Assembly: GCA_040508235.1 (NCBI GenBank)
Contig: JBEVNG010000374.1
Coordinates: 1 to 46,173 of the forward strand
Source: Polyangiales bacterium
GTDB taxonomy: Bacteria; Myxococcota_A; Polyangia; Polyangiales; DASUME01
Reading direction: 5' to 3'
Length of the DNA: 46,173 nucleotides
Shown here: piece by piece, positions 1-46,173 of the stretch
How positions within the stretch are numbered: position 1 is the stretch's first letter
How the letters are laid out: every line of letters starts with the position of its first letter
Made by a program: the position numbers and the translations under genes
The notes under the pieces: model-generated
What the model saw: only the letters and a program-made list of their open reading frames with translations
Told to the model about the DNA's origin: nothing
Databases searched by the model: none

Positions 1-1245
1 ACCGACGACGACGGAGAGAAGCTCACCTACAGCTGCGCGGGCTGCCACGCCTCCAAGCTGTTCGGGCGCAGCGTGCTCGGCCTGCAGAACCGCGCCTCGC
101 GCGCGAACGTGGGCATCGACAAGGCGCGCATGACGCTCAAGGACATCCCGATCGAGGCGCTGCGCGTGCTCTATCCGATGACCGACGGCGAGGCGCGCAT
201 CCTGGCGCGGCTGCAGGAGTCGCTCAGCTACGTGAACATCAAGCACCCGCTGATCCGCGGCATGGACACCTCGCTCACGCAGGTGGCGCTGTCGCTCGCC
301 AAGCGCGTGAAGGACGAGTACGCGACGCGTGATCCCAAGAACCGCGCGCCGCGGCCCGATCGCCTCGACACCTATCCGGCCGACAGCAAGCCCGGCAACT
401 GGTGGGTGCTCAAGTACAAGAACCGCTGGCTGCTCGACGGCTCGGTGGTCTCGGGCAACCCGGTGTACACGAACCTGCTCTGGAACGAGATTGGTCGCGG
501 CACCGACCTGGTCGCGCTCGAGGCCTGGGTCGACGCCAACCGCAAGACGGTCGACGAGCTGACGGCGGCGGTGTTCGCGGCGGAGCCGGTGCGCTTCACC
601 GAGTTCTTCGCGCCCGAGTCGATGGACCTCGAGGCGGCCAAGCGCGGCAAGACGCTGTTCGACGGCACCTGCGCCAGCTGCCACGGCACGTACCAGAAGG
701 GCTGGGAGCTGCCGCATGCGGCGTCGCTCCCGCTCGCGGATCGGCTGGCCACGGTCGAGGTGCGCTACCACGAGGACACGCCCGTGTTCGACGTGGGCAC
801 GGACGGGCTGCGCAACCAGGGCATGGAGTCGCTGCTCCAGCTCAACGACCTGCGCTTCTCCAAGAAGATCGACACCGTGATCAAGGTGCAGAAGGGCTAC
901 GTGCCGCCCCCGCTGGTCGGCATCTGGGCGCGCTTCCCCTACTTCCACAACAACTCGGCGCCGTCGCTGTGCGCCGTGCTGACGCGCGCCAGTGAGCGCC
1001 CGGCGAAGTACTACGGCGGCGAGCAAGAGGACGCCGCGCGCGACTTCGACCGCGCCTGCAACGGCTACCCGAGCGCCGACAAGGTGCCCGAAGCCTGGCT
1101 CAAGGATCCCGAGTCGCTCTTCGACACCACCCGCTTCGGCATGGGCAACCAGGGCCACGACGAGGGCGTGTTCCTGAAGGACGGCGTGGAGATGTTCACG
1201 CCCGAGCAGAAGCGCGACATCATCGCCTTCCTGCAGACGCTGTGA
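1..1245 (+). CDS. Di-haem c-type cytochrome, 5'-truncated by the window edge
   Basis: Frame 1 is open from nt 1 (TDDDGEKLTYSCAGCHASKLF...) into listed ORF 73..1245. Two CxxCH motifs: CAGCH at nt 34-48 and CASCH in FDGTCASCHGTYQKG. PYFHNNSAPSL motif resembles di-haem peroxidase-like cytochromes. Stop TGA at 1243-1245. Confidence 0.8.
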   Translation, partial: TDDDGEKLTYSCAGCHASKLFGRSVLGLQNRASRANVGIDKARMTLKDIPIEALRVLYPMTDGEARILARLQESLSYVNIKHPLIRGMDTSLTQVALSLAKRVKDEYATRDPKNRAPRPDRLDTYPADSKPGNWWVLKYKNRWLLDGSVVSGNPVYTNLLWNEIGRGTDLVALEAWVDANRKTVDELTAAVFAAEPVRFTEFFAPESMDLEAAKRGKTLFDGTCASCHGTYQKGWELPHAASLPLADRLATVEVRYHEDTPVFDVGTDGLRNQGMESLLQLNDLRFSKKIDTVIKVQKGYVPPPLVGIWARFPYFHNNSAPSLCAVLTRASERPAKYYGGEQEDAARDFDRACNGYPSADKVPEAWLKDPESLFDTTRFGMGNQGHDEGVFLKDGVEMFTPEQKRDIIAFLQTL

Positions 1246-1259
1246 GGGCGGTATAGCTT

Positions 1260-1340
1260 GTCAGGTCTCTGCGCGGCAGCTGAAGGAGCAGGCCGCAAAG
1301 CGCTCGGCTTCACGCCGCGGTAAAGAGACCGCGGCCTGAC
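1260..1340 (+). terminator. Long imperfect hairpin 15 nt after the cytochrome stop (possible terminator or structured element)
   Basis: GTCAGGTCTCT GCGCGG ... CCGCGG taa AGAGACC gcggcc TGAC. Outer 4-bp and inner 7-bp complementary arms with a bulge. No U-tract. Confidence 0.25.
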
Positions 1341-1640
1341 CTGTGCCCGCCTCGATTCGTTCAGAGCACGAGGCGCGCTGGCGCGAGATCGAGCCGCTCG
1401 ACGCGCGCGCCGACCTGCGGCCGATAAGAGGCCGGCGAGGCGAAGGCGCACCTGTCTTGCGAGTGGCTCGTGCTGATCGCGTTCGCCATCGCCGCGCCTC
1501 GGCTTGTGCAGCTCGCACGGCGGATCATCCGGCGCAGTCGGGCGGTCGACCCGTGGATCACTCGCCGAACGTCCTGCAGGTGCTCGCGCTGACTCGCTTA
1601 GTCGCAGATGTTGCGGAACGTGGCGGCGACTGAGCAGGGT

Positions 1641-3341
1641 TCAGCGGAGCGGCGGTCCCTCTGCGCCTAGCTGCGAGCGTGCTTGGCAGCGGGGGCCCTC
1701 GCAGAGCGCATCCAACTGCTCCTGGAGACGAGCGGCCTCGCGAGACTGGCCCGATGCGCGCGCTGCGGCGAGGGCGGCGAGCAGCACGTTGAGGCGCGCC
1801 GGGGCACTGACGAGCGTACGCTTCAGTTCCTTGAGCGCCGCGCGTGGCTCTCCCTGGAGCATGAGCAGCTCGCCTAGCATCTCACGCGCGCGGAGCACCG
1901 GGCCGGGAGTCACGGGGCCGTCGTCGGTCCCGTCCTCCAGGTCGGCGGCGCGCGCGAGCAGGCGGCGCGCCTCCGCATGCGAGGACTCCGCCTGCGCAAT
2001 CCAGGCGGCCACGGCGAGGCGCTGCACATCCACCAGCTCGCTCGCGGTGGCGCCCTCTTCGCTGTGCCGAGCCAGGCTGTCGCGAGCTTGCTCCAGTAGC
2101 GCCAGGTCGGCATGTGCCGCGGCCAGCTCGTGCCGTCGCGCGTGTGCATAGCCACGTGAAAAGTAGGTCACCGCCATCGCGCGCGGGAAGTCGCTCTCGC
2201 GCGCCTGCAGGCGCGCAGCAGCGGCGAGGTCGACGCGCTCCAGCGCGTAGCGTGCGGGCACGGCGTTGAGCGCGTACTCGCCCTTGCGACTGCGCGCGGG
2301 CTCGATGGCATCGATCGCGCGCAGCTCAGCCAACACCTGCGCGGCCTCGTCATCACGTCCGAGCTGCAGGTATGCGTAGGCCAGGTAATCCATGGCGTGC
2401 AGTTGCTCTTCCCAGGCCCCGCGCATGCCGGTGCGCTCGGCGTAGGCGCGCGCCGAAGTCTCCGACGCGATGTTGGAATCGATCGACTCGCGCCACAGGC
2501 CGCGCTGCGTGAAGGTGTGGGAGGGCATGTGCAACGCGTGGGGCGAGTCGGGAGCGATACGCGCGTAGGCCCTCGCCGCGGCGAGCGCGCGCTCGGCGAG
2601 CGCGGGGTAGTCGTAGGCGTGGATTACGTAGTGCGCGGCACCCGGGTGGTCGGGCTGACGTGCGAACACCTGCCCGGCGATCACTCCCGCGCGCTGCTGG
2701 GCGCGCAGCGCCTTGTCGGCTGGGTCCGCGTTGGCCATCAGCACCAGGCTGTACAGCGTGGCTGCCTCCCGATCGGACGGATCGGAACGGAAGAGCGCGG
2801 CCATCGCACGCTCGTACGCATCCACCCTGGCGGCATGCGCACGCCCCGGCTCGCCGTCGAAAAACGCGCCGATCGCCTCGATGTAACCGACCTCATGGCG
2901 CGTCTTTCCACCGAGCTCGCGCGCACGCGATACCGCGAGCGCCCCACGCTGGAGTTCGGCGGCACGCGGCGGCGTCCACAGCGGGTGGTACAGCGACATC
3001 GCGATGCCCCAGTGTGCCATCGCGCAGCCCGGGTCCAGCCGCGACACTTCCACGAAGCTTCGCGCCGCTTCGTCGTACCAAAATGAGTGCAGCATCGCGA
3101 CCGCGCGCACGAAGAGCGCCTGCGCAGGTGGCTCGCAGCGAATCGGGAACTGCACGCTGCCCAGCCCCGCCAGGCCGTCGTACTCCGCGCCCGTGCCGTG
3201 GTCCGTGCGCAACGCTTCGCAGTGCGCGTCAGCGCGTACGGGTGCGCTCGCGAGCGGCAACGACAGCAGCACCCATAGCCACCCCACCCGCTCGATCATC
3301 GTGTGCTCCATTCGCCCTCGTGCTTCGCTCACGCCGCTCAT
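1641..3341 (-). CDS. Secreted TPR-like repeat protein (hypothetical)
   Basis: Listed ORF 1641..3695. Its N-terminal 118 aa overlap the upstream gene and are Arg-rich. The ATG at 3341 forms an ATGA overlap with the upstream stop at 3338-3340. Alternative ATGs at 3311 and 3299 precede the signal peptide MIERVGWLWVLLSLPLASAPVRADA. The remainder is helical and repeat-like (HWGIAMSLYHPLW, AYAYLQLGRDDEAAQVL). Confidence 0.7.
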   Translation of the reverse strand: MSGVSEARGRMEHTMIERVGWLWVLLSLPLASAPVRADAHCEALRTDHGTGAEYDGLAGLGSVQFPIRCEPPAQALFVRAVAMLHSFWYDEAARSFVEVSRLDPGCAMAHWGIAMSLYHPLWTPPRAAELQRGALAVSRARELGGKTRHEVGYIEAIGAFFDGEPGRAHAARVDAYERAMAALFRSDPSDREAATLYSLVLMANADPADKALRAQQRAGVIAGQVFARQPDHPGAAHYVIHAYDYPALAERALAAARAYARIAPDSPHALHMPSHTFTQRGLWRESIDSNIASETSARAYAERTGMRGAWEEQLHAMDYLAYAYLQLGRDDEAAQVLAELRAIDAIEPARSRKGEYALNAVPARYALERVDLAAAARLQARESDFPRAMAVTYFSRGYAHARRHELAAAHADLALLEQARDSLARHSEEGATASELVDVQRLAVAAWIAQAESSHAEARRLLARAADLEDGTDDGPVTPGPVLRAREMLGELLMLQGEPRAALKELKRTLVSAPARLNVLLAALAAARASGQSREAARLQEQLDALCEGPRCQARSQLGAEGPPLR

Positions 3342-5698
3342 AGACACCCCAAGAACGCCTGCAGCGCGCGCTGCGCCGCGACGTCGAGCCCGAGGTACGC
3401 GTCTCGTGCGGCCGCGGCCTGGCCTCCGTGCTCGGCGATCGCCTCGTGCACCGTGGCGACGCGGCCGTCGTGCAGGAAGTGCGCGCGCGTGGACAGCTCC
3501 CACAGCGGCGGCGTACGCCACTCGTCGCCCGCCGCGCCACCTTGCTCGACGCCGTCTCGCAGGCCAGGGCCCATCGAATGCAGCAGCAGGTCCGAGTAGA
3601 GCGGCACGCGGCTGTTCCGGCCAGGCAAGCTCGGTGTGTGGCAGTCGGCGCAGCCAAGCGCCGCGAACCGCGTCGCGCCGGGTGACGCGAGGCATGCCTC
3701 AGAGGGGGCCGGAGGGTCGAGCGTGTTGAGGAAGCTGACCAGCGCCGTCAGCGGCAGTGCATCGATCTCGGTGTCGGCTCCGTTCGCGCCGCAGCCGCTG
3801 ACGAGGTCCTCCCGGAAGATCGGATTCGTGATGCCGAGCTCGTTTCGATAGGCCTCGCCCATGAAGTCAACCAGCGTGGCCATGTGCGCCTTCCAGCCGA
3901 ACTTGCCGAGCCGCCCATCGGGGAGGTACGCCGCTCGACCGCGTACGGCCGCAGGCTGCGCGTCGCGGTTGACCAGGATGTCGTACTCCCTGATGGCGTC
4001 GATCAGCCCACTGCCTCGCAGGCTCATGGAGCTGCGAGGCGAGAACACGTTGGCGCGCGCCGGAAGCCCGGGTCGGAGCCGGCAGCGCTCGCCGAGCTCC
4101 GCGACGCTGTGCGTGCGCTCGACGGGGCCTCCGTGCATCGCGAGCGGGTCGAAGCCGCCGCGTGGGCCGCGTCGGCCGAACAGGGTCACGAAGGTATTCG
4201 CCTCGATGCCCATCCCGCCGGGAGTCGGGGACAGGTGGCAGTCGATGCACGCACGCTCGTTGAAGAGCGGCCCGAGGCCGTGCGTCACGTCGAGCTGCTT
4301 CGAGAACAAGAACGAGCCCAGCTCGTGCATCGAGCTGGCACCTGCCTTTCGTGCATCGCGTAGCAGCGACGCCGTGGCCGCATGAGCCGCGAACGCCGGC
4401 GTGCTCAGCAGGATGCCGCCGTCCCGGGTGTTCGCCGTCACGTATAGCGTCTGACTGTTCGCGGACACGGCGATGCCACTCACGCGCATGCCCGGCGCCA
4501 CGGACGCGAGGGTCGTCTTCGCGACCATGCGTCCCTCGATAGTCATGCGAACGATCGAGTTATCGCCTCGGTTGAGCACGTAGAAGTCGGAGCCGCCACC
4601 GAGCATCGAGTTGCTGGCGAAGTTCGGGTGCGCGACCTCGCGGACCGCGGGTGCGAGATCGATCGGGAGGTCCAGCGCGGGGTGTGCGAGCACGTGCTTG
4701 CCGGTGACGGTGAACAGCGCGCCGTCGTCACCGATGTCGAGCACCACGATGCGGTTGGCGCGAGCGTCCGGCACGATCACGTTCATCGTAGGCGCCCAGT
4801 TCATCATGATCCCGAGCCGCGCGATCTCCCGCGCGCTCGTGGACTCCGCGCTCGCGATCGAGGGGACCCCGACCGGGCTCACCGTCGCGGCGGGCGACAG
4901 CGGGTCGACCCCCTTGGTGACGTGGACCTGCACCAGGCTGCCGTCCGACAGCACGGCGGCGAACACGGGCCGATTGGTCTCCTCCGGAGACTTGGTGATC
5001 AGCGTGGTACCGAGCGCTGGCGCGCCGAGGCCTTGGTGGACGGTGGGATCTCGGTTCGTCACCGAGCCCGCGAACACCGCGGTCGGACGCCCGTTCGGGT
5101 TGGTGACCGTGACGCTGCCTTCGCGACCGAGCTCCGCCGTGCCGTTGGCGAACCACGGCCGCCCACTCCCGTTATTCAGCGAGATGCTGGTCGGGAAGCT
5201 GACCGATGTCTGCTCCGACGTGGCGGGGGTGTTGACCGGGCCCTGGAAAGCCGGGCTCTGCGCGGCGAACAGCTGCACGCGTCCGCCGGCCGTGCTGGCC
5301 TGACCGTCCGCGCGCGCGAAATCGGGTGGTACCACGAGCGCAGGGCCCGCGACGTCGAGTGACAAGATCGCGCCCTCGCGAACTTGCGGGCGCGCGCGCG
5401 GCGCACCGAAGTTGCTGCTCGACGCGACCAGCACACGCTGGGGGTCGAACACCGCACCGGGCTGACAGTACGCTGCCCACGCCGGGTCGTCGTGCAGCGC
5501 GCCCCCCGGCAGGAAGCGACCCACTTCGCTTACCGCGCCGACGCCGCGCAGGCCCGTGGCCAGCAACCTCGGCGTCACCACGCGCGACCTGAGGTTCCGC
5601 TCGACCCGTGCATCCTGCGCACGTGCTCGCGCACCAGGTTGCAACCAAACGAGCGCGTACAGCAGAGCAACCGCTCCGACGTGACTGCTACGAACCAT
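3338..5698 (-). CDS. Fusion of an N-terminal beta-propeller-like region with a C-terminal di-haem DUF1111-type (thiol-oxidoreductase-like) cytochrome c module
   Basis: ATG at 5698 preceded by GGGAGGAAG. Signal-like N-terminus MVRSSHVGAVALLYALVWLQPGARARA. Two CxxCH motifs (CIDCH, CADCH). C-terminal FLHDGRVATVHEAIAEHGGQA is typical of DUF1111. Confidence 0.8.
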   Translation of the reverse strand: MVRSSHVGAVALLYALVWLQPGARARAQDARVERNLRSRVVTPRLLATGLRGVGAVSEVGRFLPGGALHDDPAWAAYCQPGAVFDPQRVLVASSSNFGAPRARPQVREGAILSLDVAGPALVVPPDFARADGQASTAGGRVQLFAAQSPAFQGPVNTPATSEQTSVSFPTSISLNNGSGRPWFANGTAELGREGSVTVTNPNGRPTAVFAGSVTNRDPTVHQGLGAPALGTTLITKSPEETNRPVFAAVLSDGSLVQVHVTKGVDPLSPAATVSPVGVPSIASAESTSAREIARLGIMMNWAPTMNVIVPDARANRIVVLDIGDDGALFTVTGKHVLAHPALDLPIDLAPAVREVAHPNFASNSMLGGGSDFYVLNRGDNSIVRMTIEGRMVAKTTLASVAPGMRVSGIAVSANSQTLYVTANTRDGGILLSTPAFAAHAATASLLRDARKAGASSMHELGSFLFSKQLDVTHGLGPLFNERACIDCHLSPTPGGMGIEANTFVTLFGRRGPRGGFDPLAMHGGPVERTHSVAELGERCRLRPGLPARANVFSPRSSMSLRGSGLIDAIREYDILVNRDAQPAAVRGRAAYLPDGRLGKFGWKAHMATLVDFMGEAYRNELGITNPIFREDLVSGCGANGADTEIDALPLTALVSFLNTLDPPAPSEACLASPGATRFAALGCADCHTPSLPGRNSRVPLYSDLLLHSMGPGLRDGVEQGGAAGDEWRTPPLWELSTRAHFLHDGRVATVHEAIAEHGGQAAAARDAYLGLDVAAQRALQAFLGCL

Positions 5699-5724
5699 CG
5701 CTTCCTCCCACGCAGATCACACCC

Positions 5725-6675
5725 TCAGATCTGAAACCACACATCCGGTCGCCGCGGCCCTGAACATGCCGCGCGCGGGCTGCGCGCCCGGATCTCACCC
5801 GCTCCGACACGGACAAAGGCCGGCACGTCCTCGAGCACCAGCGCACCTGCGCCGACGATCGCGCCGCGTCCCACCTGCGTCGTGCCCCCGAGCACGGTCG
5901 CGTTCGCGCACAGCGTGACGTGGTCGCCGATCGTCGGATGGCGGCGCGCGGCATCGTGCGGTGCCGCGGGAAGGGAGCGCGCGCCCAGCGTGACCCCTTG
6001 ATAGATCGTCACCTCGTCGCCCACCACGCTGGTCTCACCGATCACGACCCCGGTGCCGTGGTCGATGAAGACGCCGCGCCCAATGCGCGCTCCCGGGTGG
6101 ATGTCCACGCCGGTCTGCGCGTGCGCCCACTCGCTCATCATGCGCGGCAGCAGGGGTACGCCCAGCGCGTAGAGGCGATGGGCGACGCGGTGGATTGACA
6201 ACGCGAGCAGGCCCGGGAAGCAAAGGATGATCTCCGCCGCGCCGCGAGCCGATGGGTCGCGCGACTTGGCGGCGTGCAGATCGTCGAGCAACTGCGAGCG
6301 AAGCAAGGGCAGGCTGGAGATGAGCTCGGTCGCCAGCTCCGCGGCACGCGCGTGATCTGGCGACGAGAGCGCTCGCCAGATCTGTGCGGACAGCCCCGCG
6401 TGCAGTCTGGTCAGCTGCACCTCGACCTGCGCACGGCCCGGCGCCGCGGACGTGGGCCGGAAATAGCCGGGATAGAACAGCACGAGCAAGTCGCGCAGCA
6501 AGCGCCGTACACTCGCGCGCGAGGGTGCGGCGTGGCGCGCGTAGCGCTGCGCCTCGTGCGGCTCGGCGTACGCGGAAGCGAGCGCATGGGCGACGCTCTC
6601 CATAGCGCGCGACGTGGCATCGCGGACCGACGCCGTCGGCATGCGGTCGGTGGCCTCGGGGCACACGGTGGTCAC
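5725..6675 (-). CDS. cysE: Serine O-acetyltransferase
   Basis: Left-handed beta-helix hexapeptide region GARIGRGVFIDHGTGVVIGETSVVGDEVTIYQGVTLG plus an N-terminal helical SATase-like region. The GTG at 6675 overlaps the upstream stop (GTGA). Alternative ATG at 6642. Confidence 0.85.
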   Translation of the reverse strand: MTTVCPEATDRMPTASVRDATSRAMESVAHALASAYAEPHEAQRYARHAAPSRASVRRLLRDLLVLFYPGYFRPTSAAPGRAQVEVQLTRLHAGLSAQIWRALSSPDHARAAELATELISSLPLLRSQLLDDLHAAKSRDPSARGAAEIILCFPGLLALSIHRVAHRLYALGVPLLPRMMSEWAHAQTGVDIHPGARIGRGVFIDHGTGVVIGETSVVGDEVTIYQGVTLGARSLPAAPHDAARRHPTIGDHVTLCANATVLGGTTQVGRGAIVGAGALVLEDVPAFVRVGAGEIRARSPRAACSGPRRPDVWFQI

Positions 6676-7643
6676 ACGCAGCTCGCGACCTCGCCGAAGC
6701 CGAGCGCATCGCCCGACCCAGCGTGAGTGACCATTCCCGCATCGGGCAAGATCGCGACGATCGTGCTGCCTTTCGCCCCCGGGTCGCTGGCGATGCGCGT
6801 GGCTACGGCGATCGCGGCGCCGCCGGACAGACCGGTGACGATGCCCTCCTGCGCGGCCAGCTCACGCATCGTGCGCAGCGCCTCTTCGTCCGTGACCCGC
6901 TCCGCGCGGTCCAACAAGTTGAGGTCGAGCGTGCGAGGGATGAACCCACACCCGAGCCCCGCGATCCGATGCGCACCCGGCGTGAGCGCCAACCCGGCGA
7001 GCGTCTGCCCGATCACGGGGCTCGCGTCGGGCTCGACCGCAACCACCTGCAGCCCGGCGCTCTTGCCGCGGAGGAAGCGCGCCACGCCAGTCACGGTGCC
7101 GCCCGTGCCCACGCCACTTACGAAGTAGTCGAGCTGACCGCCCGTCGCCTCCCAGATCTCCGGGCCAGTGGTGGCCTCGTGCACACGCGGATTGGCGGGG
7201 TTGTCGAACTGCCTGGTGTAGTAGGCGCGCTCGTCTTGGCCGGCGATCACCTCGGCTTCTTCGATCGCGCCGCGCATGCCGAGGTGGAGCGGCGTGTTGA
7301 TGATGCGCGCACCGAGCGAGGCGAGCAGCACGCGACGGTCGAAGTCCATCAGCTGGGGGATGCACAGGGCGCAGCCATAACCGCGTGCCGCGGCGACCGT
7401 CGCGAGCGCAACCCCCATGTTGCCGCAAGTCGCCTCGAGCACGTACATACCGGGCCGGATCACGCCGCGTTGCTCGGCATCGGAGACCAAGCCGGCGGCG
7501 AGCCGACACTTCACGGAGCGTGCGGGGTTGGCGCCTTCCAACTTCACCAAGATGCGCGCGCCCGTCCAGCGCGAGCGCTGCCGCAAACAGACGAGCGGAG
7601 TGTTTCCTACGGCCAAGCTGATGTCTTCCGCTATTCGCGTCAT
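6672..7643 (-). CDS. Cysteine synthase-like PLP enzyme (O-acetylserine sulfhydrylase family) with an atypical substrate loop
   Basis: GNTPLV motif, PLP-lysine motif SVKCR, GVGTGGT glycine loop. ATG at 7643 preceded by GGGGAGGA. The Asn-loop reads TCGNMG instead of the canonical TSGNTG. Confidence 0.85.
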   Translation of the reverse strand: MTRIAEDISLAVGNTPLVCLRQRSRWTGARILVKLEGANPARSVKCRLAAGLVSDAEQRGVIRPGMYVLEATCGNMGVALATVAAARGYGCALCIPQLMDFDRRVLLASLGARIINTPLHLGMRGAIEEAEVIAGQDERAYYTRQFDNPANPRVHEATTGPEIWEATGGQLDYFVSGVGTGGTVTGVARFLRGKSAGLQVVAVEPDASPVIGQTLAGLALTPGAHRIAGLGCGFIPRTLDLNLLDRAERVTDEEALRTMRELAAQEGIVTGLSGGAAIAVATRIASDPGAKGSTIVAILPDAGMVTHAGSGDALGFGEVASCV

Positions 7644-7777
7644 CGGAGTCCTCCCCATTGTTGGTCGCGCGCGCACGTCTCCACCCGCGCGCCGCACTCG
7701 CGTCGCAACCCATTCACCCAGCTCGAATCGTACGGCTCCAAGATCGGCGCCGCAGGTCACGGCACCTCGTGCGCGGC

Positions 7778-8686
7778 TCAGCTACGCGAGGCGCTAGCGA
7801 ACCAGCGCGCGCACTCCGGGCCGAGTTCGCGCTCCGCGCGGGCCTCGTAGCGCTCGACGTCGACCCGACTCAACACCTCGCGCCAGCGTCCGTTGACACC
7901 CTTGTTGACGAACGTGCGCGAGCCGTCGTCCCAGAATGCGCCCTCCATCGGCAGGCTCTTGGTCGCGTTCGCCTTCATGTACTCGAAGGAACAGTGGTGC
8001 ACGATCTCCTGCCAACGCTGCTGGTCGACCGGCACATCGAGGAAGCGCGCGACCTTACGGATCTGCCCTGACAGGTCGCGCTTGAGCTCTTCGTAGTGGA
8101 GCATCAGCACGTTGGGCAGCTGCCGCGCGGACCACCACGAGCGTGCGTGCGCCCAGAACGGCCAGAACGGATAGCCATCGCGCTCGAGCCACTCGATAAA
8201 GTACTCGCGCACCGAGGCCGTAGGCTTCTCGAGCGCGTGACCGACGCGGCCGGGCGTGTCGTTCATCGTCTCGTACCAGAGCGCATTCGCGTTGGCGTGG
8301 TGGTTGTGCATGCTCCACACCACGTCGCGCCCGTCGCGCGCGACGTGGATGTACTTGGCCTTGGGCACGAACACCAACCCGTCGACCGGCAGGTGCGTCT
8401 TGAGGAAGCGCCGATGCGTCTGCGCCTCGACGTGCCGCAGCTTCACCTCGGGCGGGGGAACACGCAGCTCGAGGCACGGTGACATGCGCGCCACCTCCAG
8501 CCCCTCGGCACCGTTGAACAGCAGTTGGGAGACGATCTGCTGCATCCAGGTGGTCCCCGACTTCGCGTAGGTCGCGATGACGATGTCATCGTCGCGGTAC
8601 CTGAAGTCGTTCCAGATGCGAGAGTCCGCATGATGGTTCTGGACTTCACGACGCTTGCGCGGCCAGTCGATGGTGGCGTTCTGCAT
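7778..8686 (-). CDS. PAPS-dependent sulfotransferase (aryl/cytosolic sulfotransferase fold)
   Basis: 5'-PSB loop YAKSGTTWMQQIV and 3'-PB-like ARDGRDVVWSMHNHH. ATG at 8686 preceded by AAGGAGA. Confidence 0.85.
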   Translation of the reverse strand: MQNATIDWPRKRREVQNHHADSRIWNDFRYRDDDIVIATYAKSGTTWMQQIVSQLLFNGAEGLEVARMSPCLELRVPPPEVKLRHVEAQTHRRFLKTHLPVDGLVFVPKAKYIHVARDGRDVVWSMHNHHANANALWYETMNDTPGRVGHALEKPTASVREYFIEWLERDGYPFWPFWAHARSWWSARQLPNVLMLHYEELKRDLSGQIRKVARFLDVPVDQQRWQEIVHHCSFEYMKANATKSLPMEGAFWDDGSRTFVNKGVNGRWREVLSRVDVERYEARAERELGPECARWFASASRS

Positions 8687-8723
8687 TGTTGGTCTCCTTG
8701 GAAGTGCTGGCGCCGCTGCGCGG

Positions 8724-9818
8724 CTAATGCATCGATACGGGCGCGCTCGCGTGACCGGACGGCTCTGGCCAGCGACGATCGACACCGAGGTGCTCCATGA
8801 ACATCACGATTCGCTGCGCGACCGGGACTGCCTGCTCCTCGACCGCGAAGTGCCCTGCGTCGAGGAGGTGCAGTTCGGCCTCGGGCACGTCGCGCAGGTA
8901 AGCCTGGGCCCCCGCGGCGATGAACGCAGGGTCCTCTCGTCCCCACACGATCAACGTGGGCGGGCGCCGCTCGCGCAGGAACGCTTGCCACCGTGGGTAG
9001 GCATCGATGTTGTTCTGGTAGTCCTGGAACAGCGCCACCTGAATGCGTCGGTCCTCATTCGAGGGCAGGCGCGCAATGTCGTGTGTCCAGCTGTCCGGGC
9101 ACATGCGCGTGGCCTTCTCTCCCGGCACGTCGCGCAGGTACTGCTTCTCGCGGATCGCGACGTCGCTCACGAAGCTGGAGAGCGTTTGCAGGTTCTCGGC
9201 CGAGCGATCGTCGCGTGCGCGCTTGAAGAACTCCTGTCGCGGTGGTGTCAGGCCGTCGAGGTACGCATTGGCGTTCTGGATGACCAAGCCGCGCAGGCGC
9301 TCGGGGTGCGCCATCGCCACGCGAAAACCGACCGGCCCCCCGAAGTCTTGCATGTAGAGCACGTACGACTTCAGGCCCAGCGCATCGACGAAGCCCGTGA
9401 TGTGCTCGGCGAGCAGGTCGAACGTGTACCGCACCTCGTCCGGACTCGGGCGTTCGCTGAAGCCCGAGCCGAGGTAGTCTGGCGCAAGCACGTGGTAGCG
9501 CCCAGACAAGAGCGGAATCAGCTCGCGATAGGTATGCGACGACGACGGATATCCGTGCAGCAACAGCAGGGTGGGCCGCGTGGGATCTCCCGCCTCGCGA
9601 TAGAAGATGCGCCGCCCCGTCACCTCGACGGTTCGGTAGTACGTCTTCGCCGGCCAGGTCGGAGCGGGGATCCCGTCGGCGTCGCCATTCGCATGCCGCT
9701 CGGCTGCGAGTGCGTGCGCGTCGACCGCTTGCCGGACCTGGTGCGCGCACCCCGCGAGCGCGAGGATCGTGCCTAGTGCAGCGAACGAGAGCGTGCGGGA
9801 GAAGGTGTGTTGCGACAT
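8724..9818 (-). CDS. Exported alpha/beta hydrolase lipoprotein, Asp-nucleophile type (epoxide hydrolase / haloalkane dehalogenase-like)
   Basis: ATG at 9818 preceded by AGGAG. Lipoprotein signal MSQHTFSRTLSFAALGTILALAGC. LLLLHGYPSSSHTY oxyanion region and nucleophile elbow MQDFGGPVG. Confidence 0.8.
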   Translation of the reverse strand: MSQHTFSRTLSFAALGTILALAGCAHQVRQAVDAHALAAERHANGDADGIPAPTWPAKTYYRTVEVTGRRIFYREAGDPTRPTLLLLHGYPSSSHTYRELIPLLSGRYHVLAPDYLGSGFSERPSPDEVRYTFDLLAEHITGFVDALGLKSYVLYMQDFGGPVGFRVAMAHPERLRGLVIQNANAYLDGLTPPRQEFFKRARDDRSAENLQTLSSFVSDVAIREKQYLRDVPGEKATRMCPDSWTHDIARLPSNEDRRIQVALFQDYQNNIDAYPRWQAFLRERRPPTLIVWGREDPAFIAAGAQAYLRDVPEAELHLLDAGHFAVEEQAVPVAQRIVMFMEHLGVDRRWPEPSGHASAPVSMH

Positions 9819-9877
9819 GCGAGCTCCTGTTGATCGGATCGTTGCGTGAGCCATGCAGACCACGCTGCTATCCCTCG

Positions 9878-10615
9878 TCACGGAAAGAGCGCTGCGAATC
9901 CCGTTGCACCGAGCAACGCCAGCGAGATGACGCGAAAGTGGAGGTGTCCTCCAGCGCGGAAGAGCACGCTCCCGAGATAGCTGCCCACGAACATACACGG
10001 CGCGATGATCAGCACCCACGTTAGCGACGCCGATGTCAGCAGCCCCGCCGGAGCGAGCACGAGCGTTACCTGCGCAACCTGAAGCAACGCGAAGTACGTC
10101 ACGAAGCTCGCACGACTCGTCTCGGCCGAGACGTTGGTCGACAAGAAGTACAACACCACGCGTGGGCCACCGAGGCTGACCGCGCCGTTGAGCACGCCAC
10201 TCACAAAACCAGCGACCACGCGCCAGGGCGGAGCCAGGGGCGTCGACGCGGGCCTGATCAGGGCGAGCCCGAGCGCGGTCCCGATCACCACGAGCGCCGC
10301 GACACGGCGTAGTGCGTCCGACGACAGGTGGACCAACAGCCAGGTTCCCAGCGGCAGCGCCAACACTGCCCCCAGCGCCATTCCCAGCACCGCGCGCAGG
10401 TCGGCTTCACGCCGCAGCCCGATCGCCATCGGCACGCTAGAGACGAACGTCGTCACCACCACCGCGACCACCGCTTCGCGCGCAGGCACGACCAGCGAGA
10501 GCATGGGCACCATGACGAGCGCGGCGCCGAACCCGCTGATGCCGCGCGCGAAGCCACCAACGAGCCCGGTGGCGACGGCAGCAGTGATCTGCGTGAGGAA
10601 CGAGGGAGTGAGCAT
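9878..10615 (-). CDS. TauE/SafE (TSUP) family membrane permease
   Basis: 245-aa polytopic hydrophobic protein. Family-like N-terminus GLVGGFARGISGFGAALVMVPMLSLVV. ATG at 10615. Confidence 0.8.
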   Translation of the reverse strand: MLTPSFLTQITAAVATGLVGGFARGISGFGAALVMVPMLSLVVPAREAVVAVVVTTFVSSVPMAIGLRREADLRAVLGMALGAVLALPLGTWLLVHLSSDALRRVAALVVIGTALGLALIRPASTPLAPPWRVVAGFVSGVLNGAVSLGGPRVVLYFLSTNVSAETSRASFVTYFALLQVAQVTLVLAPAGLLTSASLTWVLIIAPCMFVGSYLGSVLFRAGGHLHFRVISLALLGATGFAALFP

Positions 10616-10653
10616 GATCTTCCCGCTTGGACGGCCCCGGCGCCGGTCTTGGT

Positions 10654-11538
10654 TCAGCGCCCCAGCGCAGTGATCACGGCTGACAGGTCGTCGCGCCCTC
10701 GCCCACGACGCAGCGCGACGTCGTACTGGCGCTCGATCGCCTCCGTGACCGGCACGTGCTGGTCTGCACGTCGTGCGGCATCAAGGACCAGCCGAACGTC
10801 CTTGTGCGCCAGGTCCAGGGGAAAGCAGGGCGTGAACTCCTCGCTGAGCATCATGCGCGCCTTGCCCTCTGCATAAGGCGCCATGAACACGCCTCCATCG
10901 ACCAGGTGCAAGAACGAGCGCGGCTCGACGCCGAGCGCGCGCGCCAGCGTGATCGTCTCGGAGAGCAGCGCGACCATGCCGGTGCTCCACTGGTTGGCGA
11001 CGAGCTTGAGCTTGCTCGCCGCGCCGGCGCGGCCCACCCACACCGTGCGCTCTCCGACGGCCGCGAACACGACCTTGCAGCGCTCGGCCAAAGGCGGCTC
11101 GCCAGCCGCTACGATGGTAAGCGTGCCCGCCTCCGCGGGCTGGCGCGTACCGAGCACGGGCGCGTCGACGAAGTCGATGCCGGCAGCCGCCGCAAGCGCG
11201 GACAGCTCGCGTATCGACTCGGCACCCACCGTGCTCATCTGGATCCAAAGCGCCCCTGGTTCCATCGCCACGAGCGCTTCGGCCATCACCTGCTTCACCA
11301 CGCCGCCGTCCGAGAGCATCGTGATCACGACGTCCGCGCCGCGCACGGCGTCGGCCGGGCAGCTTGCGCACCGCGCGCCCTGAGCTTGCAACGCCCGCAT
11401 CGACTCGGCCGAGCGGTTCCACACCGACACCGGCAGCCCAGCGGCGAGTAGGTTGCGGGCCATCGCACCGCCCATGATGCCCGTGCCGAGCAGCGCGATC
11501 TGGTCGCCTGCCAGCGTGCTCCCGGGAGCGCGCGTCAT
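10654..11538 (-). CDS. NAD(P)-dependent beta-hydroxyacid dehydrogenase (HIBADH / 6PGDH-NAD-binding family)
   Basis: Rossmann motif IALLGTGIMGGAMARNL and catalytic-Lys region GAASKLKLVANQ. ATG at 11538 forms an ATGA overlap with the upstream stop. The upstream 120 aa of the listed ORF are Arg-rich and overlap the VOC gene. Confidence 0.85.
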   Translation of the reverse strand: MTRAPGSTLAGDQIALLGTGIMGGAMARNLLAAGLPVSVWNRSAESMRALQAQGARCASCPADAVRGADVVITMLSDGGVVKQVMAEALVAMEPGALWIQMSTVGAESIRELSALAAAAGIDFVDAPVLGTRQPAEAGTLTIVAAGEPPLAERCKVVFAAVGERTVWVGRAGAASKLKLVANQWSTGMVALLSETITLARALGVEPRSFLHLVDGGVFMAPYAEGKARMMLSEEFTPCFPLDLAHKDVRLVLDAARRADQHVPVTEAIERQYDVALRRGRGRDDLSAVITALGR

Positions 11539-11981
11539 TCGCTCGTCACCGAAGGCTGAAAGCCACCCAGAAACTGCTCGGCGTGGTCCTTGAAGGCCTT
11601 GAACTCGAGCGCGTTCCCGAACGGATCGAGCAGGAACATGGTGAAGTGCTCGCCTTGTTTGCCCACCAGCCTCGCATGAGGCTCCTCCACGAAGCCGATC
11701 GCGTTCTGCTTGAGCCGGTCGGCCAGCTGTTGCCACGACGTGTAGTCGAGGTTGAGGCCGAAGTGCGGCACCGGCACCGCGTGCCCGTCGAAGCAAGAGT
11801 CGGGTGGCGGTGGAGGCGGTGGCGCGATGTGCGCGACGATCTGGTGACCGAAGAAGTCGAAGTCCACGTAGACGTCGGAGCAGCGCCCCTCCGGGCACCC
11901 CAGCACGCCGCCGTAAAAGCGACGCGCCTGATCGAGGTCGGTGACGGGAAACGCGAGATGGAACTGTGAGATCTTGGACAT
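11535..11981 (-). CDS. VOC (glyoxalase / bleomycin-resistance / dioxygenase) family protein
   Basis: MSKISQFHLAFPVTDLDQARRFYGGVLGC is a typical VOC N-terminal beta-alpha-beta module. ATG at 11981. Confidence 0.75.
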   Translation of the reverse strand: MSKISQFHLAFPVTDLDQARRFYGGVLGCPEGRCSDVYVDFDFFGHQIVAHIAPPPPPPPDSCFDGHAVPVPHFGLNLDYTSWQQLADRLKQNAIGFVEEPHARLVGKQGEHFTMFLLDPFGNALEFKAFKDHAEQFLGGFQPSVTSE

Positions 11982-12009
11982 GTTGGTCTTCCGCGCGTAG
12001 GCAGGCAGC

Positions 12010-12771
12010 TCAGGCACGCGCCTGCGTGGGCTCGGCGCGCTCGGTCGTCGGCGCGCTGCGCAGGTCGGCAAAATGCTCGGCGTAGATGTTCTCCCAGAAC
12101 TTGTCGAAGATCGCCTTGGCGTCGCGGTACCCTTTGATCAGCTCGTCGAGCTGCTCGGGGCTGCTGGTGACGAGCGTCTCGACCGATGCCTTGAGCTTCT
12201 CGCGATGCGCGATGTCCACGTCACCCGTGTGGATGTCCCAGAACGTCCAGGACACACGGTCCGAGAGCGCGCGGATCGCAGGGTTGTCGACGAAGTGCGC
12301 GTGCATCGCCGCCAGGTACACCTGGCAGAGGCACTCGCCGCCCATGCCTCGCAGGCCAACCGCGTAGGGGGCGGTGCCCGCGACGACGCGGGTCTGCAGG
12401 TCCAGCAGCAAGCGCATGTTCTCCTGGTTGGCGTCGAGCGCGAGCTCCTCGGCGGGGATGCCGATGCTGAGCAAGAAGTTGTCGTACAGTCTCTCGTGCG
12501 CCGCCTCGTTGTCGCCGTTGCCGAGCTCGTCGTTCAGGAAGTCGGCCAGCAGGCTGCGCAGCTCGCCGAACGGCAGCTTTGCCACCAGCAACGCAAGGTC
12601 GGTGATGTAGAAGATGGTGAAGTAGCGATACTGGACAAAGATCTTGCGCAGCACGGGCAGCGGCACGGTCGCGAGCCGCTTCAGTCGCTCGTCGGCGAGG
12701 TAAGCCGTTTGCGTGCGCGCAGCATCGGCCAACAACCAGAACTCTCGCAGCGAGTCGTCGTGATTCGTCAT
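12010..12771 (-). CDS. Haem-oxygenase-like di-iron (iron-containing redox enzyme family) protein
   Basis: ATG at 12771 preceded by a strong SD GGAGGTGAAGGA. All-helical protein with E-x-x-H type ligand motifs (DELGNGDNEAAHERLYDNF; DIHTGDVDIAHREK). Confidence 0.7.
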   Translation of the reverse strand: MTNHDDSLREFWLLADAARTQTAYLADERLKRLATVPLPVLRKIFVQYRYFTIFYITDLALLVAKLPFGELRSLLADFLNDELGNGDNEAAHERLYDNFLLSIGIPAEELALDANQENMRLLLDLQTRVVAGTAPYAVGLRGMGGECLCQVYLAAMHAHFVDNPAIRALSDRVSWTFWDIHTGDVDIAHREKLKASVETLVTSSPEQLDELIKGYRDAKAIFDKFWENIYAEHFADLRSAPTTERAEPTQARA

Positions 12772-12837
12772 TCCTTCACCTCCGAAGTTGCGCACATCGT
12801 CGTGAGCTCGTGCAGTTGCTTTATGCGCGAACGTTCG

Positions 12838-12883
12838 GCGCAGCCACTACGAGATCTGATAGGTGCGCGCACCGGCGCCTGAG
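12838..12883. promoter_or_regulatory. Two perfect palindromes in the divergent HDO/luxI intergenic region (candidate operators)
   Basis: CGAACGTTCG at 12838-12847 and GGTGCGCGCACC at 12872-12883, inside the 145-bp spacer 12772-12916. No canonical CTG-N10-CAG lux box seen. Confidence 0.25.
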
Positions 12884-12916
12884 ACGCACTGTGTCGCCCG
12901 AAAGGATGGCAAGACG

Positions 12917-13576
12917 ATGGCAGTCTTATCGATCGGTCGACGCAGTGATTTGGGACCCGAGCTCTACGACGCTGTCTGTAGATATCGTCACGAGGTCTTT
13001 GTACGAAGACTTGGCTGGAGCCTCGCACCCGGGCGCCCTGACCACGAAGAGGATGAGTTCGACACCGAAGACACTGTGTACGTGGTCGCCCGCGCACTCG
13101 ATGGTCGCGTTTGCGGGCTCGCGCGCTTGCTGCCGACGACGCGACCGTACTTGCTCGGCAAGGTGTTCCCTCAACTGGTGCGAGGGCCGGCGCCCAGCGA
13201 GCCCACGCAGTGGGAACTGTCGCGCTTCGCGGCCGACGCCGGGTCGGGGCTCGCACGCAGGCTCTTCGCGCGTGCGGTGGACGAAGCGAGCGCGCGCGGA
13301 GCCACGCACTTGGTCGGGGTGTTGTCGACGAGGGTCGAGCGCAGCTGCCATGGCTTCGGTGCGCAGTTGGTGAGGCTCGGCGACGAGGTCAACCACGATG
13401 GCGAGACTATCGTCGCGTGCGCGGTCAACACGCGAGCCGCATTCGTCAGCTCCGGTGCCGCGTGCTATCCGATCATGTTTGGCGTGCCGAACCAGCGCGG
13501 TGTGCCTCGGGACTGGGTCCCGGCGCGTTCGACGCAGTCCGCGCCGACGCGTGCAGCGAGCCTCCGCGTCTGCTGA
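12917..13576 (+). CDS. luxI: Acyl-homoserine-lactone synthase (LuxI family)
   Basis: ATG at 12917 preceded by AAAGGATGG. Family-conserved blocks YRHEVFVRRLGW, EEDEFD, GLARLLPTTRPYLLGKVF and WELSRFAAD. Confidence 0.9.
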   Translation: MAVLSIGRRSDLGPELYDAVCRYRHEVFVRRLGWSLAPGRPDHEEDEFDTEDTVYVVARALDGRVCGLARLLPTTRPYLLGKVFPQLVRGPAPSEPTQWELSRFAADAGSGLARRLFARAVDEASARGATHLVGVLSTRVERSCHGFGAQLVRLGDEVNHDGETIVACAVNTRAAFVSSGAACYPIMFGVPNQRGVPRDWVPARSTQSAPTRAASLRVC

Positions 13577-13580
13577 CGCG

Positions 13581-14321
13581 TCAGGAGGACGCGAGCAGAC
13601 CGAGGTGCACGGCTCTCGCCGCGGCGTGCACCTTGTTCTGCGCGTCCAGCTTCCTGATCGTGTTCTTGATGTGGAAGTTCACGGTATTCTCGGAGATCCC
13701 GATGATCTGCCCGATCTCCCACGACGTCTTGCCCTGGGCGGTCCAGGTCAAGACCTCACGCTCGCGCGCGGAGAGGCGCACCTGCTGCTTCGCGGTGCGC
13801 TCGTTGGCCGTCGCCACCTGGATGCACCCGCGCATGTTGTCCGCGATCCAGCGAAGCCGTGGGCGAAGCCACGTCAGCTCGGCCTCGCTCAGGGCGGTCG
13901 TCTCGCGCGCAACCGAGAGCAACCCGAAGTAACGGGCGTTGCCCCAGGAGGGCGTGGCGATGCCCACGCGCAGCCCCACACTGCGGGCATCGGCCCAGAG
14001 CTCGGTCGCCTCCGCGAACACGCGGTCCGACCACCTCACGGGACTGTCTCTCTGCGCACCCAACGCCACGGTGGGGTCGATGCGAATATAGTCACGCGCG
14101 ATGTAGTGCTTCATCCAGCCGCGCGGATACGAATCGAAGATGGCGTCCTGCTCCTGCCCAAACGCGCTCAGGTGGCGGAGCCCGAAGGAGCAGAAGCTGA
14201 ATCCAAGCTGCTCGGTGAAGGTCCGACCGCGCGCGAACACCTCACCGGGTGTGCTCGCCGCACGCAGCGACTGGAACACGTCCGGCCACCAGGTATCCGA
14301 CGTCGCGCTGGAATCGGCCAT
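13581..14321 (-). CDS. luxR: LuxR-family transcription regulator (autoinducer-binding domain plus C-terminal HTH)
   Basis: Autoinducer-domain signature YPRGWMKHYIARDYIRIDP, VRWSD and GLRVGIATP. HTH region LSAREREVLTWTAQGKTSWEIGQIIGISENTVNFHIKNTIRKL. ATG at 14321 gives 246 aa. Tail-to-tail with luxI, 4-nt gap. Confidence 0.9.
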   Translation of the reverse strand: MADSSATSDTWWPDVFQSLRAASTPGEVFARGRTFTEQLGFSFCSFGLRHLSAFGQEQDAIFDSYPRGWMKHYIARDYIRIDPTVALGAQRDSPVRWSDRVFAEATELWADARSVGLRVGIATPSWGNARYFGLLSVARETTALSEAELTWLRPRLRWIADNMRGCIQVATANERTAKQQVRLSAREREVLTWTAQGKTSWEIGQIIGISENTVNFHIKNTIRKLDAQNKVHAAARAVHLGLLASS

Positions 14322-14327
14322 GACAGT

Positions 14328-14354
14328 ACCCAAACCGTGATGGCTAGTTTGGGT
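14328..14354 (-). promoter_or_regulatory. Stem-loop in the luxR 5' leader, immediately upstream of the start codon
   Basis: Perfect 8-bp arms ACCCAAAC (14328-14335) and GTTTGGGT (14347-14354) with an 11-nt loop. The 3' arm on the mRNA ends 6 nt before the ATG, where an SD would sit. Confidence 0.3.
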
Positions 14355-14512
14355 GGCGCCGTCAAGGCAGAACCAGCTTCGATTCGGTATGAGTGCGAGC
14401 TCCGCATGCGGGGCCGCAAGCGGCATTGCACCTCCGGGGCCGAGCCGAGATGTTGACCTTACAACGGGATGTTTCCAAGGAGCTACGCGGGACTCATCGC
14501 CAACTGCTAGCT

Positions 14513-14608
14513 GATGGGGGAAGAGCGGTCCTGTCTGCTGCGGGCCTTGTGTTTAGAACAGAGCAAGCGGCAGAGCGCGACATGATCGCCTTCCAACAGA
14601 CGCTGTAG
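14513..14608 (+). pseudogene. Relic 3' end of a paralogue of the cytochrome c gene at 1..1245
   Basis: nt 14574-14608 match nt 1211-1245 at 30 of 35 positions, and both end in an in-frame stop. Translation ...GLVFRTEQAAERDMIAFQQTL* compares with ...GVEMFTPEQKRDIIAFLQTL*. There is no haem motif or intact upstream ORF, and local GC is lower. Confidence 0.5.
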
Positions 14609-14645
14609 TCCAATACGCACGCGCCCCCTCCGTTGTGAACCGGCC

Positions 14646-14665
14646 CGCGATTGGCGACAATCGCG
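14646..14665. promoter_or_regulatory. 20-bp inverted repeat upstream of the lipoprotein gene
   Basis: CGCGATTG-gcga-CAATCGCG, 16 nt upstream of the ATG at 14681. Confidence 0.2.
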
Positions 14666-14680
14666 AGGTCAGGGGGATGG

Positions 14681-15175
14681 ATGCGCAGAGCGATCTGGCT
14701 CGCCGCGCTCGTCGTCGCGTGTGGCGATGACGGCGGCGATGCCACGGCCAACAAGAAGCTGAGTGAGCTGGACAGCGAAGAGCTGAGCGAGGTGTGCGCG
14801 AAGGTCGACGCTCGCTTCTCGCGCTTCGAGATCGCGTTCGTGTCCGCGAGCTGCACGCAGACCGCGCTGATGACGCCGTCGACGTGCGAGACCACGCGCA
14901 CGCAGTGCATCGCGGGCACCAACCCGGTCGGCTCGCTGGCGGGCAAGGTCGAGCTCGACTGCGAGGGCACGCCGCTGTCGCTCAACGCCGCGTGCGCGGA
15001 GATCAGCGTCGAGGAGCTCGACACCTGCTCCGATCAGATCATCGACGGCATCGAGGCGCTGTCGGCCAAGATCACCTGCACCGCGGACCTGGCGATGTTG
15101 AAGCCGCCCGAGACGCCGGCCAGCTGCACCAAGCTCGGCACGCGCTGCCCGACGCTCTCTGCGTTCAAGCTCTGA
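14681..15175 (+). CDS. Cys-rich lipoprotein (hypothetical)
   Basis: ATG at 14681 preceded by AGGGGGA. Lipobox MRRAIWLAALVVAC. Ten Cys in the mature part. Acidic, non-Arg-biased composition. Confidence 0.7.
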   Translation: MRRAIWLAALVVACGDDGGDATANKKLSELDSEELSEVCAKVDARFSRFEIAFVSASCTQTALMTPSTCETTRTQCIAGTNPVGSLAGKVELDCEGTPLSLNAACAEISVEELDTCSDQIIDGIEALSAKITCTADLAMLKPPETPASCTKLGTRCPTLSAFKL

Positions 15176-15178
15176 CGG

Positions 15179-16123
15179 CTACTTGCGCAGCGCGTTGTCG
15201 CACTCGCGCTGGCTGGTGAACAGGCGGGCGATGCCGTCCTCCCGCACCTGCGTGAAGCGATGGCGCGCGAAGATCGCGGCCAGGCGCGGCACCTGCGCGG
15301 CACGCGGATCGGGCAAGCACGGACCACAGCTGCCGGGCAGCGCGTCGTGCTCCGCGTTGCGCGGAACGCTGCCGGCGTGCGTGTTGCCGTAGTCGATCGA
15401 GGTCTGCAGGTAGTACGCGGTGCACAGCTCGCACTGCGCGGGCTCGCAGCCCTCGCGCGCGACGCTGGTCCACTGGCAAGCGGGCGCCAGCTGCACCGGC
15501 TGCGACGCGTACACCAGGCCCTGCGCATCGGCGCGCGTCAGCATGCGGTCGAACGGGATGCGCTCCTGGCCGCCGTTCTCGGACGGTGCGCCGCCCTCGC
15601 AGCGGTTGTCCCAGATGCGCACGCCCGTGCTCAGCGAGAGGCGCTGGCTGCAGGCCGATTGCTCGGTGACGTGCCCGCGCGTGTCGAGGTCCGCGAACAG
15701 CCGTCCCTCGTGCGCCTGCAGTGTGAGCGCGATGCAGAAGCCGGCGCGCGGCTTGGCCTCCAGCCAGTCGTTGCGCACGTACAGCGTCACCGGCTGATCC
15801 TCCGCGTACCACGGCGCGTCGATCAGCTTGGGGTTCTCGTCGACCTGGTAGCTGGCCAGCTCCGGGATCTGGGCGCGCGCCCAGCGCAAGGCCAGCTTGC
15901 TGTCGAACGGCTGGCAGCTGCCCTGCTCGCACAGCAGCGTCTGGCCCGCGCTCGACGGCATGCGCGCACAGTCGCGATCGGACGCGCACTGCGGCGCCTT
16001 CCTTGGCGGGGCCGCGGCCGGTTGCGCGACGGGCGTGTTCGCGTCGACGGCGATCGGCTCGGGTTTGCGCGAACAACTCGGCGCACAGAGGAGAAGGAGA
16101 AAGAGAAGAGCTCGCGCCACCAT
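15179..16123 (-). CDS. Cys-rich secreted protein or lipoprotein (hypothetical)
   Basis: ATG at 16123, 7 nt after the kinase stop. Signal MVARALLFLLLLCAPSC. Composition is far more protein-like than the overlapping frames 15165..16202(-) and 15260..17155(+). Confidence 0.7.
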   Translation of the reverse strand: MVARALLFLLLLCAPSCSRKPEPIAVDANTPVAQPAAAPPRKAPQCASDRDCARMPSSAGQTLLCEQGSCQPFDSKLALRWARAQIPELASYQVDENPKLIDAPWYAEDQPVTLYVRNDWLEAKPRAGFCIALTLQAHEGRLFADLDTRGHVTEQSACSQRLSLSTGVRIWDNRCEGGAPSENGGQERIPFDRMLTRADAQGLVYASQPVQLAPACQWTSVAREGCEPAQCELCTAYYLQTSIDYGNTHAGSVPRNAEHDALPGSCGPCLPDPRAAQVPRLAAIFARHRFTQVREDGIARLFTSQRECDNALRK

Positions 16124-16129
16124 CGAACT

Positions 16130-17188
16130 TTAGCGGCGCAGGAACCAATAGCCCGCGAGCGCGATCACCATCGTGCTGACGGCGGCGATGCTCATCAGCC
16201 ACAGTGGACGATGGGCGCCACGAACGGTCACCACGCTGGTGGGGATGGCCGCCTCGCCGCCAAAGCTGGGGATGTCGCTCTGCAGTGCCATACGCAGCGC
16301 GCCGATGGTGCGAAACCGGTGGTCCGGATCGGGCGAGAGCGCCACGCGCAGGACTTCATCCACGTAGGCCGGCACGTCGCCACGGCGATGGTGGATCGAA
16401 GCGAACGTGAGCGCGCTTCCGGTGCGTCCGGCGCGGGTCAGCGCACGCTGCGTGAACGGCGGCTCCGACATCAGCAGGTAGTACAGGATGCAGCCCACCG
16501 AGAACACGTCCGCGCGCGCGTCGACACGCGGGCTGCCCACGGACTGCTCGGGCGCCATGTAGTGCAGCGAGCCCACGGCCATGCCCTCGCGCGTGATCGG
16601 CGCGCCGGTGCGGCCGGTGCGCACGTAGGACTTGGACAGGCCGAAGTCGACGACCTTGCAGTGCAGCCAGCCGTCGCGGCGTCCCACCACGATGTTGCGC
16701 GGCTTGAGGTCGCGATGCACCAGGCCGGCGTCGTGCACGGCATCGAGCGCCGCGCACACCTGCACGATGATCGCGAGCGCGTCGCTCCAGGGCAGGCGCC
16801 CGCGCTGCAGGATCTCCTGCGTGAGGTCGTGGCCCGCCACATGCTCCATGACCAGGAACGGCGCGCCGTTGGCGTGGTGCCCAAAGTCGTAGAGGCGCGC
16901 GACGTGCTCGCTGCGCACGCGGTGCAGCGCGCTGGCCTCGTTGCGGAAGCGACGCTGTGCCTCGCGCATGCGACCCAGGTGCGCGTGCATCAGCTTGAGC
17001 GCCACGCGCACGTCGCGCTTCTCATCCTGCGCCGCGTAGACCGAGCCCATGCCGCCGCGTCCGAGCAGCTCGATCAGGCGATAGCGGTCGCCGACCACCG
17101 TGCCGATCTCCAGGCTCTCCCGCTCGACGCGCACGCCCGTCGTCTCGACGGGTGAGCTGGAGCTCGAAGACACGGAGGAGGCGGTCAC
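16130..17188 (-). CDS. Ser/Thr protein kinase (Hanks type) with a C-terminal transmembrane anchor
   Basis: GRGGMGSVY glycine loop, VALK, HRDLKPRNIVV, DFGLSK and APE (MAPEQ). C-terminal hydrophobic segment LWLMSIAAVSTMVIALAGYWFL. GTG start at 17188. Confidence 0.9.
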   Translation of the reverse strand: MTASSVSSSSSSPVETTGVRVERESLEIGTVVGDRYRLIELLGRGGMGSVYAAQDEKRDVRVALKLMHAHLGRMREAQRRFRNEASALHRVRSEHVARLYDFGHHANGAPFLVMEHVAGHDLTQEILQRGRLPWSDALAIIVQVCAALDAVHDAGLVHRDLKPRNIVVGRRDGWLHCKVVDFGLSKSYVRTGRTGAPITREGMAVGSLHYMAPEQSVGSPRVDARADVFSVGCILYYLLMSEPPFTQRALTRAGRTGSALTFASIHHRRGDVPAYVDEVLRVALSPDPDHRFRTIGALRMALQSDIPSFGGEAAIPTSVVTVRGAHRPLWLMSIAAVSTMVIALAGYWFLRR

Positions 17189-17256
17189 TGTTTCCCGATT
17201 AGCACCATGCGAGGCCCAGCAACAGGGGCCGGTGACCGCAAACGGTCAGCCTCGGC

Positions 17257-19221
17257 TCAGTGAGCAGCGCGAGCCTGGGCCAGGGCCCAGAGGGGAAAGA
17301 CCTTGGTGTAGTTGTCGTAGTGGATCGCGCAGCTCTTGTTGAACATGCCGGCGATGCCCTCGGCCGGGTAGCTGCCGTCCGCGCGCTGGCGGTCGATCAG
17401 GAACTGCACGCCGCGCTGCACGGCCGAAGATTGACCTCGGCCCGCCGCGATCAGGCCCAGCACGGCCCAGGCGGTCATCACGGCTTGTCCGCCATCGGAG
17501 TGCACGTAGCGGCGCGAGTAGTTGCTCTCCGGGGTCTCGCCCCAGCCGCCGTCGGCCTGCTGGTGCTGCTCCAGGAACGAGACCGCGCGCTTGATGCGCG
17601 GGTCGCTGCCCGACACGCCCGCGGCGCGTAGTCCCTCGAGCGCAAACCAGGTGCCGTAGGTGAAGCACACGGCCCAGCAGCCCTCCCACGAGCCGTCCTC
17701 GCGCTGACGCGTGAACAGGTACTCACGGCCCCGCGCGATCGCGTCTTCGATCTGCGCGCGCACGGGCTCGTCCGGGAACGCCTCCAGGTACTGCACCAGG
17801 CCCATGATCGACGACGCCGTGCACTCCACGTACGTGTAGTCGATCATGATGTCGCTGAAGATGTTCGCGACGTTGAGCTTCTCCAGCCAGGGACCGGTGC
17901 GCGGCGGCTCGTAGCTGGCCCAGCCGCCGTCCGTGTGCTGGCTCCAGAGCAGGTAGCCGACGGCCGCGCGCAGGTCTTCGTGCTTCATCGGCTGCTTCAC
18001 GCGGCCGCGCATGTCCAGCACCGCGCGCAGGGCCTCCGCCGTGCAGTCGCTGACGATCCAGCCGTTGTGCTTGTTGGAGAAGCCCCAGCCGCCGCGCGTG
18101 GGGTCGCGGTAGCTGCGCTGACGCATGGGCAGGTCGCGCTTGACCTGGTTGTCATCGAGGTAGCGGTTGGCGCGCTCGAGGGCGTCGTCGACCTGTTCCC
18201 CGGTGGCCACCAGCGCCTGCGCCGCGAACGACGTGTCCCACACCTGCGAGGAGTGGTAGCCCTGCACCTTGGTGCCGTCCTCGGCGCGCCACAGGTACTC
18301 CGGGTACTTGGCGACGTGACGCTGGAACTCGGGGCCACCGCGGCGCGCGTGGTGCCAGACCCACATGTTGTAGGGCTTGTTGACCGGGCCGAGGCACACG
18401 TAGTCCGTGTTGCGGTCCTCGTGATCGATCTGCTCCAGCACCTCGCGCATCGCGCGCGGGCGCAGCGGCTTGTACGGCAGCGCCTCGTAGGCGTGCATCG
18501 CCTTGTTGGCGAGCTTGGCCAGGTCGCTGAGCGGCGTGTAGTCGTCGCTCGGCGCCACCTGATCGCGGCCGCTCTTCCAGTCGACCTGCTCGTACGGCAC
18601 GTCGTAGAGCTCCCCGCGGATGGCGAGGACCTTGTCGTCCACCGGCATCTGCACGCGCGCGCCGTAGAGGTACGACATCGGCATGTAGACCATGCGCGAG
18701 TGACACCACATGTGCGACGGATGCACGGGCAGGTCCTTGGGCAGGATCCACAGCTCGGGCGGCACCGGGTTCATGCCGCGGTAGTCGTAGAGGTTGAGCA
18801 GCGCGAGGCAGAACTTGCCCCACGAGGCCGACGTCAGCGGGCCGCCGTTGTCGCGGATGAAGTGGCGCGCCTTCACCAGCGCGGCGTCGTCCGCCGGCAC
18901 GCCATGCAAGCGCATGGCGGCGTAGATGATGGTGCTGGTGAACTGGTAGCTGTGGCTCTCGATGTGCAGGCCCCAGCCGCCGTCGTCGTTCTGCGTATTG
19001 CGCAGGTAGCGCAGCATCTCGTCGCGATCGCGCGCATCGAGCGGGGCGCCGGTGCCGTAGCAAGTGGCGAGGTACAGCGGCACCAGGAACATCGGCCCGC
19101 CGTAGTCCCCGAGCCAGTGTCCCGCCTCTTCCTGCGTCGCCGTCAGGTGCCCGATGGCCCGCGAGATGGCACCCGACAACGCGTCCTTGCGCCCTTTGGA
19201 CGACTCAACGACCGCTTCCAT
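17257..19221 (-). CDS. Oxidosqualene cyclase (sterol-forming triterpene cyclase)
   Basis: Catalytic motif GWIVSDCTAEAL (VSDCTAE is the OSC type, as opposed to DxDDTA of squalene-hopene cyclases). Several QW repeats (QNDDGGWG, QHTDGGWASY, RQREDGSWEG, QQADGGWGE). ATG at 19221 preceded by GGTGGAGAG. The listed ORF begins at GTG 19233. Confidence 0.9.
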   Translation of the reverse strand: MEAVVESSKGRKDALSGAISRAIGHLTATQEEAGHWLGDYGGPMFLVPLYLATCYGTGAPLDARDRDEMLRYLRNTQNDDGGWGLHIESHSYQFTSTIIYAAMRLHGVPADDAALVKARHFIRDNGGPLTSASWGKFCLALLNLYDYRGMNPVPPELWILPKDLPVHPSHMWCHSRMVYMPMSYLYGARVQMPVDDKVLAIRGELYDVPYEQVDWKSGRDQVAPSDDYTPLSDLAKLANKAMHAYEALPYKPLRPRAMREVLEQIDHEDRNTDYVCLGPVNKPYNMWVWHHARRGGPEFQRHVAKYPEYLWRAEDGTKVQGYHSSQVWDTSFAAQALVATGEQVDDALERANRYLDDNQVKRDLPMRQRSYRDPTRGGWGFSNKHNGWIVSDCTAEALRAVLDMRGRVKQPMKHEDLRAAVGYLLWSQHTDGGWASYEPPRTGPWLEKLNVANIFSDIMIDYTYVECTASSIMGLVQYLEAFPDEPVRAQIEDAIARGREYLFTRQREDGSWEGCWAVCFTYGTWFALEGLRAAGVSGSDPRIKRAVSFLEQHQQADGGWGETPESNYSRRYVHSDGGQAVMTAWAVLGLIAAGRGQSSAVQRGVQFLIDRQRADGSYPAEGIAGMFNKSCAIHYDNYTKVFPLWALAQARAAH

Positions 19222-19234
19222 CCCACTCTCCACC

Positions 19235-19258
19235 GTTGACGTTGACGTTGACGTTGAC
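19235..19258. repeat. Perfect tandem hexamer (GTTGAC)x4, read as (GTCAAC)x4 on the coding strand
   Basis: gttgac gttgac gttgac gttgac at 19235-19258, followed by gtg. Lies in the 67-nt spacer between the fusion-gene stop (19289) and the OSC ATG (19221), abutting the OSC SD. Confidence 0.9.
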
Positions 19259-19288
19259 GTGGCCGGCGACGGCGACGATCCCGCGGTA

Positions 19289-22200
19289 CTACGCCCTACG
19301 CTCCGCGACCATCACCGGCTGCCAGAGCGCGTAGTAGCGATCCCGCAGGTACTCGTCGTCTCCCACGTGCATCACGCACTCCGCGATCACCTGCTCCACC
19401 GTCTGGCGCGAGATCTTCACCTCTTCGCCGACCGTGAACATCGCGTCGTTGCCGCGTGCGTGCACCAGCGTGTGTGCCGCCATCCAGAGCGGGAGCAGGC
19501 AGAACAGGCGCACGCCCTTCTCGTCCGTGGGCAGCGACAGCGCGTAGTCGAGCGCGCGGTCGAGCTTGATGCGCGCGAGGTCGAGCAGCGGCGCGACCGC
19601 ATCGTGCGCCTGATCGCGCACGCTCGGGTCGACCAGGTTGTCGATCCGGATGCCCACGCGCTCGCAGGCCGCGCGCGGCACGAACGACCAGCGGCGGGCG
19701 CGGTCGTCGGTGACGTCCTTGAGGATGTTCACCAGCTGCAGGCCCGCACCGAAGGACTCCGCGTGGTGGCGCAGGTCCGCCATCGTCTCGGGGTCCATCT
19801 TGTCGTTCAGCGCGTCGATGAACAGCTCGGTGAGCATGTGCCCGACGGTGCCCGCGACGTAGTAGCAGTAGCGCTCGAGATCTTCGTTGGTGTACAGCGC
19901 GACGAAGCCGTCCGGCCCCGGCTCGCGGTGCGTGTACAGGCTCATGCCGCGCGCCATCTCGGCGGTCCAGCGCGACACGATGACCTGCATGCTCTCGGGC
20001 AGCTTCTGGAACACGCGCATCACGCGCGGGAAGTTGCGCGCCGCGTTGAGCTCCGCGTCGTCGCCCTCGATCTCCTCGAAGGCGCTCGCCATCTTCTGCG
20101 CCTCACCGCGATGCTCCAGCGTGGCCAGGAACATCTCGAACAGGCTGTCCTTCTGCCCGCGCGGCACGGCCGGGTGATCTTCGATGGTGTCCGCGATGCG
20201 GCACAGCAGGTAGCCGCAGGTGACTGCGACCTCGAGATCACCGGGCAGCATCTGGATGGGCTTGGAGAACGTGCGCGAGACCGCGACCAGGCTCTCCTTG
20301 CAGAACGTCCAGTCGTCGCCCTCGACCTTGACGCCCTCGGCGCGCGGCCTCGTGCGCCGCTTCTGCTCCCAGCCCGCCAGCGCGTCGACGACGTCGCAGC
20401 AGCGGTCCCAGCTCTCGTCGCGCGCGGCGCGCACGTCGGCGCTGAGCGTGTCGCTGAGCAGCGTGACCAGGTGCGGCACCGCGCGCTGGATCGCGCCCCA
20501 GTGTGGACCCGGCACCGTCAGCAGCGCCTGCACCGCGCGCGCCGTCAGCTCGGGCGAGCCCGCGCGTTCGTCGCTGCGAGCGTGCCAGGTGCCATCGGCG
20601 TGCTGCTGAGTGCACAAAAAGCGCGCGGCGCGGCGCAGGGCCGGCGACGACGCCTGCATGCCGGTGGCGACCAGCGCGCGCATCGCGTGCACCGTGTTGC
20701 TGAGCGCGCCCTCGGTCTCCGAGGCCGGCCATGCGCCGTCCTTGCGCTGCGTGGCGAGCAAGAAGCGGTTGGCGCGGCGCAGCGCCTCGTCGTAGCGCAG
20801 CGCACCGTCGTCGCCGTAGCGATCGCGGCAGCGTGCGAGCGCGCGGCAAGCGAGCTCCGTGATCTGGTAGTCGGGCACCGCGTTGGGCGTCGGCCAGGCG
20901 GCGAAGCCACCGCCAGCGCGCTGGCACGCCAGCAAGTGGCGCACGCCATCCTCCAGGCGATCGATCGCCTCGCCGTCGTCCGGCGTGAGGATGCTGAGCA
21001 TGAAGGTGGCGAAGTCGCTGGCGCGGATGACGTGCGGCTCGGCCTGGTACGCCGCGACCAAACGCGTGATGCCCACGCGCGCCATCGGGCGCTTGGCCAG
21101 GCGCATGCGCGCCTGCATGCTGGTGCCCAGATCCGCCGCGTCGATGGCCGCCACGATGCGCGTGGCGCTGCGCAACAGCGCCCAGTCCGGGGCGCGGCCG
21201 ATCTGCTCGTGCAGCCGGCGCAGCTCCACCAGCAAGGCATCACCGGCGAGCGAGAGCGCCTCCTGCACGGTGCCCTTCTCGCTCGCGGCCACCGGCGTCT
21301 CGACCACCGGCGCGGGCGACAGCGGCTCCGCCTTGAGCACGCGCATGCCCGGCACGCGCAGCGGCAGCGGGCGATCCGACGTGCTCTTCATGCGGTAGAC
21401 CTTGCGGCCGCGCGAAGGAACGAAGTTGGCGGCCGGCCACTGCATCCACTCGCGGTACGAGGCGAGCGTCTGGCCGAACTCCTTGAGGCGCTTGGTCTGG
21501 CCCAGCTCCTTGACGCTGGAGCCGAACGCGCTGAGCGCGATGCGCGAGAACACCACGCCGAACGAGCTGCGACGCGGCTCCGCGCCCATCAGGATACGCA
21601 TGGTGCGCTCGCGCTCGAAGCGGCTCTGCTTCCACACCTTCCAGGTGGCGCTGCGGATGGCGGCGGCGCTGGGGTCCTCACGCGCGAACACGTGATAGAG
21701 CGCGTTCGAGAGCAGCTCCGGGACGTAGCTCTCCTTCTCGCGCTGCTTCTGGTACTCCTTGAGCGGCACGCCCGAGCCAGCGAGCTCCGCGTCGAGGAAG
21801 CCGAGCGTCATGCCGGCGGCGGTCAGCGGGTGGAAGTGCCCCACCGCGTCGCCCGCGAGCGTGATCGCGTCGCGGCCGTAGGTGGCGCGCGGCGCGAAGC
21901 GATTCACCGCCCAGCCGACCGGACCACGCTCCAGCGCGTCGCGGAAGGAGCCGCGCAGGCGCTCCGGTATCACGGCCGCGTAGCCGTCCCAGAGGAACGC
22001 CGGGTTGCGGCGGTTGGCGTCGAACGAGAGCGGCACGTCGAAGCAGCCGCGGATCAGATCCGGGCCGATGCGGTAGAGCAGCACCGGGCCAGGTCCACCG
22101 AGCACGACGTGTCCGTAGCCCTCGACCGGCAGCTCGACGCCGCGCAGCTCGACCGAGCCCATGTACGAGACGGCCTGGCCGTTGCCGAGACCCAGCGCCT

Positions 22201-22687
22201 TGCGGGCGACCGAGGCGCGGCCGTCGGCGCCGATCACGCGACCCGCGCTGACGGTGGTCTCGCCGCTCTTGGTGCGGAACGTGACCAGGTTGCCTTCGAT
22301 GTTCGTCACGCGCGCGTGCGGGCGGTACTCCACCTCGGGCAGCGCGATGGCGCGCTCGCGAATGCTCTCGACGATGCGCGAGTGCTCGCAAGCGAGTGCG
22401 ACGTGGCCGGCGGGATACGGAAGCTCGATGGGCTCGCTGCCGTCGTCCGGAAAGACCACGAAGCCGTAGCCGGTGCGCGCCTCACCGCCCTCCAGGCGAC
22501 CGATGCGCAGGCGATCGAGCACCGCGACGCCGGTGGGATGCAGCCACTCGCCCGCGAAGCGATTCGCGGCCTCGGGGTTGGCCTCGAGCAGGAGCACACG
22601 TTGCCCGCTGCGTGCCGCGGCCACGGCGGCGACGGATCCGACCGGCCCCGCTCCGACCACCACGACGTCGTAGCTGTTGCGTATCAT
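19289..22687 (-). CDS. Tri-domain fusion: FAD squalene monooxygenase (epoxidase), prenyltransferase/squalene-cyclase-type alpha-toroid repeat domain, and squalene synthase
   Basis: Uninterrupted 1132-aa ORF. ATG at 22687 preceded by GGGAGGCACGAAGGG. aa 1-390: DVVVVGAGPVGS FAD fold and the epoxidase signature GDAVGHFHPLTAAGMTLG. aa about 470-745: repeat motifs QRAGGGFAAWP, QRKDGAWP, QQHADGTWH. aa about 790-1132: squalene/phytoene synthase motifs SRTFSKP, CRIADTIED, YCYYVAGTVGHMLT, GLQLVNILKDVTDD. Confidence 0.85.
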   Translation of the reverse strand: MIRNSYDVVVVGAGPVGSVAAVAAARSGQRVLLLEANPEAANRFAGEWLHPTGVAVLDRLRIGRLEGGEARTGYGFVVFPDDGSEPIELPYPAGHVALACEHSRIVESIRERAIALPEVEYRPHARVTNIEGNLVTFRTKSGETTVSAGRVIGADGRASVARKALGLGNGQAVSYMGSVELRGVELPVEGYGHVVLGGPGPVLLYRIGPDLIRGCFDVPLSFDANRRNPAFLWDGYAAVIPERLRGSFRDALERGPVGWAVNRFAPRATYGRDAITLAGDAVGHFHPLTAAGMTLGFLDAELAGSGVPLKEYQKQREKESYVPELLSNALYHVFAREDPSAAAIRSATWKVWKQSRFERERTMRILMGAEPRRSSFGVVFSRIALSAFGSSVKELGQTKRLKEFGQTLASYREWMQWPAANFVPSRGRKVYRMKSTSDRPLPLRVPGMRVLKAEPLSPAPVVETPVAASEKGTVQEALSLAGDALLVELRRLHEQIGRAPDWALLRSATRIVAAIDAADLGTSMQARMRLAKRPMARVGITRLVAAYQAEPHVIRASDFATFMLSILTPDDGEAIDRLEDGVRHLLACQRAGGGFAAWPTPNAVPDYQITELACRALARCRDRYGDDGALRYDEALRRANRFLLATQRKDGAWPASETEGALSNTVHAMRALVATGMQASSPALRRAARFLCTQQHADGTWHARSDERAGSPELTARAVQALLTVPGPHWGAIQRAVPHLVTLLSDTLSADVRAARDESWDRCCDVVDALAGWEQKRRTRPRAEGVKVEGDDWTFCKESLVAVSRTFSKPIQMLPGDLEVAVTCGYLLCRIADTIEDHPAVPRGQKDSLFEMFLATLEHRGEAQKMASAFEEIEGDDAELNAARNFPRVMRVFQKLPESMQVIVSRWTAEMARGMSLYTHREPGPDGFVALYTNEDLERYCYYVAGTVGHMLTELFIDALNDKMDPETMADLRHHAESFGAGLQLVNILKDVTDDRARRWSFVPRAACERVGIRIDNLVDPSVRDQAHDAVAPLLDLARIKLDRALDYALSLPTDEKGVRLFCLLPLWMAAHTLVHARGNDAMFTVGEEVKISRQTVEQVIAECVMHVGDDEYLRDRYYALWQPVMVAERRA

Positions 22688-22897
22688 CCCTTCGTGCCTC
22701 CCTGCGGCGGTGTAACCAGCACTCGTGATGCGGGCAAGCTTTCCGCGAGGGTCGAACAGCGTGGGAACGTCAATAAAATCCTAGTGAAAGAGCCTTCACT
22801 ATCAGCGAGGGAATCTCACGGGTGGCGCACGTGCACAAACGCATGCGTTACACGCAAAGTGCACTGACACGCGCGCAAACGCTGACCGATCAGGTCG

Positions 22898-24364
22898 CTA
22901 TTCGTCGCAGTTGATCGGCCAGGCCGGCGCAACGGGCATGTACAGCGAGCGACCGTCCGAGGGCTTCCACTCGGTCACGGTCGAGTGCAGCGTGAACGTG
23001 GGCATCTCCTTGAGCACCGCGGCGTCGAGATCGCCACTGGCCACGAGATCCTTGAGCACGGTCATGCTGACCGGCCGCATGCGCATGCGCGCGGTCAGGC
23101 GCGCGGGCTGAATGCGGCCCGGCGTGCGGTAGTTGCAGGTGGCCACGTGGTTCGCGAGCGGCGTGATCGCGAGCGGCAAGAGGCGCGACTCGTTGTCGCG
23201 CAGCTTCGACGCCTCCCAGAACATGTGCGCTTCTTTGCCGCTCTCGTCCTCCCAGACGTTGCGGAACATGCACAGCTGCGAGTCGTGGCGTGGATCCGTG
23301 ACCGGGTACTCTTCCTCGTCCTGGTCGCCGATCACGCCACTCTGCCAGAGCACCTTGTCGGTCTCGTCGTAGGCGATGACCTCCATCCACAGGCGGCGAT
23401 CCTGCGCCACGCCGCTCGGCTGCGCGTGGCCGGCGCGCGTCTCGATGGCGATCTGGAAGCCACCAGCGCCATCGTTGGTCAGCTCGAAGATGTACGCGCC
23501 GTCCTCGCTGAGCGTGCACTCGGTGTCCAGCTTGAACTTCTCGCGATCCGGGAAGTCGTGCAGCGCGACGTCGACCGCGGGCCACAGGTGCTCGTGGCGA
23601 TCGCGTTGTGGCAGGTTCATGCCGGGCACCTTCGCGATCGTGGTCGTCTCCACCCACGGCATGTGGCAGCCCTGGCAGGTGTCCCCGCCCTGGTTGCCGC
23701 GCACCGAGATATTGTGGATGCTCGACTCGTACTCGGCGAACGTGCGCTCGATGTGCGCGCCCTTGTCGTTCTTGACGTCGTGGCAGCTGCCGCAGAGCTC
23801 CGAGGCGGCCATGCGTCGGCCATCGTGCGCCTCGCTGTAGGCCACGCCGTGCACGCCGGGATCGACAGCGTCGCGGATCGAGCCGCGCATCACGTTGTCG
23901 TTCGCGAGCGTGACGTTCGCGTTGAAGTGATCGGGCCCCGAGCCGGTGGCGTTGTGGCAGAAGTAGCAAGTGACGCCCTTCTGCGCCTTGGGCAGCGTGT
24001 CCACGTTCAGGCCGTCCGTGGTGAGCCCGTTACGCACGGCCATCGGCGCGTGGCACTGGATGCAGAAGTCGCCGAGCGCGCCGTTGGTCTCGCGCTGCCC
24101 GCGCTTGTTCATCGCAATGAACACCGGGTCCTCGGCCGCGTAGGCGTGCATGCTGCTGGCCCACTCCGCGTACTGCGACGGGTGGCAGGTCTTGCACGTC
24201 TCGGGATCCTGCAGCTGCTCCAGGCTCAGGCGCTGCGGCGTCGCGATCATCGCCGCGTCGCTGCCGGCGTCCTGCTCGGGCTTGGGCGGCGGCTTGGCGT
24301 CGTCACCACAGCCGAGCGCGCTCGTGGAGAGCAGGCCGGCCACCAACACGAACTGACTCCTCAT
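22898..24364 (-). CDS. Pentahaem c-type cytochrome lipoprotein
   Basis: ATG at 24364. Lipobox MRSQFVLVAGLLSTSALGC. Five CxxCH motifs (CKTCH, CIQCH, CYFCH, CGSCH, CQGCH) in the N-terminal half. About 220-aa C-terminal region without motifs. Confidence 0.85.
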   Translation of the reverse strand: MRSQFVLVAGLLSTSALGCGDDAKPPPKPEQDAGSDAAMIATPQRLSLEQLQDPETCKTCHPSQYAEWASSMHAYAAEDPVFIAMNKRGQRETNGALGDFCIQCHAPMAVRNGLTTDGLNVDTLPKAQKGVTCYFCHNATGSGPDHFNANVTLANDNVMRGSIRDAVDPGVHGVAYSEAHDGRRMAASELCGSCHDVKNDKGAHIERTFAEYESSIHNISVRGNQGGDTCQGCHMPWVETTTIAKVPGMNLPQRDRHEHLWPAVDVALHDFPDREKFKLDTECTLSEDGAYIFELTNDGAGGFQIAIETRAGHAQPSGVAQDRRLWMEVIAYDETDKVLWQSGVIGDQDEEEYPVTDPRHDSQLCMFRNVWEDESGKEAHMFWEASKLRDNESRLLPLAITPLANHVATCNYRTPGRIQPARLTARMRMRPVSMTVLKDLVASGDLDAAVLKEMPTFTLHSTVTEWKPSDGRSLYMPVAPAWPINCDE

Positions 24365-24371
24365 CGCGCGC

Positions 24372-24932
24372 TCACTCCACGCAGATCTGCACGGTGGCCT
24401 TGCCGACCGTGGCGCCGTTTTGCTGGAGGTCGAACAGCACCTGCCAGGGGCCGCGCATGATGAAGTCGATACGCTCCAGCTTGTACGTGCCGGGCTCCGT
24501 GCCGGGCGACACCACCGGGGGCGTCTTGCCGCCATGGCGATGCACCGGCATGTACGACGCCGGGTTCAGGAACGTGAGCCCCGAGACGGGCTGCCCCGCG
24601 GCGTCGCTTACCTGCACGGTCCAGTCGTTGCGCGTCTTCTGGCGCGGCGGCGCGGGCGTGATCGCCTGCACCTTCACCGTGAGCTCGCCCGCCTTCACGG
24701 ACATGCCGGGCGTGAACGACGGATAAGCGGCGTCGCAGGGCACCTCTTCTTCGAGGTACGGGTCGCCGCCGTCGGCCGTCGCCGCGTCGTGATCGTGCTC
24801 GTGACCACTCGCATCGTGGTCGTGCTCGTGATCATCGCCTTCCCCTGCGGGCGCGTCGTCGCCACAGGCGTACGCGAAGCCGAGCGCGGCGACACAGGTC
24901 GAGAGCAAGAGCCGTTTGGCAAAGCTAGTCAT
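24372..24932 (-). CDS. YtkA/FixH-like Ig-fold lipoprotein with a His/Asp-rich linker
   Basis: ATG at 24932 preceded by GAGGATG. Lipobox ALGFAYAC. Low-complexity EGDDHEHDHDASGHEHDHD. C-terminal beta-rich domain (GTYKLERIDFIMRGPWQVLF). The family call is from memory only. Confidence 0.6.
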   Translation of the reverse strand: MTSFAKRLLLSTCVAALGFAYACGDDAPAGEGDDHEHDHDASGHEHDHDAATADGGDPYLEEEVPCDAAYPSFTPGMSVKAGELTVKVQAITPAPPRQKTRNDWTVQVSDAAGQPVSGLTFLNPASYMPVHRHGGKTPPVVSPGTEPGTYKLERIDFIMRGPWQVLFDLQQNGATVGKATVQICVE

Positions 24933-24939
24933 GACATCC

Positions 24940-26538
24940 TCACTTCTTGCGACGACGCAGGTTGCGGCCCAGCACCATCAGCAACATTCCCAAGCTCGTC
25001 CATGCTCCGTCGGCGCGCTTGTCGCCGATCGCGCAACCATCATCACTCTTGCTCGACGGTTCGTCCGTGACCTTGCCCGCATCGTTTCGTCCCGCATCGC
25101 GCGCGCCCGCATCGAGCGTGCCCGCATCGCGAGGAACGTTGCCCGCATCCAGCAGCGGCACGCCGCCCTCGGGCTGGCCCATGCCCTGCTGGTCGCAGGT
25201 ACGCCCGACCATCTGGTCGTAGGCGAGGCCGGACTTGCCGCAGAACACGCGCTGCGAGCCGCGCATGGTCACGTCGTAGTTGTCGCAGAACGCCGTGCAC
25301 GGGTAGTGCCCCGTGCAGCACCAGGCCGGCCCCTGATTGAGCTGGTCCTGGCAGATCGCGCCGACGTCTGCGTTCGGGCATTCCAAGAGCTTGGGCACCT
25401 CGCTGATGCGCACCACGTTGCCGTCGGCGACCGTCTCGCTCGCCGGGTCGAAGGTCCGGACCCTATCACCCTGGCAGACGTAGAAGTTGTTGTTCGCCTG
25501 CGACCAAGTGACGCAGTCCAGGCCCTGCGTGCCGGCGATGTGCGTCAGCGGCTGGCCGAGCGCGGGGGCGGTCCAAAGACCACCGGGATCCATCGCGTCG
25601 CCCTGATCGCTGAGGTAGACCGCGCCGTCCGGAGCGAACGCCGCACCGGTCAAGTAGCGCAGCTGACCATACTCCTTGAACGTCGCGCCCTCGTCCTCGC
25701 TGAGCAGCAGCACGTCGGCCGCGAGGTCGTCGATGAGCGCGCCGAGCAGGCGCTTGGGGTTGCCCGGGTCGACGGCCACCAGCGTGAACCTGTCGGCCTG
25801 CTCCGCGGCCAAGGCCGGGCCCATGCTCCAGGTCTTGCCGCCGTCGTCCGACTTCACGATGTGCATCAGCTGCTGCGGATCCATGCCCTGCGACACCCGT
25901 ACGGACGCGTAGATACGCGTTCCGGTGTCGGTGAGCGTGACCTTCAGCTCGCCGCCGTACGCCTGCTGTCCCGCCTTGTGCGCGACCAGCTCGCCGGCCT
26001 CCGCGACCGACGTCCAGGCGCCGCTCGCGCCGCGACGCATCAACAGCGCTCGCGACTCGTAGGTGCCGCCGACGTTGCTCGACACGTTCAGGACCGCCAG
26101 CAGCTCGCCCGACTTGGGATCGAGCGCGAGCGACGTGGGCCAGCCCTCGGTGAGCGACTTGGACCAGCTGCAGCCGGTGCCGTCGTCCGACCACATGCCG
26201 CCGAGCTGCGTGGCGTGCAGCTGCCCTGCGCTGTCGAGCAGCGTGGCCGCGTTGGTGTTCACTTCGGCCTGCGTCAGCTTGGTGACCGTGTCGCTGCCTG
26301 CGTCCACGATGCCGCCGAGCGACGTGATGCCGGCGCTACAGAGCGCGGCGAACGTCTTGCCACCGTCGCGGCTGAACAAGAAGCCCTCGCTCGCGGTGCT
26401 CCAGCGCACGACGACGATGTTCTTGTCCGTCGGGTGAAGCAGCACCTGCGACAGCCGCTCGACCGGTCCCGATGCGTGAGCCACCTCGCCGAGCCCACTG
26501 CTCAGGGCCAACATCGCGAAGAAAAGCCTGAATCTCAT
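24940..26538 (-). CDS. Asp-box (BNR) beta-propeller protein with a Cys-rich module and a MYXO-CTERM-type sorting tail
   Basis: ATG at 26538. Signal MRFRLFFAMLALSSGLGEVAHA. Asp-boxes SRDGGKTF, SDDGGKTW, SEDEGATF. Ten Cys in about 115 aa. C-terminus DDGCAIGDKRADGAWTSLGMLLMVLGRNLRRRKK (GC motif, TM helix, basic tail). Confidence 0.8.
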   Translation of the reverse strand: MRFRLFFAMLALSSGLGEVAHASGPVERLSQVLLHPTDKNIVVVRWSTASEGFLFSRDGGKTFAALCSAGITSLGGIVDAGSDTVTKLTQAEVNTNAATLLDSAGQLHATQLGGMWSDDGTGCSWSKSLTEGWPTSLALDPKSGELLAVLNVSSNVGGTYESRALLMRRGASGAWTSVAEAGELVAHKAGQQAYGGELKVTLTDTGTRIYASVRVSQGMDPQQLMHIVKSDDGGKTWSMGPALAAEQADRFTLVAVDPGNPKRLLGALIDDLAADVLLLSEDEGATFKEYGQLRYLTGAAFAPDGAVYLSDQGDAMDPGGLWTAPALGQPLTHIAGTQGLDCVTWSQANNNFYVCQGDRVRTFDPASETVADGNVVRISEVPKLLECPNADVGAICQDQLNQGPAWCCTGHYPCTAFCDNYDVTMRGSQRVFCGKSGLAYDQMVGRTCDQQGMGQPEGGVPLLDAGNVPRDAGTLDAGARDAGRNDAGKVTDEPSSKSDDGCAIGDKRADGAWTSLGMLLMVLGRNLRRRKK

Positions 26539-26677
26539 GCGTGCTCCCAAGGCCATCATTGCTACCGCAAGACCATGGGATGACGCAGGGCTTTCCGCAC
26601 GCAATGCGGAGATTTTTGTGTGCTGCGGGCTCTTTACCCCACAACGCCATGGTCGCTTTCGCGCCTGACGGTTTCGG

Positions 26678-27379
26678 TCAGGGCGTGCTCGCGCCCGTCA
26701 TTCCGTCGACGCCTGCATCGGACTCGGTGCGCTCGACGATCGTTCCATCGGGCGGCGCGACCGGCGCCCAGCGCAGCTGCAGGTAGCCCGAGGAGCCCGC
26801 CGAGTTGTAGTAGCCCTCGACCGCGACCTTGAAGAACGCGCCTTCCTGCGAGCGCACGACATAGACGTTCGCCTTGGGCGAGAGCGCGTGCGTCGATGGA
26901 TCGTACGCGTACCAGACATAATCGCCGGTCGCGATCACATAGTCGGGCTCGTTGTCCGAGTCGCTCCCGTCGGGACCATCCGACGCGTAGCCGGTGTATG
27001 GCGCCTTGGTCACGGCTGCGAACGTGCTGTCCGTCACGACCGATACCCTCACCGTGCCGGCGCCGCTCAATCCGCCGTTGGTCGCCAGCTTGAAGCGCTG
27101 CGCCTTGAGATCCCACTGCGTCCAGTTGGTCGCGTCGGTGCGCGTCTCGCCGGTCTCTAGGTCGACGTACACCCACACCATGCTGTTGGTGGTGTCGAGC
27201 TCGCGCTTCTGCTCGATAGGCGCGGGTGGCGGCACGTAGCCATCTCCGCTGGCGCTCGCGTCGAGCGGCGCGGTCGGCACGCCGCCGTCGAGGTTGGGCT
27301 CGGGCTCCGGCTCTCCCTCGGGCTTGAGGTCGTCACAGCCGACGAGGGCGAGCGCCAGGATCAAAGCGGTGCGTCTCAT
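26678..27379 (-). CDS. HmuY-like lipoprotein
   Basis: ATG at 27379 preceded by GGAGA. Lipobox LALALVGC. Resembles the HmuY family (WDLKAQRFKLATNGGLSGAG...; VYVVRSQEGAFFKVAVEGYY). Only one His in the whole protein. Confidence 0.6.
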   Translation of the reverse strand: MRRTALILALALVGCDDLKPEGEPEPEPNLDGGVPTAPLDASASGDGYVPPPAPIEQKRELDTTNSMVWVYVDLETGETRTDATNWTQWDLKAQRFKLATNGGLSGAGTVRVSVVTDSTFAAVTKAPYTGYASDGPDGSDSDNEPDYVIATGDYVWYAYDPSTHALSPKANVYVVRSQEGAFFKVAVEGYYNSAGSSGYLQLRWAPVAPPDGTIVERTESDAGVDGMTGASTP

Positions 27380-27391
27380 GTCGTCTCCAGA

Positions 27392-29299
27392 TCAGATGCT
27401 GAGGTTGAGGCCCGCGTAGAACGTGGCGGGGCGCAGTGGGTTGTTGGCGTCGCCGGAGTCGGTGGCGTTCTCCACCACGAGGTACGGCTCGACGTAGCGA
27501 CTGATCACGAACGAGGCGCGCAAGTCGAGCACCGCGTAGGGCGAGCTGAGGTCGCGGTCGTCCATCATGATGTGGCGCTTGCCCATGAACAGGCAGCGCG
27601 CGGAGAACGAATAGCGCTCGCGCGTGTACACCGAGCGCAGCGAGCCGCGATGGCGTGCGCGCCCCTGCAGCGGCGTGTCCTCCACCAGGTCCCGCGTGTC
27701 CGTGAACGTGTAGTTCACCTCGAACAGCAGGCCCTCCAGCGGACGCGTCTGCACGGAGCTCTCCACGCCCTGCGTGCGGGCGCGCGCGTAGTTGGAGTAG
27801 GAGAAGACCTGCTCGCCGCCCTCGATGCCGGCCAGGCGCGTGTCGATCAGGTCGCGCAGCTCGTTGCGGAACAGGTTGAGCGTGCCGCCGACCCACTTGT
27901 AGCCGTGCACCTCGGCGCTCAGGTTCGCGCCCAGCGAGTGCTCGGGCTTGAGGTCCGTGTTGCCGGTGACGCGGTAGCCCGCCGCGGGGTTGGCGAAGAT
28001 CAGGTACAGCTCGCTGAAGCTCGGCGCGCGAAAGCCGCGGCCCACCGCGCTGCGCAGCACCAGCCAGCTCCATGGGTCGTAGCGCAGCGCGATGCGCGGC
28101 GAGACGTTCACGCCGTACTGCGAGTCGACGTCGAGGCGCGCGCTCGGCACGATCGCCAGCTGCGCGATCGGACGATACTCGACCTGCGCGTACGGAGAGA
28201 TGCGCCCGCGCGTGCCGATCTCCGACAAGCGCGGCGTGTCGTAGCGCTGGCCCAGCGCCTCGATGCCGCTGGTCAGGTGCAGCGGGCCGAGCTCGTTGTC
28301 GCTCTGCAGGCGCACGGTGGCCAGCTGCTCGTTGGCGTCCTCGTAGGTGTCGCCGTCGTCGTCGCGGCGTTGATCGCGCAGGAACTGGCTGCGCAGGTAG
28401 GCGTAGTTGAGGGCGAGCGTGAGCTGGTCGGCCTGGCGCAGCTTCCAGCTGGGCACGGTGGTGAGCATGAGCTCGTCTCCGCGCGCGACGCGGTCGTAGA
28501 TCGCGCCACCGGGGCCGTCGTCGACCCCCTTCTGCTCGCGACGCACCGCGCGCACGAACATGGGCAGCGAGAAGCGCTCGTGAGGGGTGTAGCTGGTGCG
28601 CAGGTTGGCGCTCACGCTGTCGAGCCGGTTGCCCGTGGTGGAGGCGGTGTCGGGCGAGAGATCGAAGGCCGCGTTGCGTCGGTAGGCGACGTTGCCGCGC
28701 GCGCGGAACTTCTGGTTGCCGCCGAACGCGCTGACCCAGGCGTCGCCCTGGTGCCCGCCGTCGCGCGAGATGCCGTAGCGTCCCTGTGCTTCGCCGCCGG
28801 GCTTCTGGCGCGGAGCGCGCGTGATGATGTTGACCACGCCCGCGATCGCGTCGGAGCCGTAGATCGCGGAGGCCGGACCGCGCACGATCTCGATGCGCTC
28901 GATGTCGCCCGCGAACAGGCGCGTGAGGTCGAGCGCCCCGTCGCGCGCACCGATCAAGCGCTCGCCGTCGACCAGGATCAGCGTGTGCTGGGCGTCCAGG
29001 CCCTGCATCTGGATCGCGTCGCCGCGGAACGAGCTGTCGATCTGGATGCCCGGCTGGTTGGCCAGGATCTGCGCGGCGTCGCGCATGCCGCTGGCGACGA
29101 TCTGCGCGCGGTCGATCACCTCCACCGCGACCGTGCTCGCGCCGAGCCGCTCCGGGCTGCGCCGGCCGGTGACCACGATGTCGATCGGCTCCTCCTGAGG
29201 AGGCGCCTCCTCGGCGCGGGCGCGGAGCGGTGCCGCGAGCACGCAGGCGAGCGCCAGCACGCTGCGAAGTGGCGTTCGACTTTCGACAACGGGGGGCAT
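27392..29299 (-). CDS. TonB-dependent outer-membrane receptor
   Basis: Signal peptide, TonB-box-like PIDIVVTG, plug motifs IEIVRGPASAIYGSDAIAGVVNIITR. C-terminal beta-barrel ends ...FYAGLNLSI, with the terminal aromatic two residues in. Overlapping frame 27333..29411 rejected. Confidence 0.9.
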   Translation of the reverse strand: MPPVVESRTPLRSVLALACVLAAPLRARAEEAPPQEEPIDIVVTGRRSPERLGASTVAVEVIDRAQIVASGMRDAAQILANQPGIQIDSSFRGDAIQMQGLDAQHTLILVDGERLIGARDGALDLTRLFAGDIERIEIVRGPASAIYGSDAIAGVVNIITRAPRQKPGGEAQGRYGISRDGGHQGDAWVSAFGGNQKFRARGNVAYRRNAAFDLSPDTASTTGNRLDSVSANLRTSYTPHERFSLPMFVRAVRREQKGVDDGPGGAIYDRVARGDELMLTTVPSWKLRQADQLTLALNYAYLRSQFLRDQRRDDDGDTYEDANEQLATVRLQSDNELGPLHLTSGIEALGQRYDTPRLSEIGTRGRISPYAQVEYRPIAQLAIVPSARLDVDSQYGVNVSPRIALRYDPWSWLVLRSAVGRGFRAPSFSELYLIFANPAAGYRVTGNTDLKPEHSLGANLSAEVHGYKWVGGTLNLFRNELRDLIDTRLAGIEGGEQVFSYSNYARARTQGVESSVQTRPLEGLLFEVNYTFTDTRDLVEDTPLQGRARHRGSLRSVYTRERYSFSARCLFMGKRHIMMDDRDLSSPYAVLDLRASFVISRYVEPYLVVENATDSGDANNPLRPATFYAGLNLSI

Positions 29300-29354
29300 G
29301 CGCGCGCGAAAACCGTCTGCAATCGAAGACCAACCGCGCGCGTCCTACGCGCTG

Positions 29355-29370
29355 TTGACTTTCATTTTCA
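29355..29370. promoter_or_regulatory. AT-rich box in the divergent TBDR/ABC promoter region: Fur-box-like on the minus strand, TTGACT -35-like on the plus strand
   Basis: Plus strand ttgactttcattttca. Minus strand TGAAAATGAAAGTCAA, containing GAAAAT GAAAGT versus the Fur hexamers GATAAT GATAAT. Lies 56-71 nt upstream of the receptor ATG. Confidence 0.25.
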
Positions 29371-29485
29371 CCCTCTAGCACGCTCGCGGGCCGGAGCGAG
29401 GCCGATCGCATGGCGGAAAAAGGCGCGTAGTTTCCGTGAGTGACAGGGTTTGCATAAAGTTTAGGGAGGCTGCGTTTAGCCGAAC

Positions 29486-30205
29486 GTGATAGGCCTCATG
29501 GGCATGTCGAACGCCATCGCTTGGGCCCTCGAAGCGCGCGACGTCCGCAAGTCGTACGGCGAACGCCCCGTGCTGCGCGGCGTCTCGCTGCGCATGGCGC
29601 CGGGCGAAGGAATGGCGCTGCTCGGACCCAACGGCTCGGGCAAGACCACGCTGCTGTGCGTGCTCGCGGGCGTGCTGCGGGCGGATCAGGGCAGCGCGCT
29701 GTGCGGCGGCGAGTGCACCTCCAAGAAGCGCGCGCGGCGCGGCGTGGGCTTCGTGCCGCAGACAGCCGCGGTCTACGACGACCTGACCGGCGCCGAGAAC
29801 ATCGCGCTGTTCGCGCGCCTGCACGGCCTGCGTGGAGCGGTGCTGCAGGAGCGCGTGGAGGCGAGCCTACGAGAGACCGAGCTCGCCCACGTGCGTGATG
29901 CCCGCGCGCGCACGTACTCGGGCGGCATGCGGCGACGCCTGAGCCTGGCCTGCTCGCTGGTGCACGAGCCGGCGGTGCTGCTGCTCGACGAGCCGTTCGA
30001 GGGTGTCGACGAGGACTCGCGCGCGCACCTGCTGGACGTGTTGTCCGAGTCCAAGCGACGCGGCGTGGCGCTGCTCCTGAGCACCCATCGCCTGGAGGAA
30101 GTGGCCGCCCTGTGCGAGCAGTTCACGTTGCTGCGCGACGGGGCCGTGGTCGCGACGCGCGCGGTGCAGGACGGCCCGGAAGCGCGGGAATCTCCGCTGC
30201 CATGA
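29486..30205 (+). CDS. ABC transporter ATP-binding protein (ABC-2/DrrA-like)
   Basis: Walker A GPNGSGKTTL, signature YSGGMRRRL, Walker B VLLLDEP. GTG at 29486, 16 nt after GGGAGG. Alternative ATGs at 29498 and 29504. Confidence 0.85.
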   Translation: MIGLMGMSNAIAWALEARDVRKSYGERPVLRGVSLRMAPGEGMALLGPNGSGKTTLLCVLAGVLRADQGSALCGGECTSKKRARRGVGFVPQTAAVYDDLTGAENIALFARLHGLRGAVLQERVEASLRETELAHVRDARARTYSGGMRRRLSLACSLVHEPAVLLLDEPFEGVDEDSRAHLLDVLSESKRRGVALLLSTHRLEEVAALCEQFTLLRDGAVVATRAVQDGPEARESPLP

Positions 30206-31311
30206 GCGCCCTGGTCACGATCGCGGCCAAGGATCTGCGGCTGGTGCTGCGCGACCGCGCGGGCCTGTTCTGGATCGCGGCGTTCCCGATCCTGTTCGCG
30301 CTGTTCCTCGGCGCGGTGCTGGAGCGCTGGTCGTCGCGCGACGATCTCGCGTTGAGCGTCGCGCTGACCGATCTCGATCGCTCGCCCGAGGCGCGCGTCT
30401 ATGTGGAGCGCCTGATCAAGGCGGGCACGCTGGCCGTGCGCGAGCAGCCGCTGGAAGAAGCGCGCGCGACGCTGCTGCACGGCGACGTCGACGCGGTGGT
30501 GGTGCTGCAGCCGGGCTTTGGCGCGGTGCCGGACTGGTACGCGGGCACCGCCGAGGTGATGCACGTGGAGGCCGACCCGAGTCGTCGTCGCGAGGCGGGC
30601 TACGTGAAGGGCCTGCTGCTGGAGGCCGGCCTGTCGCGCGCGATCGAGGACGAGCTGATGAGCGACCCGCGCAGCGCGGTGAAGGTGGTGCAGGCCGCGT
30701 CGCTGCACGCGACCCCGAGCGCCGCCGAGCTAGTGACGCCGGCCGCCGTGCTCTGGGGGCTGATCGGCTGCGCGGCCGCGTTCGCGATCTCGCTCGCCAG
30801 CGAGAAGCGCGCCGGCACGCTGCGGCGTCTACGCAGCCTGCCGATCGCGGACTGGCAGATCCTGAGCGGCAAGGCGCTGGCGTGCTTCGCGGCCTGCCTG
30901 TCGATCGCGGTCACCATCCTGGCTGGCGCGCTGCTCGGCTTCGGCGTGCGGCTCGAGAGCGCGCTCGGCCTCGGAGTGGTGGTGGTCGCGCTGACCTTCT
31001 GCTTCACGGGCATCATGGCCGCCATCAGCACGCTCGGCTCCAGCGAGCAGGCGGTCGCCGGCGCGGGCTGGGGCACGCTGCTGGTGCTCGGCATGGTCGG
31101 CGGCATCATGGTGCCGCGCATGATCATGCCCACCTGGTTGGTCTCGCTGGGCGTGCTCAGCCCCGTACGCTGGGGCTTGATCGGGCTCGAGCACTCGCTC
31201 TGGCGCGGCGGCAGCCCGATCGACTGGCTGGTGCCGTGCGCCTGGCTGATGGTGATGGGCGCGGCGGGCATGGTCGGAGGTGCGCTGGTGTTGCGACGGA
31301 GCGCGGCGTGA
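30202..31311 (+). CDS. ABC-2 type transporter permease
   Basis: ATG at 30202 forms an ATGA overlap with the ATPase stop. N-terminal TM helix, large loop, then five C-terminal TM helices, which is ABC-2 topology. Confidence 0.8.
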   Translation: MSALVTIAAKDLRLVLRDRAGLFWIAAFPILFALFLGAVLERWSSRDDLALSVALTDLDRSPEARVYVERLIKAGTLAVREQPLEEARATLLHGDVDAVVVLQPGFGAVPDWYAGTAEVMHVEADPSRRREAGYVKGLLLEAGLSRAIEDELMSDPRSAVKVVQAASLHATPSAAELVTPAAVLWGLIGCAAAFAISLASEKRAGTLRRLRSLPIADWQILSGKALACFAACLSIAVTILAGALLGFGVRLESALGLGVVVVALTFCFTGIMAAISTLGSSEQAVAGAGWGTLLVLGMVGGIMVPRMIMPTWLVSLGVLSPVRWGLIGLEHSLWRGGSPIDWLVPCAWLMVMGAAGMVGGALVLRRSAA

Positions 31312-32483
31312 AGCGCCTCTTGTTCGTGGTCGAGGACATCACGCTGGCGCAGGTGGTGCGGCTGGTGAAGCTCGCCAGCGCCCTGACCCGCGATCAGTAC
31401 GAGGTGCACTTCGCGAGCTCACGCTTCGACCCGCTGATCTTCGCGGGCACCTCGTTCACGCAGCACACCCTCTACACGTTCGAGGGTGCGCTCAAGCGCC
31501 TGGAGCGTGGGCAGCGGCTGTACTCGCGGCGCGTGCTCGCGCGCTACGTCGAGGAAGAGCTGGCGCTGTTCAAGCAGGTGAAGCCGGACGTGGTGATCGG
31601 CGACCTGCGCTTCAGCCTGACCGTCAGCGCGCCACACGCGGGCATCCCGTACGCGGCGCTGATCAACGCCTACTGGAGCCGCGCGATGCAGCGCGAGGTG
31701 TTCCCGCTGCCGGAGCACCCCATCGTGCGCCTGCTGGGCGAGCGGCTGGCGGCCCAGTACTTCCCGCAGGCGATGCCGCGCGTGCTGCAGTGGTTCGCCG
31801 CGCCGGTGAACGCGCTCCGCAAGCAGTACGGGCTGCCGCCGTTCGGCGACCTGATCGACGTCATGATGCACGGCGATCGCGTGCTGTTCCCCGACGTGCC
31901 GGCGATCACGCCGCTGTCGACGCTGCAGCCCAACGAGCAGTTCCTCGGGCCGGTGTTGTGGGAGCCGGCGCTGCCGCCGCCCGAGTGGTGGTCGCGCTCG
32001 CTCGGTGCGCGCGCGGTCTACGTGACCATGGGCTCGTCGGGACGCAACGACCGCCTGCCCACCGTGCTCAAGGCGCTGACGCGGCTCGACTTGCCGCTGA
32101 TGGTCAGCAGCGCCGGGCGCGAGCTGGACGTCGGCAGCAACGTGCTCGCCGCCAAGTACCTGCCCGGCAGCGCGGCCGCCCGGCGCTCGGCCTTCGTGGT
32201 CTGCAACGGCGGAAGCTCGACCGGCTACCAGGCGCTTCGCGAGGGCAAGCCCGTGCTGGGCATCGCCTCCAACCTCGACCAGTACCTGGCGATGACCGCC
32301 GTCCGCGACGCCGGTGCCGGCATCCTCTTGCGCTCTGACTCCCTGCACGAGCTCGCGGTCGTCGACGCGGCCCAGGCGCTGCTGGAGGACCCGCGCTACG
32401 CCCTCGCCGCCCAGCGCATCGCCGCCGAGCTGGCCAGCCACGACTGCCACGCGCGCTTCGAGTCCGCGATCTCTTCGCTGTAA
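31308..32483 (+). CDS. GT1-family (MGT/UGT-like) glycosyltransferase
   Basis: GTG at 31308 forms a GTGA overlap with the permease stop. YVTMGSSG and VVCNGGSSTGYQALREGKPVLGIASNLDQ are the C-terminal nucleotide-sugar-binding motifs of GT-B GT1 enzymes. Confidence 0.8.
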   Translation: MKRLLFVVEDITLAQVVRLVKLASALTRDQYEVHFASSRFDPLIFAGTSFTQHTLYTFEGALKRLERGQRLYSRRVLARYVEEELALFKQVKPDVVIGDLRFSLTVSAPHAGIPYAALINAYWSRAMQREVFPLPEHPIVRLLGERLAAQYFPQAMPRVLQWFAAPVNALRKQYGLPPFGDLIDVMMHGDRVLFPDVPAITPLSTLQPNEQFLGPVLWEPALPPPEWWSRSLGARAVYVTMGSSGRNDRLPTVLKALTRLDLPLMVSSAGRELDVGSNVLAAKYLPGSAAARRSAFVVCNGGSSTGYQALREGKPVLGIASNLDQYLAMTAVRDAGAGILLRSDSLHELAVVDAAQALLEDPRYALAAQRIAAELASHDCHARFESAISSL

Positions 32484-32500
32484 ACGGCCTTAAAGCATTC

Positions 32501-32526
32501 GGCCCTCGAGCTTTCACTCGAGGGCC
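32501..32526. terminator. Perfect 10-bp GC-rich hairpin between the glycosyltransferase gene and tRNA-Leu (candidate bidirectional terminator)
   Basis: GGCCCTCGAG-ctttca-CTCGAGGGCC, 18 nt after the TAA at 32481-32483 and 28 nt downstream of the tRNA 3' end. On the minus strand it is followed by GAATGCTTTA. Confidence 0.5.
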
Positions 32527-32553
32527 GGTGCTTCAGGATATCAGTGACTGTAG

Positions 32554-32637
32554 TGCGAAAGAGAGGACTCGAACCTCCACGAGTGTTACCCCACTGGAAC
32601 CTGAATCCAGCGCGTCTGCCAATTCCGCCACTTTCGC
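32554..32637 (-). tRNA. tRNA-Leu (anticodon CAG), class II with a long variable arm
   Basis: Reverse complement GCGAAAG-TG-GCGGAATTGGCAGACGC-G-CTGGA-TTCAGGT-TCCAG-TGGGGTAACACTCGTG-GGAGG-TTCGAGT-CCTCT-CTTTCGC-A. The 7-bp acceptor stem, the T-loop TTCGAGT and the anticodon-loop CAG were folded by hand. CCA is not encoded. Confidence 0.9.
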
Positions 32638-32833
32638 GAAAACCCTTGTGGAAGGGCGAGTGGGATATCTGCTCCAGGGCCCTCTGTCAAGGGACGATCT
32701 GCTCGCAACTCTTTGCGTAGGGTCCGCAGCGTGTGCAGGCCGGGGTCGGTCGGGGCCCTGAGCGGCTCGCGTGCTTCCGCGGAGTTGCTGCCCCGAGACG
32801 CGGGGTATGTGGCTTGCAGAGGGCGCCTCCGGG

Positions 32834-33526
32834 ATGGAACGCGCGCCTTGGCAACGGAGAGTGCGAGTACGTGCTCGCGCCGGCTACACGCTGGTCGAGC
32901 TGATGATGATCGTGGCGATCATCGGCATCAGCACGATGGTGTTCACGCCGGGCTTCAGCCGCGCCATGGCCGACCGCAAGGTGAGCTTGGCGGCGCGTGA
33001 GCTGATCCGAGTCGGGCGGCGCGCACGCGCGGATACGTTTGGCTACCTGCGCTCGCACTTGCTCTGGATCAACCCGAGCGCGCGTACGGTGCAGCTGCTT
33101 CGCGGGCCGACCAACAGCTGCACGCTGGTCAACTGGAGCGAGGTCGTCGGCGACTGCGGCACCGGCCTCGCCAACAACCAGCACCGCTGCGTCGAGAACC
33201 TGTGGATGTCCGACCTCTCGGGCACGCGCACGATCAGCATCTTCGAGGAGACGATCAGCGGCGGCTCGACCACCTACTCCACCACGGGTCGCGCGCTGTG
33301 CTTTCAGCCGAGCGGAGTGATGATGTACGGATCCGGGGCGAACCTGGCCACCGCGAGCGCGCCCACGACGCTGCAGCGCGACAACATCAGCGGCAACGGC
33401 GGCGTCAACGGCGGCTTCATTTTCAGCCTGCTCGACGGCGCCAACGCACCGACCAGCAGCGACACCTCCAAGCGCGTGCACCGCGTGTTGTTCCCGATGG
33501 GCGGCTCGCCGAGGTCGATGCGATGA
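32834..33526 (+). CDS. fimT: Type IV minor pilin, GspH/FimT-like
   Basis: Prepilin motif ...RARAG/YTLVELMMIVAIIGI with Glu at +5. SRAMADRKVSLAARELI is GspH/FimT-like. ATG at 32834. Confidence 0.7.
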   Translation: MERAPWQRRVRVRARAGYTLVELMMIVAIIGISTMVFTPGFSRAMADRKVSLAARELIRVGRRARADTFGYLRSHLLWINPSARTVQLLRGPTNSCTLVNWSEVVGDCGTGLANNQHRCVENLWMSDLSGTRTISIFEETISGGSTTYSTTGRALCFQPSGVMMYGSGANLATASAPTTLQRDNISGNGGVNGGFIFSLLDGANAPTSSDTSKRVHRVLFPMGGSPRSMR

Positions 33527-34158
33527 AGCGCGCCGGCTACACGCTGATCGAGGTGATGACGGCGGTGGTGGTGATGACCATCGGCGCCAGCGGCATCGTC
33601 GCCATGCAGGGCGCGGCGGTGCGTGCGAACCAGGACGCCAACGAGACCACCAACGCGGTCAACTTCGCGAGCACCTGGATCGAGCGCATCAAGCGCGACG
33701 GGCGGCGCTGGAACGCGACCGGCAGCGCGGACCTCGCGAACACCCAGTGGCTGCAGAGCGCGCTCACCAACCCGGCCACCCCGCCCTGGTTCGTGCCGAC
33801 CTCCCTGCTCGCTCCCGAGCAGCCGGCGGCCGACCTGTACGGCTACGACACGTCGAGCGAGTTCATCACCCAGAACAACGGCGACCCGCTGGCGAACTTC
33901 TGCGTGAACCTGCGCATGACGGTGGTGCAGTCGCTGAACCCGCTGAACAGCTTCAACCCCGCCAGCGAGGCCAACGCCGTGCGTGCGGACGTGCGCGTGT
34001 GGTGGTTCCGCAATGCCAGCGACACCGATCGCTCGTCGCGTACCTGCCGCAGCGGCGTGCTCACGGCGCAAGAGCTCGACAGCCCCGGCACCTCGTGGCG
34101 CTTCCGCAAGACGTACCTCTCGAACGTGGTCGGCTGGAGGGCCGTGGGATGGCCATGA
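33523..34158 (+). CDS. pilV: Type IV minor pilin, PilV-like
   Basis: MKRAG/YTLIEVMTAVVVMTIGASG prepilin motif. ATGA overlap with the upstream stop. Confidence 0.7.
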   Translation: MKRAGYTLIEVMTAVVVMTIGASGIVAMQGAAVRANQDANETTNAVNFASTWIERIKRDGRRWNATGSADLANTQWLQSALTNPATPPWFVPTSLLAPEQPAADLYGYDTSSEFITQNNGDPLANFCVNLRMTVVQSLNPLNSFNPASEANAVRADVRVWWFRNASDTDRSSRTCRSGVLTAQELDSPGTSWRFRKTYLSNVVGWRAVGWP

Positions 34159-35459
34159 ACGCGGCCGTGCACAAGCGCGCGGGCTTCACGCTGGTGGAGC
34201 TGATGATCGCGATGATCGCCGGCGCCTTCGCGGTGGCGGGCGTGTATTACCTGAACGGCGTCAGCGCGCGCTCGTACGCGCAGCAGATGGCGGTCTCGGA
34301 CGCGCAGATGTCGCTGCGCTCGGCGATGGAGCAGCTCCGTCGTGACGTCGCGCGCGCGGGCTACCTGGCGGCGCCGAGCACCGCGCTGCTGCGCACCTGC
34401 GATGGAGCGCTCGCCGGCAACGGCGCCACCGTCAACACGTCGCACCAGTTCCAGGCGCTGGCGGTGGGCACCTCCGCGCTCGGTGGCAGCCTGCGCTACA
34501 ACCCGGACGTCAACGGCAGCAACGGCACGCAGGTGGCGGCGCTGCTCGGCGGCAACCGCGTGGCCAGCGACGACCTGACCATGTTCGGCAACTTCGCGAC
34601 GCCGGACGCGTACCTGGCGGACTCGCACGCCAGCACGGCCTCCGTCATCACGCTGCAGGCCGATCGCGAGGCGTTCCGCCGCAGCTTCTTCACGCCGTCG
34701 GCCAACAACGCCCCCGCGGTCTCCGCGCCGGCCGAGTTCGAGAACGTGTTCCGGCCCGGCCGCATGCTGCGCGTCGAGGTCGGCGGGCACTTCTTCTTCC
34801 GCCAGATCTCGGCGCGCCAGTGGGTGCCGCCCGGGGTGCCGACGATCACGCTCGCGACCGCGCTGCCCACCTGCGCCGAGAACACGCAGTGGATGGCCGT
34901 GGCGCCGGTCTCTCGCATTCACTACGGCCTGGAGTCGGACCTCACCGCCGACTTCTCGCGCTTGCGCGGCGACGCCAGCTTGCCGGGCTCGCGCCGCGCG
35001 ATGTTGGTGCGACGCGAGGAGACCACCAACAGCCTGCCGCCGCCGGCCGCGCCGCAGATCGCCACCGGTGGCTTCAGCGGCTCGGTGATCGCGATCCCGA
35101 ACAGCGCGCGCGTCGTGCTCGACTACGCGGTCGAGTTCGGCATCTCCGCGGTGCGCAACACCAACACGGTCGTCGGCGGGCGACCGGTCTGGCAGCACGC
35201 GATCACGCCCGCCGAGATGGAGGCGCTCAACCGCTCGCCCGGCGACTTCCGCTCGCTGATCGTGACCATCTCGTCGCGCGCGTCCGAGGTCGACCCGCGG
35301 CTCGGTCCGGTGGGCGGAACGCGACGGATGCCGGCCACCAACATCCTCGGCGACCCGCTGCTCACGTTCAACGTGATCGACCCCAACTTCTCGGCCCTCA
35401 CCACCCTCCAGGCTCGCGTGCGCACGATGCGCTCCGAGATCTTCCTGCACAATCTATGA
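34155..35459 (+). CDS. pilW: Type IV minor pilin, PilW-like
   Basis: MNAAVHKRAG/FTLVELMIAMIAGAF prepilin motif and a size (434 aa) typical of PilW. ATGA overlap. Alternative ATG at 34149. Confidence 0.7.
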   Translation: MNAAVHKRAGFTLVELMIAMIAGAFAVAGVYYLNGVSARSYAQQMAVSDAQMSLRSAMEQLRRDVARAGYLAAPSTALLRTCDGALAGNGATVNTSHQFQALAVGTSALGGSLRYNPDVNGSNGTQVAALLGGNRVASDDLTMFGNFATPDAYLADSHASTASVITLQADREAFRRSFFTPSANNAPAVSAPAEFENVFRPGRMLRVEVGGHFFFRQISARQWVPPGVPTITLATALPTCAENTQWMAVAPVSRIHYGLESDLTADFSRLRGDASLPGSRRAMLVRREETTNSLPPPAAPQIATGGFSGSVIAIPNSARVVLDYAVEFGISAVRNTNTVVGGRPVWQHAITPAEMEALNRSPGDFRSLIVTISSRASEVDPRLGPVGGTRRMPATNILGDPLLTFNVIDPNFSALTTLQARVRTMRSEIFLHNL

Positions 35460-36112
35460 ACCAGCGTCGTCAGCTCAGAGCTCGCAAGCGGCAGCGCCAA
35501 CAGGGCGCGGCGCTGTTGATCGTGTTGTTCGTGCTGCTGATGGCGACCACCACCGCGGTGTACTCGCTGTCGAGCACGCAGTTCGAGGTGCGCGCGGCCG
35601 GTGCGTTGCACCAGGCGATGCGCGCCAAGTTCGTGTCGGAGGCGGCGGCCACCGCCGTGGTCACGCTGTGCCAGCAGAAGGGCACCGGCAGCTGCGTCGA
35701 CCAGCGCAACGCGTTCGGCAACCTGAACGGGCAGCTCCGGCAGACCTACGCGCTGCCCGACTGGCAGGCCGAGACCGTGTACGCGCTGACGCCGGCCAAC
35801 TTCCAAAACAACGGCGCGTACAGCACCACGTTCGGCTTCGTGCCCGACGACCTCTCGATCTCCGGCTCGGACGTCGGTGGCTCGGGCGCCGCCAGCGGCT
35901 GGTCGCCGGACTTCCTGCTGGTCTACGAGCGCTGGGACATCCCGCGCATCAGCCAGGCCCCGATCACGCGCCTGGTGGTGTCGTCGTACGGCGCGCTCAA
36001 CTACGACGTGAATCGCGACGCCGTGGTCGACGACGTGCGTGGCACCAACGAAGAGCGTTTCGCGCACTCCACCATCAGCGCCACGCGCGCCTTCGTAGAA
36101 ATTCCGGAGTAG
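35456..36112 (+). CDS. pilX: PilX-like minor pilin / pilus assembly protein
   Basis: Basic N-terminus, then hydrophobic helix QQGAALLIVLFVLLMATTTAVY without Glu+5, as in the PilX N-terminal domain. ATGA overlap with the pilW-like stop. Confidence 0.6.
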   Translation: MNQRRQLRARKRQRQQGAALLIVLFVLLMATTTAVYSLSSTQFEVRAAGALHQAMRAKFVSEAAATAVVTLCQQKGTGSCVDQRNAFGNLNGQLRQTYALPDWQAETVYALTPANFQNNGAYSTTFGFVPDDLSISGSDVGGSGAASGWSPDFLLVYERWDIPRISQAPITRLVVSSYGALNYDVNRDAVVDDVRGTNEERFAHSTISATRAFVEIPE

Positions 36113-36120
36113 GAGCCCTC

Positions 36121-39100
36121 ATGCGACGTTCGAAGCTGTACCCCCTCGTCGCGCTGTCGCTGAGCGCACTCGTGCCTGAGGCCGCGTCCGCGCAGCTGCG
36201 CGACACGCAGTGGGTGCGTCCGGCGATGGTCTTGATGGTCGACACCTCCGGCTCGATGGAGCGCAAGGCGGACACATCGAGCTGCGTCGACTGCCTGCCC
36301 GCGTGCAACAACAGCGCGGCCGACGAGCGCAACCGCTGGGCGATCACGCTCGAGGCGCTGACCGGCACGTTCACCAATTACCGCTGCGTGAAGCGCGACC
36401 GCAGCGTCTACACGGGTCAGTACGACCAGGCGTACTTCCTGCCGCACTACGAGTTCACGATGGTGTCGCCGACCTTCCTGGTGCCCGCGGCCCAGGCGGC
36501 GGACGGCCTGCTCGACTCCTACAAGTCGCGCCTGAAGTTCGGCCTGATGACGTTCGACGGCGTCTCCACCACGGTCAACGGCGCCACGCTGGTGCCGTGG
36601 ACCACGTACAACGCGGTGAAGACGAACGTGCTCGGACAGCCGGGCCAGTACTCGTATCCGGACGCGGTGGCGAACCCCAACTCGTACGGCACCACGCCGA
36701 ACAACGCGTGGGGCTGGAAGCCGCTCTCGTTCCCGGGCTGCCTCGACTACTACGGCGTCAACGCCGGCGCGCGCGGCAAGGGCTTGACGCCCGGCTCGCT
36801 GATCTCGGTGGGCCTGGCGGATGACCAGACCTCGGTCGCGATCGTGAACGACAGCATCCAGAACTCGCTGCTGCAGGTGCGCCCGTACGCCGGTACGCCG
36901 ATCGCCGCGATGCTGGACGACCTGCGCTACTACCTGCGCAACGACACCGACATCAACAGCAACGACCCGTTCTACCAGTGCCGCGATCGCTACGCCGTGT
37001 TGCTCACGGACGGTGCACCCGACTCGATGTTCCGCGGCGGCAGCTTCAAGTGCGACTCGACCGCCAACGCCACCTGCGCGCCGAGCCCGGTAGACGGCGT
37101 GAACTCGTGCCAGTGCCCGTACGACACCGAGGTGAGCCTGGCCGGCAAGCTGATCAGCCAGGACAAGCTCAAGTCGATGTGGGTGGTCGCGTTCAACGTG
37201 AACGACACGGTCGCGCTGGCGGCGCTCGACAACATCGCGCTGGCGGCCGGTACCACGCAGGCGTTTCGCTCCAGCAACCTGGCGCAGCTGCGCTCCAACC
37301 TCGACACGATCATGAGCCAGGCCGAGCCGGACTCGACCTCGCGCTCGGTGCCGGTGGTGCTGAACACGGGTCGCGCCATCCAGGCCGCGGGCGGCAAGCA
37401 GTTCATCGTCAGCGCGGGCTTCAAGGTCGCCGCCACCGCGGACACGCCGTGGGAAGGCCGGCTCTACCGCCAGCGCGTGGAGTGCGTGAACGGCACGCCC
37501 GGCGAGCAGGATCTCGACAAGTCCAAGGGCGACATCTTCCACGAGACGCTCAACGACACCAACGGCGCGTCGCGCACCGTGTACACGGTGAAGCCGCTGG
37601 TCGCGAGCTCCAAGGGTACGGTGCTCGGACAGACCGCGACCTCGTTCATCGCCAACAAGACCAACTTGCTGCGGCCCAACGGCAGCACCTTCGGGTTGCT
37701 CACCGAGCTGTCGCTCGACTTCAGCCTGCTGCAGGCGAGCCAGGAGAGCGTGAGCTCCACGCCGGCGACCTTCGACAGCTCGATCTCGCCGCTCTACTTC
37801 GACGGCCTGATGAGCACGCGCGACAACATCAACTCGTTCGTACGCGGCCTCAACGGAACCTACCGCGCGTCGCACAAGCTGGGCGACATCTACCACTCGA
37901 ACCCGGTGGTGATCCCGCCCGTGTTCACCGGCAGCGATCTGCTCTCCAGCTACGACCCCACGCTGCGCAACTTCTACCAGAGCATCATCGACACCACCAA
38001 GAGCGCCAGCTCGTCGACGCCGTACTGGGGTCGCTACGGCGCGGGCGGTCGGCCCGGTGCGATCTTCGTCGCCACCAACGACGGCCTGCTGCACGCGTTC
38101 AACCTCGACGACTGGACGAACAAGGCGGGCACCAAGATCCCTGGCGGCACCGAGTTCTGGTCGTTCCTGCCGCCGGCCGCGTTCCCGATGATGCCGGCCG
38201 TGGCCTCGCCCTCGCACCAGTTCGTGTTCGACGGCACGCCGGTGGTGAAGGACCTGATCCTCAACCGCAACCAGAGCACGGGCGCGTCCACCGTCAGCAC
38301 GCTTTTGGTCGTGGGCATGCGCGGCTTGCCCGCGTACGTGGCGCTCGACGTGACCTGGCCGGAGTCGCCCAAGTTCCTGTGGCAGCGCTCGTTCGGCTTC
38401 CTGGGCAACACCACCGGCACGCCGCAGATGGCCAACGTGCGCCTCCGCTGGAACGGCGTCGATCAGATCCGCGCGGTGGCGATCCTGCCCGGCGGCGAGG
38501 GCTCCAGCAACGGCCTCTCGTGCCCGGTCAACGCCTACAACCGCGGCCTGCCGCCCAGCCCGGGCGCGCGCGACACCGTGCGCTGCTGGGGCCTGCCCGG
38601 CCGCAACCTGTACGTGGTCGACATGGAGACCGGCGAGCTGATCCAGGAGTTCGACGGCCGCCACTTCCCGTCGCCGGTGAACGGCGCGGTCGCGGTCGAC
38701 GGCGAGGGCCTGTCGGTCTCGCGCGCGGCGTACTTCACGGACGTCGACGGCGTGCTGTGGCGCCTCTCGATGGTCAACACCGATCCGAGCAAGTGGCGCG
38801 TCGTGCCGATCTGGGACATCTACGGCGGCGACGCGACCAACTTCTCGGGCAACACGGTGCAGACGGTGTCGCCGGCCTGGAAGATGGGCCGCACCGCGAC
38901 GTTCGCGCCGGTGCTCACGCGCGATCCGGTCACCGGCAACCTCACGATCGTCGTCGGCACGGGAGACGTCGACAACCTCACCGACCTCACCGCCAACCGC
39001 GTGGTGTCGATCAACGAGGTGCGCCAGTACGACGGCACCGGCGAGCTGTACGGGACCACGGCGCCGACGCTGAACTGGGCGCTGCAGCTCGACGCCGGCG

Positions 39101-39594
39101 AGTCGGTGACCGGCCCGATGGCGGTGCTCAACGACACGCTCTACTTCACCAGCTTCACCGGCCCGGGCAACAGCACCGACAAGTGCGCGATGGGCACCAG
39201 CCGCGTGATCGGCGCGCACCTGCGCAACAAGGAGAGCACGAACCTGCCGGTGGGCATGCTGAGCCCCGAGGCGGGCACCGGCGCCAACGTGCTGTTCTAT
39301 CGCCCCACCGGCGCGAACCTGAACTCGCTGCTGCTCGGCCTCTCGATCGCACGCGACCCGGTCTGCTACGCGGGCACGCCGCTGGCCGATCCGATCAACG
39401 CCTCGCTGCCCGGTCGTGCCCCGGCCACCGCCCCCACCGGCGGCAACTTCAAGGTGCGCTCGATGGTCGCCGGCGACGGCGGCGAGACGATCAAGGGCAG
39501 CAACACCTCGGACAACGGCCAAAAGCAGTACACGCGCACGTTGATGGTCCAACCCAGGGCAAGGAGCGTCGGATGGGCAACCTCGGTCGAGTGA
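36121..39594 (+). CDS. pilY1: PilY1-like type IV pilus tip adhesin / assembly protein with an N-terminal vWA domain
   Basis: ATG at 36121 after GGAGTAGGAG. Signal peptide. MIDAS-type MVDTSGSM. PilY1 propeller hallmark FVATNDGLLHAFNLDD...GTEFWSFLPP. 1157 aa. Confidence 0.85.
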   Translation: MRRSKLYPLVALSLSALVPEAASAQLRDTQWVRPAMVLMVDTSGSMERKADTSSCVDCLPACNNSAADERNRWAITLEALTGTFTNYRCVKRDRSVYTGQYDQAYFLPHYEFTMVSPTFLVPAAQAADGLLDSYKSRLKFGLMTFDGVSTTVNGATLVPWTTYNAVKTNVLGQPGQYSYPDAVANPNSYGTTPNNAWGWKPLSFPGCLDYYGVNAGARGKGLTPGSLISVGLADDQTSVAIVNDSIQNSLLQVRPYAGTPIAAMLDDLRYYLRNDTDINSNDPFYQCRDRYAVLLTDGAPDSMFRGGSFKCDSTANATCAPSPVDGVNSCQCPYDTEVSLAGKLISQDKLKSMWVVAFNVNDTVALAALDNIALAAGTTQAFRSSNLAQLRSNLDTIMSQAEPDSTSRSVPVVLNTGRAIQAAGGKQFIVSAGFKVAATADTPWEGRLYRQRVECVNGTPGEQDLDKSKGDIFHETLNDTNGASRTVYTVKPLVASSKGTVLGQTATSFIANKTNLLRPNGSTFGLLTELSLDFSLLQASQESVSSTPATFDSSISPLYFDGLMSTRDNINSFVRGLNGTYRASHKLGDIYHSNPVVIPPVFTGSDLLSSYDPTLRNFYQSIIDTTKSASSSTPYWGRYGAGGRPGAIFVATNDGLLHAFNLDDWTNKAGTKIPGGTEFWSFLPPAAFPMMPAVASPSHQFVFDGTPVVKDLILNRNQSTGASTVSTLLVVGMRGLPAYVALDVTWPESPKFLWQRSFGFLGNTTGTPQMANVRLRWNGVDQIRAVAILPGGEGSSNGLSCPVNAYNRGLPPSPGARDTVRCWGLPGRNLYVVDMETGELIQEFDGRHFPSPVNGAVAVDGEGLSVSRAAYFTDVDGVLWRLSMVNTDPSKWRVVPIWDIYGGDATNFSGNTVQTVSPAWKMGRTATFAPVLTRDPVTGNLTIVVGTGDVDNLTDLTANRVVSINEVRQYDGTGELYGTTAPTLNWALQLDAGESVTGPMAVLNDTLYFTSFTGPGNSTDKCAMGTSRVIGAHLRNKESTNLPVGMLSPEAGTGANVLFYRPTGANLNSLLLGLSIARDPVCYAGTPLADPINASLPGRAPATAPTGGNFKVRSMVAGDGGETIKGSNTSDNGQKQYTRTLMVQPRARSVGWATSVE

Positions 39595-40100
39595 TCGCGA
39601 TCGGCGCGCTGTTGGGCGCCTGCTCCAGGAACCCCGAGGGCGCGTCCGAGGCGCGCTCGACGGCGGTGCCACGCGCCAAGGCGGCCCTCGACAAGCCGGA
39701 GCACGATCCGCGCTTCGATGCCGAGGGCAACCTGCGCACGGGCTCGCTCAAGATCGGCTGGTTCGCGATCCCGATGGGCTTCGAGCGCGTGCCTGGCTCG
39801 ACCGAGCGCAGCGGCATCTACGAGGCCAGCGGCATCAGCCAGGAGCAGCTGCGCCGCTACGTCGATGCGCAGGGCCAGCCCAAGCAGGTGGACTCGATGG
39901 CGCACGGCGAGATCTACAAGCAGGTCGCGGCCGGCCACAGCAAGCTGCCGCTGCCGCCGGTCGACGTGACCGTGCTGGTGGTCGACGCCCGGGCCAGGCG
40001 CCTGCGGCTGGTGGTCGACGACCGGACCCCCACCGAGCCGGACCTGACCCCGCAGCAGGCGATGGAGAAGCTGGCGAAGGCGCGCGATCGCACGGAGTGA
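39573..40100 (+). CDS. Lipoprotein (hypothetical), start overlaps the pilY1 3' end
   Basis: ATG at 39573 preceded by AAGGAG, overlapping pilY1 by 22 nt. Lipobox VIAIGALLGAC. Confidence 0.65.
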   Translation: MGNLGRVIAIGALLGACSRNPEGASEARSTAVPRAKAALDKPEHDPRFDAEGNLRTGSLKIGWFAIPMGFERVPGSTERSGIYEASGISQEQLRRYVDAQGQPKQVDSMAHGEIYKQVAAGHSKLPLPPVDVTVLVVDARARRLRLVVDDRTPTEPDLTPQQAMEKLAKARDRTE

Positions 40101-40117
40101 GGTACAGTGCCGGCCCT

Positions 40118-40513
40118 ATGCGGCTGGTCTTGCTCTTGCTCTTCGCGACCTCTCTGGCGCACGCCGACGCGCCTGCCGTGGCGGAGCCCGAGGGGGACCT
40201 GCGCGCGAGGGTCGAGGCGCTGTGGCGGCTGCCCGCGCTGGAGGACGGAGTGCGGCGGCCGCTGGAGCTCGCGCGTGCCGCGCTGGAGCGCTCCCGGGCG
40301 GCGCCGGATGCCGCCACCAAGCTGCGCACCGAGGGGCTCGCGCGCGCGGCGGTCGAGCTGGCGGAGGCGCGCTTGCGGCTGGCCCGCGAGCGTCTGCTGC
40401 TGCGTGCGGCCCAGGCCCGGCGTGCCACCAGCTTCGCGGAGAAAGAGACCGCGCGCCGCGCGCTGGAGCGTGAGCGCGCCCGGCTCAACCAGCTGGAGCG
40501 CGGCAGCCCGTGA
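40118..40513 (+). CDS. Small secreted helical/coiled-coil protein (hypothetical)
   Basis: Signal MRLVLLLLFATSLAHADA. The rest is Ala/Arg/Glu/Leu-rich helix. The listed ORF begins at GTG 40097, which forms a GTGA overlap with the upstream stop. Confidence 0.55.
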   Translation: MRLVLLLLFATSLAHADAPAVAEPEGDLRARVEALWRLPALEDGVRRPLELARAALERSRAAPDAATKLRTEGLARAAVELAEARLRLARERLLLRAAQARRATSFAEKETARRALERERARLNQLERGSP

Positions 40514-41547
40514 ACAAGTGGCTCTTGCTGATCCTGACGATCATGGTGGGTGGCTGCGCCCTCGCCCAGCGCCACGCGCGCGACGCGGTCGACGAGACGC
40601 GGCTGAAAGAGGCACGCGCGGTGGAGGCCGAGCGGCGCGCCCCGGTGCCGTTCGCCAACTATCGCTCCGCGCAACAAAAGGCGCGCGCGCTCAAGCCCGA
40701 GACGCCCGAGCGCGATGACCACGAGGCCGAGGCGCGGCTGTGGCTGGAGACCGCGATCGCGATCGGCGAGCGCGAGGTGATGGCGGAGCAGCGGCTGGCC
40801 GAGGAGAAGGCGCAGCTGGAGATCGACGCCGTGCTGACGCCGCTGCTGCAGGAGCGCGCGGAGCTGGGCCGACGCACGGAGCTGCTGGCGGCGCGCGAGA
40901 TCGCGCGGGTCGAGGCCGAGCGCTCGCTCCATCGCGCGTCGCAGCGCACCGACCTGCGCGTGCGCATCCCGCGTGAAGAACAGAAGCGCACGGCCGACGC
41001 GCTGCTCAACCGCGCGGCCTTGATCGCGCTCACGCTGGAGACCGTGAAGCCCGGCTCGACCGGCCTGAACAAGCTGCGCGCGCAGCTCCAGCAAGCCGAG
41101 GCGCTGGCCAACAAGGAGCCGGATCTGGCGCTCGCGCGCGCGGACCAGACGTTGTTCTTCGCGCTGTCGCAGATGGCCGAGCTGCGTGGCGACGAGCCGC
41201 CCAGCGACGACGAGAAGTCCTCGCTGGCGGAGGAGCTGGCGCTGATCGGCGCCAAGGTCAGCCGCGGCGATCAGGGCCTGGGCGGCACGTTCGAGCGCGC
41301 GCTGTCCGGTCCCGGTCTGGCCGCGGATGCCGAGCGCTCGCTGGAGCGTCTGTGCGCGCTGACGCGCTCGCACATCAAGGGTCCGCTGCGGCTGTCCCCG
41401 CACGCCACCAGCGCGGCGCAGGGCGAGGCACGCGCACGCGCGGTCCGCACCAGCTTCACGCGCGCGGGCTGCACGGGTGCGCGCTTCGCCATCGTGGCCA
41501 CCGCCAGCGAGGACGACGCGCTGGAAGTGAACTTCCTCGCCTACTGA
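40510..41547 (+). CDS. Lipoprotein with long helical/coiled-coil regions (hypothetical)
   Basis: GTG at 40510 forms a GTGA overlap. Lipobox LLLILTIMVGGC. Heptad-like charged helices. Confidence 0.6.
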   Translation: MNKWLLLILTIMVGGCALAQRHARDAVDETRLKEARAVEAERRAPVPFANYRSAQQKARALKPETPERDDHEAEARLWLETAIAIGEREVMAEQRLAEEKAQLEIDAVLTPLLQERAELGRRTELLAAREIARVEAERSLHRASQRTDLRVRIPREEQKRTADALLNRAALIALTLETVKPGSTGLNKLRAQLQQAEALANKEPDLALARADQTLFFALSQMAELRGDEPPSDDEKSSLAEELALIGAKVSRGDQGLGGTFERALSGPGLAADAERSLERLCALTRSHIKGPLRLSPHATSAAQGEARARAVRTSFTRAGCTGARFAIVATASEDDALEVNFLAY

Positions 41548-42293
41548 TGGCGGTCGGGCGCTTCACGGCCTTTCGCGCGAAGGTCTACGACGAGAGCCCC
41601 TGGTACGCGCCGATCCGGGCGCTGCTGATCGAGCTGGAGCAGCACGGGCGCTTCCCAAGCGCGGACGAGCTGACGGCGCTGCATCAACGGCACGTCGAGG
41701 CGCGCGGACTGCCGGCGCTGCGCTTCGTGGAGGTGCCACGCAAGAAGCCACGCCGGAAGGGGCCGATCGACCCGAGCACGCTGTACGAGGGCCTGGTGAC
41801 CGTGCGCGGCGAGGTGCCGACGCGGCGCGACGACTGGCACGACCTGTTCAACGCGCTCGCGTTCCTGACCTTCCCGCGCGCCAAGCGGGCGCTGCACGCA
41901 CGCCAGTTCGCGATCCTGCGCGCGCGGCTGGAGCCGACCGCGACCAAGCTGCCCAACGCGCGCACACGCGAGCAAGACGCGCTGACGCTGTTCGACGAAG
42001 GCGGCCTGGTGGTGGCGAGCCCGGCGCCGATCGCGGACGCGGAGCTGGGCGAGGCGATGCGCGCCGGACGCGCGCGCGTGGTCCCGTTCGGTCACGCGCT
42101 GTACGAGCACATGGTCGCGCAGGCGCCCTGCCCGCTCGCCACCGTGCATGCCGTCTCGTTGCCCGCCAGCGTGGACCTGGATGCCCTGGACCGGGCGCTT
42201 GCGGACGCTCTGTCCGCGCCTAGCGCGTTCCTCGTGCCCAGTCCTGAACGCGGCACGTCGTTGCCCGCGCTGCTGAGCGCGCAAAACCCGTGA
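41547..42293 (+). CDS. DUF3025-like protein (hypothetical)
   Basis: ATG at 41547 shares one nucleotide with the upstream TGA (TGATG). WHDLFNALAFLTFPRAKRALHARQ resembles the DUF3025 family. No signal peptide. Confidence 0.6.
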   Translation: MAVGRFTAFRAKVYDESPWYAPIRALLIELEQHGRFPSADELTALHQRHVEARGLPALRFVEVPRKKPRRKGPIDPSTLYEGLVTVRGEVPTRRDDWHDLFNALAFLTFPRAKRALHARQFAILRARLEPTATKLPNARTREQDALTLFDEGGLVVASPAPIADAELGEAMRAGRARVVPFGHALYEHMVAQAPCPLATVHAVSLPASVDLDALDRALADALSAPSAFLVPSPERGTSLPALLSAQNP

Positions 42294-42351
42294 AATCCTT
42301 GTTCCCGTGGCGGGCGGCGGCTACGCTGGCCGACCCGTCGCACGTTTGCTC

Positions 42352-42372
42352 GCGCGCGGAGAAAACGCGCGC
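42352..42372 (+). terminator. Weak hairpin after the DUF3025-like gene
   Basis: GCGCGCG-gagaaaa-CGCGCGC followed by TTCG (only two T). Confidence 0.2.
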
Positions 42373-42396
42373 TTCGACGCACGCTGGAGTGTCCTC

Positions 42397-45300
42397 GTGA
42401 TCGCTCGCAAATGTTTGCCGATGTTCACCGCGGCGCTCGCGCTGTCGCTCACCGCCACGAGCGTCGCGCGCGCCGAGTCTCCGTACGACGCGCGCGCGGC
42501 GCGCTATCAGGCGCGTGCACTCGCGAAGGGGCGCGATCCGAGCAGCACCATCGAGCTGCTGGAGCTGCTGCGCCAGGGCGATCACAGCGATCCCAAGCTC
42601 GCGCGCGCGACGTACGAGAAGCTGGCCAAGAGCCCGGCGCTCGGCATCGAGCAGCGCATGATGATGGCGCGCGCGGCCGCCAACGCGCTGCGCCGCGCGG
42701 GGGAGCTGCCGGCGAGCACCAAGGCCTACCGCGAGCTCGGCTACCTGCACGACTTCCGCGTGATCGGTCCGTTCGACAACGAGGGCAAGCGCGGCTTCGA
42801 CTTCGAGCTCGGCCCCGAGCGTGACCGCAAGGGTGCCGTGCAGAACGGCGTCGAGTTCGATGGCCGCGAGCGCAAGGTGCGCTGGCGCAAGCTGCCCGAT
42901 GTGGTGCAGAGCGGCCAGGTTGACTTCGACGCGCTGCTGCGCCCCAACGAGAACGTCTGCGCGCTGGCCGAGACCACGCTCAGCTTCGACAAGCCGGCCA
43001 CCCTCACCCTGTGGCTCGGCGGCGGCGGCGCCACCAAGCTCTACTTCAACGGCGACGAGGTGATCCGCGACGCCGGCTACCGCGGCAACGGCTACGACCG
43101 CACCGCCGCGCGCGTGCAGGCCCACGCCGGCGACAACCGCGTGCTGGTCAAGAGCTGCACCACCAACGGGCCGCTCGGTGTCTCGGTGCGCGTAGGCAAC
43201 CTCAACGGCGAGCCGCTGCTGGTCGCGCACAGCGCCGACAAGCTCGACGCGATCAGCGGCGAGGGCGCCAAGGTGCAGACCACGCCGACCACGGTGCTGG
43301 CGCAGCTGGAGAAGGCGGTCGCCACGCCCAAGCCGCAGGCCCAGGCGCTGGAGAACCTGGCGCGCTACCTGGCCTACTCCAACGCGGACGATCCGGCCGA
43401 GCGACGCGCGCGTCAGCTCGCGCTGCGCGCCGCCGAGCTGCAGCCCACGGGCCCGCGCTACCTGCTCGCCAGCCAGCTCGCGGAGGAGCGCTACGAGAAG
43501 GCGCGACTGCTGGAGAAGGCGCGCAAGCTGACGCCCAACGATGCCGACGTGCAGCTGGCCGCGGCGCAGGTGGTCAGCGCGGGTCCTGGTAGCGAGCGCG
43601 CCCTGCGTATGCTCGACAAGCTGCCGGCGGACGGCGCGGCTGGGCTCGACACGCTGGTGCTGCGCGCGCAGCTGTTGCGTAGCCTCGGCCTGCGCGACAG
43701 CGCCAAGGGCATCGCCAAGGCCGCGCTCACGCGTGCGCCCAAGGCGGAGCTGCTGCTGGAGCTCAACTCGGAGCTCGCCTCCGAGGAGACGCGCAAGGAC
43801 GAGCTGCTCAAGCTGTCCAGCGACCTGCTCGCGCAGCGCTACGACCACTTCGGCGCGCGCCGCACGCTGACCGAGGCCGCGATCGCCGCCGGCAAGGATC
43901 AGGACGCGCTGGCGCACCTCGACGCGATGCGCGCGCTCTGGCCCAGCAACGAGCGCCGCGCGCTCTACATTGCCGACCTGTACGACGCGCTCGGCAAGGA
44001 CGACCTGGAGCTGGCCACGCTCACGCGCGCGCTCGAGGTCGCTCCGGAGAGCACCGCGCTGCACGTGCGCATGGGTCGCGCGTTCCTGCGCGCCGGCCGC
44101 ACCGAGGCCGCCGCCGACAGCCTGCGCCGGGCGCTCCTGCTCAGCCCGCAGGACGCCGCCACGCGCGAGCTGCTGGAGCAGATCGCACACGAGAAGCGGC
44201 TCGACGAGGCGTACGCGCAGCCGACCGATGCGCTGCTCGCGCACCGCGTGGGCAAGAGCGATCGCCCGGTCACGATCCTGAACGACCTGCAGGTCGCCAC
44301 CGTGTTCGAGAACGGCCTGGGCTCGCGCTTCGTGCAGTTCGCGGCACAGGTGCACGATCAGGAGGGCGCACGCCGCCTGCGCGCGCGCTCGATCCAGTTC
44401 GACCCCGAGACGCAGCGCGTCGACGTGCGCATGGCGCGCGTGTATCGCGCCGACGGCCGCGTGCTGGAGGCCACCGAGACCTACGAGCAGCAGCTGGGCG
44501 AGCCGTGGTACCGCATGTACTACGACACGCGCGCGCTGACCGTGGTGTTCCCGGATCTCGAGCCCGGCGACAGCGTGGAGCTGCGCTACCGCATCGACGA
44601 CGTGGCGCCGCGCAACGTGTTCGCGGACTACTTCGGCGACCTGCACACGCTCGGCGGCGACGAGCCGCGGCAGCAGGTCGAGTACGTGTTGATCACGCCC
44701 AGCTCGCGCAACTTCTACGTCAACAAGCCCAAGCTGGAGCTGAAGCACGAGGAGAAGACCGAGGGCAACAAGCGCATCCAGACGTTCACCGCCAAGAACC
44801 TGCCGGCGATCCGCAGCGAGCCCAACATGCCGGGCTTCACGGAGTGGGTGCCGTACCTGCACGTGTCGACCTACGAGAACTGGGAGAAGGTCGGACGCTG
44901 GTGGTGGGGCCTGGTGCGAGACCAGCTGTACGCGGACGACGAGCTCAAGCGCGTGGTCGCGCAGCTGAAGCAGGGCGTGCCTCAGGGACGTGATTACGAG
45001 CGCGAGATCGCGCAGCGCGTCTACGGCTGGGTGGTGAAGAACACGCGCTACGTGGCGCTGGAGTTCGGCATCCACGGCTTCATGCCCTACCGCGTGCCGG
45101 ACATCGCGCGGCGCGGCTTCGGCGACTGCAAGGACAAGGCGTCCCTGATCTACACCATGCTGCGCGAGGCCGGCGTCGATGCGCGCCTGGTGCTCGTGCG
45201 CACGGATCGCAACGGTGACATCGACTCCGAGCCCGCCTCGCTGTCGGTGTTCGATCACGCGATCGCGTACGTGCCCAAGCTCGACCTCTACCTCGACGGC

Positions 45301-46050
45301 ACCGCCGAGCACAGCGGCACGCGCGAGCTGCCCAAGGGCGACCAGGGCGTGATGGTGCTGGTGGTGGGACCGGACTCGGTGGAGCTCAAGAAGACGCCGG
45401 TGCTGCCGGCCGAGAGCAACCTGCGCCAGCGCAAGGTCGAGATCGCGCTGGAGGAAGACGGCTCGGGCACGCTCAGCTCCGACGAGCGCATCACGGGCGC
45501 GGACGCCGCCGGCTACCGCAGCAACTACGAGGCTGCCGGCACGCGTCGCGAGCGCCTGGAGCGGCAGCTGGCCGGCGGCATGCCGGGCCTGTCGCTGGAG
45601 CAGCACGCGTTCACGGGCCTCGACGACATCGAGCGCGACGTCACCATGCAATACAAGATCAAGGCTCCGCAGCTGGCGCGCCCCGAGGGCAGCGAGCTGC
45701 GCATCGGCGGCAGCGCGCTCAACGACCTGGTGCGCGAGCTGGCGGCCAGCCCGACGCGCACGTACACGCTCGACCTCGGCCTGCCGCGCGTCTACCGCGA
45801 GGAGCGCACCGTCAAGGGCCCGAAGGGCTTCGTGGTGAAGAAGCCGCCGGAGGGCGGCGAGGTGAAGAGCCGCTTCGGCAGCCTGAGCGTCAAGACCGAG
45901 CAGAGCGGCAGCGGCGTGCTCACCAAGACCCACTTCGAGCTGTCGGTCGATCGCGTGCAGCCGAACGACTACGCCGAGTTTCGCAAGTTCGTGGAGCGCG
46001 CCGACGGCCTCCTGCGCCAGCGCATCGCTTTTAGCAAGGAGTCGCAGTGA
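42397..46050 (+). CDS. Large secreted TPR / DUF3857 / transglutaminase-like protein
   Basis: GTG at 42397, 7 nt after GGAG. Signal (M)IARKCLPMFTAALALSLTATSVARA. Central TPR-like helices. Transglutaminase core GFGDCKDKASLIYTMLREAGVDARLVLV, preceded by a DUF3857-like region. Alternative ATG at 42421. Confidence 0.8.
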   Translation: MIARKCLPMFTAALALSLTATSVARAESPYDARAARYQARALAKGRDPSSTIELLELLRQGDHSDPKLARATYEKLAKSPALGIEQRMMMARAAANALRRAGELPASTKAYRELGYLHDFRVIGPFDNEGKRGFDFELGPERDRKGAVQNGVEFDGRERKVRWRKLPDVVQSGQVDFDALLRPNENVCALAETTLSFDKPATLTLWLGGGGATKLYFNGDEVIRDAGYRGNGYDRTAARVQAHAGDNRVLVKSCTTNGPLGVSVRVGNLNGEPLLVAHSADKLDAISGEGAKVQTTPTTVLAQLEKAVATPKPQAQALENLARYLAYSNADDPAERRARQLALRAAELQPTGPRYLLASQLAEERYEKARLLEKARKLTPNDADVQLAAAQVVSAGPGSERALRMLDKLPADGAAGLDTLVLRAQLLRSLGLRDSAKGIAKAALTRAPKAELLLELNSELASEETRKDELLKLSSDLLAQRYDHFGARRTLTEAAIAAGKDQDALAHLDAMRALWPSNERRALYIADLYDALGKDDLELATLTRALEVAPESTALHVRMGRAFLRAGRTEAAADSLRRALLLSPQDAATRELLEQIAHEKRLDEAYAQPTDALLAHRVGKSDRPVTILNDLQVATVFENGLGSRFVQFAAQVHDQEGARRLRARSIQFDPETQRVDVRMARVYRADGRVLEATETYEQQLGEPWYRMYYDTRALTVVFPDLEPGDSVELRYRIDDVAPRNVFADYFGDLHTLGGDEPRQQVEYVLITPSSRNFYVNKPKLELKHEEKTEGNKRIQTFTAKNLPAIRSEPNMPGFTEWVPYLHVSTYENWEKVGRWWWGLVRDQLYADDELKRVVAQLKQGVPQGRDYEREIAQRVYGWVVKNTRYVALEFGIHGFMPYRVPDIARRGFGDCKDKASLIYTMLREAGVDARLVLVRTDRNGDIDSEPASLSVFDHAIAYVPKLDLYLDGTAEHSGTRELPKGDQGVMVLVVGPDSVELKKTPVLPAESNLRQRKVEIALEEDGSGTLSSDERITGADAAGYRSNYEAAGTRRERLERQLAGGMPGLSLEQHAFTGLDDIERDVTMQYKIKAPQLARPEGSELRIGGSALNDLVRELAASPTRTYTLDLGLPRVYREERTVKGPKGFVVKKPPEGGEVKSRFGSLSVKTEQSGSGVLTKTHFELSVDRVQPNDYAEFRKFVERADGLLRQRIAFSKESQ

Positions 46051-46173
46051 TGCGTAAGACGGGAGCGATTGCCTGCGCGCTGATGATCGCGTCGTGCGGC
46101 GGCTTGCAGACGCGCACCGCGCGCGACGAGCGTCCAATCGACCGCCTGCGCGGGGTCGCCAAGGCTAACGACG
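46050..46173 (+). CDS. Lipoprotein, 3'-truncated by the window edge
   Basis: ATG at 46050 shares one nucleotide with the upstream TGA. Lipobox MRKTGAIACALMIASC. Confidence 0.5.
   Translation, partial: MRKTGAIACALMIASCGGLQTRTARDERPIDRLRGVAKAND

What the first reader, a model, noticed from the sequence alone, without database searches (positions are those of the whole stretch)
1641..12771. Ten-gene co-directional enzyme/transport array head-to-head with luxI: candidate QS-controlled sulfur-metabolite pathway
All ten minus-strand genes are separated by short gaps or share coupling overlaps: ATGA at 11535-11538 and 3338-3341, GTGA at 6672-6675. The first gene starts 145 bp from luxI, transcribed divergently. 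The combination is a haem-oxygenase-like di-iron enzyme, a VOC protein, a beta-hydroxyacid dehydrogenase, a TauE/SafE permease, an exported Asp-nucleophile hydrolase, a PAPS sulfotransferase, a CysK-like enzyme with an altered substrate loop, and CysE. I do not recognise this combination as any described cluster. HDO-family enzymes (the family of SznF, UndA, BesC and CADD) carry out unusual oxidations in natural-product pathways. CysE/CysK-homologue pairs are used to make beta-substituted alanines, for example DcsE/DcsD in D-cycloserine biosynthesis. The sulfur theme (sulfotransferase, sulfite/sulfonate-type permease, OAS chemistry) suggests a sulfated or sulfonated small molecule. That this is a single pathway is an inference. 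The distal genes (DUF1111 protein, TPR protein) may be unrelated.
Basis: inference. Interest (0 to 1): 0.7.

Follow-up and report, generated by a model that had tools for sequence, protein, structure and literature searches.

The report
Quorum-sensing-linked myxobacterial sulfation operon
A soil myxobacterium carries a ten-gene operon built around an uncharacterised di-iron oxidase and a sulfotransferase; relatives have a seven-gene version, but only here it sits next to a complete AHL quorum-sensing gene pair, which one 2026 paper says has not been documented in myxobacteria.

Summary
Ten minus-strand genes lie at 1641-12771 with the stated ATGA/ATGA/GTGA overlaps. luxI starts 145 bp from the first gene, and every family assignment is confirmed.

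Three relatives' contigs (L008, L094, and L098 until it is cut) keep HDO-VOC-dehydrogenase-hydrolase-sulfotransferase-DHOR-TPR in the same order at 56-76% identity. So the "distal" DUF1111 and TPR genes are core. TauE and the CysK-like/CysE pair are additions in this genome.

Those relatives have an APS kinase and a divergent ECF sigma/anti-sigma pair where this contig has luxI/luxR. None of the 95 other HDO loci compared carries luxI. The 145-bp gap has no lux-box-like dyad above chance, so quorum-sensing control is plausible but rests on adjacency alone.

The HDO-VOC pair is a widespread uncharacterised cassette. Its partners are a class-III aminotransferase in about 40 loci and a glyoxylate/succinic-semialdehyde-reductase-like enzyme here, which suggests a carbonyl intermediate.

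The CysK-like protein is unusual: TSGNTG is TCGNMG and HKIQG is HRIAG, unique among 120 homologues.

Best reading: an oxidase, reductase, PAPS-sulfation and export pathway for a small sulfated metabolite, rewired to LuxIR. The product is unknown, and a stress or detoxification role is a serious rival.

The parts
13581..14426 (-). luxR: AHL-receptor-type regulator, convergent with luxI (4 bp between the stop codons). The real start may be Met36.
   Evidence: Autoind_bind 108.7 bits and GerE 72.3 bits. The AHL-pocket residues W104, Y108, D117, P118 and W132 are present.
12917..13576 (+). luxI: acyl-homoserine-lactone synthase homologue, divergent from the operon.
   Evidence: PF00765 57.3 bits, above the 24-bit cut-off. 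R24, F28, W34, E44, D46, D49, R70, E100 and R103 are present. The source names it AHL synthase. The best named relatives are Burkholderiales at 43-47%.
12772..12916 (.). 145-bp divergent intergenic region that must hold both the luxI promoter and the operon promoter.
   Evidence: Sequence read. There is no sigma-70 consensus. The best 16-20-bp dyads are reached by 45-82% of shuffles. The motif conserved upstream in the ECF-type relatives is absent.
12010..12771 (-). Gene 1: haem-oxygenase-like di-metal oxidase (HDO) of an uncharacterised, tight subfamily.
   Evidence: PF14518 48 bits. E82, H92, E146, H181, D186 and H189 are invariant in 15 homologues. The AF2 model has pLDDT 88.7. Foldseek gives CADD, UndA, BesC and FlcD at TM 0.65-0.71 and 14-17% identity. 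Only 106 of 1.84 billion representatives match at E<=1e-3.
11535..11981 (-). Gene 2: VOC/glyoxalase-fold metalloprotein, the obligate partner of the HDO.
   Evidence: PF00903. It lies directly downstream on the same strand in 62 of 86 HDO loci, or 67 of 94. P0047 is an HDO-VOC fusion. H8, H73 and E126 are invariant.
10654..11538 (-). Gene 3: NAD(P)H beta-hydroxyacid dehydrogenase / aldehyde reductase. Its start overlaps the VOC stop (ATGA).
   Evidence: NAD_binding_2 142 bits and NAD_binding_11 73 bits. The nearest structures are the 3pdu and 3pef dehydrogenases (Geobacter succinic-semialdehyde reductases, as I recall), human GLYR1 and Arabidopsis GLYR1. No NCBIfam equivalog cut-off is reached. 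Relatives are 57-62% identical in L003, L008 and L094.
9878..10615 (-). Gene 4: TauE/SafE (TSUP) anion permease, an addition specific to this window.
   Evidence: PF01925 86.5 bits. It is absent from L008 and L094. The Haliangium cluster has a different TauE, 28% identical at E 0.001.
8724..9818 (-). Gene 5: exported lipoprotein, an alpha/beta hydrolase of the haloalkane-dehalogenase type with an Asp nucleophile.
   Evidence: Abhydrolase_1 109 bits. The haloalkane-dehalogenase models score 116 bits, below the 241-bit cut-off. The alignment to HLD-like structures puts QDFGG against HDWGG and HGYP against HGNP. The lipobox LAGC is seen. Relatives are 76% identical in L008 and L094.
7778..8686 (-). 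Gene 6: PAPS-dependent sulfotransferase of the cytosolic SULT type.
   Evidence: Sulfotransfer_1 184 bits. The best PDB matches are mammalian SULT1B1, 1C2 and 1A1 and oestrogen sulfotransferase. The motifs YAKSGTTW, KTHLP and RDGRDVVWS can be read in the translation. Relatives are 64-70% identical in L003, L008 and L094.
6672..7643 (-). Gene 7: diverged CysK paralogue, specific to this window.
   Evidence: TIGR01139 scores 336 bits, below the 350.95 cut-off. It aligns end to end with enterobacterial CysK. It reads TCGNMG and HRIAG where all 119 best homologues have TSGNTG and HKIQG. The best non-self hit is 59% identical, a Steroidobacteraceae CysK.
5725..6675 (-). Gene 8: serine O-acetyltransferase homologue. 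Its GTG start overlaps the CysK-like stop.
   Evidence: The EpsC-type SAT model scores 170.4 bits, above the 150 cut-off. The cysE model scores 181, below 210.65. The C-terminus is ...WFQI. SAT homologues also lie near the HDO in L033, L083 and one JGI contig.
3338..5698 (-). Gene 9: exported 786-aa protein with a C-terminal di-haem DHOR/DUF1111 domain and about 550 N-terminal residues that match nothing.
   Evidence: PF06537 106.9 bits on residues 555-784. Two CxxCH motifs (CIDCH, CADCH) are in the translation. The N-terminus has no Pfam or PDB hit. Relatives are 57-58% identical in L008 and L094 and it is present in the JGI contig.
1641..3341 (-). Gene 10: exported TPR-like protein of unknown function. 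Its ATG overlaps the DHOR stop (ATGA).
   Evidence: Weak TPR hits only and no PDB relative. It is 56-57% identical in L008 and L094 and 40% identical next to HDO-VOC in Piscinibacter L057.

Best explanation
The locus is a version of a conserved Myxococcota operon that has been rewired to a LuxI/LuxR pair. The core is HDO, VOC, an aldehyde-reductase-type dehydrogenase, an exported Asp-nucleophile hydrolase, a PAPS sulfotransferase, an exported di-haem DHOR protein and an exported TPR protein.

Proposed mechanism (the gene families and synteny are shown; the steps below are inferred):
1. The di-iron HDO uses O2 to oxidise a small amino acid or carboxylic acid, and the VOC metalloprotein processes its product. 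The two always travel together and are fused in one protein.
2. The result is a carbonyl compound (an aldehyde or omega-oxo acid). Other lineages pair the cassette with a class-III aminotransferase. This lineage pairs it with a glyoxylate/succinic-semialdehyde-reductase-like enzyme that would reduce the carbonyl to an alcohol.
3. The SULT-type enzyme sulfates the hydroxyl group from PAPS. Relatives encode the APS kinase next door.
4. In this genome a TauE-family permease exports the anion.
5. In the periplasm the lipoprotein hydrolase acts on the exported compound, possibly by Asp attack on the carbon bearing the sulfate leaving group. The di-haem/TPR pair also acts there.
6. The diverged CysK-like/CysE pair is a lineage-specific add-on. 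It would supply O-acetylserine chemistry, either a beta-substituted alanine precursor or extra cysteine.

Transcription starts in the 145-bp region shared with luxI. It is probably controlled by the adjacent AHL-type LuxR. This control replaces the ECF sigma/anti-sigma control seen in relatives.
For: Families.

Operon anatomy: overlaps and short gaps and no intergenic terminators.

Synteny:
- L008 has HDO-VOC-bHADH-ABH-ST-DHOR-TPR at 56-76% identity.
- L094 has the same order, and L098 has the same start before the contig ends.
- A JGI contig has HDO-VOC-bHADH-DHOR-TPR-Hexapep.
- Haliangium has bHADH-HDO-VOC-ST-TauE.

PAPS supply: an APS kinase lies directly upstream of the HDO in L008, L094, L098 and L092, and CysD/CysN/APS kinase lie beside it in L093.

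HDO-VOC coupling: 62 of 86 loci, or 67 of 94, plus the fusion P0047.

Carbonyl inference: a class-III aminotransferase neighbours the pair in 40 loci, and the bHADH is nearest to SSA/glyoxylate reductases.

Export signals on ABH, DHOR and TPR.

Intact LuxI and LuxR residues.

Regulatory swap: ECF sigma/anti-sigma pairs in the relatives, and their conserved upstream motif is missing here.

Shared history of the block: TPR..luxR has lower GC3 than the rest of the contig, p=1.5e-4.
Against: - No substrate or product is known for any enzyme here. The HDO has only 14-17% identity to characterised HDOs, and the VOC's nearest structure has no assigned function.
- No lux-box-like dyad is found, and no other HDO locus has luxI.
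- The CysK-like/CysE pair and TauE are not in the syntenic relatives, so they may be functionally separate. The 134-nt gap before the CysK-like gene could hold its own promoter.
- The neighbours in relatives (ECF sigma with a weak NrsF-like anti-sigma, ChrA, AhpC, GST, KatG) fit a stress or detoxification role as well as a biosynthetic one.
- The hydrolase is exported while the sulfotransferase is cytoplasmic, so a direct ST-to-ABH hand-off needs an exporter that L008 and L094 do not encode in the cluster.
Confidence: 0.5

Rival explanations
1. Stress or detoxification operon rather than a biosynthetic pathway. The genes would form a phase I-III-like system: oxidation (HDO); glyoxalase- or FosX-like and epoxide-hydrolase/dehalogenase-like steps (VOC, ABH); aldehyde reduction (bHADH); sulfo-conjugation (SULT-type ST); and export (TauE). 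Periplasmic di-haem peroxidase-like proteins would deal with peroxide. The system would act on reactive aldehydes, xenobiotics or prey toxins. In relatives it is switched on by an ECF sigma factor, and here by AHL. That AHL could be the cell's own or that of prey.
For: - The divergent ECF sigma has a 271-aa partner with a weak NrsF match, and ChrA lies downstream, in L008 and L094.
- The JGI contig has AhpC and GST.
- KatG lies next to the HDO in Variovorax.
- A CCP/MauG-like di-haem protein follows HDO-VOC in L095.
- The bHADH is closest to glyoxylate/SSA reductases, which are known as aldehyde-detoxifying enzymes (my knowledge).
- The sulfotransferase is closest to animal xenobiotic SULTs.
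- There is a precedent: the HDO DtpC protects Acinetobacter against oxidative stress (PMC13232832).
Against: - DtpC's similarity to this subfamily was not tested.
- A dedicated APS kinase and tight HDO-VOC coupling with varied tailoring partners (aminotransferase, AMP-ligase + KASIII-like, methyltransferase + SAT) look more like a building-block cassette of specialised metabolism.
- The closest luxI relatives sit beside secondary-metabolite genes.
Confidence: 0.3
2. Composite array. The ten genes are co-directional, but they are several unrelated units: the HDO-VOC(-bHADH) cassette, ABH-ST, an ordinary cysteine-synthesis pair cysK-cysE, and a DHOR-TPR periplasmic pair. luxI/luxR would be an independently inserted cassette that regulates only itself or distant genes.
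For: - HDO-VOC occurs alone or with quite different partners in most loci.
- cysK/cysE and TauE are missing from the syntenic relatives.
- A 134-nt gap precedes the CysK-like gene.
- The luxI adjacency is unique and there is no lux box.
- The closest luxI/luxR cassette lies next to an integrase.
Against: - The seven-gene order is conserved across at least three diverged contigs.
- The TPR protein also travels with HDO-VOC in a betaproteobacterium.
- Two overlaps and gaps of 26-59 nt, with no intergenic terminators.
- The CysK-like protein is not ordinary.
- SAT homologues recur near this HDO family in three other contexts.
Confidence: 0.15
3. Sulfonate pathway. CysE plus the CysK-like enzyme would make cysteate or another beta-substituted alanine from O-acetylserine and sulfite. 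The HDO would convert it oxidatively to a sulfo-aldehyde, the dehydrogenase would reduce it (as sulfolactaldehyde or sulfoacetaldehyde reductases do), and TauE would export the sulfonate.
For: - The best NCBIfam hit of the dehydrogenase is sulfolactaldehyde 3-reductase (166 bits), and the CysK-like protein hits cysteate synthase CapA (181 bits).
- TauE family.
- The CysK-like protein has an altered carboxylate- and nucleophile-side loop.
- The CysK homologue DcsD, which uses another nucleophile, is among the PDB hits (3x43).
Against: - Both scores are far below the equivalog cut-offs (348 and 600). Tartronate-semialdehyde and 3-hydroxyisobutyrate models score about the same.
- The nearest structures are SSA/glyoxylate reductases, ahead of YihU.
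- The core cluster in relatives lacks CysK/CysE and TauE yet keeps the ST and an APS kinase. That points to an O-sulfate ester rather than a C-sulfonate.
Confidence: 0.1

Closest known systems
LuxI/LuxR-linked specialised-metabolite operons of Proteobacteria (for example Burkholderia quorum-sensing-controlled clusters; from my knowledge)
   Same: An AHL synthase and an AHL-type LuxR sit directly beside a co-directional enzyme/transporter operon, and luxI is divergent from the first gene. The closest luxI relatives also sit with luxR next to P450 and type II PKS genes.
   Different: The host is a Polyangiales (Myxococcota) MAG. A 2026 paper states that no complete LuxR/LuxI system has been documented in myxobacteria (PMC13293253). 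The known AgpI has no cognate LuxR in its genome, and VitI's LuxR homologue is not clustered with it (PMC7862692). No lux box is found, and the adjacency is not conserved in any relative.
Haem-oxygenase-like di-metal oxidases (CADD, UndA, BesC, FlcD/FlcE, SznF, RohS, HrmI, AetD)
   Same: The predicted fold is the same and the six-residue E/H/E/H/D/H ligand set is complete. The protein is encoded as a tailoring enzyme in a small-molecule operon.
   Different: Identity is only 14-17%. The BesC equivalog model scores 22 bits against a cut-off of 500. The protein belongs to a compact separate clade. This clade is almost always paired with a VOC protein. I found no description of that pairing in the literature library.
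Cytosolic SULT-type sulfotransferases, and sulfation-as-activation systems (the CurM ST-TE domain, retinol dehydratase; from my knowledge, with retinol dehydratase among the PDB hits)
   Same: It has the Sulfotransfer_1 domain with the PAPS-binding and catalytic-His motifs. It is adjacent to a hydrolase that could use sulfate as a leaving group.
   Different: It is a free-standing bacterial enzyme. The hydrolase partner is an exported lipoprotein, not a fused thioesterase. No substrate is known.
CysE/CysK-homologue pairs that make beta-substituted alanines (DcsE/DcsD in D-cycloserine, SbnA)
   Same: A serine-acetyltransferase-type gene is translationally coupled to a CysK homologue inside a non-cysteine operon. 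The CysK homologue has changed substrate-loop residues.
   Different: It is much closer to true CysK (E 2e-95, alignment) than to DcsD (6e-57) or the SbnA model (178 bits). The pair is missing from the syntenic relatives. Its activity is untested.
ECF sigma (SigF/NrsF-type) stress regulons with chromate transporters (from my knowledge of Caulobacter SigF)
   Same: Relatives of this operon lie beside an ECF sigma, a 271-aa partner with a weak NrsF match, and ChrA.
   Different: This window has none of these. The NrsF match is below the Pfam cut-off (19 bits against 27).

Membership tests
HDO superfamily (haem-oxygenase-like di-metal oxidases) | Seven-helix haem-oxygenase-like fold | tested here: met
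   AF2 model at pLDDT 88.7. Foldseek matches CADD, UndA, BesC, FlcD and Npun_F6505 at TM 0.65-0.71 with probability 1.0. PF14518 scores 48 bits, above the 28.9 cut-off.
HDO superfamily (haem-oxygenase-like di-metal oxidases) | Three His plus three carboxylate metal ligands on the core helices | tested here: met
   E82, H92, E146, H181, D186 and H189 are invariant in 15 homologues. Their assignment as ligands is by analogy, not by structural superposition.
BesC / CADD / UndA specific families | Score above the curated equivalog cut-off | tested here: not met
   BesC scores 22 bits against 500, and the CADD subfamily 16.6 against 200. The PDB profile search gives BesC at E 1.5e-6 only.
LuxI-type AHL synthase | Autoind_synth domain with the conserved N-terminal catalytic residues | tested here: met
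   PF00765 scores 57.3 bits, above 24. R24, F28, W34, E44, D46, D49, R70, E100 and R103 are present.
LuxI-type AHL synthase | Produces an acyl-homoserine lactone | not testable with these tools
   Needs expression and LC-MS or a biosensor assay.
LuxR-type AHL receptor / quorum-sensing circuit | Autoinducer-binding domain with the conserved pocket residues, plus a GerE HTH domain | tested here: met
   PF03472 108.7 bits and PF00196 72.3 bits. W104, Y108, D117, P118 and W132 are present.
LuxR-type AHL receptor / quorum-sensing circuit | lux-box-like inverted repeat in the target promoter | tested here: not met
   The best 16/18/20-bp dyads have 6/8, 6/9 and 7/10 pairs and are reached by 51%, 82% and 45% of shuffles. 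There is no CTG-N8-12-CAG. The only exact palindrome is the 12-bp GGTGCGCGCACC at 12862-12873.
Quorum-sensing-controlled gene cluster | luxI/luxR adjacency conserved with the cluster in relatives | tested here: not met
   None of the 95 other HDO loci compared (L097 and L098 were fetched later) has a LuxI or LuxR hit. Syntenic relatives have an ECF sigma/anti-sigma pair instead.
O-acetylserine sulfhydrylase A (CysK) | Equivalog score, and the substrate loop TSGNT plus Gln142 | tested here: not met
   TIGR01139 scores 336 bits, below 350.95. The protein reads TCGNMG and HRIAG where 119 of 119 best homologues read TSGNTG and HKIQG. The PLP lysine (SVKCR) and the GTGGT loop are retained.
Serine O-acetyltransferase (CysE) | Curated model score, and a C-terminal Ile for docking CysK | tested here: inconclusive
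   The EpsC-type SAT model scores 170.4, above 150. TIGR01172 scores 181.4, below 210.65. The C-terminus is ...WFQI. Complex formation was not tested.
PAPS-dependent sulfotransferase (Sulfotransfer_1) | The domain plus the 5'-PSB loop, the 3'-PB motif and the catalytic His | tested here: met
   PF00685 scores 184.4 bits. YAKSGTTW, RDGRDVVWS and KTHLP can be read in the translation. Calling these the PAPS-binding motifs rests on my knowledge of SULT structures.
Haloalkane dehalogenase | Equivalog score and the halide-stabilising Trp/Asn next to the Asp nucleophile | tested here: not met
   The best model scores 116 bits, below 241. The protein has D-F instead of D-W and HGYP instead of HGNP. 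The Asp nucleophile and the C-terminal GH are retained.
Sulfolactaldehyde reductase / tartronate-semialdehyde reductase / HIBADH equivalogs | Score above the curated cut-off | tested here: not met
   Scores are 166/348, 161/397, 156/341 and 147/292. The nearest structures are 3pdu, 2uyy and 3doj, the SSA/glyoxylate reductase group.
TauE/SafE (TSUP) permease | Pfam domain over the full length | tested here: met
   PF01925 scores 86.5 bits, above 32.6, over residues 14-240 of 245. The substrate is not testable here.
DHOR/DUF1111 di-haem protein | DHOR domain with two CxxCH motifs | tested here: met
   PF06537 scores 106.9 bits but covers only profile positions 215-497. CIDCH and CADCH are in the translation. 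The 550 N-terminal residues match nothing.

The most novel reading that the evidence does not exclude
A member of the Myxococcota runs a complete, self-contained AHL quorum-sensing circuit. One 2026 paper says none had been documented in this group. The circuit would directly switch on a new pathway. In that pathway a previously uncharacterised HDO-VOC enzyme pair performs a new oxidative transformation. The product is reduced, O-sulfated, exported by a TauE permease and then unmasked or transformed in the periplasm by a dehalogenase-like hydrolase that uses sulfate as a leaving group. This would be a sulfate-masked secreted effector produced at high cell density, for example during group predation.
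Probability: 0.2. Interest if true: 0.85.

Novelty: new variant of a known kind. Interest (0 to 1): 0.62.

Why it matters
There are three separable points.

1. **A complete luxI/luxR pair in a myxobacterial contig.** The pair is clustered and looks intact, and it lies in a contig labelled Polyangiales with myxobacterial-type neighbours. The recent literature says such a pair has not been documented in this group. It also comes with an obvious candidate target operon, so AHL signalling in a predatory, social lineage becomes directly testable.

2. **The HDO-VOC cassette.** It is conserved in 62 of the 86 HDO loci first compared (Myxococcota, Lysobacteraceae, Burkholderiales and others). It is as distant from every characterised HDO as those are from each other, and nothing in the searched literature describes it. 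HDOs have repeatedly yielded new reaction types. The modular partners mapped here (aminotransferase, reductase + sulfotransferase, AMP-ligase + KASIII-like, methyltransferase + SAT) narrow the search to a carbonyl-forming step.

3. **A regulatory swap.** The same seven-gene operon has an ECF sigma/anti-sigma pair in relatives and LuxIR here. This is a clean natural example of regulatory module exchange.

Tried and rejected
- **Metagenome scan** with the window HDO: only six short contigs, and no new synteny except APS kinase followed by the HDO in L092.
- **Lux-box search:** inverted-repeat finder, custom palindrome scan, dyad score against shuffles, and CTG-N-CAG. Nothing rose above chance.
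- **Comparison with the luxI upstream region of the closest luxR-luxI cassette (L096):** I saw no shared motif by eye.
- **Sigma-70 promoter scan:** no hits.
- **Rfam scan** of 1-16000 for riboswitches or leaders, for example in the 134-nt gap before the CysK-like gene: only a sub-threshold snoRNA chance hit.
- **Literature searches** for HDO + glyoxalase/VOC, HDO + sulfotransferase, and PF14518: nothing describes this cassette or cluster.
- **Sequence searches of PDB and Pfam** for the TPR protein and the DHOR N-terminal 550 residues: nothing.
- **NCBIfam on the partner aminotransferase:** only an unnamed subfamily, PRK06062. The idea that it is a taurine:pyruvate aminotransferase, and with it a sulfoacetaldehyde intermediate, got no support.
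- **Ordinary housekeeping cysK/cysE:** rejected for the CysK-like protein on its unique substitutions and its 59% best hit.
- **Haloalkane dehalogenase** for the hydrolase: rejected on score and on the missing halide-binding residues.
- **A homology link to the Acinetobacter HDO DtpC:** could not be tested because I had no sequence in hand.

Full report
**Source and anatomy**

The window is the whole 46,173-bp contig of a MAG that NCBI labels 'Polyangiales bacterium' (P0001 is 100% identical and its longest contig is 46173 bp). GC content is about 69%.

Ten minus-strand ORFs occupy 1641-12771. On the minus strand, 11535-11538 and 3338-3341 read ATGA and 6672-6675 reads GTGA. The other junctions are gaps of 26-59 nt, except 134 nt between the sulfotransferase and the CysK-like gene. 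None of the nine terminator-like sites found falls in an intergenic gap, and the count is not above the shuffled expectation.

The HDO start codon is at 12769-12771 and is preceded by GGAGGTGAAGGA. The luxI ATG is at 12917, so the divergent gap is 145 bp. luxR (13581-14426) is convergent with luxI, with 4 bp between the stops.

**Gene families**

- Haem_oxygenas_2
- Glyoxalase/VOC
- NAD_binding_2 + NAD_binding_11
- TauE
- Abhydrolase_1 (best models are haloalkane dehalogenases, but below cut-off)
- Sulfotransfer_1
- a CysK-like PALP enzyme (336 bits against a cut-off of 350.95)
- a serine acetyltransferase (passes the EpsC-type SAT model)
- DHOR/DUF1111 (C-terminal 230 residues only, two CxxCH motifs)
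- a weak TPR protein
- Autoind_synth, and Autoind_bind + GerE

The hydrolase has a lipoprotein signal (...LAGC). The DHOR and TPR proteins have signal-peptide-like N-termini. So three products are probably exported, one is a membrane permease and six are probably cytoplasmic.

**Is it one unit? Synteny**

I collected 98 related loci with the HDO as probe, from one genome scan, one metagenome scan and look-ups of individual homologues. I then ran tblastn with all window proteins against them.

Three diverged contigs keep the window's order:
- L008 (MAG Myxococcales GL139) has HDO-VOC-bHADH-ABH-ST-DHOR-TPR at 68, 67, 57, 76, 64, 58 and 56% identity.
- L094 has the same seven genes.
- L098 has the first three before the contig ends.

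A JGI contig has HDO-VOC-bHADH-DHOR-TPR followed by a 319-aa hexapeptide acyltransferase. Haliangium sp. has bHADH-HDO-VOC-ST-TauE. The TPR protein also follows HDO-VOC in a Piscinibacter MAG at 40% identity.

TauE and the CysK-like/CysE pair are absent from the syntenic relatives and are additions in this genome.

Two points keep the additions plausible as pathway members:
- The Haliangium cluster has recruited a different TauE-family permease, 28% identical at E 0.001.
- Serine acetyltransferase homologues lie near this HDO family in Agrobacterium and Roseiarcus, together with a methyltransferase and EamA exporters, and perhaps in the JGI contig.

**Sulfation theme**

An APS kinase sits immediately upstream of the HDO in L008, L094, L098 and L092. 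CysD/CysN and an APS kinase flank the HDO in L093.

The sulfotransferase carries the PAPS-binding and catalytic motifs and is most similar to animal cytosolic SULTs.

This supports an O-sulfation step as integral to the cluster. It gives no specific support to sulfonate (C-S) chemistry. The sulfolactaldehyde-reductase and cysteate-synthase models are far below their cut-offs. The dehydrogenase's nearest structures are 3pdu, 3pef, human GLYR1 and Arabidopsis GLYR1 (the glyoxylate/succinic-semialdehyde reductase group), ahead of YihU.

**The HDO-VOC cassette**

The VOC gene lies directly downstream of the HDO on the same strand in 62 of the first 86 loci, with a median gap of 48 nt. These loci span Myxococcota, Lysobacteraceae, Burkholderiales and others. 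One protein (P0047, 408 aa) fuses the two domains.

The HDO keeps a complete E/H/E/H/D/H ligand set. It folds as an HDO (pLDDT 88.7; TM 0.65-0.71 to CADD, UndA, BesC and FlcD). Its identity to any characterised member is only 14-17%.

The clade is compact. Only 106 of 1.84 billion 50%-identity representatives match at E<=1e-3.

In about 40 loci the next gene is a class-III aminotransferase of an unnamed NCBIfam subfamily. In Piscinibacter and Vitiosangium it is an AMP-ligase, followed in Piscinibacter by a KASIII-like gene. In alphaproteobacteria it is a methyltransferase plus SAT plus EamA.

An aminotransferase in one lineage and an aldehyde-reductase-type enzyme in another is what one expects around a shared carbonyl intermediate. 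That is an inference, and the substrate remains unknown.

I found no paper describing this pairing or this cluster.

**The CysK-like/CysE pair**

The CysK-like protein aligns end to end with enterobacterial CysK and keeps the PLP lysine and the glycine loop. It reads TCGNMG and HRIAG where all 119 best homologues read TSGNTG and HKIQG.

Its best non-self match is only 59% identical, a gammaproteobacterial CysK. It is therefore an isolated, diverged paralogue with changes at positions that bind the amino-acid carboxylate in CysK structures (the structural role is from my knowledge).

The SAT ends in Ile, as CysK-docking SATs do. Whether the pair feeds the pathway or simply adds cysteine capacity is open.

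**Quorum-sensing link**

LuxI and LuxR both look intact. LuxI's named relatives are Burkholderiales at 43-47% identity. The two closest metagenomic relatives I looked up (53-54%) lie in luxR-luxI cassettes. One is beside a P450 and a large gene, with an integrase on the other side. The other is beside type II PKS genes.

None of the other HDO loci carries luxI or luxR. The syntenic relatives have a divergent ECF sigma factor, a 271-aa partner (weak NrsF match) and an APS kinase at the equivalent position. They share a conserved upstream motif that is absent from the window.

The 145-bp gap has no dyad symmetry beyond chance and no CTG-N-CAG box.

The twelve genes from TPR to luxR have lower GC3 (mean 0.85) than 17 other ORFs of the contig (0.91; Mann-Whitney p=1.5e-4). 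That is compatible with a shared history for the block or with a different expression level.

Control by LuxR is thus a reasonable inference from promoter sharing, but nothing more.

[quoted passage not shown] The 2021 description of AgpI found no cognate LuxR in its genome, and VitI's LuxR homologue is unclustered (PMC7862692). If the contig is correctly assigned, this pair is notable in itself.

**Mechanism, rivals and verdict**

I favour (0.5) an oxidise-reduce-sulfate-export pathway for a small metabolite, with periplasmic follow-up steps, rewired from ECF sigma to LuxIR control.

The main rival (0.3) is a stress or detoxification system. It is suggested by the ECF sigma/NrsF-like pair, ChrA, AhpC, GST, KatG and the di-haem peroxidase-like neighbours in relatives. 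The aldehyde-reductase and xenobiotic-SULT affinities point the same way. So does the precedent of the HDO DtpC in oxidative-stress protection (PMC13232832).

A composite of unrelated units (0.15) is weakened by the conserved seven-gene order.

The finding is real. It is partly reinterpreted and of moderate to high interest: a new variant of the known 'quorum-sensing cassette next to a metabolic operon' theme, built on an uncharacterised enzyme pair.

Noticed in passing
window 17257-19233 (-) and 19292-22780 (-): A squalene/oxidosqualene cyclase lies next to a 1163-aa fusion protein. The fusion carries squalene epoxidase, a short cyclase-like stretch and squalene synthase domains. Together they look like a sterol-type biosynthesis pair.
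   Followed up: no
window 12917-14426: Clustered, convergent luxI/luxR with all the usual conserved residues, in a contig labelled Polyangiales. The literature held here says no complete LuxR/LuxI system is documented in myxobacteria. The taxonomic assignment rests on the record label and on the neighbours' affinities only.
   Followed up: partly
window 1641-14426 against the rest of the contig: The twelve-gene block TPR..luxR has lower third-position GC (mean 0.85; luxI is lowest at 0.77) than 17 other ORFs (mean 0.91). Mann-Whitney p=1.5e-4. This could mean a separately acquired island.
   Followed up: partly
L008 3701-4277, L094 1832-2113, L098 3672-4224: A conserved intergenic motif, CACCGTTACGAATG ... 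CGTATTGACGGGCTGAAGACGGCTCT, lies between the ECF sigma gene and the APS kinase/HDO operon in three relatives. It is a candidate ECF-type (GTAAC) promoter or operator and is absent from the window.
   Followed up: partly
window 1-1245 (+): A RoxA-like di-haem cytochrome c gene is cut by the contig end and is convergent with the TPR gene. It is a second di-haem protein beside the cluster.
   Followed up: no
window 22901-29344 (-): A multihaem cytochrome, a BNR-repeat protein, an HmuY-like protein and a TonB-dependent receptor lie together. This is probably a haem/iron uptake unit.
   Followed up: no
window 11802-11822 (VOC residues 54-60): A run of seven prolines sits in a variable loop of the VOC protein. 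Six homologues lack it.
   Followed up: yes
L033 10001-13440 and L083 76-3748: In Agrobacterium sp. and Roseiarcus sp. the same HDO family lacks the VOC partner. It is followed instead by a SAM methyltransferase, a serine acetyltransferase, EamA-type exporters and, in L083, a Fur-family regulator. This is a different module around the same oxidase.
   Followed up: partly
L096 269-5191 and the Logan contig dT2f1q_r: The closest luxI relatives (53-54%) are in luxR-luxI cassettes. One lies between a phage-type integrase and a P450 plus a large gene. The other lies upstream of a type II PKS set (KS-alpha/KS-beta/ACP/cyclase).
   Followed up: no

Follow-up and report, generated by a model that had tools for sequence, protein, structure and literature searches.

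A convergent luxI/luxR gene pair, probably a canonical acyl-homoserine-lactone quorum-sensing module, on a contig of an uncultured Polyangiales bacterium (Myxococcota)

The window, a GenBank contig of 46,173 nucleotides from the metagenome-assembled genome (MAG) of an uncultured Polyangiales bacterium, carries adjacent genes for a LuxI-type synthase of acyl-homoserine lactones (AHLs) and a LuxR-type receptor. We put at roughly 70% the probability that the two form an AHL quorum-sensing module of the canonical type, apparently intact and carried by a piece of the chromosome of this member of the Myxococcota. An initial annotation of the DNA had pointed out the pair, an observation that was confirmed, and had read it as a possible mark of self-produced AHL signalling, which we likewise infer from the two sequences; its interpretation was supported overall. 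Both genes were already auto-annotated in GenBank. The coding features of the pair are as follows.

12917..13576, + strand: gene for a LuxI-type synthase of acyl-homoserine lactones (219 aa; GenBank MET0286214.1)
12968..13432, + strand: Autoind_synth domain of LuxI (residues 18-172; R24, F28, W34, D46, D49, R70, E100, S102, R103)
13433..13573, + strand: LuxI C-terminal tail, without homology to other LuxIs and about 25 aa longer than that of TofI
13581..14321, - strand: gene for a LuxR-type transcription factor and AHL receptor (246 aa; the alternative start at 14426 gives 281 aa)
13839..14243, - strand: autoinducer-binding domain of LuxR (residues 27-161; W69, Y73, D82, P83, W97, G133)
13617..13775, - strand: GerE/LuxR-type helix-turn-helix (residues 183-235; E187, L191, G197)

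The open reading frame of the synthase (12863..13576, + strand) has an ATG at 12917, with AAGGA located 10 nt 5' of it, and contains all the LuxI motifs quoted in the initial annotation (YRHEVFVRRLGW, EEDEFD, RLLPTTRPY and WELSRF). Its product is an exact match to the NCBI entry 'MAG: acyl-homoserine-lactone synthase [Polyangiales bacterium]', and profile searches with Autoind_synth, Autoind_bind and GerE, which had been proposed as a check on the pair, all scored far over their cut-offs: for LuxI, PF00765 (Autoind_synth) gave 57.7 bits against a cut-off of 24, covering profile positions 11-175 of 183. The conserved LuxI residues checked, those listed above for the domain, are present in nine cases out of nine, the ninth site being S102 here and S103 in LuxI numbering. 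The other eight correspond to the conserved sites R25, F29, W35, D46, D49, R70, E101 and R104 of LuxI (PMC12781772). Structure matches for the synthase included TofI (3p2f, E = 1.6e-35) and LasI (1ro5, E = 1.2e-16), and the closest NCBIfam models were TraI/AHL synthase for LuxI and SdiA/TraR for LuxR. Since the enzyme is far nearer to TofI than to BjaI and RpaI, which use CoA substrates and matched only at E values of about 1e-15, the acyl donor would most likely be acyl-ACP and the product most likely a medium-chain fatty acyl-homoserine lactone; around the position diagnostic for the C3 substituent of the AHL the alignment was unreliable.

Homologues of this LuxI align to just 75-80% or so of the query, and the TofI alignment stops at residue 175. 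The 47-aa tail has GC fractions of 0.66, 0.68 and 0.79 at the three codon positions, which is atypical for coding DNA, and the gene as a whole has a third-position GC (GC3) of 0.77, the lowest among the genes of the window, against about 0.9 for the host. A frameshift was considered as the source of the tail and rejected, since homology reaches profile position 175 of 183 and the tails of two metagenomic relatives (contigs L002 and L004, described below) are unrelated too.

The receptor is encoded in an open reading frame (13581..14426, - strand) with an internal ATG at 14321, and the autoinducer-binding motifs YPRGWMKHYIARDYIRIDP and VRWSD, together with a helix-turn-helix, were all found in it, as previously annotated. 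Its start is ambiguous: position 14321 fits the N-termini of homologues and the drop in GC3 to 0.63 upstream, compared with 0.89 in the body of the gene, while position 14426, with a GGAGG Shine-Dalgarno motif before it, was chosen as the start by NCBI and in the Logan assembly (281 aa). Both expected domains were detected, with 109.1 bits for PF03472 (Autoind_bind, cut-off 23) and 72.6 bits for PF00196 (GerE, cut-off 23.5). All nine signature residues of LuxR proteins are present, a list corresponding to W57, Y61, D70, P71, W85, G113, E178, L182 and G188 of TraR; eight of them are identical to those of RhlR by alignment, and G133 was placed by motif only. None of the nine carries a substitution typical of plant-signal LuxR solos. 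The best structure matches among wild-type chains were RhlR (E = 1e-40), QscR (1e-34), SdiA (1e-33) and LasR (1e-29), and the GC3 of the gene (0.88-0.89) matches the codon usage of the host (about 0.9).

What the analysis shows directly is the families of the two proteins, their conserved residues, the gene arrangement, the clade structure and the taxonomic position of the contig. We infer AHL production, the identity of the ligand, autoinduction and a regulon, through a route in which the LuxI-type enzyme would convert S-adenosylmethionine and an acyl carrier thioester to an N-acyl-homoserine lactone, and the LuxR-type protein would bind the lactone in its conserved Trp/Tyr/Asp pocket, dimerise and contact DNA through its GerE helix-turn-helix. 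The non-coding features and the neighbouring genes that could take part in such control are given below.

13550..13610, no strand: hairpin over both stop codons, which lie inside a perfect 12-bp palindrome, CTGACGCGTCAG (13573-13584)
12772..12916, no strand: luxI/HDO intergenic region of 145 bp, a candidate promoter/operator from which luxI and a haem-oxygenase-like (HDO) gene diverge
3338..12771, - strand: string of eight co-directional genes divergent from luxI (context)

The two genes are convergent, tail-to-tail, and the gap of 4 nt between their stop codons that had been reported was borne out, with TGA at 13574-13576 and TCA, the reverse complement of TGA, at 13581-13583. The hairpin over the stops has a predicted energy of -31.4 kcal/mol on the + strand and -31.8 kcal/mol on the - strand (z = -2.65 and -2.80), and only 2 of 200 shuffled controls folded as stably. 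It might serve as a bidirectional terminator or stabiliser, but a T-run is lacking; a scan for the intrinsic-terminator consensus gave no match at the hairpin and nothing useful near the pair. Two short palindromes were found in the intergenic region 5' of luxI, CGAACGTTCG (12828-12837) and GGTGCGCGCACC (12862-12873), the second of which, at 12 bp, occurs at chance frequency (3 matches with at most one mismatch, 1.39 expected). A dyad scan detected no lux-box-like element of 16-22 bp in 12772-12916 and nothing noteworthy in 14322-14650, an 18-bp palindrome shared by L002 and L004 (CCTACCAA-N2-TTGGTAGG) had no match across the window with up to three mismatches allowed, and a sigma-70 consensus scan found none in 12772..12916 and nothing useful near the pair. 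The divergent string comprises, in order, genes for an HDO/Haem_oxygenas_2 protein, a VOC/glyoxalase protein, an HIBADH-like reductase, an alpha/beta hydrolase, a sulfotransferase, a CysK-like PLP enzyme, a CysE-like acetyltransferase and a di-haem oxidoreductase, and on account of its divergent arrangement alone it was taken as a candidate LuxR regulon.

GenBank labels the contig Polyangiales, an order of the Myxococcota, and the contig belongs there by its own gene content as well. Its oxidosqualene cyclase (OSC) is 87% identical to that of the Polyangiales MAG SMAG_U1563, and about 12 kb of the window (17257-26694 and 29481-32050) are 82-84% identical in nucleotides, in the same gene order, to a contig of that MAG; the next-best OSC loci were mostly from Polyangiales or Myxococcales MAGs. 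A proteobacterial origin of the contig, which had been named as grounds for setting the interpretation aside, disagrees with the sterol, cytochrome and ABC genes near the pair, which are 62-90% identical in amino acids to, and syntenic with, those of a Polyangiales MAG. As to the myxobacterial context described in the initial annotation, GC varies between 63 and 75% from kb to kb, with a total of about 69% (about 70% had been stated), the sterol genes are an OSC and a fusion of squalene epoxidase and squalene synthase (SE-SQS), and the Hanks kinase matched the Pkinase profile. The proposed MYXO-CTERM tail (...DDGCAIG...WTSLGMLLMVLGRNLRRRKK) is present as a sequence, and TIGR03901 was its only family match (E = 0.0028), but the score of 18.0 bits, obtained by scanning the tail alone, is below the cut-off of 20, and default thresholds gave no detection. 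The host is known from a MAG of uncultured origin and does not count among the characterised predatory myxobacteria. No luxI or luxR was found within 10 kb of OSC in 37 related genome loci. The closest of these relatives (L007) ends 84 nt past OSC and is uninformative on this point.

A comparison with a further related MAG contig, L008, which carries the label 'Pseudomonadota bacterium', delimited a variable segment around the pair.

1247..16157, no strand: variable 14.9-kb segment holding the pair, missing from L008

In its place L008 has 0.8 kb with an unrelated 262-aa open reading frame, and the flanks (a cytochrome c gene on one side; a Ser/Thr kinase, OSC and SE-SQS on the other) are 75-81% identical in nucleotides and co-linear on that single contig. 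Lying inside a segment that is missing from a related MAG, the pair is therefore accessory and not core. The segment shows no signs of a mobile island in the form of an integrase or transposase, or of a tRNA or boundary repeats at its edges, and its GC is 68.3%, compared with 69.6% in the rest of the window. Genes on either side of the pair have GC3 values of 0.84-0.93, and the whole window shows an even composition of 68-70% GC. The compositional evidence for recent transfer is weak, luxI alone standing out with its GC3 of 0.77. In the Logan assembly of run SRR28982162, made independently, window positions 11586-15395 recur at 100% identity. The Logan contig stops short of the sterol genes, and the linkage of the pair to them comes from one metagenome assembly.

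The pair has relatives in other metagenomes. A phylogeny of LuxI, which had been suggested as a way to look for horizontal origin, placed the protein in a clade of 19 members (neighbour-joining, bootstrap 145/150) that leaves all organism-named Beta- and Gammaproteobacterial LuxIs outside. Clade members usually adjoin a related LuxR, which was seen in at least six of them (L002, L003, L004, L045 and the contigs of P0005 and P0095). Convergent genes recur in the P0095 pair, and most of the other relatives are arranged in tandem from luxR to luxI. The closest LuxI relative is on L002 (54% identity) and the closest LuxRs are on L004 (55%), L003 (54%) and then L002 (49%); as each of these three contigs holds both genes, the two proteins appear to trace to the same set of relatives. 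Two clade members have a taxonomic anchor, the window and L003. The latter is a contig of 40 kb that encodes a RuvB with 92% identity to one from a Polyangiales MAG; six of the seven organism-named relatives of that RuvB are labelled Polyangiales, Myxococcota or Deltaproteobacteria, and the seventh 'Pseudomonadota bacterium'. Cluster look-ups of 20 proteins returned names only for more distant LuxIs (Ralstonia, Denitromonas and a record labelled Arthrobacter) and none for members of the clade or the genes next to them on their contigs. The closest organism-named homologues of the two proteins are from Burkholderia, Noviherbaspirillum, Cupriavidus, Ralstonia and Paraburkholderia, the closest LuxRs being named 'SolR' by JGI, and identity to the named proteobacterial relatives, all Beta- or Gammaproteobacteria, is 40-49% for LuxI and 32-41% for LuxR. 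Judged by these comparisons, the pair was not newly copied from any named system of the Proteobacteria but is a member of a deep clade known from metagenomes alone, and with at least one further Polyangiales contig in that clade it is no one-off. The pair on this second Polyangiales contig is 45-54% identical to that of the window, a distance that points to a long stay in the group or to repeated exchange among its members. Clade pairs often lie beside biosynthetic genes, some of them polyketide, terpenoid or NRPS-like.

The pair could be intact without forming a self-contained autoinduction loop, an account that we consider unlikely, in which the synthase would be silent or conditional, as with AgpI (see below), or the LuxR would be an apo-repressor or de-repressor of the EsaR type, and the AHL might serve cross-talk with prey or partners. 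In convergent pairs, receptors of the EsaR type are active in the absence of a ligand. The lack of a lux box 5' of luxI is in line with this account, as are the convergent genes with a common hairpin, which favour transcriptional interference or antisense effects of the kind discussed for the R2 topology (PMC3386692), and the described myxobacterial LuxIs, which yield no AHL in axenic culture (PMC7862692). However, the ligand-pocket residues are all canonical, the best structural relatives (RhlR, QscR, SdiA and LasR) are ligand-activated, and the tandem order of most clade relatives is typical of positive feedback.

Recent horizontal acquisition from Burkholderiales-type Betaproteobacteria, with the two genes as passengers in a variable island and no integrated host role, appears quite improbable. 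Although all organism-named relatives are Beta- or Gammaproteobacterial, with 'SolR' among the closest receptors, no named proteobacterial protein reaches 50% identity and the LuxI clade excludes them; and although the 14.9-kb segment is missing from L008 and the GC3 of luxI is low, that of luxR is as in the host, marks of mobility are lacking, and a second Polyangiales contig carries a pair of the same clade at just 45-54% identity. Scarcely credible is a mis-binned or chimeric contig with the luxI/luxR segment derived from a proteobacterium of the same sample: the source is a MAG, the Logan contig gives no bridge to the sterol genes and one flank relative is labelled Pseudomonadota, but GC is uniform, GC3 is similar in the genes on both sides, both flanks are co-linear on the L008 contig, and another Polyangiales contig is among the nearest relatives of the pair, with named proteobacterial proteins at 49% or less. 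A canonical module stays our preferred reading; the observations that count against it are the missing lux-box-like dyad upstream and the missing palindrome of L002 and L004, the silence of AgpI and VitI, the low GC3 of luxI and its noncoding-like 47-aa tail, the accessory position of the pair, its link to the sterol genes through one metagenome assembly, the taxonomic anchoring of just two clade members and the Pseudomonadota label of L008.

Myxobacteria are regarded as listeners to the AHLs of their prey, and AHL systems outside the Proteobacteria are already on record. The rarity of a complete pair in myxobacteria that the initial annotation had stated agrees with the literature (PMC13293253): according to a report in ISME J (June 2026), a complete LuxR/LuxI system was undocumented in any myxobacterium (PMC13293253), and our literature search turned up no account of such a pair from MAGs of the Myxococcota. 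The host is thus new for a complete pair, none having been described from the phylum, and the mechanism is textbook, so that the gain is one of taxonomic reach and ecology rather than of mechanism. It is possible, at somewhat less than even odds, that uncultured Polyangiales keep a long-resident LuxI/LuxR lineage of their own, frequently beside specialised-metabolite genes; if so, quorum sensing with self-made AHLs, beyond eavesdropping on prey, would be native to part of the Myxococcota and might gate their secondary metabolism. With two intact genes side by side, on a contig whose gene content identifies it as Polyangiales, the locus offers a concrete candidate. It points to related pairs in metagenomes, and it raises the question of whether part of the Myxococcota both produce and perceive an AHL of their own, with control over specialised metabolism.

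The only myxobacterial AHL synthases described are AgpI of Archangium gephyra and VitI of Vitiosangium sp. (PMC7862692, PMC13293253), which are silent in their native hosts, with no AHL in axenic culture (PMC7862692), and were probably acquired by horizontal transfer (PMC7862692, PMC13293253). They are more than 70% identical to the LuxI of the alphaproteobacterium Microvirga. Like the synthase of the window they are LuxI-family proteins in Myxococcota; in contrast to it, AgpI comes from a genome without any LuxR and the Vitiosangium LuxR is not clustered with vitI, whereas the receptor of the window adjoins luxI. Archangium, Vitiosangium and Microvirga were absent from the best 120 matches of the window's LuxI, which, judged from this match list, probably represents a separate lineage.

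TofI of Burkholderia glumae (3p2f) is the closest solved LuxI, with roughly 50% identity over 155 residues, and the TofI/TofR, CepI/CepR and SolI/SolR pairs of the Burkholderiales agree with the window's pair in their domains and in those conserved residues that were checked. The window's pair differs from them in its identity of below 50%, its separate LuxI clade, its phylum, its convergent genes and the lack of a cep- or tof-type box among the motifs found. RhlR, QscR and LasR of Pseudomonas aeruginosa and SdiA of E. coli have the same two domains and align over the full length of the window's LuxR, with identical signature residues of the pocket and helix-turn-helix at an overall identity of about 35-40%; for the window's receptor nothing points to a partner protein such as PqsE. 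The tail-to-tail arrangement resembles the convergent topology named 'R2' by Gelencser et al. (2012) and 'type B' by Goryachev, in which the 3' ends touch or overlap and which is on record from 53 genomes of Proteobacteria, the overlaps measuring 2-79 bp (PMC3386692); unlike those pairs, the genes of the window are 4 nt apart without overlap, their stops lie in a palindromic hairpin and their host is outside the Pseudomonadota.

Two intact members of the LuxI and LuxR families lie adjacent and convergent in the window, on a contig of Polyangiales, an order within Myxococcota. Both ORFs hold all of the motifs quoted for them in the initial annotation, and the HMM searches proposed there scored far above the curated Pfam cut-offs (57.7 bits for Autoind_synth in the LuxI protein, cut-off 24; 109.1 bits for Autoind_bind and 72.6 bits for GerE in the LuxR protein), bearing out the claim of a complete convergent pair. 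The nearest NCBIfam models were the TraI-type AHL synthase for LuxI and SdiA/TraR for LuxR. The reported spacing was also exact, with 4 nt between the luxI stop TGA (13574-13576) and the luxR stop TCA (13581-13583). Run SRR28982162, assembled independently by Logan, yielded a 3,810-bp contig 100% identical to positions 11586-15395, with the same gene order.

Elements of the pair and of its junction
12917-13576, forward strand: luxI, 219 aa
13581-14321, reverse strand: luxR, 246 aa (281 aa from a start at 14426)
13550-13610, both strands: GC-rich hairpin over the stop codons of luxI and luxR, about -31 kcal/mol, z about -2.7
13573-13584, part of the hairpin: perfect palindrome CTGACGCGTCAG, holding both stop codons

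Two of 200 shuffles folded as well as the hairpin, which could act as a bidirectional terminator despite having no T-run.

In the six-frame ORF list, the luxI frame extends over 12863-13576 (forward strand), with its first ATG at 12917. All nine residues checked in the protein were present (R24, F28, W34, D46, D49, R70, E100, S102 and R103); eight have a counterpart in the conserved-site list of PMC12781772, and S102 was included as a further conserved position. The closest solved structure was TofI of Burkholderia glumae (3p2f, E 1.6e-35), and because the CoA-dependent BjaI and RpaI matched far more weakly (about 1e-15), LuxI is most likely an acyl-ACP-dependent fatty acyl-HSL synthase. Homology stops at about residue 175; the C-terminal ~47 residues had no match in the homology comparisons, and their codon-position GC (0.66/0.68/0.79) is non-coding-like. 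A frameshift was rejected as the cause, since the C-terminal tails of the relatives are likewise unrelated, and the tail is read as a drifting C-terminus. The GC3 of luxI (0.77) is the lowest in the window; that of luxR (0.88-0.89) equals the host level.

The luxR frame (13581-14426, reverse strand) has an internal ATG at 14321 in the same list, and its start is ambiguous: 14321 agrees with the N-termini of homologues, and upstream of it GC3 drops from 0.89 to 0.63, whereas 14426 is accompanied by a GGAGG motif and was chosen by both NCBI and Logan. Among solved structures, the protein aligned end to end with RhlR (wild type, E 1e-40), QscR, SdiA and LasR. It carries all nine residues that mark AHL-responsive receptors (W69, Y73, D82, P83, W97, G133, E187, L191 and G197).

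The LuxI protein is identical in sequence to GenBank MET0286214.1 ('MAG: acyl-homoserine-lactone synthase [Polyangiales bacterium]'), which is encoded on a contig of 46,173 bp. A bin label is no evidence at the level of a contig, and therefore the contig's own genes were examined. Besides the features listed below, these encode a Ser/Thr kinase, multihaem cytochromes, type IV pilus proteins and a transglutaminase-like protein.

Features bearing on the origin of the contig
In the window: oxidosqualene cyclase (TIGR03463, 713 bits)
19289-22780, reverse strand: squalene epoxidase/squalene synthase fusion, single 1,163-aa ORF (epoxidase ~37-428, synthase ~833-1125)
24943-25044, reverse strand: MYXO-CTERM-like C-terminus of a BNR-repeat protein (Cys-containing motif, hydrophobic stretch, RRRKK)

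When the cyclase was used as query against one genome per GTDB species, the best match (87%) came from the Polyangiales MAG SMAG_U1563, followed at 60-66% by Polyangiales or Myxococcales MAGs and one labelled 'Pseudomonadota bacterium'. The SMAG_U1563 contig aligned with positions 17257-26694 and 29481-32050 at 82-84% nucleotide identity with gene order kept, and composition was even along the whole window. These cyclase relatives, the synteny and the even composition argue against a proteobacterial contig and uphold the Myxococcota-type genome proposed initially; of the context cited for it, the sterol genes and Ser/Thr kinase are present, and the MYXO-CTERM tail is sub-threshold (TIGR03901, 18.0 bits; cut-off 20). 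The fusion was retained in five contigs related to the sterol-gene region (L007-L011; 65-90% amino acid identity), and its residues ~596-772, between both enzymes, match squalene/oxidosqualene-cyclase profiles; in more distant loci of Polyangiaceae and Acidobacteriota, the epoxidase part and the synthase part align as separate segments. The window's only tRNA, tRNA-Leu(CAG) at 32553-32637 (reverse strand), lies far from luxI and luxR, flanked by a glycosyltransferase-like gene and a type IV pilin-like gene cluster.

In one of the related contigs, L008 (JBEGTL010000374.1), two stretches are 75-81% identical to the window in nucleotides: the fusion, cyclase and kinase genes and, on the opposite side, a cytochrome c gene. 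Where the window has 14.9 kb between them (1247-16157; 13 genes, luxI and luxR among them), L008 has 0.8 kb (4792-5607) containing a 262-aa ORF of unrelated sequence. The 14.9-kb segment showed no integrase, and neither tRNA nor boundary repeats at its edges; its GC content was 68.3%, against 69.6% in the remaining window. It is accessory and variable, yet no obvious mobile element. L008 bears the label 'Pseudomonadota bacterium' although its sterol, kinase and cytochrome genes match the window this closely; the label looks like legacy or mis-assigned taxonomy. Another indel between close relatives was seen in L007, from a closely related Polyangiales MAG, where the TonB-dependent receptor and HmuY-like genes (26678-29344, reverse strand) are absent at the matching site (2554-2668).

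Within the segment, an intergenic region of 145 bp separates luxI from a divergent, co-directional gene string. By position only, it is a candidate LuxR regulon, and it looks like a small-molecule pathway, amino-acid-derived and possibly sulfated.

Genes of the string at 3338-12771, all on the reverse strand, in order from luxI
1st: haem-oxygenase-like di-iron enzyme (HDO), weak BesC-like match
2nd: VOC/glyoxalase-family protein
3rd: HIBADH-like reductase
4th: alpha/beta hydrolase, haloalkane-dehalogenase-like
5th: sulfotransferase
6th: CysK-like PLP enzyme
7th: CysE-like acetyltransferase
8th: di-haem oxidoreductase

Organism-named homologues of the pair were all from Beta- or Gammaproteobacteria (LuxI 40-49%, LuxR 32-41% identity), and the closest relatives were metagenome sequences (LuxI 45-54%, LuxR 49-55%). 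Among 122 LuxI sequences joined in a neighbour-joining tree, the window protein fell in a group of 19, none of them organism-named. This group was split from all named proteobacterial sequences in 145 of 150 bootstrap replicates (59 taxa), a support that applies to the split and not to the order within the group. Of the 19 members, those of the window and of contig L003 could be placed taxonomically. Specialised-metabolite genes often adjoin the pairs of this clade.

Metagenome contigs with relatives of the pair
L002: luxR then luxI, tandem
L003: luxR then luxI, tandem
L004: luxR then luxI, tandem; at 1042-4837, genes that JGI calls pentalenolactone D/F synthase-like, and GAPDH
L044: at 991-8907, NRPS-like AMP-binding/thioesterase gene and FkbO-like gene
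L045: luxR then luxI, tandem; at 10828-13850, DHQS-like and FAD-monooxygenase genes
Contig of protein P0005: luxR then luxI, tandem; type II PKS set (two ketosynthases, ACP, cyclase)
Contig of protein P0095: convergent pair, like that of the window

A 40-kb JGI contig, of which L003 forms part, includes ruvA and ruvB as well. The RuvB encoded there shares 92% identity with a 'Polyangiales bacterium' MAG protein; among its seven relatives with an organism name, six bear the label Polyangiales, Myxococcota or Deltaproteobacteria and one that of 'Pseudomonadota bacterium'. L003 is thus a second, independent Polyangiales contig with a pair of the same clade. Recent transfer of the pair as a passenger is a minor explanation and distinctly improbable, since the L003 pair is only about 45-54% identical to that of the window, which disfavours a single recent import from Burkholderiales. 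The data suggest instead a lineage of pairs that circulates among uncultured Polyangiales or resides in them. They also add a metagenomic clade of which at least two pairs belong to Polyangiales contigs and several adjoin biosynthetic genes.

We favour, with a probability of about 0.7, the reading that the pair would be a functional AHL module of the Polyangiales bacterium. LuxI would use SAM and acyl-ACP to make a fatty acyl-HSL; LuxR would bind it and dimerise, and the dimer would regulate promoters, plausibly including the intergenic region shared by luxI and the HDO gene. Convergent transcription across the common hairpin may couple expression of the two genes. The main rival, which we consider rather unlikely, is an intact pair without a simple positive-feedback loop, through either a silent synthase, as in AgpI of Archangium gephyra, or an apo-active receptor. 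That the contig is a chimera is hardly credible. No lux-box-like dyad was found in a search around the pair, and short palindromes 5' of luxI occurred at chance-level frequency. An 18-bp palindrome, CCTACCAA-N2-TTGGTAGG, in the luxR-luxI spacer of L002 and L004 is a good candidate for a putative lux box of this LuxI clade; it had no match in the window at three or fewer mismatches.

Copies of the 18-bp palindrome
L002, 2544-2561: CCTACCAAGATTGGGAGG
L004, 5920-5937: CCTACCAACTTTGGTAGC

Proteobacteria are not the only bacteria known to have AHL systems, and luxI and luxR already carry automatic annotation in GenBank, the source organism being uncultured. That such a pair is unusual in myxobacteria, as noted initially, agrees with the described cases: AgpI is a solo synthase in a genome without a receptor, and for VitI of Vitiosangium sp. 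a LuxR is found in the genome only unclustered (PMC7862692). According to PMC13293253 (ISME J, June 2026), no myxobacterium has a documented complete LuxR/LuxI system, and literature searches returned no report of a LuxI/LuxR pair in Myxococcota MAGs. Unlike the Archangium synthases, which were traced to Microvirga (PMC13293253), the window LuxI has its named relatives in Burkholderiales, and its best 120 matches included no protein of Archangium, Vitiosangium or Microvirga; judged from this match list, it probably represents a lineage independent of AgpI and VitI. The convergent layout is that of the R2 or type B topology, found in 53 proteobacterial genomes (PMC3386692). In mechanism this is a standard LuxI/LuxR system, and the unusual part is the host: a complete pair in a phylum without one described before.

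Follow-up and report, generated by a model that had tools for sequence, protein, structure and literature searches.

The DNA analysed, referred to here as the window, is a 46,173-nucleotide stretch from a Polyangiales bacterium. A sequence-only reading of it had proposed that one uninterrupted ORF of 1132 aa joins a squalene epoxidase, an alpha-toroid with QW-like repeats and a squalene synthase, with an oxidosqualene cyclase (OSC) immediately downstream. ORF listing and translation give this single frame on the minus strand, and Pfam, structure matches and motifs agree with the three parts, the middle one being an alpha/alpha-toroid with QW repeats and the last a synthase of the Sqs type. The features of the locus are:

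22697..22703, minus strand: Shine-Dalgarno-like AGGGAGG, 9 nt 5' of the ATG at 22687 (direct sequence reading)
19289..22687, minus strand: whole fusion gene, ATG start, 1132 codons and a TAG stop
21368..22687, minus strand: squalene epoxidase (FAD monooxygenase) domain, aa 1-440 (Pfam, phmmer, Foldseek, invariant columns)
21272..21367, minus strand: linker 1, aa 441-472, proline-rich, predicted disordered (pLDDT below 50 at aa 451-470; conservation 0.26)
20336..21271, minus strand: alpha/alpha-toroid of the class II terpene-cyclase kind, aa 473-784, 312 aa, 12 helices (AF2, Foldseek, Pfam, NCBIfam)
20729..20776, minus strand: canonical QW motif RANRFLLATQRKDGAW, aa 638-653 (regular expression)
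20585..20632, minus strand: canonical QW motif RAARFLCTQQHADGTW, aa 686-701 (regular expression)
20318..20335, minus strand: linker 2, aa 785-790, short toroid-synthase tether (pLDDT below 50 only at aa 784-789)
19292..20317, minus strand: Sqs-type squalene synthase domain, aa 791-1132 (Pfam, NCBIfam, PDB matches, Foldseek, invariant columns)
19234..19288, minus strand: 55-nt spacer from the fusion stop codon to the first start codon of the cyclase, containing a perfect hexamer repeat
17257..19233, minus strand: oxidosqualene cyclase gene, 658 aa from GTG; an ATG at 19221 is the start with the better ribosome-binding site

Every motif quoted in the earlier reading occurs in the translation, five found by regular expression and the others counted from the translation: GAGPVGS (aa 12-18) and GDAVGHFHPLTAAGMTLG (aa 279-296) in the epoxidase domain; QRAGGGFAAWP (aa 589-599), QRKDGAWP (aa 647-654) and QQHADGTWH (aa 694-702) in the toroid; DTIED (aa 833-837), YCYYVAGTVG (aa 940-949) and LQLVNILKD (aa 983-991) in the synthase. 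Its estimates for the domain junctions, near 21300 and 20350, correspond to aa 463 and 780 and fall in or beside the two low-confidence linkers.

The N-terminal domain was recognized by Pfam SE (PF08491) at 83.7 bits against a gathering score of 20.1 and by FAD_binding_3 at 65 bits. A regular expression located both of its FAD-binding motifs, GxGxxG as GAGPVG (aa 12-17) and GD in GDAVGHFHPLTAAG (aa 279-292). Across 46 diverse family members G279, D280, H286 and P287 are invariant, and G12, G14 and G17 are nearly so (at least 90%). Human SQLE (6c6n) was matched by phmmer with 104 bits and by Foldseek with an E-value of 6e-19 and a TM-score of 0.83 normalised to 6c6n over 453 columns, the C-terminal helical region included; in the fusion the C-terminal helices of this domain extend to the invariant W417, A420 and P440. 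Besides that region the two proteins share the FAD fold, GxGxxG, the GD...HPLT..G motif and a tyrosine, Y74, which aligns with human Y195 (numbering offset derived from GxGxxG at residues 130-135). They differ in that identity is only 24%, the position of human Q168 is a His that is invariant in the family, and the fused domain has neither the N-terminal anchor nor the regulatory domain of SQLE. Unlike known SQMO enzymes, it is covalently linked to the enzyme that acts just before it in the pathway. From its motifs and homology we infer that this domain converts squalene to its epoxide, 2,3-oxidosqualene.

The C-terminal domain matched Pfam SQS_PSY (PF00494) over aa 802-1094 at 156.6 bits (gathering score 26). 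Its 129.9 bits against the NCBIfam squalene-synthase equivalog TIGR01559 fall below the cut-off of 286.75, and for this reason we call it divergent; TIGR01559 is still its best-scoring family (HpnC, HpnD and CrtB score about 45 bits), and its sequence places it as a divergent Sqs, not another subfamily. The first Asp-rich motif, DTIED, has the DTxED form; Santana-Molina et al. 2020 (PMC7306690) set this Sqs signature against DDxxD. The second, DVTDD (aa 991-995), is also present. Across the 46 family sequences D833, E836, D837, Y940, D991, D995 and F1062 are invariant, and Y942 and D994 are at least 90% conserved. In rat and human squalene synthase the tyrosines of YCxYVAG and a phenylalanine of the FCAIP region are needed for the two half-reactions; here these are Y940 and Y942, and F1062, which aligns with the human NFCAIP region. 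The closest solved structures are the squalene synthases 7wgh and 1ezf. The domain has the same fold as 7wgh and human FDFT1 (PDB 1ezf, 3vj8), with Foldseek TM-scores of 0.79-0.80 normalised to the target, human SQS among them, and it shares with FDFT1 both Asp-rich motifs, the YCxYVAG tyrosines and the FC(A/L)xP phenylalanine. Unlike FDFT1, to which it is only about 23-24% identical, it is joined at its N-terminus to the toroid and epoxidase, and a hydrophobicity check found no hydrophobic segment in the domain, the C-terminal membrane anchor being absent. Judged from these features, it would make squalene from farnesyl diphosphate.

For the isolated toroid, the AF2 model has a pLDDT of 94.9 and a pTM of 0.92; the model of the full-length fusion has a mean pLDDT of 87.6 and a pTM of 0.67. 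The top Foldseek matches of the toroid are human OSC 1w6j (E 3e-8), SHC 3sqc (E 1e-7) and drimenyl diphosphate synthase. Pfam SQHop_cyclase_C and SQHop_cyclase_N each score 33 bits on it (cut-off 26) and TIGR03463 scores 59 bits, with alignment to SHC residues 386-534 and to positions 454-547 of the OSC model. Its best relative by both structure and sequence is the C-terminal (beta) alpha/alpha barrel of SHC and OSC, with which it has the barrel and two strict QW motifs in common; none of 5000 shuffles of the toroid sequence gave two or more canonical QW motifs. At the first of these, 34-36 of 39 sequences keep Q647, D650 and G651, and at the second R685, R686 and L691 are conserved. The toroid differs from SHC and OSC in its identity of about 18%, in being a single barrel in place of the two-barrel (beta-gamma) architecture of about 620-730 aa, and in the general-acid motif, DxDD in SHC and xxDCTAE in OSC. 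By regular expression neither DxDD nor DCTAE occurs anywhere in the fusion protein, and the family alignment has no conserved acidic residue, invariant or otherwise, at either candidate position, in line with the earlier description of the domain as non-catalytic in appearance. On the model for protein prenyltransferase beta subunits (PF00432) it scores 14.4 bits, under the gathering score of 26.5. A parallel in the literature is the drimenyl diphosphate synthase of Aquimarina, in which one alpha/alpha toroid is fused to a HAD domain (PMC12324236). Both are multidomain isoprenoid enzymes containing a lone cyclase-derived toroid; in the Aquimarina enzyme, however, the toroid is a catalytic cyclase with an acid motif, whereas the toroid of the fusion lacks that motif and the chemistry would fall to the domains on either side.

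We compared the fusion with its 90%-identical orthologue L001, obtaining a dN/dS of 0.16 overall, 0.11 and 0.14 for the two enzyme domains, 0.195 for the toroid (aa 481-780) and 0.62 for linker 1 (over aa 441-480). The toroid is under purifying selection, and both enzyme domains have lower ratios than it. Two arginines that lie outside the QW motifs, R527 and R533, are invariant and could mark a ligand or partner site; K532, also outside them, is basic in 95% of members.

The gene 55 nt downstream is the expected OSC. It matches TIGR01787 over its full length at 619 bits (cut-off 322.7) and TIGR03463 at 713 bits, below that family's strict cut-off of 851, and it has Pfam SQHop_cyclase_N and _C matches, a VSDCTAE acid motif and three QW motifs. 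Because a Val lies two residues before the catalytic Asp, the product is probably a lanosterol-type protosterol. Terminator prediction found no terminator-like site in the 55-nt spacer, the promoter and terminator predictions at the locus are neutral on co-transcription, and the OSC is probably co-transcribed with the fusion gene. The same adjacency is found in loci L001, L003, L006, L007 and L055. In Myxococcaceae the Smo gene co-localises with an OSC (bioRxiv 10.1101/2024.11.01.621555), and the SQMO/Smo enzymes of bacterial sterol producers and the fused epoxidase are alike in this respect.

The architecture is widespread in other Myxococcota. Full-length homologues, 40-90% identical, have the same length and layout in more than 100 protein clusters (90% identity), including those of the cultured Cystobacter fuscus (P0040) and Sandaracinus amylolyticus (P0045). 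Among 80 species-level genome loci, 22 have the intact fusion, 13 have SE and SQS as neighbouring but unfused genes, their order unchanged, and 4 have direct SE-SQS fusions without the toroid; a short-middle class of fusions keeps only part of the barrel. Outside the fusion proteins, just one sequence matches the toroid end to end, a natural toroid-SQS protein of 696 aa that lacks an upstream epoxidase. C. fuscus, which encodes the tri-domain protein beside its OSC (P0040, L007), makes cycloartenol, and S. amylolyticus makes lanosterol and zymosterol (Wei et al. 2016, PMC4919349). Seven Sandaracinaceae-type loci (L002, L005, L010, L014, L018, L024, L025) have a stand-alone second epoxidase paralogue and an OSC directly upstream of the fusion, so the fused epoxidase in such genomes may be redundant or have another function. 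The earlier reading allowed that the architecture might prove common and already annotated, and this was half right: it is common, and pipelines name the enzymatic halves generically (in JGI, 'phytoene/squalene synthetase/...FAD-dependent oxidoreductase'), but our literature search found no paper describing or characterising the tri-domain architecture and no biochemical study of any family member. It is common and auto-annotated, yet apparently never studied. Other fusions also place consecutive or cooperating pathway steps in one polypeptide, namely the CYP51-ferredoxin of the Methylococcus sterol pathway (PMC7947880) and an SQS-polyprenyl synthetase in the Binatia loci L048 and L052; their partners are different, and no degenerate cyclase domain intervenes.

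We interpret the fusion, with a probability of roughly 0.7, as a bifunctional enzyme converting farnesyl diphosphate (FPP) to 2,3-oxidosqualene, peripheral in location (segment prediction found no transmembrane segment in the protein), with the toroid as a non-catalytic accessory module. Two FPP would be joined to presqualene diphosphate and reduced to squalene by the Sqs-type domain, the FAD monooxygenase domain would oxidise squalene to 2,3-oxidosqualene, and the downstream cyclase would close the rings to give a protosterol, all predicted from motifs and homology. One gene would thus join both enzymes that turn FPP into oxidosqualene, by way of a cyclase-derived barrel without the catalytic motif. 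The domain order, epoxidase then synthase, is the reverse of the reaction order and mirrors the SE-SQS-OSC gene order of relatives with separate genes. A triterpene cyclase is the probable ancestor of the toroid, which would correspond to its C-terminal barrel and has kept the stabilising QW repeats but lost the proton-donating acid motif. The linker of about 6 residues would keep the toroid tight against the synthase, the disordered one of about 30 residues would leave its attachment to the epoxidase loose, and its task could be structural, spacing or positioning the two monotopic active sites. The toroid is not required for the pathway chemistry, because related lineages run the pathway with separate genes or with a toroid-less direct fusion. 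A non-catalytic, cyclase-derived accessory module is the best reading of the toroid and a purely structural role would be the default; the docking or channelling role suggested earlier is speculation.

Of the alternatives, the one that survives best, though we consider it unlikely, gives the toroid an active part in ligand handling or docking. Its barrel funnel would hold FPP, squalene or oxidosqualene, or the domain would dock the OSC, and the hydrophobic intermediates would pass along the three enzymes, synthase first and cyclase last, with no exchange with the membrane pool. FPP binding of this kind is seen in prenyltransferase beta subunits, and the toroid has the fold of such isoprenoid-binding barrels; selection on it is almost as strong as on the enzyme domains; the conserved basic residues lie outside the QW motifs; and the full-length pTM, above expectation for three independently floating domains, points weakly in the same direction. 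An OSC is directly adjacent, upstream or downstream, in 11 of 12 loci with a full-length middle region, but this adjacency does not track the toroid, since the toroid-less fusions L008, L009 and L020 also lie beside an OSC and unfused operons exist. In class II cyclases, moreover, the substrate sits where two barrels meet and the toroid is only one, the short-middle class retains only part of that one, and any binding is putative.

A broader version of this idea, which we regard as doubtful, is that the degenerate barrel was kept on purpose as a hand-off or docking domain, joining synthase, epoxidase and the neighbouring OSC into a bacterial three-enzyme sterol metabolon in which squalene and oxidosqualene would pass between active sites. 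Since it has been proposed that the eukaryotic pathway came from sterol genes of myxobacteria (PMC8237579), the separate ER enzymes of eukaryotes could derive from a covalent complex of this kind as the ancestral organisation.

It is improbable that one of the enzyme-like domains does something other than the textbook reaction, for example that the epoxidase-like domain acts on another substrate (a further epoxidation giving dioxidosqualene, or a different isoprenoid) or is a structural pseudo-enzyme. The separate epoxidase paralogue of the Sandaracinaceae-type loci (37-39% identity), the invariant His at the Q168 position and the synthase score under the Sqs equivalog cut-off would fit such a departure. 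Every FAD-binding and active-site motif is conserved, however, human SQLE is the best structural match even in the C-terminal helical part, and in the window and the closest relatives the OSC has no further epoxidase or synthase beside it. At the C. fuscus locus the fusion is the only epoxidase gene next to the OSC of an organism that makes a sterol.

Still less probable is a trifunctional protein in which the toroid has an activity of its own, as a non-canonical class II cyclase or prenyltransferase. The terpene-cyclase fold and QW motifs are there, D606 is acidic in 82% of members, and variant acid motifs exist in some class II cyclases, such as the DxD of MstE (noted in PMC12324236). At the candidate acid-motif positions, however, only A560 and T610 are invariant and the general-acid positions vary freely, no column from aa 441 to 795 is invariant in the 46 family members, a single barrel of about 300 aa would stand in for a two-barrel active site, and a complete OSC is encoded next door.

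An artefactual origin of the long ORF (by frameshift, by mis-assembly of separate genes or as a chance frame) is effectively refuted: DNA of 70% G+C does yield long spurious ORFs, including an overlapping antisense one of 1237 aa (19154..22867), and the related assemblies L007 and L014 have a frame change within the middle region, but third-position G+C is 0.84-1.00 in each 50-codon window across the entire fusion frame, the antisense ORF failed the codon-position composition filter and is read as a high-G+C shadow frame, the NCBI C. fuscus protein is intact, the unbroken layout recurs in the 22 loci and in the independent clusters from NCBI, JGI, ENA and Logan, complete genomes of cultured strains included, and the middle region has a dN/dS of 0.2.

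With a probability of roughly 70%, judged from sequence, the three-part fusion protein is a bifunctional enzyme that would convert farnesyl diphosphate (FPP) to 2,3-oxidosqualene, its gene probably being co-transcribed with that of the neighbouring oxidosqualene cyclase (OSC). The sequence-only reading had located and described the gene correctly: an open frame of 1132 codons runs there from an ATG to a TAG, and all of the peptide motifs quoted are found in the translation, five of them positioned by regular expression. The two genes are as follows.

19289..22687, minus strand: fusion gene, 1132 aa; squalene epoxidase (SE) aa 1-440, toroid aa 473-784, squalene synthase (SQS) aa 791-1132
17257..19233, minus strand: OSC gene, 658 aa, 55 nt after the fusion stop codon on the same strand; TIGR01787 at 619 bits; catalytic motif VSDCTAE

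The two terminal domains were identified by several searches. In Pfam, FAD_binding_3 and SE (squalene epoxidase) match aa 6-397, and SQS_PSY matches aa 802-1094. Among NCBIfam models the C-terminus ranks TIGR01559, squalene synthase, first and far above HpnC, HpnD and CrtB, at 129.9 bits, which is under the equivalog cut-off of 286.75. Sequence searches against solved structures matched the N-terminus to human squalene monooxygenase (SQLE; 6c6n, 104 bits) and the C-terminus to squalene synthases 7wgh and 1ezf. A full-length AlphaFold model, for which 46 homologues were the input, had a mean pLDDT of 87.6 and a pTM of 0.67, with predicted disorder confined to aa 451-470 and 784-789, a three-residue loop and the C-terminal tail; Foldseek aligned this model to human SQLE with a TM-score of 0.83 (normalised to the target, 453 columns) and to human SQS with 0.79-0.80.

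Catalytic residues are retained throughout an alignment of 46 family members sharing 43-90% identity. The epoxidase GD...HP motif (G279, D280, H286, P287) and synthase residues D833, E836, D837, Y940, D991, D995 and F1062 are invariant, and the GxGxxG glycines (G12, G14, G17), Y942 and D994 are at least 90% conserved. Y74 lies opposite Y195 of human SQLE. A first Asp-rich motif written DTxED, as here, is what characterises the Sqs subfamily (Santana-Molina et al. 2020, PMC7306690). Whereas the eukaryotic synthase and epoxidase have a membrane anchor, the fusion is without one: in 19-residue windows no segment was hydrophobic enough for a membrane span save the Rossmann beta1 strand, and the protein is presumably peripheral.

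A scan found no terminator-like site between the fusion and the OSC; over the scan as a whole there were no promoters and a single terminator-like site, lying within the ORF, compared with a chance expectation of 2.1. A perfect hexanucleotide tandem repeat at 19234-19260 (CGTTGA x4.5 on the plus strand, GTCAAC/ACGTCA on the gene strand) takes up half of the 55-nt spacer, and in the closest relative, a 90%-identical orthologue (L001), the spacer is just ~10 nt. By the OSC product rule quoted in PMC10152446, which concerns the residue two before the catalytic Asp, the Val at that position points to a lanosterol-type rather than a cycloartenol-type product.

As modelled, the middle domain is an alpha/alpha toroid like those of class II terpene cyclases. 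Pfam reports SQHop_cyclase_N and _C at aa 617-705, weakly yet above threshold, NCBIfam detects similarity to oxidosqualene cyclase over aa 611-704, and the solved-structure search matches the middle of the fusion to residues 386-534 of squalene-hopene cyclase (SHC). When aa 473-784 were modelled alone on the family alignment, the result was a confident 12-helix fold (pLDDT 94.9, pTM 0.92) whose best Foldseek matches were human OSC (E 3e-8) and SHC (E 1e-7), followed by drimenyl diphosphate synthase and small myxobacterial cyclase-like proteins (8pak, 8paj), and lower in the ranking by MstE, complement TED domains and GH105. The toroid carries two canonical QW motifs (aa 638-653 and 686-701), a pair that occurred in 0 of 5000 shuffles of the domain, and a degenerate third at aa 589-595.

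This toroid probably derives from a cyclase and serves, without catalytic activity, as an accessory module joined to the synthase. Its dN/dS against L001 is 0.195, compared with 0.11 for the epoxidase, 0.14 for the synthase and 0.62 for the linker between epoxidase and toroid, and on these ratios it is under purifying selection. That selection, the confident fold and two arginines invariant outside the QW motifs (R527, R533) argue for some role, but the existence of unfused and of directly fused relatives argues against an essential one of any kind. The sequence-only reading proposed docking or channelling of the hydrophobic intermediates. An active hand-off or docking role of this kind, with the toroid binding intermediates or the OSC instead of being merely structural, we consider rather improbable; OSC adjacency and toroid presence, compared across loci, did not discriminate. 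An active cyclase is unlikely because the acid motif is not conserved: a regular-expression search of the middle domain found no DxDD or DCTAE, and at the two sites where such a motif could align just A560 and T610 are invariant, the would-be acid positions varying freely. Over aa 441-795 the 46-sequence alignment has no invariant columns. Nor is the toroid recently duplicated from the OSC beside it: BLASTP gives just 27% identity over 195 aa, via the repeats, making the toroid an old derivative of a cyclase barrel.

Among the 1.84 billion representative proteins searched, end-to-end toroid matches were found only in fusions of ~1130-1185 aa, in fragments and in one 696-aa toroid-SQS protein; the remaining matches were through the QW repeats only. 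This 696-aa protein (P0125, locus L081, 602-2692) is a natural two-domain protein on a single short Logan-assembly contig, and no epoxidase similarity was found in the 600 nt upstream of its gene. Together with the very short linker on the synthase side (~6 residues, as against ~30 disordered residues on the epoxidase side), it suggests that the toroid travels with the synthase. The present gene would have arisen when SE and SQS genes lying side by side fused without a change in their ancestral order, so that the domains run opposite to the order of the reactions.

Long open frames arise cheaply in high-G+C DNA. Because the window is ~70% G+C and a 1237-aa ORF (19154-22867, plus strand) lies antisense to the entire fusion gene, the coding signal of the fusion frame was checked. 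Third-position G+C is 0.84-1.00 in each 50-codon window and second-position G+C is ~0.5; the domain junctions, which the sequence-only reading had marked as possible frameshift sites, show no switch of frame by codon-position G+C. An AGGGAGG (Shine-Dalgarno-like) sequence lies 9 nt 5' of the ATG. The antisense ORF failed the codon-position composition filter and is taken to be a high-G+C shadow ORF. An assembly or frameshift artefact is rejected by the even coding signal, the many homologues of the same layout, the low dN/dS (0.16 overall against L001) and the intact fusions in other loci.

The protein search yielded over 110 clusters (90% identity level) of proteins 1030-1270 aa long, with query coverage of 96-100% and identity of 41-90%. 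Carriers of the full-length fusion include Cystobacter fuscus (12.2-Mb contig), whose protein has the same three Pfam signatures, Sandaracinus amylolyticus (10.75-Mb contig), and MAGs labelled Polyangiales, Sandaracinaceae, Kofleriaceae and Myxococcaceae. Fusion-bearing organisms do make sterols, namely cycloartenol in C. fuscus and both lanosterol and zymosterol in S. amylolyticus (Wei et al. 2016, PMC4919349).

Gene arrangements in the 80 loci kept from 586 relatives found, one genome per species.
Intact SE...SQS fusion: 22/80 (spacer at least 300 aa, as here, in 10; 233-262 aa in 8; 38-57 aa in 4)
Frame change within the middle region: 2/80 (L007, L014)
SE and SQS as separate adjacent genes in the same order, usually then OSC: 13/80
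SQS only beside the match, some with SQS a few kb from an SE-OSC pair: 43/80

The fusions with a shorter middle region keep the QW part of the same toroid. In a rough neighbour-joining tree of synthase domains, without support values, all fused forms and one unfused group make up one clade, and direct fusions are nested among toroid-bearing ones, which is a hint only. In eight Sandaracinaceae-type loci (L002, L004, L005, L010, L014, L018, L024, L025) the fusion is directly preceded, at about 5300-8700 in locus coordinates, by a stand-alone epoxidase paralogue (37-39% identity) and an OSC, giving these genomes two epoxidase copies in one cluster. In L007 (C. fuscus NCWS, 12-Mb contig) the frame changes between the epoxidase end and the middle-region start (~9320-9440), and likewise in L014; no such change interrupts the C. 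fuscus protein at NCBI (P0040), and the frame changes are probably long-read indel errors, not real pseudogenes. In two Candidatus Binatia MAGs (L048, 7938-9950; L052, 7941-9938) squalene synthase is fused C-terminally to a polyprenyl (FPP-type) synthetase domain, a different fusion that joins the synthase to the preceding pathway step.

Both enzymes and the toroid fold are textbook, and the fusion is abundant in databases under generic automatic names ('squalene/phytoene synthase family protein', 'FAD-dependent oxidoreductase', 'squalene monooxygenase' or a JGI dual name). The sequence-only reading, which knew of no characterisation of the architecture, had named as a refutation that it be common and already annotated, and this thus applies in part. 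No description of the fusion or of its middle domain was found in the full-text literature, where coverage of subscription journals is thin and an earlier mention is possible. Neither the main text of Hoshino & Gaucher 2021, nor Santana-Molina et al. 2020, nor Wei et al. 2016, nor a 2024 preprint on Myxococcota cholesterol, nor a 2025 preprint on triterpenoid cyclases mentions the fusion.

Sterol synthesis in bacteria, that of Myxococcota above all, stands at the centre of two debates: where the eukaryotic sterol pathway came from, and how sterane biomarkers should be read. Phylogenies of squalene monooxygenase and Sqs handle as separate genes what in a large part of Myxococcota is one polypeptide, and this bears on gene-tree sampling, co-transfer inferences and pathway reconstruction. 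For metabolic engineering of bacterial triterpenoids the fusion is a ready-made predicted FPP-to-oxidosqualene enzyme without a membrane anchor. Its middle domain is predicted to be a clean natural case of a terpene-cyclase barrel reused as a non-catalytic module, and offers a tractable system for asking whether hydrophobic intermediates are channelled.

In the window no sterol genes were found beyond the fusion and the OSC, and 3' of the OSC lie a Ser/Thr kinase, an unknown protein and a LuxR-type regulator. The flanking genes include the following.

16130-17188, minus strand: Ser/Thr protein kinase gene, starting within ~70 nt of the cyclase stop on the same strand
22898-29344, minus strand: operon-like run directly upstream of the fusion, encoding a TonB-dependent receptor, HmuY-like, BNR-repeat and YtkA-like proteins and a multihaem cytochrome
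5725-8803, minus strand: three-gene run encoding a Sulfotransfer_1-family sulfotransferase, a PLP-dependent (cysteine-synthase-like) enzyme and a hexapeptide acyltransferase

Synteny of kinase and cyclase was absent from the other related loci examined. In L001 the multihaem cytochrome gene has a syntenic counterpart (72% identity), and ~8.5 kb lies between the sulfotransferase run and the end of the fusion-OSC pair.

Follow-up and report, generated by a model that had tools for sequence, protein, structure and literature searches.

A TonB receptor-HmuY-like cassette beside a propeller, YtkA-like lipoprotein and pentahaem cytochrome set in an uncultured myxobacterium

Gene organization of the locus

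In the 46,173 nucleotides analysed, a stretch from an uncultured myxobacterium called the window here and numbered from its first letter, five genes follow one another on the minus strand. Gene A (27392..29299) encodes a TonB-dependent receptor of 635 aa, gene B (26678..27379) a HmuY-family lipoprotein of 233 aa, gene C (24940..26538) a secreted BNR/Sortilin-type beta-propeller of 532 aa, gene D (24372..24932) a YtkA/CtaK-like lipoprotein of 186 aa, and gene E (22898..24364) a five-haem cytochrome lipoprotein of 488 aa. The original prediction had placed the genes correctly, with spacers of 12, 139, 7 and 7 nt (A-B, B-C, C-D and D-E), and its family names hold as well, since Pfam matches for all five products exceed the gathering cut-offs (Plug and TonB barrel, HmuY, BNR, YtkA, and Cytochrome_C554 at 38.9 bits). 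Third-position GC is 0.86-0.94 across the genes, and a GGAG/GAGG motif lies 6-9 nt 5' of the start codons of B, C, D and E. These Shine-Dalgarno sequences had been described as embedded in the ends of the preceding genes, which is the case for D and E but not for B, where the motif sits within the 12-nt spacer. The export routes proposed for the five products are borne out by the sequence, with signal peptides in A and C, lipoboxes in B (LVG-C), D (AYA-C) and E (ALG-C), and a C-terminal tail on C.

For comparison, we used 80 cytochrome-homologue loci from species genomes, with flanks of about 10 kb, or less where a contig ended nearer. The closest relative of the window, L082, is 89% identical in DNA and keeps the full A-E arrangement.

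The receptor and its HmuY-like neighbour

Product A carries both halves of a TonB-dependent receptor (PF07715, Plug, 80.6 bits, 1.4e-22; PF00593, barrel, 135.7 bits, 5.4e-39), with a TonB-box-like IDIVVTG after the signal peptide, and the solved structures nearest to it are CirA and BtuB. Neither of two specific assignments fits. As a haem-type receptor (HemR/HmuR/ShuA), A scores 160 bits against a TIGR01785 cut-off of 317; it has a FRAP box, but unlike the haem receptors it lacks any His in the stretch from FRAP to NTDL (FRAPSFSELYLIFANPAAGYRVTGNTDL), NTDL standing at the NPNL box position. As a BtuB cobalamin receptor, it scores 197 bits against a TIGR01779 cut-off of 600, and the region upstream of A, where a cobalamin riboswitch would be expected for BtuB, gives no Rfam match even at E<=1.

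Product B belongs to the HmuY family, being a lipoprotein with a HmuY domain (PF14064, 60.7 bits against a cut-off of 27, 2.3e-16) encoded beside a TonB receptor, and its top PDB match is 8B6A, the Bacteroides fragilis protein HmuY-Bf2, at 2.3e-7. Mature B contains one His and two Met. The single His had been noticed before, but as an argument against haem binding it was taken too far: among HmuY homologues axial ligation is by His-Met, by Met-Met or absent, and HmuY-Bf2, whose lack of a pair of iron-ligating residues B appears to share, binds both protoporphyrin and haem while leaving the iron unligated. Wherever both genes were found, they adjoin; B lies directly 3' of an A-type receptor gene in L082, L083-L086, L091 and L092, so that, counting the window, it is receptor-adjacent in 8 of 8 loci.

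About 50 nt 5' of the receptor start, on the same strand, lies GAAAATGAAAGTCAACAGC (29351..29369), which agrees with the 19-bp Fur consensus at 13 of 19 positions, more closely than any other site in the window. Its core, GAAAATG[A/C]AAGTCAA, recurs just 5' of TBDR or S8-peptidase genes in L082, L083, L085 and L092, and the window and the closer cassettes have in common a conserved Fur-box-like operator ahead of A-B. From this operator, the A-B cassette appears to be iron-regulated. Apparent iron regulation, together with a HmuY-fold lipoprotein gene adjoining a TonB-dependent receptor gene, makes the pair resemble the HmuY-HmuR pairs of Bacteroidota; however, A-B comes from Myxococcota, places the receptor gene first and is without the remaining hmu genes.

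The propeller, the YtkA-like lipoprotein and the cytochrome

The 139-nt gap between B and C is a conserved leader of gene C (26539..26640, minus strand, from the locus alignments). Over roughly the last 70 nt ahead of the start codon, the four loci of alignment A2 share long identical stretches, and these stay conserved across the seven loci of alignment A4; each of the six orthologous loci has one copy of ATGGTNTTNNGNTAGC, and the 86 other loci have none. The leader also holds the 9-mer GCGGAAAGC at 26590-26598 and, at 26560-26575, the element TGGTCTTGCGGTAGCA, which we call sigma-54-like on the strength of its GG-N10-GC match; the spacing is invariant in seven loci, and about half of the bases of the TGGCAC-N5-TTGCA-type -24/-12 consensus agree.

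Product C qualifies as a BNR/Asp-box beta-propeller (PF02012, 28 bits against a cut-off of 27), and its homologues give BNR matches in 6 of 6 cases and Sortilin-Vps10 matches in 5 of 6. It bears a Cys-rich WCCxGHYP domain, with invariant residues seen across homologues, and ends in a Cys, a hydrophobic helix and an RRRKK tail, an architecture that matches the MYXO-CTERM signal as described (PMC11980579). The MYXO-CTERM model TIGR03901 scores 13.8 bits on C, below its cut-off of 20, and the three-part tail is present; a hydrophobic helix and basic tail end 14 of the 16 listed C-homologue open reading frames, with a Cys just upstream in 12 of these. A single-sequence AlphaFold2 model of C (pLDDT 37) is too low in confidence for use. 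As read from its motifs, C is a cell-surface BNR propeller with a predicted anchor of the MYXO-CTERM type.

Product D is a lipoprotein of the YtkA/CtaK type, with a YtkA domain (PF13115, 37.7 bits against a cut-off of 25.9, 3.3e-9) and conserved His and Met. Across 30 diverse homologues its invariant residues are C23, C66, W104, M128, H131, H133, M159, G161, W163 and C184, which include a Met-x2-His-x-His signature with a further Met (M128, H131, H133, M159). The N-terminal His/Asp-rich tract is less general, with a His-rich tract in just 5 of 50 homologues.

Product E has five CXXCH motifs, invariant in 22 homologues, and the count of five haems given before was right. Profile searches match 5ZE8 at 6.8e-18 and MccSep at 2e-8. 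An AlphaFold2 model (pLDDT 82) searched with Foldseek against the PDB returns 5ZE8 as the sole significant match (9.7e-16; TM-score 0.67, normalised to the target), and, as modelled, E has the fold of the low-potential pentahaem c552 of Thermochromatium tepidum. It shares with the PHC family (T. tepidum c552, Geobacter ExtKL/MccSep and the sPHC of cable bacteria) the five CXXCH motifs, an alpha-helical cap followed by a C-terminal Ig-like beta-sandwich, or stem, and a conserved GH-x2-P-x-G loop, but differs in being a lipoprotein and in being some 40-100 residues longer.

What might such a set do? Our best guess, and a tentative one, is that C-D-E handles copper in the periplasm, as a combined redox and chaperone module. 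D would bind copper as proposed for Bacillus subtilis CtaK, electrons would pass between E and the Cu(II)/Cu(I) of D, copper would thereby be captured, retained or transferred in the periplasm, and C would be the surface-exposed partner. The redox-assisted metal handling of the original prediction is, in this reduced form, viable for D-E, whereas its coupling of a TonB receptor to the cytochrome is not supported. We read D as a copper protein because of its YtkA domain, the invariant M128, H131, H133 and M159, the precedents of CtaK and YcnJ, a marginal profile match to the "copper resistance protein" 9LL2 (E 0.097), and a His/Met-rich outer-membrane-barrel-like protein enclosed by the paralogous module of L089. 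The lipoprotein CtaK, which has a His-rich tail as well as conserved His and Met, is required for CuA assembly under copper scarcity, and the copper importer YcnJ ends in a YtkA domain (PMC9145763, PMC13344008). D likewise joins a YtkA domain with conserved His and Met and a His-rich tract (PMC9145763, PMC13344008), but its tract is N-terminal rather than C-terminal and is not conserved in the family, and its partner is a pentahaem cytochrome, not Sco or cytochrome oxidase genes. Genes for a copper enzyme, a copper pump or a copper regulator are absent from the window, and none is conserved beside D-E.

By analogy only, the pairing of a haem protein with a copper-binding protein follows a logic known elsewhere, sometimes with a TonB receptor near. 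The methanobactin proteins MbnH/MbnP and their receptor MbnT combine a TonB receptor, a haem protein and a copper-binding protein, and in CorA/CorB and in MopE with its dihaem peroxidase the gene for an extracytoplasmic c-type haem protein adjoins that for a copper-binding protein. The families are, however, unrelated to those here, consisting of dihaem MauG-type peroxidases and kynurenine-containing copper proteins.

A possible, though rather unlikely, alternative is that C-D-E is an envelope redox enzyme or electron-transfer module working on a small non-metal substrate (a sulfur, nitrogen or peroxide species, for instance) or on an extracellular acceptor, with E as catalyst or wire and D as an accessory Ig-like subunit. 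This accords with the membership of E in the pentahaem-plus-Ig-like family of MccSep (ExtKL) and the T. tepidum cytochrome, and with the monohaem cytochromes c that adjoin D-E in several paralogous loci and the barrel-like protein of L089. Moreover, E paralogues are numerous within genomes (five loci in one MAG and three each in two others, among the 80 listed), which suggests substrate diversification and fits diversified redox enzymes better than a single housekeeping chaperone route. On the other hand, E does not have what would make it a MccSep/ExtKL polysulfide reductase: the haem 2-ligating C239 aligns with the invariant T208, the Sec/Cys325 position aligns with Val or Ala, and NF040886 gives 46.7 bits against a cut-off of 250. 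There is no conserved porin partner, the partners of E being a YtkA protein and a BNR propeller where the Ext system has its porin cluster, and the invariant His2Met2 signature in D suggests that it binds a metal.

The sterol genes downstream

Directly 3' of E and on the same strand lie a squalene epoxidase-squalene synthase fusion (gene F, 19289-22687; Pfam SE, SQS_PSY) and then an oxidosqualene cyclase (17257-19233; Pfam SQHop_cyclase_N, SQHop_cyclase_C), genes that had previously gone unremarked. The intergenic region between E and the fusion (22688..22897, minus strand) contains a conserved leader of about 140 nt (alignment A5, six loci), a perfect palindrome, AGTGAA-N6-TTCACT, at 22783-22800, unique in the window, and GCGGAAAGC at 22738-22746, a 9-mer found elsewhere in the window only in the leader of C.

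That C-D-E might be functionally tied to these genes, for example by being co-regulated with them and acting on a sterol-containing outer membrane, strikes us as improbable. C-D-E does lie directly 5' of the sterol genes in 7 of 7 orthologous loci, with the cytochrome 61-86% identical there, and the two copies of the 9-mer stand 51 and 50 nt before the start codons of C and F. However, the sterol-gene region is collinear in L082, L081, L001, L002, L088 and L090, and because collinearity extends over the entire neighbourhood of about 20 kb, adjacency alone is no proof of a functional link and may merely reflect relatedness. Moreover, paralogous D-E and C-D-E modules occur without sterol genes nearby, the leaders of C and F have no significant similarity beyond the 9-mer, and C, D and E resemble no known lipid-binding domain.

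Two probable modules rather than one system

The original prediction took A-E for one operon and one system, and itself named a failure of co-conservation as grounds for giving that up. Such a failure is what we found for A-B with C-D-E. Of the seven orthologous loci, only the window and L082 have A-B; it is missing from the other five (L081, L001, L002, L088 and L090), which are otherwise collinear and keep the order ABC<-|->C-D-E-F-G-kinase; nor is there an A or B homologue near any cytochrome homologue (0 of 80 loci, within about 10 kb or to the contig end). Conversely, six unrelated contexts carry A-B as a separate cassette of two genes, and C, D and E are all absent from the seven A-B loci fetched outside this clade, which represent those six contexts. 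The two genes of the cassette vary as a pair, with identities in L082, L085, L083, L092, L091 and L086 of 89, 65, 63, 63, 38 and 36% for A and 74, 56, 56, 55, 42 and 39% for B. The conserved unit of the region is C-D-E, whose D-E core is found across Myxococcota in many paralogous copies: D adjoins the cytochrome gene in about 50 of the 80 loci, and the paralogous loci add to D and E a propeller, a monohaem cytochrome or a second YtkA protein. On balance, then, we favour reading the region as two independent envelope modules side by side, A-B and C-D-E, and not as one five-gene system.

Under the two-module reading, A-B would be a self-contained TonB-dependent uptake cassette under its own conserved Fur-box-like operator, probably switched on by iron limitation, in which B may capture a tetrapyrrole-type or other iron-bearing ligand and hand it to the barrel of A. 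As the original prediction supposed, no description of the five-gene combination was found in the literature searched. What the locus offers is an uncharacterised three-gene set, C-D-E, that brings together a surface propeller, a copper-chaperone-like lipoprotein and a five-haem cytochrome.

The single-system alternative, in which A and B import a metal or metallocofactor whose capture or release is aided by the cytochrome and the YtkA-like protein, can draw on the common strand, the short spacings, the missing terminator between B and C, the arrangement kept in L082 and the precedent of MbnT with MbnH/MbnP, but it is highly improbable given the loci in which either part occurs without the other and the separate control regions, an operator for A and a conserved leader for C. 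Since the B-C gap holds no intrinsic terminator, transcriptional read-through from B into C is possible in this genome.

Gene content and export signals

The five genes predicted originally are borne out on the minus strand, at the expected positions and with spacings of 12, 139, 7 and 7 nt: gene A, for a TonB-dependent receptor (27392-29299; Pfam Plug and TonB barrel), gene B, for an HmuY-family lipoprotein (26678-27379; HmuY), gene C, for a propeller (24940-26538; BNR), gene D, for a YtkA/CtaK-like lipoprotein (24372-24932; YtkA), and gene E, for a pentahaem cytochrome lipoprotein (22898-24364; Cytochrome_C554). All five products score above the curated cut-offs of these families, and their family and fold assignments hold. 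Third-position GC ranges from 0.86 to 0.94 in a window of about 69% GC, and in B, C, D and E the start is preceded by GGAG/GAGG. Export of every product is likewise supported by sequence, with signal peptides in A and C and lipoboxes in B, D and E. C-terminal sorting of C fares less evenly. The three-part tail (Cys, hydrophobic helix, basic stretch) is present, and helix and basic tail end 14 of the 16 listed ORFs of C homologues, 12 of these with a Cys just upstream, but the MYXO-CTERM model scores C under its cut-off. The five CXXCH motifs of E are invariant in 22 of 22 homologues. With coordinates, spacings, families, export signals, haem motifs and the one His of B all in place, the observation itself is confirmed.

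Two modules rather than one system

The reading of these genes as a single five-gene system is another matter. Relatives of E number thousands overall, with 443 in species-level genomes, nearly all from Myxococcota and often several per genome. All window proteins were compared with the best 80 of these 443 cytochrome loci, each extended into the flanks by at most 10 kb. D adjoins the cytochrome in about 50 of the 80 and C in about 13, whereas relatives of A or B occur in none; sterol genes appear in the two closest loci only. Seven loci (the window, its closest relative L082, and L081, L001, L002, L088 and L090) are orthologous, with cytochromes 61-86% identical, and only the window and L082, which share 89% DNA identity, carry A-B. 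The other five have the identical gene order without the pair: pseudopilin, GT1, ABC-2 and ABC genes on one strand, and on the other C, D, E, a squalene epoxidase-squalene synthase fusion gene, an oxidosqualene cyclase gene and a kinase gene. Relative to these loci, the extra A-B segment runs from 26694/26733 to 29481/29524. A search of the loci lacking the pair for remnants of A or B, which bears on insertion versus deletion, found no convincing ones; since the pair is also absent from the outgroup L002, arrival by insertion is favoured. Outside the window's clade, A-B lies in otherwise unrelated contexts, none of them with C, D or E. The five-gene system as proposed is thus not supported: D and E are conserved together across Myxococcota, A-B is not conserved with C-D-E, and the region falls into separate modules. 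For anyone working on this locus or on the neighbouring bacterial sterol genes, the TonB receptor pair should not be taken as part of the same system.

The A-B cassette

Relatives of B are rare, each lies directly downstream of an A-type receptor, and the two proteins diverge in step across the cassette loci. A second HmuY gene and PepSY_TM stand beside the cassette in L083/L084 and L085, with XusB also in L084; L086 and L091 provide further contexts. A subtilisin-type S8 peptidase is fused N-terminally to the TonB receptor (1254-1260 aa) in L083/L084 (4195-7959 in L083) and L085 (4179-7961), and in L092 (1483-5487) the peptidase is separate, just upstream of the receptor, with the same operator before both genes. 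The window's best match to the Fur-box consensus (13/19) falls about 50 nt before A, and its core, GAAAATG[A/C]AAGTCAA, is found again in L082, L083, L085 and L092 ahead of the gene for the receptor or the peptidase; together these suggest that A-B is under iron regulation.

As to the ligand, A scores far under both cut-offs as a BtuB or haem receptor. Its FRAP-to-NTDL stretch, at the position of the NPNL box of haem receptors, has no His, and no cobalamin or other riboswitch was found upstream of A. The original prediction rightly counted a single His in B, but as a bar to a tetrapyrrole ligand this count does not stand: the closest solved relative, 8B6A, is a Bacteroides fragilis HmuY homologue with a preference for protoporphyrin, whose binding involves no ligation of iron, so that one His does not exclude such a ligand. 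The predicted role of A-B is iron-regulated uptake, by the pair, of a ligand that is tetrapyrrole-like or otherwise iron-bearing.

The C-D-E module and a possible link to copper

The profile of E matches the pentahaem low-potential c552 of T. tepidum (5ZE8, 6.8e-18); its match to MccSep, a polysulfide reductase of Geobacter, is weaker. An AlphaFold2 model (pLDDT 82) has 5ZE8 as its sole significant PDB match, with the same five-haem cap and Ig-like stem as the pentahaem c552 family. That E is an MccSep is ruled out because the haem-ligating Cys239 corresponds to an invariant Thr and the selenocysteine to Val or Ala. D belongs to a family of about 1259 clusters (E<=0.001). Across 30 diverse homologues its lipobox Cys, one pair of Cys, W104, M128, H131, H133, M159, G161 and W163 are invariant, whereas its His-rich tract is found in only 5 of 50; a PDB search with the D profile gave a marginal match only. 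The founding YtkA protein, CtaK of B. subtilis, is a lipoprotein with conserved His/Met and a His-rich tail that is required for CuA assembly at low copper, and the copper importer YcnJ ends in a YtkA domain (PMC9145763, PMC13344008). C, a propeller of BNR/Sortilin type, carries the motif WCCxGHYP, which is invariant; the single-sequence AlphaFold2 model of C (pLDDT 37) is unusable.

Tentatively, D may bind copper and E may set or use the redox state of that copper. The fuller picture is slightly more doubtful: D and E would form a haem-driven pair of periplasmic cupric reductase (or oxidase) and chaperone that sets copper's redox state outside the cytoplasm, expanded into many Myxococcota paralogues and in some coupled to a cell-surface propeller. 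The main rival makes C-D-E an electron-transfer module or redox enzyme whose substrate is not a metal, and is somewhat less likely than a copper role. If the copper reading is true, the pairing of a CtaK-type chaperone with a cytochrome-driven partner would be a new step in the copper pathway, in a field where the redox upkeep of periplasmic copper in Gram-negatives and its handover to targets are only partly understood. Every component of the region is from a known family, and the literature searched held no description of propeller, YtkA and pentahaem cytochrome together. The D-E pair is widespread, to judge from the cytochrome copies in species-level genomes, none of which is known to have been studied.

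Paralogous loci add monohaem cytochromes, second YtkA proteins and LVIVD-type propellers, as well as two-component or sigma-54 regulators. L089 encodes, between its cytochrome and propeller paralogues (2674-3507), a 277-aa outer-membrane-barrel-like protein; it matches Phenol_MetA_deg weakly and has a loop rich in His/Met, MHMAGEHGGHAGH. Some of the gene calls P0141, P0173, P0204 and P0220 join a C-type propeller with sorting tail to a D-type YtkA (712-747 aa), and one pairs a monohaem cytochrome c with D. These may be merged calls, since each still carries the signal peptide of D, and they were counted as adjacency evidence only.

Sterol genes and transcription units

The original prediction missed that the same strand goes on, 210 nt after E, into sterol genes. 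A single minus-strand ORF (19289-22687, 1132 aa) encodes N-terminal squalene epoxidase, a short squalene-hopene-cyclase-like repeat region (about residues 570-705) and C-terminal squalene synthase; the identity of the protein in L082, L081 and L001 is 88-97%, and L088 and L090 have fusions comparable in length and domains. The oxidosqualene cyclase gene follows (17257-19233, minus strand), its GTG start immediately preceded by a tandem hexamer, (GTCAAC)x4, at 19236-19259, and then a Ser/Thr kinase gene on the same strand.

Ahead of C, a leader of about 70 nt contains long runs identical in the four closest loci and conserved in all seven. A GG-N10-GC element in this leader (26560-26575), present once per orthologous locus and nowhere else among 92 loci, is read as a candidate sigma-54-type promoter. 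A separate leader of about 140 nt, conserved in six loci, precedes the sterol fusion gene; in it a perfect palindrome unique in the window, AGTGAA-N6-TTCACT (22783-22800), is probably an operator. RNA structure in the spacer between E and the fusion gene was not evident (z-score -0.8). Three transcription units are likely, with read-through possible in this genome since no terminator was found.

A functional tie of C-D-E to sterols is weakly hinted at by the constant adjacency of the two gene sets and by GCGGAAAGC, which occurs only twice in 46 kb (22738-22746 and 26590-26598, minus strand), 50 nt from the start codon of the fusion gene and 51 nt from that of C; yet collinearity extends over the whole region in these genomes, paralogous modules lack sterol genes, and wider similarity between the two leaders is not significant. 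A metagenome scan with the epoxidase-synthase fusion for linkage at greater distance gave no confirmed match, its patterns being over-specific.

Export of a glycosylated lipid is a possible role of the genes transcribed divergently upstream of the cluster (29486-32483, plus strand), which encode an ABC ATPase, an ABC-2 permease and an EryCIII-like GT1 glycosyltransferase and are collinear in every orthologous locus. Minus-strand genes at 5725-10615 (serine-acetyltransferase-like, PLP enzyme, sulfotransferase, alpha/beta hydrolase and TauE/SafE exporter) resemble a cluster for sulfation or for a sulfur metabolite, some 7 kb away from the sterol genes. At 12863-13576 (plus strand) lies an autoinducer synthase domain of the LuxI type (PF00765, 1.9e-15), which is unusual in a myxobacterium. 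Two more extracytoplasmic haem proteins, a RoxA-like cytochrome c (73-1245, plus strand) and a DHOR-type dihaem oxidoreductase (3338-5698, minus strand), are encoded in the window; in L081, L088 and L090, too, the cluster has a RoxA-like gene at its flank. Beyond the glycosyltransferase set, tRNA-Leu(CAG) (32553-32637, minus strand) and a pseudopilin/PilY1-like set (32771-39594, plus strand) are both collinear in the orthologous loci.
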